A DNA stretch of 32,000 bases from Ferroglobus placidus DSM 10642 (GCF_000025505.1 NC_013849.1:270001-302000), one strand, 5' to 3'. Counted from the stretch's first letter, positions 1-32,000 are shown. Translations and numbers: made by a program. The notes: generated from the letters alone by a model not told the origin.

Positions 1-2
1 GA

Positions 3-929
3 ATTTGCAATCACTGCTTAAATCCAGCCTGCGTAGCAGCTTGCCCCCAAAGAGCCATATACAAGAGAGGAGAGGATGGAATCGTTCTCGTCGACCAGAA
101 CACATGCAGAGGATGGAGATTTTGCGTAACAGCTTGCCCCTACAAGAAAGTTTACTACAACTGGAACACCGGAAAGTCTGAAAAGTGCATATTCTGCTAT
201 CCACGAACGGAAACTGCTCAAGCCAACGCCTGTGCTCATAGCTGCGTTGGAAGGATTAGGTACGTTGGAGTAGTTTTGTACGACGCAGATAGAATTGAAG
301 ATGCTTTGAAAGTTAAAGACGAGGAGCTCGTTGAAGCTCAGAGGAAAATCATCCTCGATCCGAGGGATGAAATGGTTAGAAAAGCTGCCAAGGAAAACGG
401 AGTTCCGGATAACTGGCTCGAAGCCGCTTTGAAATCACCGGCATATGCTCTAATTAAGGAGTACGAGCTTGCTTTACCTCTGCATCCAGAATTCAGAACA
501 ATGCCGATGACTTTCTACATTCCACCACTCTCTCCAGTTTTAGCCGTTCACAGAGCAATACACGATGTTGAAGAGCATGAGGAAGTTCCGGACAAGAATT
601 TGCTAAGAGTTCCGGTGAGGTACCTCTCCAAGCTTTTCGCCGGCGGAAACGAGAGAGTTGTGACTGAGGCACTTGAAAGACTCGTCGCTTTGAGGAAGTA
701 CATGAGAGCGAGAAACGTCGGAGAGCAGCCAGATGAGGATAGCTTAAGAAAAGCGGGTCTTGATGCTGAAAGCGCTGAAAAGCTGTATCGATTACTCACC
801 ATAGCGAGCTACAATGAGAGATACGCTATTCCATCTCTCCACAGAGAATACCTTGACGTCACACCCTCAGAGGAAAGGAGGGGAGGAAGTGGTTTCGGTA
901 TATCGATCAGACCGAGGGGAGGGCAATGA
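3..929 (+). CDS. narH: Respiratory nitrate reductase beta (Fe-S) subunit, 5'-truncated by the window edge
   Basis: The reading frame of track ORF 276..929 stays open back to base 3. My translation ICNHCLNPACVAACP...CRGWRFCVTACPYKK...CIFCYPR...CAHSCVGRIRYVGVVLYDAD contains the Cys clusters of the Fe-S beta subunit. It tracks E. coli NarH as I recall it, through LPLHPEFRTMPMTFYIPPLSP. Confidence 0.9.
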   Translation: MCNHCLNPACVAACPQRAIYKRGEDGIVLVDQNTCRGWRFCVTACPYKKVYYNWNTGKSEKCIFCYPRTETAQANACAHSCVGRIRYVGVVLYDADRIEDALKVKDEELVEAQRKIILDPRDEMVRKAAKENGVPDNWLEAALKSPAYALIKEYELALPLHPEFRTMPMTFYIPPLSPVLAVHRAIHDVEEHEEVPDKNLLRVPVRYLSKLFAGGNERVVTEALERLVALRKYMRARNVGEQPDEDSLRKAGLDAESAEKLYRLLTIASYNERYAIPSLHREYLDVTPSEERRGGSGFGISIRPRGGQ

Positions 930-1498
930 AGAAGATGAAAGATTGCTACAAACTCCTATCAAAACTCTTGCAGTATCCAAGCGATCTCTTAGAAATGAGA
1001 GATGCTGCTAAAAAACTTTACAAACTGATAAGAGGCATTGAAGCTGAGGAAATAGAAGAGGCGAAGAAAGAGTTTGAAAAATTTATTGAATTCCTCGAAA
1101 AGTCCACTATAGAAGAAATCGAAGAGGAGTACGTAAGAACTTTTGATTTATTCCCACTCTGCCCCCCTTACGTTTTTCACCACGTTTGCGGTGAGAGTTA
1201 CAGAAGAAGTGAGTATCTGGTTAAGCTCATGGAAATCTATAGAAAGCATGGATTTGAACCAGATAAAACTCTGAAAAAAGAACTTCCCGATCATATAGCT
1301 GTGATCGTAAGCTTTTTGGGAGAGTTAGATGATAGACGAGACTTTCTGGAGTTTATCATAAAAGGTATTAATAAAATGACTGATACTGTGAAGAAGAAAG
1401 AAACTCCTTACAGAGCACTTATTCTCTTAACTCATGCTTTATGCTCTGCAGATTTGAAATTTTGGAGTAAAAAATTGGAGGGGGTGATCGAATGTTAG
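926..1498 (+). CDS. narJ: Nitrate reductase assembly chaperone (NarJ/TorD family)
   Basis: 190 aa. ATGA overlap with the narH stop. Position between narH and narI. YVRTFDL and ELPDHIAVIVSFL resemble NarJ family motifs. Confidence 0.75.
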   Translation: MKKMKDCYKLLSKLLQYPSDLLEMRDAAKKLYKLIRGIEAEEIEEAKKEFEKFIEFLEKSTIEEIEEEYVRTFDLFPLCPPYVFHHVCGESYRRSEYLVKLMEIYRKHGFEPDKTLKKELPDHIAVIVSFLGELDDRRDFLEFIIKGINKMTDTVKKKETPYRALILLTHALCSADLKFWSKKLEGVIEC

Positions 1499-2193
1499 AT
1501 ACGTTAATTTTTGTAGTTCTGCCGTACGCTGCGATAGCTCTCGCCTTATTTGTTACACCCTATAGATATTTCAAGAATAGACTTGACTGGAGCGCTTTCT
1601 CAACCCAGTTCTTGGAAAGAAGAAAGCTCTACTGGGGTAGCATTCCCTGGCATTACGGAGTTGTAATTGTTCTTGCCGGTCACCTGATAGGATTTCTGTT
1701 TCCGTCAGCAGTGCAGAGCGCTTTGTCGAATTTCTCCATGCTTATCGTACTGGAAAGCATAGCGCTAGCTCTCGGATTGCTTGCATTGGTTGGTAGCGTT
1801 ATCTTATTAATTAGAAGAGCTTCCGGAATCGTCAGAGCTGTCACAAGCTACTCTGACTGGATAGTCCTTCTACTTGTACTCAACCAAGCAATAACCGGAG
1901 TTTACATGGGAGTTTTCGCCAGATGGGGAATGGAATGGTATTTATACACAGCAGTTCCCTGGCTTTATTCGCTGCTCACGTTAAATCCGCAAATAGGCTA
2001 CGTTTCCGAGCTACCGCTGGTTTTCAAGCTTCATGTGGCTGGAGCATTCTTAATATTGGCGGTGCTTCCCTTCACGAAATTCGTGCACTTCCTTTTCCTA
2101 CCTCTCGACTTCCTAAAAGATCCTCCTCTGCTCTACAGATGGGCGAGTAGAAAGGAGAAGAAGGTTGCCATAGAGGAAACAAAAAGAAGCTAA
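1492..2193 (+). CDS. narI: Nitrate reductase gamma subunit (di-heme b membrane anchor)
   Basis: 233 aa, about 5 TM segments. His-bearing helices WHYGVVIVLAGHLIGF and FKLHVAGAFLILAVLPFTKFVH match the NarI pattern (compare E. coli FRLHLVLGMTLFLLFPFSRLIH). 7-nt overlap with narJ. Confidence 0.8.
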   Translation: MLDTLIFVVLPYAAIALALFVTPYRYFKNRLDWSAFSTQFLERRKLYWGSIPWHYGVVIVLAGHLIGFLFPSAVQSALSNFSMLIVLESIALALGLLALVGSVILLIRRASGIVRAVTSYSDWIVLLLVLNQAITGVYMGVFARWGMEWYLYTAVPWLYSLLTLNPQIGYVSELPLVFKLHVAGAFLILAVLPFTKFVHFLFLPLDFLKDPPLLYRWASRKEKKVAIEETKRS

Positions 2194-2207
2194 TTTGGGG
2201 GGTAAAA

Positions 2208-3521
2208 ATGGTAAGCGCTGAGGATTTGAAGAAAAAGTACGGTTTGAAGGGTGATCCGAAGGAAGGATTGATAGCTGCAACCCTCGGATTTTTTGTAGGA
2301 TTTGCAGCTGTCGCTTTGTATGGGCCAACAGCAAAGGAATTTAAGGATGTGATGGGTCTTTCGGGAACTCTGCTCGGATTACTCGTAGCTATACCTCAGC
2401 TAACCGGTTCGCTCTTCAGAATCCCCTTCGGAGCGTGGGTTGATAAGGTCGGCGGTAAAAAGCCGATGCTAACGCTGTTAGCTCTCTCAGTTATCGGTAT
2501 GGCTGGTTTAACAACCCTGCTGATTCTCTACTATCCCCACGGACTCACAATGGAGATGTACCCACTCATATTACTCTTCGGTGCTTTGAGCGGTTGCGGA
2601 GTGGCTACTTTTTCAGTTGGAATTCCCCAAACTTCTTACTGGTTCCCGCAGAAAAGACAGGGATGGGCTCTCGGAACTTATGCTGGATTGGGTAACACCG
2701 CTCCCGGCTTTTTCACATTACTCATTCCCTTCGCTTTAGCCGCTCTTGGATTGCCTGGAGCTTATTCGGCATGGTTCCTGTTCCTGCTGGCTGGAACGAT
2801 AGTGTATGCGATCATAGCTCACGACGCTTACTACTTCCAGCTTGTGAAGAAAGGAGTCCCAAGGGATGAGGCAATAAAAATAGCAAAACAGCTTGGACAG
2901 GAGCTTTTCCCTTCTGGAAAACTCGTTGACGCTCTAAAGATTTCCGCAAAAATAGGCAGAACATGGGCTCTCGTTGCTTTGTACTTCACCTCTTTCGGTG
3001 GTTTTCTCGCCCTCACCACATGGTTCCCCACCTACTGGAGACTCTTTCACGGCTTTGACATAAAAACAGCCGGAATTCTCGGAGGAGTTGGATTCTCTTT
3101 GCTTGCATCGTTTATCAGAGTTTACGGAGGGTATCTAAGCGATAAGATGGGTGGGGAGAGAACCGCGATAATGAGTTACACTCTCGTTTTGATAGGTGCG
3201 GGAATTCTAACGATTTCGACAAGCTTCGCTCCGGCATTGATAGGAGAGATTCTCATAGGAGCGGGGATGGGAATTGCCAACGCTGCAGTTTTCAAACTCG
3301 TCGCCAAATACGTTCCAGAAGCTGTTGGTGGAGCAAGCGGTTGGGTTGGTGGTTTAGGAGCTTTTGGAGGCTTCGTAGTCCCACCGATCCTTGGTGCCTT
3401 TGTCGATGCCTTCGGTGAGCTTGGATATGCAAGAGGGTTCATCGTCTACGTTGCACTTGCCCTCATGTCGATAACCATATCCCTGATCTTGAAAAAGAGG
3501 TACGGGCACGAAATACACTGA
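2208..3521 (+). CDS. narK: MFS nitrate/nitrite transporter (NarK-like)
   Basis: 437 aa polytopic membrane protein. MFS motif-A-like GSLFRIPFGAWVDKVGGKKP. GGGGGGT Shine-Dalgarno-like run upstream. Lies directly after narI. Confidence 0.75.
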   Translation: MVSAEDLKKKYGLKGDPKEGLIAATLGFFVGFAAVALYGPTAKEFKDVMGLSGTLLGLLVAIPQLTGSLFRIPFGAWVDKVGGKKPMLTLLALSVIGMAGLTTLLILYYPHGLTMEMYPLILLFGALSGCGVATFSVGIPQTSYWFPQKRQGWALGTYAGLGNTAPGFFTLLIPFALAALGLPGAYSAWFLFLLAGTIVYAIIAHDAYYFQLVKKGVPRDEAIKIAKQLGQELFPSGKLVDALKISAKIGRTWALVALYFTSFGGFLALTTWFPTYWRLFHGFDIKTAGILGGVGFSLLASFIRVYGGYLSDKMGGERTAIMSYTLVLIGAGILTISTSFAPALIGEILIGAGMGIANAAVFKLVAKYVPEAVGGASGWVGGLGAFGGFVVPPILGAFVDAFGELGYARGFIVYVALALMSITISLILKKRYGHEIH

Positions 3522-3567
3522 GGGGAAAAGGGAAGAAGTTTAGTTCCAAGAGATAAGTGTCAGCTCG

Positions 3568-3598
3568 TTTGATTTTATTCATTTTTCAGCTCTTTTTT
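3568..3598 (+). terminator. Oligo-T tract cluster, candidate archaeal terminator of the nar/narK unit
   Basis: T4, T5 and T6 runs at 3573-3576, 3582-3586 and 3593-3598, about 50-75 nt after the narK stop. Archaeal RNAP terminates at oligo-T. Confidence 0.35.
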
Positions 3599-3659
3599 AT
3601 TGAAGTTAGAAGTCTGTTTCCCATCTATTTTTCTCACCACCGACCGAACTTTTGATGAG

Positions 3660-4263
3660 TTTTCAATCCTCTTTTCATCGAGCAAAAACTTCTTGAGGAG
3701 AAGGGAAACCCAGAGGAGTTCAACTTTCAATCCTCTTTTCATCGAGATTCTTTTGCTTCCGCTGATAGTTTTGCTGGCACTAATTCCTCCTTTCAATCCT
3801 CTTTTCATCGAGCGGGATAGGAGGCACAGGCAGATTTATGGACATAATGGTGACTACCTTTCAATCCTCTTTTCATCGAGAAGGAATTAAAAGGAGTCAA
3901 AACGAAGCTGGACGAATACCGCTTTCAATCCTCTTTTCATCGAGTAAATGCCTCAGTTCGGTGGTGGAGGTGGTGTTGGTATAACTTTCAATCCTCTTTT
4001 CATCGAGTGTCTCCAGCTTTCAGACTGGAGTTTTCGCAACTCCTGCTCCTTTCAATCCTCTTTTCATCGAGAATTGGAAGAAAAGACGAAACTTATGACG
4101 ACATTATACGCCTTTCAATCCTCTTTTCATCGAGCGTTCTACCTGAACCATTCAACTACAGATGCATCCATTATAATCTTTCAATCCTCTTTTCATCGAG
4201 ATGAGCACATCAGGTCTCCCCTCTTCGTTTTCCTGATACCCTTTCAATCCTCTTTTCATCGAG
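3660..4263 (-). CRISPR. CRISPR array, 10 repeats of 23 nt and 9 spacers of 40-45 nt
   Basis: CTTTCAATCCTCTTTTCATCGAG (+ strand) starts at 3660 (first base T instead of C), 3724, 3790, 3858, 3922, 3985, 4049, 4112, 4178 and 4241. All spacers are unique. The reverse complement CTCGATGAAAAGAGGATTGAAAG ends in the canonical 8-nt crRNA handle ATTGAAAG, so I infer minus-strand transcription with the leader at 4264 and above. The degenerate repeat sits at the leader-distal end, which fits that orientation. Confidence 0.95.
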
Positions 4264-4298
4264 GGTTATACTCTAACAAAATTTACGTCGAATGGAAG

Positions 4299-4305
4299 TA
4301 TATAA
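4299..4305 (-). promoter_or_regulatory. Candidate TATA box of the CRISPR leader
   Basis: The minus strand reads GAAAGCGTTATATACTTCC. TTATATA with an A-rich BRE-like 5' flank lies 36 nt upstream of the first repeat. Confidence 0.4.
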
Positions 4306-4326
4306 CGCTTTCTCTTCGCAACGCTT

Positions 4327-4384
4327 CCTCGAACACGATATACCGAGCGAAATAATTAAAAACGAAACCCCGGCGTGTTCGAGG
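4327..4384. repeat. 11-bp perfect inverted repeat in the CRISPR leader (CCTCGAACACG ... CGTGTTCGAGG, 36-nt spacer)
   Basis: Arms at 4327-4337 and 4374-4384 are exact reverse complements. Function unknown. Confidence 0.6.
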
Positions 4385-4553
4385 AAAAATTTAAATAGTA
4401 GAAAACTTTCAGCTCCTTTAACAGCGTTAAAGGTGCGAAATGTTCGAGTAGTCCAGAAATTTTGGAAGGAGAATAAAACCCTTGTTGGTCTTCATTTGAT
4501 GGATTTTAGCGGTGCTTTTAGAGAATAATCATAAGTAATTGCGGTTTTTAAAG

Positions 4554-5264
4554 TTATTTCGATTCTCCTCGTTTGGCAACTCTTGCTATCAAACTCGCGA
4601 AAACGGCAGCCCCAAAACCGTTGTCGATGTTCACGACTGCCAAGCCGGAAGAGCATGAGGAGAGCATGGAAAATAGCGCCGTAAATCCCTTCAAACTCGT
4701 TCCGTAGCCGATTGACGTTGGAACTCCTATAACTGGCACGTCGACCAAGCCGGCAACTACTGAAGGCAAAGCCCCCTCCATTCCCGCGACGACGATTATC
4801 GCCACTACTCCTTCTTCCATGCACTTCTTTAAAGGCTCTAAAAGTCTGTGAATCCCAGCCACACCGACGTCGTAAAACTTCAGCGGCTCTATTCCGAGAA
4901 AAATCAGAGTTTCGCAAGCCTCTTCAGCAACAGCTATGTCTGATGTCCCGGCTGAAAGGACAGCCACTTTTGCGAAGGGTTGAGGAATATCTCCAACTAT
5001 TACCGTTCTCGCCCTCTCGTTGATTCTTGCGTTTCCGAATCTCTTTTTCAATTCTTCGAGATGCTCTTTTTTAACCCTCGTAACGAGGACTCTTCCTTTC
5101 TCCTTAACGTAAGCTTCGATTATTTTCACGAGCTCCTCCAAGCTTTTCCCTTCTCCGAAAACGGCTTCGGGCTTACCAGCTCTCTCCTCTCTAAAAATGT
5201 CTATTTTCGCAAAATCCTCGACCTCTTTAATTAATTTTTTAAAAAAATCGTCTCTAAGATTCAT
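4554..5264 (-). CDS. larB: LarB-like / PurE-related (COG1691-type) protein, putative nickel-pincer cofactor biosynthesis carboxylase
   Basis: 236 aa. The C-terminal half, [17 protein letters not shown]...[29 protein letters not shown], is PurE-fold-like, with the extra N-terminal domain typical of LarB. 11-nt overlap with the carB stop. Confidence 0.7.
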
Positions 5265-8200
5265 ACTTCCTCTTCACTTCCTCGTGGTACTCCTGCAAAG
5301 ACTTTATGCTCAATTCAGCCTTTCTTATCGCTTCTATCCCTTTTACAGCGGCTAAAGCTCCGCTGTAGGTCGTTATGTAGGGAATGTTGTAGTCAACTGC
5401 CGCTCTCCTGATCATGTATCCTTCAGTCTTTCCTCTTCTTCCTGAAGGCGTGTTTATTATCAAATCGATCTCTCCGTTTATTATCAAATCGATGACGTTC
5501 GGCCTTCCCTGACTTATTTTAGGAACGATTTCAGCGTCAATTCCGTGCTCTTTTAAGAACTGGGCTGTGCCATCCGTTGCGAGGATTCTGAATCCCATTT
5601 CTTTGAGCTTCTTAGCCACTGGTAAAATCTTCTCTCGATCGTGCTTTCTCACGCTTATGAAGACCGTCCCTTCCGTTGGCAGCTTCATTCCCGCTGCGAG
5701 CTGGGCTTTGTAGTACGCCAATCCGAAATCGTAGTCTATCCCCATGACTTCTCCGGTGGACTTCATCTCCGGTCCTAATACTGGATCAACTCCCGGAAGC
5801 TTCAGGAAGGGGAAGACAGCCTCCTTCACTGAAACGTGGTCGGGAAACAGTCTCTCCTTAACTCCAAGCTCCTTTAGCTTTTTACCCATCATGACTTTGG
5901 CGGCGATTTTCGCAAGAGGAATTCCCGTAGCTTTGCTTACGAAAGGAACGGTTCTGCTCGCTCTCGGATTTGCTTCGAGTATGTAAACTTCGTTGTCCTT
6001 GACGGCGTACTGAACGTTTATCAGCCCGATAACTTTGAGTTCGAGGGCTAATTTTCTCGTGTAATCGATTATCTTGTCTATAACTTCCTTCGAAAGCGAC
6101 TGGGGTGGAAGAACGCAAGCTGAATCTCCGCTGTGCACTCCAGCCTCTTCTATGTGCTCCATAATTCCTCCTATCAGAACTTCTTCTCCATCGCAGACAG
6201 CATCTACCTCAACTTCTATCGCATCTTCGAGGAATTTGTCGATGAGAATCGGCTTCTCCGGGGAGACTTCCAAAGCCTCTCTGATGTATCTTTCGAGAGT
6301 TTCCTCGTCGTAAACGATCTCCATCGCTCTTCCACCGAGAACGTAACTCGGTCTTACCAGAACTGGATAGCCTATCTTCTTCGCTACCTCCTTAGCTTCC
6401 TCAACGCTGAACGCTATTCCGTTTTCCGGCTGTGGAATTCCGAGCTTCCTGCATATTTCCGCGAATCTCTTTCTGTCTTCCGCTATGTCTATCGAATCGA
6501 CGCTCGTTCCGAGAATTTTCGCTCCGCTCTCCTCAAGCTGTTTGGCTATGTTTAAAGGAGTTTGTCCGCCAAACTGAACGAGAACACCTTCTGGCTTTTC
6601 GTTCTCGTAGATGTTCATGACGTCCTCGTGAGTTATCGGCTCGAAGTAAAGTCTGTCTGATGTGTCGTAGTCCGTTGAAACCGTCTCAGGGTTGCAGTTG
6701 ACCATTATAGTCTCGTATCCTTCTTCTTTCAAGCTGTAAACGGCGTGAACGCAGCAGTAGTCGAACTCGATTCCCTGCCCAATTCTGTTGGGACCGCTTC
6801 CGAGAATCATGACCTTCTTTCTTTTGCTTGGAACGGCATCGTTTTCCTCTTCGTAGGTGGAGTAATAGTACGGCGTTTTTGCTTCGAATTCAGCTGCGCA
6901 CGTGTCGACCATTTTGAAAGTAGCCACGATTCCTTTACTTTTCCTCGCTTTTCTAACGTCTCTCTCATCCACTCCGAAAATCTTCGCAATCTGGTAGTCG
7001 CTGAAACCGAATCTCTTAGCTTTCCTCAGCAATTCCTTCGGAACTTCGTCTATCGAGTACTTCTTTGCCGCTTCTCTCAGCTCTCTCTCAACATCAAGAA
7101 TGTTTTTGATCTTGCTGATGAACCACTTATCGATTTTAGTAAGCTCCGCAACCTCGTCAACGCTGAAGCCGTTGAGGAGTGCGTACCTGATGTAGAAAAC
7201 TCTCTCGGGGTTTGGAGTTATGAGCTTCTTTACTATCTCATCTTTGCTTGGCTGTTTATCTTTTCCGTCGGCTCCAAGCCCGTACCTTCCTATTTCCAAG
7301 CTTCTCAAAGCTTTTTGCAGCGCCTCTTCGAATGTCCTTCCGATTGCCATAACCTCTCCAACGCTTTTCATCTGCGTTCCCAGAGTTGGGTCTGCTGTCG
7401 GGAACTTGTCGAAAGCGAAACGCGGAATTTTTACGACCACGTAATCTATGGTTGGCTCGAAGCTTGCTGGAGTTTCCTTCGTTATGTCGTTGGGAATCTC
7501 ATCTAAAGTGTAGCCCACGGCAAGCTTCGCAGCTATCTTCGCTATCGGATATCCCGTGGCTTTAGATGCTAAGGCTGAGCTCCTGCTAACCCTCGGGTTC
7601 ATCTCGATAGCCAAAAATCTGTCTGAGCTCGGATGGACAGCAAACTGAATATTACTGCCACCGGTTTCGACACCTATCTCTCTTATTATCGCAATAGCGG
7701 CGTCTCTCAACCTCTGGTATTCGTAATCCGTAAGGGTCTGGGCTGGAGCTACGGTGATGCTGTCGCCGGTATGGACACCCATCGGATCGAAGTTTTCTAT
7801 GGAGCATATTATCACGACGTTATCCGCTTTGTCCCTCATCACTTCGAGCTCGAACTCCTTCCAGCCGATGACGCTCTCTTCGATGAGAACTTGATGAATC
7901 ATCGAAAGTTCGAGACCCTTCCTAACTATCTCCTTTAACTCCTCCCTGTTGTAAGCTATTCCTCCTCCGGTCCCTCCGAGGGTGAAAGCTGGTCTTACGA
8001 CAACAGGATATCCGAGCTCTTCGGCAATAGTTAAGGCGTCGCTAACGCTTTCAGCTATTTCACTCCTCGGCACCTCGAGCCCTATGTTCTCCATAGCTTT
8101 CTTGAAGAGGTCTCTGTCTTCCGCTTTCTTTATCGCATCTACGTTAGCACCTATCAGCTCCACTCCGTATTTGTCAAGAACACCCATCTCGTGAAGCTTT

Positions 8201-8499
8201 ACGGCTATGTTTAAAGCGGTCTGCCCGCCAAGAGTTGGGAGCAAAGCGTCGGGGGTTTCCCTTTCTATAATTTTAGCAACTACTTCAGGCGTAAGCGGCT
8301 CGATGTAAGTTTTGTCAGCCATTTCCGGATCGGTCATTATCGTAGCCGGATTGGAGTTCACGAGAACGACTTCGTAGCCTTCTTCCCTCAAAGCCTTACA
8401 AGCCTGACTGCCTGAGTAGTCAAATTCTGCAGCCTGCCCAATTACAATCGGACCAGAGCCTATTACCATGATCTTTTTTATATCCTCTCTCTTCGGCAT
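5254..8499 (-). CDS. carB: Carbamoyl-phosphate synthase large subunit
   Basis: 1081 aa. Duplicated ATP-grasp halves ([20 protein letters not shown] / [20 protein letters not shown] and [22 protein letters not shown] / [22 protein letters not shown]). MGS-like C-terminal domain. Confidence 0.97.
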
Positions 8500-8508
8500 T
8501 ACACCACC

Positions 8509-9585
8509 TCAGTATTCAGCGAGCAAATCGACGAAGCTGTCGAAGAAGAAGTAGGTGTCGTGCGGTCCCGGTCCGGCTTCCGGATGATACTGAACGCTTA
8601 TAAGTGGAATCTCCTCGTGAACCATCCCTTCGACCGTGTAATCGTTCAGATTTATTTGGGTGACTCTTAAACCTTTAGGCAAAGTTTTCTCGTCCACCGC
8701 AAAGTTGTGGTTCTGGCTCGAGATGAAAACTCTTCCGGTTTCAAAGTCTTTGACTGGGTGATTGCTTCCGTGGTGCCCGAATTTGAGCTTGAACGTTTTC
8801 GCTCCAAAAGCTAAAGCTATCAGCTGGTGTCCTAAACAAATGCCGGCCATCGGCATCTTACCTGCCAATTTTTTTATTGTCTCGATCGTCGGCTTCACTC
8901 TTGCTGGATCCCCCGGACCGTTTGAAATGAAAACTCCGTCAAAATCCTCTTCGAGTATCTTCTCAGCCGGATAATCGTAGGGGAAAAGTGTAACTTCCAC
9001 GCCTCTTTTAACGAGCTGTCTAACTATGCTCCTCTTAACGCCACAATCTATTAACGCCACTCTGTATTTTCCTCCCTCTCCAACGACCCTCGGCTCTTTA
9101 ACGCAAACTTTGTCGACCAAGTCGATCTCGCTTATTGAAGGCTGAGCCCTCGCTTTCTCTATCGCTTCCTCCTTCGTTACGTCTCCTATTCCTATGTAAG
9201 CTTTCATAGATCCGTAGATTCTCAGCTTTTTTGTCAGCATTCTCGTGTCCACTCCTTCTATTCCCGGAATTCCGTACTCTTTGAGGAGCTCATCTACCGT
9301 CATCTCGCTTCTCCAGTTGTTCGGCTCTTTGCAAAGTTCTCTTACGACGAAACCTTCCACTTTAACTCCGTCGCTTTCGAAATCTTCCCTGCAAACCCCG
9401 TAGTTTCCTATTAACGGGTAGGTCATCATCAAGATCTGCCCTTTGTAACTCGGATCGGTTAAGGCTTCAACGTATCCCGTCATGCTCGTGTTGAAAACGA
9501 GTTCCCCTTCGGCTTCTCTCAACTCCCCGAAAGCTTTTCCCTCAACAAACGTTCCGTCTTCTAAAGCTAAAACAGCCCTAACCAT
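8509..9585 (-). CDS. carA: Carbamoyl-phosphate synthase small (glutaminase) subunit
   Basis: 358 aa. Class I amidotransferase nucleophile elbow GICLGHQL, plus HHGSNHPV and QYHPEAGPGPHD. Lies directly upstream of carB. Confidence 0.95.
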   Translation of the reverse strand: MVRAVLALEDGTFVEGKAFGELREAEGELVFNTSMTGYVEALTDPSYKGQILMMTYPLIGNYGVCREDFESDGVKVEGFVVRELCKEPNNWRSEMTVDELLKEYGIPGIEGVDTRMLTKKLRIYGSMKAYIGIGDVTKEEAIEKARAQPSISEIDLVDKVCVKEPRVVGEGGKYRVALIDCGVKRSIVRQLVKRGVEVTLFPYDYPAEKILEEDFDGVFISNGPGDPARVKPTIETIKKLAGKMPMAGICLGHQLIALAFGAKTFKLKFGHHGSNHPVKDFETGRVFISSQNHNFAVDEKTLPKGLRVTQINLNDYTVEGMVHEEIPLISVQYHPEAGPGPHDTYFFFDSFVDLLAEY

Positions 9586-10603
9586 AGTTTACCTCCACGT
9601 ACTCCTTAGCCCTTCTAACAACCTCCTTCAAATGGGGCACGTCAAAAATTCTTCTCCTAACAACTTCGTTACAGGTGGATTTGTAAAGTTCAGAAACTAT
9701 TTCCTTTAACTCCTCCGGCAACCTTGGAGGAGTTCCGACGAGCTTTCTCCAGTTCTCCTTCCCCTTCACCGCTTGCAACTTCTTGTACCATTCCGTGTTT
9801 CGATAGTACATTCTCAGAAGCTCTTTACTGATTTCGAGCCCTTCAAACCTCAACCTGCATTCGTCAGGCGTTCCTAAAGCGTCAACAAGCCTCAAATTTC
9901 GCTCGGCATCCAAAGCGAACTCAAGCTTTCCGTCCTCGTGAATAATCCCTCTATCGTAGAACTCTTTCGTGAGTAAATCGTTAATCTCCAGAGTTACGTT
10001 TATGAGCTTTTGCATTTCCTCTTCGCTCAAATTGGCGATTTCCATGGCTTCCTTTTTCGAGATGTATCTGTCGTAGTCCTCGTACTTAGTCGAGAAGTCA
10101 ACTATCGGTCTTTTAAGCTTCTCTCCCGGCTTCGGCATTTCATCCAAGCCAAGATCTTCCGGTTTTATCTCTCCTCTCTCGAGCCTTCTAAAGACGCTCG
10201 AACCCTCTGGCAGGTAATTTCTGTAAATAACTTCGATTGGAAGAACGTAATTGCCCTTGAGGAGTTTGAAGGGGGTGTAATCGTACTTACCATTTACTTT
10301 TTCCGGCTTGAAAACTCTGAAAACTCTTACGAGCATTTCGTTAGTTGGTTCCCGAAGTTCGTGGGTTCTGTAAGTCATTCTGTTTACGAGGAGGGATATG
10401 TAGTGGGTTTTAACGATTTCCTTTTCCATTACTTTTTCGAAAAAGTAGGCTGAGATTACGCACAACGATGCCCCTTTCCCTTCTATCGTGTCCGGCATTA
10501 CTCCGTAGTCGAAAACTGAAAATCTGTCCGAGAACTTCATTATTCCAAGCCCGTAGTTTTTTCCGGGAAGTATCATCACGTTGAAATCTTTAACCGTTCC
10601 CAT
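9578..10603 (-). CDS. purC: SAICAR synthetase (long form, 341 aa from the chosen start)
   Basis: FSDRFSVFDYG and LVDALGTPDECRL motifs. I place the start at ATG 10603 (MGTVKDF), which is preceded by GAGGTGG 7 nt upstream. The track's longer N-terminus (MKSIKGRRRRRSKK) overlaps the purE 3' end out of frame. Confidence 0.9.
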   Translation of the reverse strand: MGTVKDFNVMILPGKNYGLGIMKFSDRFSVFDYGVMPDTIEGKGASLCVISAYFFEKVMEKEIVKTHYISLLVNRMTYRTHELREPTNEMLVRVFRVFKPEKVNGKYDYTPFKLLKGNYVLPIEVIYRNYLPEGSSVFRRLERGEIKPEDLGLDEMPKPGEKLKRPIVDFSTKYEDYDRYISKKEAMEIANLSEEEMQKLINVTLEINDLLTKEFYDRGIIHEDGKLEFALDAERNLRLVDALGTPDECRLRFEGLEISKELLRMYYRNTEWYKKLQAVKGKENWRKLVGTPPRLPEELKEIVSELYKSTCNEVVRRRIFDVPHLKEVVRRAKEYVEVNYG

Positions 10604-11063
10604 ATCTAACCACCTCATCGGCTTTTTCGATCTCCTCCTTCTTCTTCCTTTGATACTCTTCAACCTTTCTCCTCACATTATCATCGAAGAGAGCTACAAT
10701 TTTAGCTACAGCCAACGCGGCATTCTCTTCGTAGAGAACGAGCATTGGAGCTACTCCTGAAGGCATGTTTATGCTCGATAAAATGTCCATTCCCGCAAAT
10801 TTGTCGCTTATCGGTGGAGACGCTATGACCGGATTAAGCGTGTTCGCATCCACAAACCCGCTCAAAGCGTTACTTCTTCCGGCAACGGTAACGAATACTG
10901 CTTTTTCGTAGCTTTTTATAATTTCAAGGACTTTTTCCGGAGTTTTGTGAGCTGAAGCGATTCTGATCTCCGAATCGATACCGAAGTTCTCCTTCAACTT
11001 ACTTCTAATTTTTTCGCCAATTTCGAGGTCCGATTTCGAGCCGAGAATTATTACGACTTTCAA
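10590..11063 (-). CDS. purE: Class II PurE (AIR carboxylase type)
   Basis: 157 aa. GSKSDLEIG and SAHKTPEK motifs. AGRSNALSGFVDANTLNPVIASPP resembles the [24 protein letters not shown] segment of the animal PAICS AIR carboxylase domain rather than the class I AGGAAHLPG motif. Confidence 0.9.
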   Translation of the reverse strand: MKVVIILGSKSDLEIGEKIRSKLKENFGIDSEIRIASAHKTPEKVLEIIKSYEKAVFVTVAGRSNALSGFVDANTLNPVIASPPISDKFAGMDILSSINMPSGVAPMLVLYEENAALAVAKIVALFDDNVRRKVEEYQRKKKEEIEKADEVVRYGNG

Positions 11064-11344
11064 GCGCTCACCTCCTTGAGCTCTTTAACTACCTCTTCGT
11101 AAGCTTCGAGGAGCTTTTTCATAGATTTTAACTTCAAAAAGTAGTACTTTTCTCGGTGTTTTACTTCAAAATCGAGAATGCCCAGATCGTAGAGGAGCTT
11201 GAGGTGTCTCGAGGCTGAGTATTCTGATATTCCCAGCTCCTCCGCAACTTGCTTCACGTTCATTTTTCCGTTCTCCAAAATTTTCTTGAGAATTCTCCTT
11301 CTTATTCTCGCTCTCAAAGCTCTTGCGAGCTTTTCGTCCGGCAT
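11060..11344 (-). CDS. ArsR-type winged-helix transcriptional regulator with no Cys/His metal site
   Basis: RRRILKKILENGKMNVKQVAEELGISEYSASRHLKLLYDLGIL is an ArsR/SmtB-like HTH. I prefer the ATG at 11344, which forms a TGATG overlap with the upstream biotin carboxylase stop. The track start at 11386 is an alternative. ATGA overlap with the purE start. Confidence 0.7.
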   Translation of the reverse strand: MPDEKLARALRARIRRRILKKILENGKMNVKQVAEELGISEYSASRHLKLLYDLGILDFEVKHREKYYFLKLKSMKKLLEAYEEVVKELKEVSA

Positions 11345-12888
11345 CAAATCCACCCTAACGTTTTCAGTCTGCTTATCGTTTTCCAAGCTTGAGAAGTCTT
11401 CATTTCCACAACTCCGGAATCTTTCAGGTATTCCGCTATCGCCGCCGAAATTGCCGCAGCCACAATATCTTCTTCGCTGACGAAGTGGTCTGCTGTGAAA
11501 ATTTCGTCGAGTCTCTTTTTGAGATGATCTATTGCATCGAGAACGCTCTTTACTCTCTCCACTATTTTCCTCTCCTCCACGAATCTCGTGTGGGTATTTC
11601 CTTTTACGAACTCTTCGTCGTTGAGGACGACAATGTGGAAGGGTATGTTCGTCTCGACACCCTCAATTACGTACTCGTAGAGGGCTCTTCTCATTCTCGC
11701 TATGGCTTCGATTCTCGTCCTTCCCCAGGCAATTAGCTTGGAAATCATCGGATCGTAGTATGGAGGAATTTCGTAACCCATGTGAACTCCGCTGTCAACT
11801 CTAATTCCCGGTCCTCCTGGAGAGCGGTAGTGGGTTATTTTTCCAGTTCTCGGCAGGAAATTTATCGGATCTTCTGCGTTGATTCTGCACTCTATCGCGT
11901 GACCTCTAATTTTCACGTCCTCTTGATCTACGCTCATTCCCTCTCCTGAAGCTATCCTTATCTGCTCCTTGACGATGTCTATTCCTGTTACCATTTCCGT
12001 AATCGTGTGCTCTACTTGTAGCCTCGTGTTCATCTCTAAAAAGTATATCTCTCCGTCCTGGTAAAGAAACTCCATCGTTCCTGCGTTTCTGTAACCTATG
12101 TGCTTAGCTCCTTTTACAGCAATTTTCCCGAATTTTTCTCTCATCTCTTCATCGAAAATTGGCGAAGGTGCTTCCTCTATCAATTTTTGATGTCTCCTCT
12201 GAATGCTGCACTCCCTTTCTCCGAGGTGTATAACTTTGCTATCGTCGGCAAGAATCTGAAACTCTATGTGCCTCGGCTTCGGCAAGTACTTCTCTACGTA
12301 AACCGTCGGATCCTTAAAGTACTTTTCTCCGAGCTTCTTGCTTCTTTCGAAAGCTTTGACAAGCTCTTCTTCGTTGTGAGCTATAGAAATTCCTATTCCT
12401 CCTCCACCACCGCTCGCCTTTACAGCCACTGGATATCCTACTTTTTCAGCGAATTCCTTAGCCTCTTCAGCACTTTCGATCTCATCGCTTCCCGGAATAA
12501 CCGGAACTCCGGCTTCTCTCATCAACTTTCTCGCGTTAACCTTGGAACCCATCGCCTCTATCACATCAGCCGGCGGACCTATGAAAACTATTCCCTCTTC
12601 TTCGCATCTCCTTGCGAATTCGGCATTTTCCGCTAAAAATCCGTAGCCAGGATGGATAGCTTCAGCTCCACTCCTTTTGGCAACTTCTATTATCTTTTCG
12701 ATGTTTAAATAGCTTTCAGAGGGTTCGGCTTTTCCGATGTAGTAGCATTCGTCAGCGTAAACCCTGTGAAAGGACTTAACGTCTGCCTCTGAATAAACGG
12801 CTACAGTTTTAATACCGAGCTCCTTGCAAGAACGCATAACCCTAACGGCAATTTCTCCTCTGTTCGCAACGAGAATCTTCCTGAACAT
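11344..12888 (-). CDS. accC: Biotin carboxylase (acetyl-CoA carboxylase AccC or pyruvate carboxylase subunit A type)
   Basis: 514 aa. [24 protein letters not shown] and [15 protein letters not shown] motifs. The length, with a C-terminal extension of about 60 aa, fits archaeal PycA-type proteins. No biotin carrier or carboxyltransferase gene is in the window. Confidence 0.9.
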
Positions 12889-12893
12889 TGCTT

Positions 12894-12913
12894 AGTTGCG
12901 CAACCTTGCAACT
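12894..12913. promoter_or_regulatory. Palindromic element AGTTGCGCAACCTTGCAACT between the candidate TATA and the accC start codon
   Basis: Contains the perfect palindrome GTTGCGCAAC, and AGTTGC...GCAACT arms. It starts 6 nt upstream of the accC ATG (12888). A TATA-like ATAATATATAAC (minus strand) lies near 12935-12946. Confidence 0.3.
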
Positions 12914-12978
12914 TAAAAACGTTTCGAATCAAAAGAGTTATATATTATCTTGAATTAAAATTATAAACGGTGTTCTGA

Positions 12979-14190
12979 ATGTACCGAACTTTAGCCTTTA
13001 AATCGGCTAAAACAGCCTACTGGAAACTGCTCGTGGCTAAGGAAAGTTTGGACGTCAAGAAAGGGGAAGTTTACAGGGTTGAAGTTGAGAAAATACGATT
13101 ACCTCCAAACACCATAGTTTCTCCGTTGGCGATAAAGAGACACGGCTACGGAATCGTTGTTGACGTTAAAGAGGACAAGCCGGAAAAAATCGACGGAGAG
13201 AGGAGCATAGAGGCTGCTTATTTCTTAGCCACTTCAGACGGAAACGTTGAGGAGGGAGATTTAATTGGAGTCGTTAAGGTTTATCCAGTTAAGACTGCTC
13301 CAGCGGAGATGATAAGCAGAGTTGAAGCTCCTGAAGTGAACGTTAGAATGGAAAAGAAGAAGGTGAAGCTCGTTACAAAGAAGGGAAGGAAAGAGGTGGA
13401 GATCGAAGAGCTATGGTACAGAAGGTGGAACGTCGCTGAGTGGTTCCCCATCATAGCGGACGAAGATAAAAGCGTGGAAAAGGGAAAGCTTGAGGAAATA
13501 AGGATAAAGACGATAGAGCTTCCTCCAAACACGATCCCCGTTCCTCTTTACATAATGAGAAACGCTTACGGAACAGTTCTCGATTTAGAAGCTGTTGAGC
13601 TAAAGAAAGTTGAGGAAAAAACGAGGATAAACAAAGTTTACTTCCTGCCGGTTTTTCCCGGAGAGATAAAGAAGGGGGACCTCCTAGGAGTTCTGAACGT
13701 TTATTACATTTCTGTTGGGGAGAGGAGCGTTCAGCTCTTACGCTACTTAACTGAAAAGGTTAAGGCGAGAATCGTTTACTGGGAGGATGAGTGGAGGGTC
13801 AACAGCAGCGAGATAGAAATCGAGCCGCTAAGCTTCAAGAGAAGTCCTCTCGGGCTGATAGAGCCAATATTCAGCGCTGAGAACAAGAAGCTAATAAAGG
13901 GAGTTCCGGAAGTCGTGAAGATTGAAATGCTTGAATTTCCATCTGGAACCATACTCCAACCAGTCTCCGGAAAGTCCAGAGATCAGCTGATGCTTATCGA
14001 CGTTATGAGCTTCGAACCTCCGAGACTTGTCGAGGAAGACAAGAGAATTACTCATGCGGTCGTTCTTCCAACGGAAACTACAGAGATTAAGAAAGGGGAT
14101 TACATCGGAATGATGCTCGTTTACAACGTTTCCGTTTTACTTGAGCCGTATTTCTTCATGAAGAGGCACGAGCTCAGGGGAAGTATCTAA
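12979..14190 (+). CDS. Hypothetical protein built of three tandem 140-aa modules (DUF22-like as I recall the family)
   Basis: 403 aa. The anchors LPPNTI (aa 41), LPPNTI (aa 181) and FPSGTI (aa 320) repeat. So do EEGDLIGVVKVY (aa 91), KKGDLLGVLNVY (aa 231) and KKGDYIGMMLVY (aa 371), at an exact 140-aa period. Confidence 0.8.
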   Translation: MYRTLAFKSAKTAYWKLLVAKESLDVKKGEVYRVEVEKIRLPPNTIVSPLAIKRHGYGIVVDVKEDKPEKIDGERSIEAAYFLATSDGNVEEGDLIGVVKVYPVKTAPAEMISRVEAPEVNVRMEKKKVKLVTKKGRKEVEIEELWYRRWNVAEWFPIIADEDKSVEKGKLEEIRIKTIELPPNTIPVPLYIMRNAYGTVLDLEAVELKKVEEKTRINKVYFLPVFPGEIKKGDLLGVLNVYYISVGERSVQLLRYLTEKVKARIVYWEDEWRVNSSEIEIEPLSFKRSPLGLIEPIFSAENKKLIKGVPEVVKIEMLEFPSGTILQPVSGKSRDQLMLIDVMSFEPPRLVEEDKRITHAVVLPTETTEIKKGDYIGMMLVYNVSVLLEPYFFMKRHELRGSI

Positions 14191-16468
14191 ACTCAGCCAC
14201 CTCTTTATACTTTTCCACATCCGTTTTTCTCCTCTCGCCCTTAAATACTTTCTCTATTACGTTAATCGCCCCGAGCCTATTCAAAGGCTGGTTGTTGTTA
14301 CCGCACTGATAGCTGTAAGTACACTTTGGACAACCGTCCACTCTTTGACAGCTACACTTTTTTAAAACATCGTAAGCAACTCTGAATGCCTTTTCGAGCC
14401 TCGAAAAGAGAAGCTTGCTCAATCCGTTCCCTCCTGGAGTGGCGTCGTAGACGAAGATGTCCCCTTCCGGAGTGGATATTCCTCCCATGTAGTTGCTCCC
14501 TCCTCCAGTTAACGAATTACTTGCTTCAATTAAAACGTGCTCTAAAGCGTGGAAGCTACCGGCGTAGAAGTCTTCGTAGTCCATGTAGTCCGGGAAGGGA
14601 GAGGAGAACAGGAATCCTTTAGTTCTAAAAGTGTAGCTTACGGGCTCGTTTAAGTAGTTTATTCCGAGTTTCTCTCCGGTATATACGTTTTTAACAACGT
14701 AACCGAAGACTGAGATCGTCACATCCATATCGCAGTAGACAGCATTTACCGGCTTTTCTATTTCTTCGATCTCCTTTATAATCCTCGGAATGGACGTGTA
14801 GAGAGGATCGGTGATCTCCTCTCCTCTCTCGTAAGGCTCAACTTCGGCAACGAAGTTCTTAAGGTCGAGTTTCAAGCTCCTAATTCTTCTGCCGGCATGG
14901 ATAACAATTCCTCCGGGGAAAAGCTCCTTTATAGCCATGGGTAACGCTCTTTCTCCAATCTCCTTTCCTTCGAGCAGTATTTTTACCCTTTCTCCAATTC
15001 CCCTCATGTTGAATTTTTTCAGGAACTCCTCAGCCTTCCTCGTCGCGAGGTATAATCCTCCAGCATTAACCAGATATCCCTCTTTCGCGTATTTTTCCAA
15101 ATCCTCTACTTCTCCCTCAAAAATTGCTTTTTCCTTAGCCATGGAGAGAATGTGGTATTTCTTCAACTCCTCGTTGTCCTTTTCAGCGTAGCAGAACATC
15201 TCGTCTTTAAAATACTCCTCGGGGTTGTTTCTGTAGTAGTTAGCTATGGAATCGTCTTCTCTCAAAATCAGCACTCCAACGCTTTCCTGTCCTTTTCTTC
15301 CAGCTCTTCCGCACCTCTGGAGGAATTGAGGGAAAGGAACTAATTCGGAAACGACTACTTCCACATCGCCTATGTCTATTCCCAGCTCAAGGGTTGAAGT
15401 TGCCACGACAATTTTGACTCTACCTTCTTTAAACTCTTTCTCAACCCTTCTCCTCTCTTTCTTCGTCATTCCACCTTTGTGCACTCTCGCCACTATTCCT
15501 TCTCTGTTCAAAATCCATGCTATGGTTTCGACAGCTTTATAGCTATTGGCAAATACGAGCGTCTTTTTTCCGAGCAAAGATTTAACGCAGTCCTTTACGG
15601 CTCCGTAGAAACTTGGAGTGTAGCGCATTATGAAGTGGAGAGTACCTTTTCTCCCGGATGATTTAACGACTTCAAACTTCTTACCAAAAACGTATTCAGC
15701 GAACTCCTTAGGGTTTGCTATTGTGGCTGTAGACGCTATTACCCTAAAATCCGAAAACCTTTCGAGTCTTTTCACGAGCCAGGCAACGTTGGAGCCAAGC
15801 AGTCCGCTGTAGCTGTGAAGTTCGTCGAAAACGAGAAACCTAACCTTTTCGGCAACTCTCCTGAATGCCGGAGTGTTTCTTAGGTGGTAATCAACCATGT
15901 CGGGATTTGTTAGAATTAAATCGGCTCTACCGCTCAGAACTTCCCTTCTTTCGCTATATCCAGAATCTCCGTCGAACTTTACCGCGTTAAATCCGAAGAA
16001 GGAGGAGTAGTAGGAAATCTTTTCATATTGATCGCTCGCTAAAGCTTTTGTCGGATAAAATATCAGAGCTTTTTCACCTTTCTTCAAACTTTCGAGGATG
16101 GGAATTGTGAACGCTTCAGTCTTACCGAAGCCGGTTGGAGCAACTATTACGACGTTCTTTCCTTCTCTTATCTTTTCAATAGCCTCAACCTGAAACTTGT
16201 ATAGAGACTTGATTCCTCTCGATAACAGGGCTGATTTGGCTCTTTCCGAGAGATTTACTTCGCTTAAATCGATTCTCTCGACCTCTTCTGGATCGAACTT
16301 TCTATAGACAACTATCTCGTCCTCGGTGTCGAACAACCCTTTTAGCTCGCGAACTCCGCAGTATTTTTCGAAAATTTCCAAGTTCTTCTGTCGCGTGGAG
16401 ATTCTCTCGCAGATGCATCTGCTCTTTATTCTACCGCACTTCGGACAGAAGAAATCTTCTGCTTTCAT
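14174..16468 (-). CDS. DExH-box helicase with N-terminal Zn ribbon and C-terminal DUF1998/MrfA-type Zn-binding (MZB) domain
   Basis: 764 aa. CPKCGRIKSRCIC; Q motif LYKFQVEAI; APTGFGKT; FDELH; STAT; QRCGRAGR. C-terminal HALEHVL...CSCQRVDGCPKCTYSYQCGNNNQPLNR is the four-Cys DUF1998 signature. Confidence 0.9.
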   Translation of the reverse strand: MKAEDFFCPKCGRIKSRCICERISTRQKNLEIFEKYCGVRELKGLFDTEDEIVVYRKFDPEEVERIDLSEVNLSERAKSALLSRGIKSLYKFQVEAIEKIREGKNVVIVAPTGFGKTEAFTIPILESLKKGEKALIFYPTKALASDQYEKISYYSSFFGFNAVKFDGDSGYSERREVLSGRADLILTNPDMVDYHLRNTPAFRRVAEKVRFLVFDELHSYSGLLGSNVAWLVKRLERFSDFRVIASTATIANPKEFAEYVFGKKFEVVKSSGRKGTLHFIMRYTPSFYGAVKDCVKSLLGKKTLVFANSYKAVETIAWILNREGIVARVHKGGMTKKERRRVEKEFKEGRVKIVVATSTLELGIDIGDVEVVVSELVPFPQFLQRCGRAGRKGQESVGVLILREDDSIANYYRNNPEEYFKDEMFCYAEKDNEELKKYHILSMAKEKAIFEGEVEDLEKYAKEGYLVNAGGLYLATRKAEEFLKKFNMRGIGERVKILLEGKEIGERALPMAIKELFPGGIVIHAGRRIRSLKLDLKNFVAEVEPYERGEEITDPLYTSIPRIIKEIEEIEKPVNAVYCDMDVTISVFGYVVKNVYTGEKLGINYLNEPVSYTFRTKGFLFSSPFPDYMDYEDFYAGSFHALEHVLIEASNSLTGGGSNYMGGISTPEGDIFVYDATPGGNGLSKLLFSRLEKAFRVAYDVLKKCSCQRVDGCPKCTYSYQCGNNNQPLNRLGAINVIEKVFKGERRKTDVEKYKEVAEFRYFP

Positions 16469-16827
16469 CCGAGGATCGATAGAATTTTCTTTACCCTTTC
16501 GTCTATCAAGCTGTATATTCTGAACTTGCCAACGACGTCTTCTCTTACTATCTTCGCATCTCTTAGCTTAGCTAAGTGGTGGCTTACGAGCGTTTGATCC
16601 TTTCCTACGACTGCCGAAAGAACGCAGACGCATTGCGGTGAGCTTAAAAGAGTTCGCACTATCTGAAGTCTTATCGGATTGGATATAGCTTTTAAAATTC
16701 TTGAATACTCTTCCAGCTCTTTATCGCTATAGTATTCGATTATGGCATCTTCGTTGCAGATGCAAGCGTCTTCTTCGACAACTAAGTCTCCTACTCTCAC
16801 CTTCACGACCATCCTCCGACCCCTCAT
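16465..16827 (-). CDS. ArsR/SmtB-family regulator with CVC and CIC cysteine pairs
   Basis: 120 aa. LKAISNPIRLQIVRTLLSSPQCVCVLSAVVGKDQTLVSHHLAKLRDAKIV carries a CVC at the position of the ELCVCDL metalloid site of ArsR. An extra CIC lies in the N-terminal extension. There are 4-nt ATGA overlaps with both neighbours. Confidence 0.8.
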   Translation of the reverse strand: MRGRRMVVKVRVGDLVVEEDACICNEDAIIEYYSDKELEEYSRILKAISNPIRLQIVRTLLSSPQCVCVLSAVVGKDQTLVSHHLAKLRDAKIVREDVVGKFRIYSLIDERVKKILSILG

Positions 16828-17132
16828 TGAATGAATTGCAGCAGCTGACTAAATACTTCGTCGAAGATGTGTATTCCGTTCATTTCCAAGATAACGTTTA
16901 ATATCGCACCTATTATCGCTCCCACGATAAGGGAGGAGATAACTCTTACCTTGACTATCAATACGATCGCTATTATCAGAAGAACGAGAGTCGACATCGC
17001 TCCCAAGTTGGCGAGCTTTTGCTCAGTTTCTTCCATAGTCTTGTTGAGAAAGTCGAAAAGCGTCGATATTCCGCTCATTCCGAAGAGTAGCCCTATTATC
17101 AAGCCCACTGCTATCATAGCTTTCTCGCTCAT
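16824..17132 (-). CDS. Small membrane protein (102 aa, 3 predicted TM segments)
   Basis: Hydrophobic stretches AVGLIIGLLFGMSGI, MSTLVLLIIAIVLIV and SSLIVGAIIGAILNVIL. First gene of the ArsR-helicase operon. A TATA-like box lies 23 nt upstream. Confidence 0.65.
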   Translation of the reverse strand: MSEKAMIAVGLIIGLLFGMSGISTLFDFLNKTMEETEQKLANLGAMSTLVLLIIAIVLIVKVRVISSLIVGAIIGAILNVILEMNGIHIFDEVFSQLLQFIQ

Positions 17133-17154
17133 AAAGAGATGTTTCTCCCGGCGG

Positions 17155-17161
17155 TATAAAA
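17155..17161 (-). promoter_or_regulatory. Candidate TATA box (TTTTATA) for the membrane-ArsR-helicase operon; probably a leaderless mRNA
   Basis: The minus strand reads ATCTTTTATACCGCC. The box ends 23 nt upstream of the ATG at 17132. Confidence 0.4.
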
Positions 17162-17498
17162 GATATTCTTAGCTGTGTGAAAGTTCCTTCGAATCCTCTT
17201 AAATAGCGTGGGAGTTTAGCAGTTTGTCGATAAAACCTTTTTAAAAAGATCTTCGAGGAGTGTAAGAGTGGAAATTTTAGCCGACTATAAAGCGGAACTT
17301 TCGAATTTGAGTACGAATTTATGGTCGAGGACTCGTTTCTGGTTTTCTTTGTGGGTGATACGAAAACAATTCCAAGAGTCGTTGTGGGATCTCTCGGTTT
17401 TAGAGCTCCGGCAATTCTCGGAAAAGGATGGGAAAAGTTGACGTAAAAATCGGGCTTCCAGATAAAGTTGATGAGACTAAGGTTTCTGTCGTGCTTTT

Positions 17499-18053
17499 TT
17501 AGCTTTTAATAGCTTTTATTACGATGTAGCAAACGAGAAAGTAGCTAAAAGCAATCGCGGCTGCTTCAACGAATAATACAAACGAAGAAATGAAGAAGTA
17601 GGCAAACTTGCCGAGCTTAACAACGCTTCTGTAATCCAGGAAATGCATGAAATCTATCGAGTATGTGGGTTTAGTCATAGCATTGGAGAAACCCCAGAGG
17701 AAAATGATGGCAAGAATTATTGAAAAAGATAGAAACATATTTCTCCTCTCCTCTTCTGTCGTTCGCTTCTCGAAAGGAATTATTGAAATGTTCATTCCGA
17801 GGGCTATCTGGGTTGCGAGGATTAACATGAGAACCGTACCTAAAAGAGACGCGTATTCGATAGGAAGTTTCGCCATTTGAGTTGTGGCAAGCGAGAGCGT
17901 AGATGCTAGCAAGAGAGTAACCGCAACCCTGTAACCGGCTTTTAGCTTGCTCAATGCCCTGTAAGTGGCGAGGGCGTAGAGGGTTAGCAGAAGAGACGGT
18001 ATTAGGAACACGAGCACGAGAAAGAATAAGAATCCCTCAATCACCTCTTTCAC
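17499..18053 (-). CDS. Polytopic membrane protein, unknown function
   Basis: 184 aa with about 6 hydrophobic helices. GTG start in the track; the exact start is uncertain (GAGGTGA motif at the 5' end). Confidence 0.6.
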   Translation of the reverse strand: MKEVIEGFLFFLVLVFLIPSLLLTLYALATYRALSKLKAGYRVAVTLLLASTLSLATTQMAKLPIEYASLLGTVLMLILATQIALGMNISIIPFEKRTTEEERRNMFLSFSIILAIIFLWGFSNAMTKPTYSIDFMHFLDYRSVVKLGKFAYFFISSFVLFVEAAAIAFSYFLVCYIVIKAIKS

Positions 18054-18161
18054 CTCGCCTGGATGAATTTATCGGCAAGACGATCTTAAAAATTCCTCTC
18101 TCTCTGCTGATGTCTTCGTATAAGCTCAAAGCCGCAAAAAGATTAAGGAAAAGAGCCCGAG

Positions 18162-19253
18162 TCAGGTTGTGTTTCTGACTTTTAAGCATTCCACATCAGC
18201 TCCGAAAACGTCTTTGCTGAACTCGTAGGCAAAAACTCTGCACCCTCCCCTGCAAATCATGTATTTCTCGCATCCGAGACATTCCTTTACCTCGTACCTT
18301 CTGAAAGAATCCATGCACCTCCAAATTTCTCCTATCCTTTCGTAATCGCCGAGTTCTACGTTCAGAAAGCTGCACGGCAGAACTTTTCCGTCGGATTTCA
18401 CCGCTATGCTAGATATTCCGCAGTCACACCCCTGCATTCCTGCGAGAACGTTTTCGTCCAAACTAAGAAATGGCATGAATGCGCAGTCAACTCTCAGGAG
18501 AACGTCGTAATCGAGAAGAGATCGAAGAATCCCGTCTATTCTTTTAAGCTGATGGCTGCTTAGCCTTACCTCTTCGTAATTCTTAGCCCCTCTTCCGGCA
18601 GGTTTTACTCTTATGAGCATAACCTCACCGACATTCAAGTCTTCCGCAAGCTGAAGAATCTCGTGAAGCTTGTCGAAGTTGTGTCTGCTAACAACCGTGT
18701 TTATCCCAACATTGTAGCTTTCCGAGAGCTCTTTTATAGCTTTAACTGCTCTTTCGAACCCGTCGCACCCTCTCGCCCTCAGATAAGTTTCCCTCTCGGC
18801 TCCGTCGAGGGAGACGTTTATCTGTCCGAAGAAGTCAAGCTTCTCGATTCTATCGACAAAAAATCCGTTTGTCGTTACGTTCGGGACGATTCCGAGATCG
18901 TAGGCATGACTAGCAATATCAACAAAATCGTCCCTCGCAAACGGCTCCCCTCCGCCAAATGCGACTTGGAACACGTTCATCTCGGCAAGTATTTCCATGA
19001 GCCTCATCATATCTTTTGTTCTCATTTCCGCCTTTCTGTCAACGGCGTAGCAGTACCTGCATTTTAACGGACACTTCTTCGTTACCTCAACGTGTATGAC
19101 TTCCGGAGCGGAGAGATGATCGAAATCCGGAAAATCCTCGTATCCGAGGCTCTTCATGTATTCTCTGTCAACGTAAAGAGTGGTTCTGTGATCCGGGTCG
19201 AATATTATTCCGCCGAAGCTTTCAGCTCTTATCTTCACCCTCCTCACTTCCAA
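18162..19253 (-). CDS. Radical SAM enzyme with a complete SPASM domain (peptide/protein-modifying type)
   Basis: 363 aa. The CX3CX2C motif is VTKKCPLKCRYCYA. The C-terminus, CDCGISSIAVKSDGKVLPC ... CLGCEKYMICRGGC ... ECLK, gives GX4C then CX2CX5CX3C then C, the 7-Cys SPASM pattern. The N-terminal RAESFGGIIFDP segment resembles SPASM maturases. TTG start in the track. Confidence 0.9.
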   Translation of the reverse strand: MEVRRVKIRAESFGGIIFDPDHRTTLYVDREYMKSLGYEDFPDFDHLSAPEVIHVEVTKKCPLKCRYCYAVDRKAEMRTKDMMRLMEILAEMNVFQVAFGGGEPFARDDFVDIASHAYDLGIVPNVTTNGFFVDRIEKLDFFGQINVSLDGAERETYLRARGCDGFERAVKAIKELSESYNVGINTVVSRHNFDKLHEILQLAEDLNVGEVMLIRVKPAGRGAKNYEEVRLSSHQLKRIDGILRSLLDYDVLLRVDCAFMPFLSLDENVLAGMQGCDCGISSIAVKSDGKVLPCSFLNVELGDYERIGEIWRCMDSFRRYEVKECLGCEKYMICRGGCRVFAYEFSKDVFGADVECLKVRNTT

Positions 19254-19395
19254 TCACTCCGAGTCTTGCGAGTGCGTAAATATATCCTGCAGCTATCACC
19301 GCAGCCACAGTTACCGCGACGGGATACGTGAGAATGAATCCGAATCCGCTCGAACAGTCTGGAATGTAGCCGAATTTGACTTTGTATACTTTCAT
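19222..19395 (-). CDS. Unannotated 57-aa ORF (single-TM peptide) between the membrane protein and the radical SAM gene
   Basis: My translation: MKVYKVKFGYIPDCSSGFGFILTYPVAVTVAAVIAAGYIYALARLGVIGSEEGEDKS. The ATG at 19395 forms an ATGA overlap with the stop of ORF 19392..20027. The 3' end overlaps the radical SAM start by 32 nt. It is below the 60-aa track threshold. Confidence 0.45.
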   Translation of the reverse strand: MKVYKVKFGYIPDCSSGFGFILTYPVAVTVAAVIAAGYIYALARLGVIGSEEGEDKS

Positions 19396-20027
19396 CTTCC
19401 AACCCTCCAGATTATGGCTGCCAGAACTGCGAGAGTTGTGGAGTAAATTATGGCGTTGGTAATAAGAAATCCGGCTCTGCTGAAAAATGGAAGCATGAGG
19501 ATGGTTGAGACGAGGTAAGCTATGAAAATAACCGGAATTAACGCTGAATTTCTTCTCGGGTTAACTCTCGCGTACGCAAACCCAACGATCCATGGTGGAG
19601 AAGTCCAGAGGTAGAATTGAAGAAATTCCTCGGCTCTCATTCCAATATCGAAGTATTCTGACCAGTTTTCTGGAGGTGGCGGAGTGTAGAGGTGAAGAAA
19701 AGCTGTAAACGCTGCTGCAGTTATAATAACGGGAACGGGAAAGAAAGGGATTCCCCTCGTCCTGAATGCCGAGTAAAGCAAAGGCAAGAAGATTCCTGCA
19801 GCGATCGAGATTGCCGTGGAAAATAGAACGTCTTTAAAGCTCAGAATTACGGTCAGCTCTATCCAGAACGGGACTATCGCTCCGTAAATGCTCCACTTAG
19901 CCACATCCATTCTGCTGACTTCGCTTTGCTTAGCTTCCCAACCAAAATTCCTGCTCAAAAAGTTAAATGTGTAAAGACTCACGCCAGCGAATGCTAGCAT
20001 CGGAAGAAGAAAGTTCGCGATGCTCAT
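19392..20027 (-). CDS. Polytopic membrane protein (211 aa), unknown family
   Basis: About 6 hydrophobic helices. 4-nt overlap with the upstream LolA-like gene. Confidence 0.7.
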   Translation of the reverse strand: MSIANFLLPMLAFAGVSLYTFNFLSRNFGWEAKQSEVSRMDVAKWSIYGAIVPFWIELTVILSFKDVLFSTAISIAAGIFLPLLYSAFRTRGIPFFPVPVIITAAAFTAFLHLYTPPPPENWSEYFDIGMRAEEFLQFYLWTSPPWIVGFAYARVNPRRNSALIPVIFIAYLVSTILMLPFFSRAGFLITNAIIYSTTLAVLAAIIWRVGR

Positions 20028-20998
20028 GGCTTCATGGATTCAGCTATTTTTATCAGTTCCTCCTTTTCAAGTTGACCGCTTATCGAAATCATCACGCCGT
20101 CTTTTTTGAAAGCGAGCATTCCGTTGCCGAAAATCTCAGCGTAAACACCTTCTTCGTCTCCGATCTTAACTTTCTCGCTGTTGGATAGCTTCGGCAACTC
20201 ATCTCCGGGGCTCTCCGTGATCGTCAGAATTCTCCCCTCTTTCTCGTAGACGATGGAGATCATTTCTCCTATCACCTTGACTTCCTTAAGCTCGTATCCA
20301 GCGGTGTATTCGGGCTTGAATAACGTGAAGTTAACGTGCTTTTCAGCCTCTTCAACGCTCTCGAACTTCCGAATTCCGAAGTCCTCTTCCGTCTTCACCT
20401 TCGCCCCTTCCGGGATTTTGAACTCGAAGAGTTCGTCGCTAACTCCGGTGTTGAACTCCACATTTTTGTACTCCGTTATAATCTTTATTCCGTAGCTCTC
20501 GCTCTCTATTCTCAGCGGATACCAGAACTCCTTGTCGACCCACATCTTTGCGCTCTGATTCATTTCCTTCGACTTCAGCTCTATTACGTAGCATTCTCTT
20601 TCTGCAACTCTTTCAACTCCTAAAAGCTTTACTTCGTACATTTCAAGCATTTCTTTGACGAGCTTTCCGTAGTCTGGATTTACGGGCATTTTGCTGACGT
20701 TCATTACGAATACTTCGTTCTTTTTCTCATCGTATATCCACATCTTTTCGCCGTTTGAGACGATAAGCGTCCCGGCTTTTTCATTTCTCATCCAAATTTT
20801 GTTCGGCTTCTTGAAGACGTATTCGTACTCCATCGTGATGTTTCCGCTTTCGCCAATCATCGTGTAGCTAATTTTCCCTTTGAAGTCGTTTACGGAGTCG
20901 TACTTCTCCTCTAATTTCTTCGCAATCTCTTCCGCACTCATCTGCGTGCACGCTGATACAAAAACGAGAGTCGCAAGGATTACGAAAATTTTTCTCAT
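20024..20998 (-). CDS. LolA-like fold lipoprotein with a DUF4367-like C-terminal domain
   Basis: I chose the start MRKIFVILATLVFVSAC (signal peptide plus lipobox VSAC). DFKGKISYTMIGESGNITMEYEYVFKKPNKIWMRNEKAGTLIVSNGEKMWIYDEKKNEV matches the LolA/COG2834 pattern. A TATA box lies 22 nt upstream of this ATG, so the track's 27 extra N-terminal residues are unlikely. Confidence 0.75.
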   Translation of the reverse strand: MRKIFVILATLVFVSACTQMSAEEIAKKLEEKYDSVNDFKGKISYTMIGESGNITMEYEYVFKKPNKIWMRNEKAGTLIVSNGEKMWIYDEKKNEVFVMNVSKMPVNPDYGKLVKEMLEMYEVKLLGVERVAERECYVIELKSKEMNQSAKMWVDKEFWYPLRIESESYGIKIITEYKNVEFNTGVSDELFEFKIPEGAKVKTEEDFGIRKFESVEEAEKHVNFTLFKPEYTAGYELKEVKVIGEMISIVYEKEGRILTITESPGDELPKLSNSEKVKIGDEEGVYAEIFGNGMLAFKKDGVMISISGQLEKEELIKIAESMKP

Positions 20999-21019
20999 GA
21001 TTTTTGGAGTTTTCAAAAA

Positions 21020-21027
21020 TATATAAA
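21020..21027 (-). promoter_or_regulatory. BRE/TATA promoter (GGAAAAG TTTATATA) of the LolA-like/radical SAM operon
   Basis: The minus strand reads GGAAAAGTTTATATATTTTTGAAAACTCCAAAAATCATG. The TATA ends 22 nt before the ATG at 20998, which implies a leaderless transcript. Confidence 0.5.
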
Positions 21028-21088
21028 CTTTTCCATTTTTTAACAAATCGCTGTTAAATGTGATGGCATGGTGTAGCACCTTGTGTTA

Positions 21089-21574
21089 TTAATGGATTTG
21101 GAAACTCCTATTTTTTACAACAAGGTTGTTGAAGGTGTTTAGGAACATGTAAAGGCTCACCACAAGGCAAACTTCCAAAGCCTCGTCTTCGTCGAAGAAC
21201 CTGAGAAGTTTTTCGAGCGAAGAATCGACCTTACCCCTGTTTAAAACAGCTTTCTCTACGAACTCCAGCAAAACTTTTTCTCTTTCGTCTTCAGCATCCT
21301 CTCTTCCACCGAGAGCTTCAAGCTTTCTTTTGTGGCTAACGTAGCAGGGGTTGCAGTCGTTTACTTCAGAAACTTTAAGGGCGATTTTCTCTTTCAAAAC
21401 TCTCTCGACTCTTCCCTTTTTCATTATTTCGTCTCTGAACTCAACAAACTTGAAAAGCAAATCCGGAAACCTTGCAAGAACTCTGTAAGCTGTTGGTATC
21501 TTGCTGCCAAATCTGTCTTTGAGGAAGCGTAGAAGCTCTGCCGGAAGTTCTTCGTCGCTTAACGGACGAACCAT
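21089..21574 (-). CDS. Carboxymuconolactone decarboxylase / AhpD-like family protein
   Basis: 161 aa. IALKVSEVNDCNPCYVSHKRKLEALG carries the CxxC...H core of the AhpD/CMD family. Confidence 0.75.
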   Translation of the reverse strand: MVRPLSDEELPAELLRFLKDRFGSKIPTAYRVLARFPDLLFKFVEFRDEIMKKGRVERVLKEKIALKVSEVNDCNPCYVSHKRKLEALGGREDAEDEREKVLLEFVEKAVLNRGKVDSSLEKLLRFFDEDEALEVCLVVSLYMFLNTFNNLVVKNRSFQIH

Positions 21575-22015
21575 GCATTGAATAAACGCTAATCTTTATT
21601 AAAACTTTCTCTTTGCAGTAGAGATCGTTAAATTAGATCGAACTTTAAAACGTCTGAAAAGAAAAAAGTAGTTAAAATAGACGAGAAAGCTGAAACGTGA
21701 AAATAGAAGGCGAAAATTATTTACTTCAAAATTACTCGATGAGCGTATGATTCCGTGGGTAGCGCTCCAGATGTTTGCCCTTTTAAACAGCGTTGTATTC
21801 CTCGCAGTTCCGGTTTACTGCCTGCACGTCTACCCGACAAGGAGAACCAGTGGTGCGTTAAGTAATAGCTGTCGGCTTCACCCTGGCGTTCGCAATCCGA
21901 TTTTTCTCACCAGCAATTCTCAGCAGATTTCTGAGTTTCGAGAGTTTTCAAGTTGCGATCATGTCAGTCTCTCTGATCGGAAACGCTGTTCTGGCGATCT
22001 CACTTATCTACGGCC

Positions 22016-22081
22016 TCAGCTTGACCTTTGGAGAGGTTTGAAGACACCTTTCTCGTACACGGCTTCGATTGCCTTTTTCAT
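22016..22081 (-). pseudogene. Truncated DUF104 (AF2212-like) antitoxin remnant
   Basis: MKKAIEAVYEKGVFKPLQRSS*. The first 18 aa match the IEAVYENGVFKPL signature I recall for this Archaeoglobus-rich family. The expected continuation (KVKLR...) is only readable after a frameshift. I found no intact PIN partner downstream. Confidence 0.45.
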
Positions 22082-22352
22082 GTCTTTAAATCTTCAAATA
22101 TCTTTTGTCGAATTTAACATCGCTTTGGCTATTTTCAGCGTCACGTTCGTTTCTATCCACGCCGCTATCACGATTAAGATGATTGAGATCAGAGCAATAA
22201 TTAAGATTTTTAGCAAACCCTCTTCAGGCAACGCAATCCTTTGGCTCAAAACGCACGAGTTTCAGCAAATAGTGTGAAAGAATCGCCAGCAACACTAACA
22301 TAAAGATTGCGAGAAGGACTTGCGAATAGCGTTTTCTCCATTTATTGCGTAA

Positions 22353-22586
22353 TCAGTAACCATGGCTGAAACAGGCGGTACCAAAAATGTTACTCTGTAC
22401 CTTTAAGCTGGGGCTCAAGTTTTTGGAGGCGAGATATGCCAGAAAAGTGACAAGTGAAACTCGTGAAATTTCCAGCAGCCTCAACAGTGACTCATGAGTT
22501 GGACTCAGGAGGTAAAAACTACCAAAAAGAAGATAATTAAAGAAGATAATTCCTGAAACAATCTTGATTTTAGCTTTGATTTTCAT
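22353..22586 (-). CDS. Small membrane protein (77 aa)
   Basis: Strong SD AAGGTGGTGAG directly upstream of the ATG. Hydrophobic N-terminal half IVSGIIFFNYLLFGSFYLL. Confidence 0.55.
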   Translation of the reverse strand: MKIKAKIKIVSGIIFFNYLLFGSFYLLSPTHESLLRLLEISRVSLVTFLAYLASKNLSPSLKVQSNIFGTACFSHGY

Positions 22587-22636
22587 CTCACCACCTTAAA
22601 AATTTGGTAAAAAATAGTATTAAAGCTTAGCATTCA

Positions 22637-22738
22637 CTAGGAGCATTGCTGACCGCAGCTCCATTCACACTGACCCGATGCTACACAAAAACACCCTGCA
22701 GCCAAAATACAAGCTCCCCAAGTGATTGGCGCGAACAT
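22637..22738 (-). CDS. Unannotated 33-aa Cys-rich mini-ORF (6 Cys)
   Basis: My translation: MFAPITWGACILAAGCFCVASGQCEWSCGQQCS. The ATG overlaps the stop of the upstream mini-ORF as TGATG. T6 and T5 runs follow within 45 nt on the coding strand. No SD, and no homology that I can assert. Confidence 0.3.
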   Translation of the reverse strand: MFAPITWGACILAAGCFCVASGQCEWSCGQQCS

Positions 22739-22824
22739 CAAACAGGTTTCAAGTAATTGTCAGCATATCTCGCAAACACACCACTGGTTGGCACGCCTGG
22801 TACTGGTGTACACTCTTGAGCCAT
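22738..22824 (-). CDS. Unannotated 28-aa mini-ORF upstream of the Cys-rich ORF
   Basis: My translation: MAQECTPVPGVPTSGVFARYADNYLKPV. TGATG junction with the next ORF. The two could instead be a single frameshifted reading frame of about 61 aa. Confidence 0.2.
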   Translation of the reverse strand: MAQECTPVPGVPTSGVFARYADNYLKPV

Positions 22825-22896
22825 GCATTGTGCCCGGGAGAATCAATAGCAACTCCAGTAACTATCGTCTATAACAGCCCTGTCAACTTAACCACC

Positions 22897-22920
22897 TCAT
22901 GTTGTTGTAGTACAACATGA
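22897..22920. repeat. Hairpin with 9-bp stem TCATGTTGT / ACAACATGA and a 6-nt loop
   Basis: Exact reverse-complement arms at 22897-22905 and 22912-22920, 73 nt upstream (minus-strand sense) of the mini-ORF pair. Confidence 0.6.
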
Positions 22921-23027
22921 ACAGCTTACAGAATAAATTCCAGTTCTTTATGGGATTTTTAGCTGTGATTGAGCAGAAGAACAGCTTAACTCTCTGATTA
23001 AACGAGCTGAAAACTGCTTCGACCGAG

Positions 23028-23385
23028 CTACGCTTCCCGAAAGGTTTCTTGCTCGAATTCTAAGCCCAAGCTCTCAACAGCTCTTTTCAACCAAGGAGCT
23101 CTGTCTACGACAAATTTTGGTTCGTTCTCGCAGTAATTCAGAACTTCTCTGACGAAAGACCTTGCAGTAATAATGTTTCTCGTCGTGTTCTTCTCAGTAG
23201 AAATCAGCAGTTTTTTAAACTTCTCTTTATCAATTTCCACACAGCTGTATGGGAGACCGGACGAAAAGGATCTTAGCCGTTCTCCTCGTCGAAGAAGTTT
23301 GAATGTAAGTCACTATGCCAAGAATTCTACGTCGGAACTCTCTCTCAAACAACTCAAGCTCCTCTATAAGCTTCTTCAACTTCAT
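23028..23385 (-). mobile_element. Decayed DDE transposase gene (IS6-like as I recall the family): N-terminal HTH ORF plus a frameshifted, internally deleted C-terminal fragment
   Basis: A 51-aa ORF at 23230..23385 (MKLKKLIEELELFEREFRRRILGIVTYIQTSSTRRTAKILFVRSPIQLCGN) has an HTH-like TSSTRRTAKIL. It overlaps, in another frame, the 70-aa ORF at 23028..23240, whose ARSFVREVLNYCENEPKFVVDRAPWLKRAVESLGLEFEQETF resembles the C-terminal part of archaeal IS transposases. The central catalytic part is missing and no terminal inverted repeats were identified. Confidence 0.5.
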
Positions 23386-23426
23386 AAAAATCGCTGAATA
23401 ATATTTAATAATATTCTATGGAAATG

Positions 23427-23437
23427 TTTATAAAAAA
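23427..23437 (+). promoter_or_regulatory. Candidate TATA box (TTTATAAAAAA) for the 166-aa exported protein gene
   Basis: Centre about 24-26 nt upstream of the ATG at 23455. Leaderless geometry. Confidence 0.45.
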
Positions 23438-23454
23438 TACTTCCTACTAAGATC

Positions 23455-23955
23455 ATGAACGTGAAAACTGCAACGATGATTTTCTTCGTCTTCCTGTTGA
23501 TAGCTGCACTGTTTTTTCGGACGCATTCTGTAAAAAATGGCAACGAATTTCGCCCTCTTACGGAGGAAGAGATCAAGAAACTTGTTGAGGGAAGAAAGCT
23601 GGACGTCATTGCAGTAAAGGACATTGGAAACCAGACTGTTGTTTTATACAGAACGTCCGGCGGGGGAGGGTATCTGATTCTTTCTGTAAGCAGCGGTAGA
23701 CTTGTAGAATCCGAAGCCACGTGGACGTCATCGGGAAATGTATCGGTCAGTACGCACAGAACAGGAACCCCTTTTATTGCTCTGATCCTCAACAACAGCG
23801 GTTTCAGAGAGGTGATTGTAAAGTGCGGCAACTTCTCGAAAACTTACAATGTGACTGAAGTAGGGCTGATAATCCCGGTTGACTTAAATGCGCGGCTATG
23901 CGAACTCTCTCCGCTGCAAAGAGATGGCAGGATTTTAGTTTACAGACTGAGCTGA
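23455..23955 (+). CDS. Exported or membrane-anchored hypothetical protein (166 aa)
   Basis: N-terminal signal/anchor MIFFVFLLIAALFF. Promoter geometry as above. The antisense ORF 23382..23831 has an atypical S/T/P-rich composition. Confidence 0.6.
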   Translation: MNVKTATMIFFVFLLIAALFFRTHSVKNGNEFRPLTEEEIKKLVEGRKLDVIAVKDIGNQTVVLYRTSGGGGYLILSVSSGRLVESEATWTSSGNVSVSTHRTGTPFIALILNNSGFREVIVKCGNFSKTYNVTEVGLIIPVDLNARLCELSPLQRDGRILVYRLS

Positions 23956-24000
23956 GAGGTTTCGAGCTGATGCATGCAAATGCTTCGCAATTTGCGGGGT

Positions 24001-24459
24001 TTATTTAGTCACTCTGAGGTTTATCAAAAACAGCATTAGAAGGCTCAGAATAAAAAAAGTTACTGCGACGACGAGCGCGTACTTGACAAAGAACGACAAG
24101 CTGAACTCCCGATGCTTCTGAAAGCCAACGATTTTGCCAAGGATGAAAATCAGAAGAGTAGCGAAAACAAAAGTTACCAAGAAGAACGCTTGCTTCGATG
24201 AAAGAAGCGATCTTCCGTAGAACAGGTGATCGAGAACTGTGACAGTCAAGAACAGCAGGATAAAAACGAAAATGACAGCTCTGTTCTTCTCGATACCGTA
24301 TCTCTCAGCAACTATAAGCATCACGAGAGCGAGAATTAAAATCAATCCAATTTTTAACGAGCTGAAAAGAGCGATTTCCACATCTCTATAAGCTGCGAAG
24401 CTTAGCAGGAAGTAAAGCGACAGTACTGCAAGCAGGATTTTTACCTCTCTGATCACCAT
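24001..24459 (-). CDS. Polytopic membrane protein (152 aa from the chosen ATG)
   Basis: 4-5 hydrophobic helices. AAATTTATTTAA (minus strand, 24478-24489) is centred about 25 nt upstream of the ATG at 24459, which favours this start over the TTG at 24471. Confidence 0.65.
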   Translation of the reverse strand: MVIREVKILLAVLSLYFLLSFAAYRDVEIALFSSLKIGLILILALVMLIVAERYGIEKNRAVIFVFILLFLTVTVLDHLFYGRSLLSSKQAFFLVTFVFATLLIFILGKIVGFQKHREFSLSFFVKYALVVAVTFFILSLLMLFLINLRVTK

Positions 24460-24493
24460 AACTTGCTTCAAAAACCCTTAAATAAATTTTTTG

Positions 24494-24766
24494 TTACGAT
24501 TTTGCGATCTTCGAGTTCTGCTGACCGAAGGAATGGCGAAGTCTTTGAATTGGTTCGTATCGTTTCACATCTCCTGCTACAATGTGAGCTTCTTCGCTCT
24601 CGCTCACGTAGATGTTCGAAGCGTCGTAAACCTCTTTGAAGTGCAAACCCATCACGAAACCTCTCTCAGCAACGACGAAGGCTATCTTCTATCCACTTCC
24701 GACGAACGTAAGCCCAGTAAAAAGCTCTGGAAAATTCCCCTCAGCAAGCTCGACTTTCTCAAAAAT
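24494..24766 (-). pseudogene. Possible gene remnant with an in-frame TAG
   Basis: The minus-strand frame reads IFEKVELAEGNFPELFTGLTFVGSG*KIAFVVAERGFVMGLHFKEVYDASNIYVSESEEAHIVAGDVKRYEPIQRLRHSFGQQNSKIAKS. The composition is protein-like, unlike the + strand track ORF. There is no start codon before the TAG (24689-24691), and I do not recognise the family. Confidence 0.25.
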
Positions 24767-24907
24767 TCAACCCTCTCAAAAGCTCTTCAGCATCTGTAAA
24801 AGTTTAAAGGTTTTTCGAGAGCTCTAAGTTTTTTGAGCTTGAGCGAATTCGTGAAAAGGGACGTCGAACTCCTGAACCCATTCCGAGTGCATGCCATTCT
24901 CGCAAAT

Positions 24908-25915
24908 TTATCGATTTTCCGATGCCCGACACTTCTGCAGCAATCGACGGACCCTAATAATTTCCCACCCGATTCCCAGAGCAAACCTCAAACTCGAAAA
25001 GGCCATCGACGGCTCAGCGTAGCAAAGCAAGTAACATCCTCTGCAGCTTTCAGCCATTCTGCAACCTTTGGCGTACTCCTCGCTCTCGATTATCTCTTTT
25101 AAGCTCCTGTTTTTCAAGTTTCCCGCTGTAACGTAATCCACCTCGTAGCACGGAGAGATCACGCTACCGTCTGGATTAACCCTTAAAAGCAGGTATGGCA
25201 TGCAGTTGACCCTCTTCCCTTCAATTATGAGGTTCAGGTAGGGCGTCGAATTCAGTATGCATCTGAACTCTCTTTTCAGCTGGAGAATTCTTCCAATTGT
25301 ACCTCTCAGCTTAGCTTCATCGACAGTCGCACAGCCTTCGAAGTAGGTTGAGACGGGCTCGAATGTTATTCCCGCTCCGACGCTTTCAGCGAAAGTGACA
25401 AGGTCTTCAATCTCGTTGATGTTATCGTCGTGCAGAACGACGTTTACGCACGTTTGAACACTCTGAGACGCTTTCTTTATCGCCTCTACAACTGTGTTGA
25501 GCGCGTCGACTCCCGTTATTTTTCTGAACTTTTCTCTGCTGAGCGTGTCGAGGCTTACAACAAGTAAATCCACGTTCAGATTGGAAAATTTTTCAAGCAA
25601 AAGTCCGTTGGTCACGAGCATCGTGTAAAGTCCGCAATCCTTTGCCTTTCTGAGGATTTCGTTGACGTCTCTTCTTAACAGCGGTTCGCCTCCGGTGGCG
25701 GTGTAAACTGCCATTCCGACGTCTGCAGCACCCTCTATCATTCTCTTGACTTCTACCGTGCTCATCTCATCGCATCTCCACATCCAGTAAGCGCAGTAGT
25801 GGCAGCGCATGTTGCACCTGAACGTCAGCATGTGGGCGAGAACAATAGGCTGGCGTTTTCTTAACAGGTTATTTTTCACGTAGGCTTTAAGGAGCTTCGA
25901 AATAACGCGGATCAT
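24908..25915 (-). CDS. Radical SAM enzyme with a non-canonical Cys-rich (SPASM/twitch-like) C-terminus
   Basis: 335 aa. The CX3CX2C motif is FRCNMRCHYCAYW. GGEPLL is present. The C-terminus NCMPYLLLRVNPDGSVISPC ... CRMAESCRGCYLLC has spacing CX5CX2CX3C rather than CX2CX5CX3C. The N-terminal KRQPIVLAHMLTFRCN layout resembles HpnH-like radical SAM proteins as I recall them. Confidence 0.9.
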   Translation of the reverse strand: MIRVISKLLKAYVKNNLLRKRQPIVLAHMLTFRCNMRCHYCAYWMWRCDEMSTVEVKRMIEGAADVGMAVYTATGGEPLLRRDVNEILRKAKDCGLYTMLVTNGLLLEKFSNLNVDLLVVSLDTLSREKFRKITGVDALNTVVEAIKKASQSVQTCVNVVLHDDNINEIEDLVTFAESVGAGITFEPVSTYFEGCATVDEAKLRGTIGRILQLKREFRCILNSTPYLNLIIEGKRVNCMPYLLLRVNPDGSVISPCYEVDYVTAGNLKNRSLKEIIESEEYAKGCRMAESCRGCYLLCYAEPSMAFSSLRFALGIGWEIIRVRRLLQKCRASENR

Positions 25916-25921
25916 GGAAAA

Positions 25922-26503
25922 TCACGAAACGTAGATTCTCACAACCCTGTTCTCATCCAGATCCACGAGAGCCGAAACCACCCTATCGCTATGCCAGGTT
26001 ACGCTGAACAGCTCTTTCGGTATGTAGAACTTCGCTGCGGTGTGAGGTAGAACTCTTCTGACGGTAACGTGTCCCTTAGCGTTCTCGTAGATTGTTTCGT
26101 TGCTCAGAGCTACGCTTATCGCTTTTTCTTTGACACTCAGTGGTAAGGCTTCGAGCAGGTAAGATTTGAGCGTGAGAGAACCGTTTTCGAAGACGAACAG
26201 GTAGATGTCTTCGCCAGGCAAATCATTGCTTTTCGCCTTGACGATTATTTTCTCTCCCTCGACGCTCACGTTCACTTCCGTGTAGCTGAATCCGTCGTAG
26301 GGAGAGAGAAACTCTTCAGGATAGTTTTCAATTCTCTCAGCAATTTCTTCTGCTGTCAAAGTATTGTTCTCGGATTTGTGGTTTTGATAGCTCTCGGATT
26401 TACTCTGGTTTGACTCAGCACCGCTTTTCACTTCTCCGCTTTGAAAGCAGCCAGCAACAAGAATCGCAAAGAGAAGAAAAAATAGGAGTAAAATCTTCTT
26501 CAA
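25922..26503 (-). CDS. Lipoprotein (193 aa), unknown function
   Basis: Signal peptide plus lipobox: MKKILLLFFLLFAILVAGC. 1-nt gap from the upstream gene stop and 6-nt gap to the radical SAM start. Confidence 0.75.
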   Translation of the reverse strand: MKKILLLFFLLFAILVAGCFQSGEVKSGAESNQSKSESYQNHKSENNTLTAEEIAERIENYPEEFLSPYDGFSYTEVNVSVEGEKIIVKAKSNDLPGEDIYLFVFENGSLTLKSYLLEALPLSVKEKAISVALSNETIYENAKGHVTVRRVLPHTAAKFYIPKELFSVTWHSDRVVSALVDLDENRVVRIYVS

Positions 26504-26504
26504 G

Positions 26505-27740
26505 TTACTCTACCTCCACGCTCAGCGTGAAACTCTCGCAGCTCGGCAGAATTTCAACCTTCCAGTTTCCGCTTTCTGGATTCTCTATCGTGTAAATTTC
26601 TGTCTTTCTGTAACTCGTGACCGTGTATATCCCTTCAGCCTCCTCCCACGGCGGGAGCTTGCTTTCCGATAGAGTGACCCCTACCTCCTCAACGAGCTTG
26701 CTCGGCTTCACGCTCAAAACACCACTCGGCGAGAACATTTTCACGTCGAAGTCGCAGGATTTCTCCGCAGATCTTCCGTAGCTGCTAGCGGAAATCTTGA
26801 CCGTAACTTTCGTGGCGTTATCGACTCGAAAGACCTTTACGAACGGCTCGCTCGGTTTCTCGTAGACTCTTAGGTTTAGCTCGACTCTCTGCAACCACTC
26901 ATCCAGCCCGGGATCTTCGACGTTGAGCTTTATTGTTCCCCTCAGCACGCCCTTTGCTGTTGATGGAACGCTCACCTTCACCTTCACGACAGCCTTCGAC
27001 TGAGGCTGTATCACGGAGGGAGCTTCTATGGTTACGTGGCTTTCGTCCATCCAGCTGACCGGAGAGAACGGGTCGTAGTAAACCTCTTCACCCTTAAAGA
27101 GCTCGGGATCCATCTTCACAGGCTCATCTCCCGTATTTTCAACGTAAATTCTGTACTCGTAACTCCCGCCAGCTTCAACTCTGTCGTCGATGAACCTCGG
27201 GTAAATTTTGACCTTCGGCGGTATCCAGACGTTCACACTCAGGCTCATCTGGTTCACGTAGAAGGGTTTGGCTGAGTAGGGCATCGGAAACGTGTCGTTC
27301 GTGAATGCTATTATGCAGTTGTAGTAACCCTTTTCTGCATCCTCAGGCACCTTCACCGTCACTTTGATCTCCGCCTTCTCCTCAGCCTTTAAAACGAACT
27401 TGCCTTTGTCGAAGCTCACCCAACTCTCATCTACTACGTTTTCGAAGAACGGAAACGTCACGATCCTCGGCTCCACAGCTACATCTCTATTGTTGGGATT
27501 CTTCAGCTTCACTGTAAACGTTTTCTCGTCTCCCGGCGTTAAGCGGAGGTGCTTGTACCTTGGCTCGATAACTATTCTCGTCACGTTCTCGTACATTTTT
27601 TCGATGTCTACTTTTTCCACTGGAATCGGTGCTGGAGGTGGGACCGACACAACTTTAACTTCCTCAACCACCTTAGCCGAACTTCCCGCCGCCACCCCGA
27701 GGAGGAGTAAAACGAGCATCGAAGCCAGCGTTTTGTTCAT
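26505..27740 (-). CDS. Secreted protein with tandem beta-sandwich (CARDB/NEW3/COG1470-like) domains
   Basis: I chose the start MNKTLASMLVLLLLGVAAGSSA (GAGGTGA SD 5 nt upstream). Repeated motifs LTPGDEKTFTVKLKNPNNRDVAV...VTVKVPEDAEKGYY and EAGGSYEYRIYVENTGDEPVKM...VKVSVPSTAKGVLRG are typical of adhesin/S-layer-type Ig-like folds. Confidence 0.8.
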   Translation of the reverse strand: MNKTLASMLVLLLLGVAAGSSAKVVEEVKVVSVPPPAPIPVEKVDIEKMYENVTRIVIEPRYKHLRLTPGDEKTFTVKLKNPNNRDVAVEPRIVTFPFFENVVDESWVSFDKGKFVLKAEEKAEIKVTVKVPEDAEKGYYNCIIAFTNDTFPMPYSAKPFYVNQMSLSVNVWIPPKVKIYPRFIDDRVEAGGSYEYRIYVENTGDEPVKMDPELFKGEEVYYDPFSPVSWMDESHVTIEAPSVIQPQSKAVVKVKVSVPSTAKGVLRGTIKLNVEDPGLDEWLQRVELNLRVYEKPSEPFVKVFRVDNATKVTVKISASSYGRSAEKSCDFDVKMFSPSGVLSVKPSKLVEEVGVTLSESKLPPWEEAEGIYTVTSYRKTEIYTIENPESGNWKVEILPSCESFTLSVEVE

Positions 27741-27884
27741 TCGACTCACCTCTTCCAACTTTATCCAGTTAGATATATAACTTTTCTGACCATATCTTGA
27801 GATTATTTTTATTACTTTATTTTTCTTATTGTTTTATATTTTCAGGAACGGATAGTTTGGATTTCTCAAACAAACAAATTTTTG

Positions 27885-27908
27885 CGCTAAGTAAACTAAA
27901 ACTTAGCG
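27885..27908. repeat. Hairpin CGCTAAGT (loop AAACTAAA) ACTTAGCG
   Basis: Exact 8-bp arms at 27885-27892 and 27901-27908 in the AT-rich intergenic region. Confidence 0.5.
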
Positions 27909-27934
27909 ATATTGTTCGGTAAAAACCTAACAAT

Positions 27935-27952
27935 TTTTAGGATATCCTAAAA
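27935..27952. promoter_or_regulatory. Perfect 18-bp palindrome TTTTAGGATATCCTAAAA, candidate dimeric transcription-factor site
   Basis: The sequence is self-complementary over all 18 nt. An extra CCTAA half-site lies at 27926-27930. It sits in the divergent region between the 27740 operon and the sRNA / 28308 genes. Confidence 0.4.
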
Positions 27953-28002
27953 TGTTATTTTTAATGTTATATTATGGGTTGAGATGTCGGTTATCAAACA
28001 AG

Positions 28003-28010
28003 TTTTTATT
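28003..28010 (+). promoter_or_regulatory. Candidate TATA box (TTTTTATT) of the C/D box sRNA
   Basis: The centre is about 26 nt upstream of 28032, the predicted sRNA 5' end. Confidence 0.4.
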
Positions 28011-28031
28011 TCAGAGCTCGAAATTCTATAT

Positions 28032-28087
28032 GCCGATGATGACCCCTCCCCTAGCTGAAGAGTGATGAATTTGCCGATTACTGAGGT
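28032..28087 (+). ncRNA. C/D box sRNA (2'-O-methylation guide)
   Basis: C box ATGATGA 28036-28042. 12-nt guide CCCCTCCCCTAG 28043-28054. D' box CTGA 28055-28058. 3-nt spacer. C' box GTGATGA 28062-28068. 12-nt guide ATTTGCCGATTA 28069-28080. D box CTGA 28081-28084. Short CC/GG terminal pairing. This is the canonical archaeal geometry. Confidence 0.75.
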
Positions 28088-28233
28088 TTGAAAAATCCAC
28101 AGCTTTTAAACCTCAATTTTCCCTTCCTAAAATCTTCGATCCAGTTCGGAAACGTCTTCGATATCTTGTTTTCGAAGTACGCGCAGCTGTAGTTGTCGAG
28201 CTTTTTGTAATTCTTACAATTCAGACAGCTCAT
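28078..28233 (-). CDS. Unannotated 51-aa four-Cys ORF (possible small zinc-binding protein)
   Basis: My translation: MSCLNCKNYKKLDNYSCAYFENKISKTFPNWIEDFRKGKLRFKSCGFFKPQ, with CxxC at the N-terminus plus two further Cys. TAAATAATAT lies about 20 nt upstream of the ATG. The 3' end is antisense to the sRNA D box. Confidence 0.35.
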   Translation of the reverse strand: MSCLNCKNYKKLDNYSCAYFENKISKTFPNWIEDFRKGKLRFKSCGFFKPQ

Positions 28234-28307
28234 GAAGTCAAATTAACTTGATATTATTTAAAACTTTCTGGAGTAGGTGATTTATACTTCTTTGCAGACT
28301 TTGAATC

Positions 28308-29339
28308 ATGCTCGTCTTCACCCTCGACGTCGGATCGAGAACGCAAGACTTCATGCTTTTCGACTCGAAGGAAAATCCGAGAAACTTTGTTAGGGCTATT
28401 TTGCCCTCTCCTACAGTTATACTCGGTAGAAAGATAAGGAGGCTTGCGGAGGAAGGAAGGGATGTGTTTTTAACCGGATACACGATGGGTGGTGGAGAGG
28501 TTTCTCAGGCAGTTAAGGAGGCTGTGAGAAAGGTTAACGTTTACGCAACGGAAAGAGCCGCTTTAACGATAAACGACGATCTGGAAAAAGTGAAGAAGAT
28601 CGGAGTTAAAATAACTGAGAGCGGTAAGGGTGAGAAGGTTGTCCTCAAAGACGTTTTCCTCGAAAGCTACGAAAAATTCCTCGAAAGCTTCTCCCTACAA
28701 TTACCAGAGACTATTGCTATAGCAGTTCAAGACCACGGTTACTCTCCAAAGCTAAGTAACAGAGTTTTCAGATTCCAAAAGGTTGAGGAACTTTTGAAAA
28801 AGAACGGAACTATCTATTCCCTAATTTTCGACGAGAGATCGGTTCCGGAATACTTTAACAGGATGAAAAGTGTTGTTGAGAGTGTTAAAGATTACGGTAA
28901 GAATACTGGGAGAGATTTTAAAGTTTACGTTGCCGACACGTCTTTTGCAGCTGTTGCTGGATGCATGCTTGCGGCAAATAACTTTCCAGCTTTGCTCATA
29001 AATTTTGGAAACAGCCACACGGTTGGAGCGGTTGTTGACAAAAGCGGAGAGGTTTACAGCATATTCGAGCATCACACGAGAATTCTTATGAACGCAGACT
29101 TCCACGAGTTCCTCAAGAGGTTCGTGGAGGGTGAGATCACAAACGAAGACGTTTTAGAGCAAGGAGGGCACGGAGCTTTTGTTAAGGAGGTGGTAGATGT
29201 TAGAGAAATCCTCGCCACCGGGCCTAACGCTAAACTTTTCGGATTTAAGGAAGTGGCACCTCTTGGAGACGTTATGACCGTTGGAAATGCGGGACTCGTT
29301 AAAATGCTAAGCGAAAATGAAGACTTGGCAGGAATTTGA
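28308..29339 (+). CDS. ASKHA-fold (actin/Hsp70/sugar-kinase-like) protein, DUF1786-like
   Basis: 343 aa. An N-terminal phosphate-1-like FTLDVGSRTQD and a second LINFGNSHTVGAVV...EHHT motif. I recall this archaeal family being annotated as a putative pyruvate formate-lyase activating enzyme (DUF1786). The family assignment is uncertain. Confidence 0.7.
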   Translation: MLVFTLDVGSRTQDFMLFDSKENPRNFVRAILPSPTVILGRKIRRLAEEGRDVFLTGYTMGGGEVSQAVKEAVRKVNVYATERAALTINDDLEKVKKIGVKITESGKGEKVVLKDVFLESYEKFLESFSLQLPETIAIAVQDHGYSPKLSNRVFRFQKVEELLKKNGTIYSLIFDERSVPEYFNRMKSVVESVKDYGKNTGRDFKVYVADTSFAAVAGCMLAANNFPALLINFGNSHTVGAVVDKSGEVYSIFEHHTRILMNADFHEFLKRFVEGEITNEDVLEQGGHGAFVKEVVDVREILATGPNAKLFGFKEVAPLGDVMTVGNAGLVKMLSENEDLAGI

Positions 29340-29706
29340 GGAAGAAATATTGAAGATTTTCGAAGAGCACGGATTTAAATCCAAAAGGAGGTTTATTTTC
29401 AGGGATGAGATTGGAAGAGGGGAAATCGACATTCTGGCTGAGCGCTTCGGGATAATTTTGGCGGTGGATGCTAAAAGGTACACTGAAGGCTGGTACAGAC
29501 TTTCAGCTTTAAAAAGAGAGGCGAAAAAGCATGCGGAGAGGTGCAGAAGGCTTGAAAAGGTTATCGGCAGAAAAGTGATTCCGGTAATAGTACCCCTCAT
29601 AGACGATCGGGTTTACTTTCACCATTCCTTCATCGTGCCTTTCGTATCCCTCAACGATTTTCTGCTCAATCTTCATTACTACTTGGCTGAATTCGGGTTT
29701 GAGTAG
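29317..29706 (+). CDS. PD-(D/E)xK nuclease-fold protein (Mrr-cat / Hjc-like)
   Basis: 129 aa. FEEEILKIFEEHGFKSK...GRGEIDILAERFGIILAVDAKRY matches the D...(D/E)xK layout of Mrr-cat restriction-endonuclease-like domains. 23-nt overlap with the upstream gene. Confidence 0.7.
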   Translation: MKTWQEFEEEILKIFEEHGFKSKRRFIFRDEIGRGEIDILAERFGIILAVDAKRYTEGWYRLSALKREAKKHAERCRRLEKVIGRKVIPVIVPLIDDRVYFHHSFIVPFVSLNDFLLNLHYYLAEFGFE

Positions 29707-29742
29707 GACAATCTTTTAAAATTAATTCTGGATAATTTGGTC

Positions 29743-31113
29743 ATGCTTAGGGAAATTGTCGAGGAAATCGAGAAAATCGTGGGAAAGGAGGGCATCGCTA
29801 AAAACGTTGAAGACTACCTTTACGACGAAACTCCGAAAAGAGTTAGACCGAAGGCTGCTGAAGATGTCGTGGTTGTTAAGCCGAAGAGAAGCGAAGAAGT
29901 TTCGAAAATTCTTAAGCTTGCGAACGAGAAAAAGGTGCCGGTGGTTGTTAGAGGGGGAGGAACCGGACTAAGCGGAGGAGCGATTCCCCTTTCCCCGGGG
30001 ATTGTTCTTTCGATGGAAAGAATGAACAAGCTTGAAATCGACACGGAAAATCTTGTGGCTGTTTGCGAAGCGGGAGTAACTTTGAGACAGCTCCTTGAAG
30101 AAATTGACAAAATACCGGGCTTGTCCTTCCCTCCTCACCCGGGGCACGAAGGGGCTCAAATCGGAGGACTTGTAGCAAACAACGCCGGGGGTGCGAGGGC
30201 TGTTAAATACGGCATTATGAGAAACTACGTTCTTGGAATGGAAGTCGTTCTCCCCAGCGGAGAGATTCTGAATCTCGGAGGGAAAGTTATCAAGAACGTA
30301 ACAGGCTACGACCTCATGCATCTGCTCATCGGTAGCGAGGGGACGTTAGCTGTGATAACGAAAGTCGTCCTTAAGCTTATTCCAGAGCCGGGAGGAACTT
30401 ACACCCTCGTCGTTCCATTTGAAAGAACGGAAGACGCTATAAAAACTGTTCCACAAATACTGAGGAGCGGAATTGTTCCGCTTGCCATTGAGTACATGGA
30501 TGTGGAGGCTGTGAAAGCTGGAGAAGCAGTTACCGGGAAGAGATGGCCCTACGAAGGAGGTGAAGCGCACCTCATGATTATAGTCGAAGGCAGAGATGAG
30601 GACGAACTTTTGAAAGTTTCGGAGGATATAGAAAAGCTTGCGAAGAAAAATAACGCCATAGACGTTTTCGTCGGAGTTAGCAGAAAAGAGCAGAGGGATC
30701 TTCTCGACATCAGAAGCCTGATATACGAGGGGATGAGAGATGTCACAGTCGACCTTCTCGACGTTTCCGTTCCCATAGCTTCCATTCCCGAATACGTTAC
30801 GAAATGCAAAAAGTTCGCTGAAGAGGTTGGAATAAAAGTTCTCCACTACGGTCATGCCGGAGATGGGAATGTCCATCAGCACATCCTCGAAGTAGATGAT
30901 TGGGAGGAGAAGTATCCGAAGTTCAAGAACTACGCTTTCGGCTTGGTAAAAAAGCTTGGAGGATACATAACTGCCGAGCACGGAGTTGGAGTTGTGAAAA
31001 AGGAAGACATGTACTCAACTCTTCCTCAAAAAGCTGTAGAGCTTATGAAAGAGATCAAGAGGATTTTCGATCCGAACAACATCCTGAATCCGGGAAAAGT
31101 TGTCGACGTCTGA
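29743..31113 (+). CDS. FAD-linked oxidase (GlcD / D-lactate dehydrogenase family)
   Basis: 456 aa from the ATG at 29743. The FAD-binding PCMH-type segment is VPVVVRGGGTGLSGGA. The C-terminal GGYITAEHGVG...FDPNNILNPGK is typical of GlcD/Dld. TATA-like TTTTAAAATTAA lies about 25 nt upstream. Confidence 0.9.
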   Translation: MLREIVEEIEKIVGKEGIAKNVEDYLYDETPKRVRPKAAEDVVVVKPKRSEEVSKILKLANEKKVPVVVRGGGTGLSGGAIPLSPGIVLSMERMNKLEIDTENLVAVCEAGVTLRQLLEEIDKIPGLSFPPHPGHEGAQIGGLVANNAGGARAVKYGIMRNYVLGMEVVLPSGEILNLGGKVIKNVTGYDLMHLLIGSEGTLAVITKVVLKLIPEPGGTYTLVVPFERTEDAIKTVPQILRSGIVPLAIEYMDVEAVKAGEAVTGKRWPYEGGEAHLMIIVEGRDEDELLKVSEDIEKLAKKNNAIDVFVGVSRKEQRDLLDIRSLIYEGMRDVTVDLLDVSVPIASIPEYVTKCKKFAEEVGIKVLHYGHAGDGNVHQHILEVDDWEEKYPKFKNYAFGLVKKLGGYITAEHGVGVVKKEDMYSTLPQKAVELMKEIKRIFDPNNILNPGKVVDV

Positions 31114-31155
31114 TTTCAGCAACTATTTTATATTCTCAGTATTAAAATTTTAAAC

Positions 31156-31386
31156 ATGGTTATCGGCGTGACGATGGTAAACGTTTCTCCGGGAAGCGAA
31201 AAGAGCGTCTACATGAAGATAAAGGAGATGAAGAACGTTAGGGATGTGTACCACGTTTTCGGAGAATTCGACTTCGTGGTGATAATTGAAGCTCCGAGTC
31301 TGGCTGAGTTGAACAAGACTGTAGATAGCATAAGGGCTATCGAAGGAGTTACGAAGACTCAAACGGTGGTAGGAGCTGAGATATGA
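31156..31386 (+). CDS. Stand-alone Lrp/AsnC ligand-binding (RAM) domain protein
   Basis: 76 aa. [49 protein letters not shown] is the ferredoxin-like RAM pattern without an HTH. TATA ATTTTATAT is centred about 26 nt upstream. Confidence 0.8.
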
Positions 31387-32000
31387 AGCAGAAGGAGATA
31401 AGCGTAGCGGAGTTTTTCGAGAAGAACAAGCACATTCTTGGCTACTCCAATCCGGCAAAAGCTCTCATCACCTGCGTTAAAGAAGCGGTGGACAACTCGT
31501 TAGATGCTTGCGAGGAAGCGGGAATTCTCCCTGACATCCTCGTTAAAATCTTTAGAGTTGGAAAGAACTACAGAATTATAGTGGAAGATAACGGACCGGG
31601 AATAGAGAAGGAAGAGATTCCCAAAGTTTTCGGAAAGCTTCTTTACGGCTCGAGATTTCACACGATAAAGCAGAGCAGAGGTCAGCAGGGGATAGGCATC
31701 TCGTCAGCCGTACTCTACGCTCAAATCTCTACAGGAAAACCGGCGAAGATTTTATCCAAGGTAGAAGGAGATGAGGCTTACGAGATCGAACTTTTCATAA
31801 ACACGAAGAAGAACGAGCCGGAAATAGTTTCCGAGAAGAAAGTGGAGTGGTACGCTCCTCATGGCACGAGGATTGAGCTCGAAATCGTTGGAAGCTACGT
31901 GAAAGAGAAGAGGCAGAGCGTTTACGAGTATTTGAGGCAAACGTCCATAGTGAATCCTCACGCAAAAATAACGCTCATAGAGCCTGACGGCACGATTCAC
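31383..32000 (+). CDS. top6B: DNA topoisomerase VI subunit B, 3'-truncated by the window edge
   Basis: My translation is [24 protein letters not shown]..., with the Bergerat-fold motifs [18 protein letters not shown] and [14 protein letters not shown] overlap with the upstream RAM gene stop. The frame is open to base 32000. Confidence 0.93.

Follow-up and report, generated by a model that had tools for sequence, protein, structure and literature searches.

What does the radical SAM (rSAM)/SPASM enzyme encoded at this Ferroglobus placidus DSM 10642 locus act upon? In the window, by which we mean the whole 32-kb stretch of DNA analysed here, an initial annotation had described a leaderless operon for a LolA-like lipoprotein, a six-transmembrane protein, a "hidden" 57-residue peptide and an rSAM enzyme, and had proposed that the enzyme matures one of the envelope proteins before export or modifies the peptide. 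Comparison with related loci leads us to a smaller unit. We lean towards the view that a widespread module of two genes, so far without a name, is represented in Archaeoglobaceae by the genes for the membrane protein Ferp_0330, the peptide Ferp_0329 and the rSAM enzyme (18162–20027, minus strand). In this module, a cytoplasmic rSAM/SPASM enzyme would modify an apparently single-pass membrane peptide of 50–110 residues.

Organization of the locus

The genes and promoter-like elements of the locus are as follows.

21020–21027, minus strand: TATA-box-like element TTTATATA, 22 nt ahead of the ATG of the LolA-like gene
20024–20998, minus strand: LolA-like lipoprotein ADC64510.1, ATG at 20998, with a signal peptide, the lipobox VSAC and a C-terminal DUF4367 domain
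20044–20054, minus strand: GATAAAAATAG, a weak candidate internal TATA-like element, tentatively assigned, 19 nt ahead of the ATG of the membrane-protein gene
19392–20027, minus strand: polytopic membrane protein Ferp_0330, 211 aa
19222–19395, minus strand: small hydrophobic peptide Ferp_0329 (ADC64508.1), 57 aa
18162–19247, minus strand: rSAM/SPASM enzyme ADC64507.1, 361 aa, with alternative starts at TTG 19253 and GTG 19238
17499–18053, minus strand: membrane protein of 184 aa, 108 nt downstream of the rSAM gene

In the window sequence, the four reading frames from the lipoprotein to the enzyme are all on the minus strand, chained by ATGA and by overlaps of 17–32 nt. The ATGA overlaps of the initial annotation are exact (20024–20027 and 19392–19395), whereas its 32-nt overlap between the peptide and rSAM genes requires the TTG start at 19253 and shrinks to 26 nt with GTG 19247 and to 17 nt with GTG 19238. 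Because the GenBank product has 361 residues, a start at GTG 19247 is implied; a 358-residue call would correspond to GTG 19238. The orthologous peptide and rSAM genes overlap too, by 23–62 nt. The peptide was not hidden, as it is already annotated in GenBank as a hypothetical protein. The element TTTATATA occurs only once in the whole 32 kb, but 0.62 matches are expected by chance and at least one match appeared in 41 of 100 shuffles, so this single match is not significant by itself. Its placement is compatible with an archaeal TATA box ahead of a predicted leaderless mRNA.

Conservation of the enzyme–peptide pair

Which of these genes belong together? The top genome matches to the enzyme were found in four Archaeoglobaceae MAGs (60–65% identity), followed by unrelated phyla at no more than 40%. 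In five orthologous Archaeoglobaceae loci (L001 and L007–L010), the rSAM gene is accompanied by those for the peptide and the membrane protein, but none of these five, nor any further locus that we examined, has the LolA-like gene. In four of these five, the cassette lies behind the gene for the DNA polymerase II large subunit and has its own TATA-like element; in the orthologous loci, the sequence AAAATTTTTA[TA]A is found about 25 nt upstream of the start of the membrane gene. Judged by gene order, the LolA-like gene is therefore a passenger, presumably co-transcribed with and translationally coupled to the cassette in the F. placidus genome only, and the four-gene composition that had been taken for a system is peculiar to this genome. 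The fold assigned to its product was borne out by Pfam, with scores above the cut-off for LolA_like (35.5 bits against 30), DUF4367 (40.2 against 22.1), LolA (25.9 against 23.6) and MucB_RseB (30.6 against 22.3). Because it scores only 56.7 against a cut-off of 112 for the bacterial LolA equivalog TIGR00547, we regard the lipoprotein as LolA-like and not as LolA proper.

A homologue of Ferp_0330 is encoded directly upstream of the peptide in all six Archaeoglobaceae loci. Hydropathy indicates approximately 6–7 helices, in line with the six proposed earlier, and the family has the invariants D41, W45, Y48, G49 and PPWIxG. It comprises only seven database clusters, all confined to Archaeoglobaceae, with no match in Pfam or NCBIfam and no detectable homology to the partner proteins of other lineages, so that Ferp_0330 is, on this comparative evidence, a third, lineage-specific member of the cassette. 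By the same comparison, three genes are conserved as a unit in Archaeoglobaceae but only two universally, namely those for the rSAM/SPASM enzyme and the small hydrophobic peptide. The 184-aa membrane protein might be an accessory component; family searches gave no match for it, and a homologue is located directly upstream of the cassette in L001 only (4591–5175).

The association of the two core genes was recovered from both sides. About 72 of 80 representative-genome loci found via the enzyme (approximately 90%) have the peptide, whose gene in most cases ends no more than about 20 nt from where the rSAM gene begins. Among 68 evaluable metagenome loci found via the peptide, the rSAM gene is directly downstream in 57 and within 2.2 kb in two more (approximately 87%). 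The partner is missing nearby in about 10% and 13% of these loci, respectively. A precursor gene adjacent to its maturase is a general criterion for rSAM-modified RiPPs, and this arrangement is what most of the loci display. The pair ranges over Archaeoglobaceae, Heimdallarchaeota and more than 10 bacterial phyla. Since the pair is found again in Heimdall archaea and in many bacterial phyla, the peptide, and not the LolA-like lipoprotein, is the likely target of the enzyme; of the two kinds of substrate originally suggested, the comparative data favour the peptide. One locus (L005) has two peptide and membrane-protein pairs flanking a single rSAM gene, and three others (L031, L053 and L068) have two peptide paralogues each; the presence of more than one peptide per enzyme appears client-like. 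No conserved protease or exporter/ABC transporter was found among the module loci, an RseP-type M50 protease adjoining the peptide in a single locus, and the module would therefore not be a classical secreted RiPP system.

The proteins that accompany the pair differ among lineages. In Heimdallarchaeota, the partner is a protein of 121–135 residues, and in bacteria, a TPR-plus-transmembrane protein. The bacterial modules are accompanied by extracytoplasmic partners (TPR domains and metallophosphoesterases), and a four-transmembrane protein with conserved His residues is often added.

The peptide and the enzyme

The peptide has two distinct parts.

19348–19371, minus strand: motif G9-Y-I-P-D-C-S-S16, family consensus G-Y-N-P-N-[SC]-S-S, the proposed modification site
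19249–19347, minus strand: hydrophobic, predicted transmembrane segment, followed by the acidic tail SEEGEDKS

Its retention in six of six Archaeoglobaceae loci and in approximately 150 loci overall indicates that Ferp_0329 is a real gene. The family comprises 2,879 clusters at 90% identity and 541 at 50%, with no match in Pfam or NCBIfam, and every named cluster is "hypothetical". The N-terminus has the consensus [KR]G[RK][IV]L[KR][VI]KxGYNPN[SC]SS, abutting the hydrophobic helix, and reads KVYKVKFGYIPDCSS in F. placidus. The first 18 residues are highly conserved, with an invariant Gly and second Ser; in 71 peptides, the motif columns are G in 70, P in 63, N in 64 or D in six, S in 62 or C in nine, and S in all 71. 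In the hydrophobic segment, only hydrophobicity is kept. This pattern would fit a conserved contact with a universally conserved partner, the rSAM enzyme. A hydropathy scan detected one hydrophobic stretch of 34 residues (residues 16–49). The flank charges in Archaeoglobaceae are +2 (N) and −4.3 (C), and the N flank is the more positive in 118 of 136 family members, which favours a cytoplasmic N-terminus in those members, strongly so in Archaeoglobaceae. Arg or Lys also directly follows the helix in many bacterial peptides, which makes this topology less certain beyond archaea.

Three regions of the enzyme are of importance here.

19149–19238, minus strand: N-terminal mini-domain with the motif KIRxESFGGII...YVD, three beta-strands and one short helix
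19050–19073, minus strand: CxxxCxxC cluster motif, C56, C60 and C63 (358-residue numbering)
18186–18485, minus strand: SPASM auxiliary-cluster region with C252, C271, G284, C289, C320, C323, C329, C333 and C351

The enzyme falls within the radical SAM superfamily (Pfam PF04055, E = 5.8e-19, 69.3 bits against a cut-off of 29.5); its CxxxCxxC motif is invariant in 22 homologues, and its AF2 model (pLDDT 91.7) has a core of alternating beta/alpha elements. SPASM proteins are defined by the C-terminal seven-Cys pattern CX9-15GX4C ... CX2CX5CX3C ... C, with two auxiliary [4Fe-4S] clusters. The complete set claimed in the initial annotation is present, as CX12GX4C (C271, G284, C289), CX2CX5CX3C (C320, C323, C329, C333) and C351, with C252 in addition; in the 22 homologues, each of these residues is either invariant or conserved to at least 90%. 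The Pfam SPASM model scores 19.5 bits, slightly under its gathering threshold of 21.5, and is recorded for close homologues. By analogy with anSME, the eight Cys presumably leave room for two fully ligated auxiliary [4Fe-4S] clusters. The AF2 model and the alignment reveal no extension after the SPASM domain in this protein of 358–361 residues. In a Foldseek search, the nearest PDB folds, SuiB (best, TM 0.77, E = 1e-17), SkfB, PqqE, CteB and anSME, were all enzymes that mature peptides or proteins.

The mini-domain consists of E2–6, E9–14, E19–24 and H25–30 in the AF2 model, and the 22 homologues share R4, E6, F8, G9, I11 and D24 with at least 90% conservation. A canonical leader-peptide recognition element (RRE) is a PqqD-like winged helix-turn-helix with a three-stranded sheet; the winged-helix part is missing from the model, and no PqqD Pfam match was obtained. 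Its resemblance to the N-terminal region of SuiB (FRLEKFGGIL) is weak, local and not significant.

How does the pair compare with known systems? The enzyme remains under every NCBIfam curated cut-off. With the leader-dependent RiPP maturases (SuiB/StrB for streptide, CteB and SkfB for sactipeptides, PapB for ranthipeptides), it shares the fold class, CxxxCxxC and the full SPASM Cys set, and the module shares with them the small gene directly upstream, whose product has a conserved recognition-like N-terminus; the scores against StsB (108 bits, cut-off 625) and WgkB (104, cut-off 650) are low. In contrast to those systems, the hydrophobic helix is retained in the putative substrate, an integral membrane peptide, whose conserved motif is at the N-terminus, adjoining the membrane. 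Cys, Trp or Lys residues that could act as crosslink partners are not conserved, the putative recognition domain is reduced to approximately 30 residues without a winged helix, and there is no conserved protease or ABC exporter. The best sequence matches were MftC (the top NCBIfam model, TIGR03962, 143.4 bits against 265) and PqqE (the top PDB sequence match, E = 8.6e-33; TIGR02109, 121.3 against 381), both of which act on a small peptide encoded adjacently, as we propose here. The MftA precursor ends in Gly-Val-Tyr, PqqA has the motif Glu-x3-Tyr, and MftB is PqqD-like. Neither motif is present in Ferp_0329, whose C-terminus is SEEGEDKS and whose hydrophobic helix has no counterpart in those precursors. 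No separate MftB or PqqD chaperone gene is encoded at the locus, there are no pqq genes in the window, and both identities were rejected.

The similarity to anSME/AtsB includes the size, the lack of a large RRE, the proposed action in the cytoplasm on an envelope-bound protein, and the eight Cys for two full auxiliary clusters, which we take to be a property of anSME. The motif position alternating between Ser and Cys recalls the Ser-type and Cys-type sulfatase targets. The anSME identity was nevertheless rejected, because C289-S290-F291, with an invariant Ser, occupies the place of C276-D277-F in anSMEcpe, in which Asp277, next to an auxiliary-cluster Cys, is presumably the proposed catalytic base. 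The neighbourhood contains neither a sulfatase gene nor a sulfatase motif, the proposed target differs from (C/S)-x-(P/A)-x-R, and the PDB sequence score is only 74 bits.

No system of this kind is described in Pfam, NCBIfam, PADLOC or the literature searched, as the initial annotation had supposed. Among the PADLOC defence models, only a core similarity of the enzyme to pVip (74 bits) was found, and the other four proteins tested gave no match.

Possible function of the module

We propose that the basic N-terminal strand of the peptide (KVYKVKF here and RILKVK in bacteria) docks by beta-strand addition on the N-terminal three-stranded sheet of the enzyme, which would resemble a truncated RRE. 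Docking might bring the invariant turn G-x-x-P-(N/D)-(S/C)-S, abutting the hydrophobic helix, into the active site, where the 5′-deoxyadenosyl radical would take a hydrogen at the turn and a covalent modification (oxidation, crosslink or epimerisation) could follow; the site that is modified is most likely the juxtamembrane triad (N/D)-(S/C)-S. Once modified, the peptide may function within the membrane alongside a polytopic protein particular to each lineage, such as Ferp_0330, the 121–135-aa protein of Heimdallarchaeota or the bacterial TPR-plus-transmembrane protein. A broader version, to which we would give somewhat less than an even chance, is that a dedicated rSAM/SPASM enzyme modifies the juxtamembrane N-terminal tail of single-pass micro-proteins, which in their modified form serve various envelope proteins as subunits or adaptors (the 6–7-TM protein in Archaeoglobaceae; TPR-plus-TM proteins and metallophosphoesterases in bacteria). 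If so, the enzyme would be the first maturase of the SPASM class to act on a protein embedded in the membrane, and the modification system would be common to Archaea (Archaeoglobaceae and Heimdallarchaeota) and more than 10 bacterial phyla.

Might the peptide be a partner of the enzyme and not its substrate? It could be a membrane tether or regulatory subunit for a soluble rSAM enzyme that acts on a lipid, a quinone, a tetrapyrrole or the polytopic partner, a possibility that we consider unlikely but worth serious attention. The hydrophobic helix begins directly at the motif, translation of the peptide and enzyme genes is coupled, there is always a polytopic membrane protein next to them, and the four-transmembrane protein with its His residues is frequent in bacteria. 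The SPASM-type enzymes Tes, GrsA/B and Gms work in a comparable membrane context on archaeal lipids, Archaeoglobus included (PMC11214058; PMC13459092), and the scores of the Heimdall homologue for the tetrapyrrole enzymes NirJ and AhbD are similar to its score for MftC. One natural in-frame fusion of peptide and enzyme (P0062, L087) is of a type typical of subunits, and a membrane-spanning helix in it would leave the membrane between the motif and the enzyme, which counts against modification; AF2 gave the peptide part a pLDDT below 50, an outcome that is neutral because that region has no alignment depth. Against a tether, the invariant residues (G, P, N/D, S/C, S) are small and polar, which is unusual in a mere anchor, several loci have two different peptides per enzyme, and the nearest solved folds are peptide maturases. 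Gms, an AhbD homologue with an extra lipid-binding extension, has a minimum length of 400 aa set by its authors (PMC11214058), a length and extension that the present enzyme lacks. Tes (GDGT-MAS) aligned over the rSAM core only (TM 0.49, 51 bits) and is outside the top families of the window protein; P0062 scores 39 bits against it, under a cut-off of 450 (NF045702). A review of lipid-modifying rSAM enzymes names no transmembrane or other partner proteins, and no small membrane-peptide partner is described there for Tes, GrsA/B or Gms (PMC13459092).

That the enzyme matures either the LolA-like lipoprotein or, alternatively, the 211-aa membrane protein ahead of export is, in our opinion, very improbable, although the lipoprotein gene is ATGA-coupled to the cassette behind the sole TATA consensus. 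Cytoplasmic rSAM maturation of exported proteins has a precedent in anSME and its sulfatases, and the extracytoplasmic partners in bacteria make a lineage-specific envelope client conceivable. Synteny disfavours the lipoprotein, the 211-aa family is limited to Archaeoglobaceae, whereas enzyme and peptide are universal, and an invariant Ser replaces Asp277. There is equally little to recommend a housekeeping cofactor enzyme (AhbC/AhbD/NirJ of heme synthesis, MoaA-like or a tungsten-cofactor maturase) incidentally linked to a small ORF. The generic similarity that would favour it (AhbD 105 bits, NirJ2 104, NirJ 98, MoaA 83, AhbC 81 and tungsten-cofactor maturase 76) is 3- to 6-fold under the curated cut-offs, which are 500–650 for the AhbC/AhbD/NirJ equivalogs, and the cut-offs for MftC and PqqE are likewise missed. 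By these scores, the housekeeping identity that the initial annotation had named as a refutation of its reading does not apply. The pairing of peptide and enzyme is conserved across domains of life, and the patchy distribution of the enzyme fits poorly with a core pathway.

Gene layout and conservation of the cassette

The four minus-strand reading frames that the initial annotation joined into one leaderless operon were recovered at the same positions, together with the ATGA shared by the LolA-like stop and the membrane-gene start (20024-20027) and that shared by the membrane-gene stop and the peptide-gene start (19392-19395). The proposed 32-nt overlap between the peptide gene and the radical SAM (rSAM) gene holds for a TTG start at 19253, but not for other starts: it is 26 nt from the GTG at 19247, the start implied by the 361-aa GenBank product, and 17 nt from the GTG at 19238, which corresponds to a 358-aa call. 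These two genes also overlap in orthologues, by 23-62 nt. The 57-aa peptide gene, described as hidden, exists but had already been annotated as Ferp_0329.

Genes and promoter-like element of the region (all on the minus strand)
ATG 20998: LolA-like lipoprotein, ADC64510.1; UniRef name "outer membrane lipoprotein carrier protein LolA"
20044-20054: weak TATA-like element GATAAAAATAG, in the 3'-terminal part of the LolA-like gene and 19 nt before the Ferp_0330 ATG
Start in 20024-20027, stop in 19392-19395: 211-aa membrane protein, Ferp_0330
Start in 19392-19395, end at 19222: 57-aa peptide, Ferp_0329 (ADC64508.1), annotated "hypothetical protein"
Start at 19253, 19247 or 19238: rSAM enzyme, ADC64507.1, 361 aa in GenBank, annotated "Radical SAM domain protein"

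The lipoprotein was correctly identified, with a signal peptide, the lipobox VSAC, and Pfam LolA_like, MucB_RseB and DUF4367 matches all above gathering. A hydropathy scan gave approximately 6-7 helices for Ferp_0330 and one 34-residue hydrophobic stretch for Ferp_0329. As claimed, the SPASM cysteine set of the enzyme is complete, and it is conserved (C271-X12-G-X4-C289, C320-X2-C-X5-C-X3-C333 and C351, plus C252, in the numbering of the 358-aa call).

Is the lipoprotein part of the system? The rSAM enzyme has 11 close homologues at 60-65% identity, followed by a large set at 31-40%. In the five orthologous Archaeoglobaceae loci (L001 and L007-L010, with which L002-L004 overlap), the rSAM gene is always preceded by a peptide gene (56-69 aa), and that gene by a Ferp_0330 homologue (200-223 aa). 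The LolA-like gene is absent from all five and is therefore a neighbor specific to F. placidus, a bystander rather than the component that it had been taken for; the genes that merit study together are Ferp_0330, Ferp_0329 and the rSAM gene. The Ferp_0330 family is limited to this lineage (7 clusters among 5.8 billion proteins), and the 184-aa membrane protein encoded downstream of the rSAM gene (17499-18053) has a homologue adjoining the cassette in L001 only.

The 32 kb contain a single copy of the element TTTATATA, at 21020-21027(-), which lies 22 nt before the lipoprotein ATG (20998). This position fits an archaeal TATA box and a leaderless transcript, and the single match is not significant (0.62 expected by chance). 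In four of the five orthologous loci, the cassette lies behind the DNA polymerase II large-subunit gene (PolC_DP2 domains), and the intervening region contains AAAATTTTTA[TA]A approximately 25 nt before the cassette start codon. Judged by its sequence and position, GATAAAAATAG is a candidate internal promoter from which the F. placidus cassette could be transcribed separately.

A peptide and enzyme module in Archaea and Bacteria

The distant rSAM homologues (31-40% identity) also have a small gene of the same kind directly upstream. Both genes are carried by Heimdallarchaeota, Myxococcota and other "Deltaproteobacteria", Planctomycetota, Nitrospirota, Thermodesulfobacteriota, Bacteroidota, Fibrobacterota, Elusimicrobia, Saccharibacteria, Clostridia, Terriglobales and others, and the module is abundant in soil Myxococcota. 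Starting from the enzyme, the peptide was found in 66 of 80 loci by a first filter and in a further 6 on inspection, several of the remaining loci being cut off upstream. Starting from the peptide, by scanning metagenome contigs with the pattern GYNPNSSS[ILM], built from bacterial peptides only, we found the rSAM gene directly downstream in 57 of 68 evaluable loci and within 2.2 kb in 2 more. Some genuine family members lie elsewhere: in loci L088 and L089 the peptide adjoins genes for NAT-domain, hydrolase, polyprenyl synthase, UbiD and UbiE proteins, with no rSAM gene within 3.5-4 kb, and in L104, L163 and L168-L172 it adjoins TPR-TM, TlpA-like thioredoxin or metallophosphoesterase-like genes, with none within 3.5 kb. 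One rSAM gene may also be accompanied by more than one peptide, since L005 contains two peptide-plus-membrane-protein pairs (4440-5020 and 6189-6811), with paralogous membrane proteins, flanking one rSAM gene, and L031, L053 and L068 each contain two peptide paralogues per rSAM gene. The only universal components are the enzyme and the peptide, and we consider it highly probable that these form a functional pair. No prior description of this pair was found in curated families, PADLOC or open-access papers and preprints.

The peptide family is defined by a short N-terminal motif. Over 71 peptides the consensus is [KR]-G-[RK]-[IV]-L-[KR]-[VI]-K-x-G-Y-N-P-N-S-S-S. Within G-x-x-P-(N/D)-(S/C)-S, the Gly is present in 70 of the 71 and the second Ser in all; Pro occurs in 63, the N/D position is N in 64 and D in 6, and the S/C position is S in 62 and C in 9. 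In the helix that directly follows, hydrophobicity alone is conserved. The Archaeoglobaceae version reads M[KR]VY[KR]V[KR].GY.[PS]D[SC]S[GS]GFGF, followed by the hydrophobic helix and an acidic tail. At 90% identity, a word-indexed search gave 2,879 clusters; none contains a Pfam domain, and wherever a cluster has a name it is "hypothetical protein". An exhaustive HMM search gave 541 clusters at 50% identity, nearly all of 50-110 aa. Three family peptides had no match in Pfam or NCBIfam even at E up to 10. A possible link between the Cys/Ser position and enzyme residues was set aside, as the 5 Cys-type pairs come from 2-3 lineages and phylogeny confounds the comparison. In the Heimdallarchaeota locus L012 (DXJF01000057.1), an in-frame TAG (4786-4788) stands right after ...GYNPNCSGNM and the helix resumes in the same frame, which could reflect a pseudogene, a sequencing error or stop-codon read-through.

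The N-side of the helix is more positive than the C-side in 118 of 136 unique peptides (mean charges +3.7 and +0.8; +2 and -4.3 in Archaeoglobaceae), so the positive-inside rule predicts a cytoplasmic location for the motif, the side on which an Fe-S/SAM enzyme has to operate, although in many bacterial members the helix is immediately followed by Arg or Lys. In a single protein from approximately 150 loci, P0062 (L087 4001-5293, GCA_023954855.1), the enzyme and the peptide, here MKILAVRRGRAPNCSS followed by the helix, form an in-frame fusion; were the helix to span the membrane, motif and enzyme would lie on opposite sides. An AF2 model of P0062, run to see whether the motif docks, gave a pLDDT below 50 for the peptide part, which has no alignment depth. 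The long proteins P0313, P0349, P0294 and P0360, from the 150 best peptide-HMM matches, were rejected as fusions and look like frameshifted or chimeric calls; P0313 runs on into metallophosphoesterase-like sequence and its helix is truncated.

A polytopic membrane protein adjoins the peptide nearly always. In bacterial loci, the usual upstream neighbor is a protein of 370-420 aa that has either a signal peptide or a lipobox and combines TPR repeats with a multi-helix domain at its C-terminus (three clusters, mutually homologous at 97-99% in hhalign), and this TPR-TM gene remains with the peptide where gene order has changed (e.g., L024). Many loci also have, on the downstream side, a 4-TM protein of 150-185 aa with conserved His residues and YPxYR and KEHL motifs, in two homologous families (hhalign 98%), and some loci also encode a membrane-anchored metallophosphoesterase or a PSRP-like kinase/phosphorylase (PF03618). 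In Heimdallarchaeota the partner is a 121-135-aa membrane protein. hhalign detected no homology of Ferp_0330 to the partners of other lineages, and none among the Archaeoglobaceae, Heimdall and TPR-TM partners (probability 1.5% or less).

In a Myxococcota sub-clade, the PF03618 bifunctional kinase/phosphorylase gene lies downstream of the rSAM gene (L048, L057, L077, L082, L085, L086, L090 5494-6300 and L092 5499-6308), a gene worth noting beside a Ser-rich target motif. In L090 and L092 it begins 10-14 nt downstream, with no PEP synthase gene beside it. In L090, as a single case, an RseP-type M50 site-2 protease gene (2925-4004; HEFGH, PDZ, LDGG) replaces the usual TPR-TM gene and overlaps the peptide-gene start by 4 nt, which hints at cleavage of the peptide within the membrane.

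Fold and relatives of the enzyme

The F. placidus enzyme scores below the cut-off of every NCBIfam model (MftC 143/265, GeoRSP 131/400, PqqE 121/381, AhbD 105/500, NirJ2 104/500, W-cofactor maturase 76/380), and the bacterial and Heimdall members likewise fall below all cut-offs. An AF2 model built from 22 homologues (pLDDT 91.7, pTM 0.91) matched in the PDB, by Foldseek, SuiB (E=1e-17, TM 0.77), SkfB, PqqE, CteB, anSME and TigE, in that order; a profile search of PDB sequences ranked PqqE, SkfB, SuiB, CteB and anSME. All of these are peptide or protein maturases.

In the model, residues 1-30 form a mini-domain of three beta-strands and one short helix before the barrel, with the motif K-I-R-x-E-S-F-G-G-I-I...Y-V-D conserved to at least 90%. 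It has a weak, non-significant local match (HMMER) to FRLEKFGGIL in the N-terminal part of SuiB, which we take to be the SuiB RRE domain. The enzyme has no PqqD Pfam match, and from the modeled fold we read the mini-domain as a putative truncated RRE-like sheet.

With its alternation of Ser and Cys, the peptide recalls the targets of anSME. However, C276-D277-F of anSMEcpe aligns with the invariant C289-S290-F291 of this family, and it is Asp277 that has been proposed as the anSME catalytic base; should this be right, an anSME-type mechanism using the same base is unlikely here. Identity with a Gms/GMGT synthase, an idea prompted by a paper on SPASM enzymes of Archaeoglobus, was rejected in view of the domain architecture and length. 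As for a role in defence, PADLOC gave generic viperin-core similarity only, and we rejected this assignment.

Proposed function and alternative explanations

What might the pair do? We propose that the basic N-terminal strand of the peptide docks on the N-terminal sheet of the enzyme, that the G-x-x-P-(N/D)-(S/C)-S turn would then undergo radical modification on the cytoplasmic side of the membrane, and that the modified micro-protein may work with its polytopic partner. We favor this scheme as a whole with only moderate confidence. The peptide might instead be a tether, the substrate being a lipid or another membrane molecule, for which Tes, Grs and Gms provide precedents; but the enzyme has no Gms extension and its nearest structural relatives are peptide maturases, and we regard this explanation as rather unlikely.

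That the enzyme acts on the LolA-like protein, as the initial annotation suggested among its options, is highly improbable given the synteny. It would be equally surprising if the enzyme were a housekeeping cofactor enzyme, in view of its scores below the curated cut-offs and its patchy distribution.

The module is of a familiar type, in which a SPASM enzyme is encoded beside a small peptide. Three features are unusual: a hydrophobic partner that apparently resides in the membrane, a conserved motif at the N-terminus beside the membrane, and a minimal recognition domain. rSAM/SPASM enzymes are among the main sources of new peptide chemistry, and to our knowledge the substrate of every characterized peptide- or protein-modifying SPASM enzyme is either a soluble peptide or an exported protein. 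In the present module, an entire enzyme clade has as its partner a hydrophobic micro-protein, apparently anchored in the membrane, across two domains of life. Since the conserved target-like motif is short and well delimited, one co-expression experiment read out by mass spectrometry could be enough to reveal a new modification.

The window also encodes a second, uncharacterized rSAM/SPASM protein (24908-25915 (-), 335 aa; Radical_SAM, DUF3463 and SPASM), whose best NCBIfam match is the PTO1314 family (143.6 bits, cut-off 306). It is followed by two unannotated genes, 25922-26503, whose product has no NCBIfam match, and 26505-27758, whose product has only sub-threshold Pfam matches (NPCBM_assoc, fn3-like and archaeal-flagellin-like). 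Elsewhere, a protein of three DUF22 repeats (12979-14190 (+), E=5.8e-93) is overlapped by the 3' end of the gene for a 764-aa DEAD/Helicase_C protein with a C-terminal MrfA Zn-binding domain (14174-16468 (-)), beyond which lie an ArsR-family regulator (16465-16827) and a 102-aa membrane protein. An intergenic C/D box sRNA lies at 28032-28087 (+) (Rfam snoPyro_CD, 46.5 bits against a gathering threshold of 45, E=7.6e-07).
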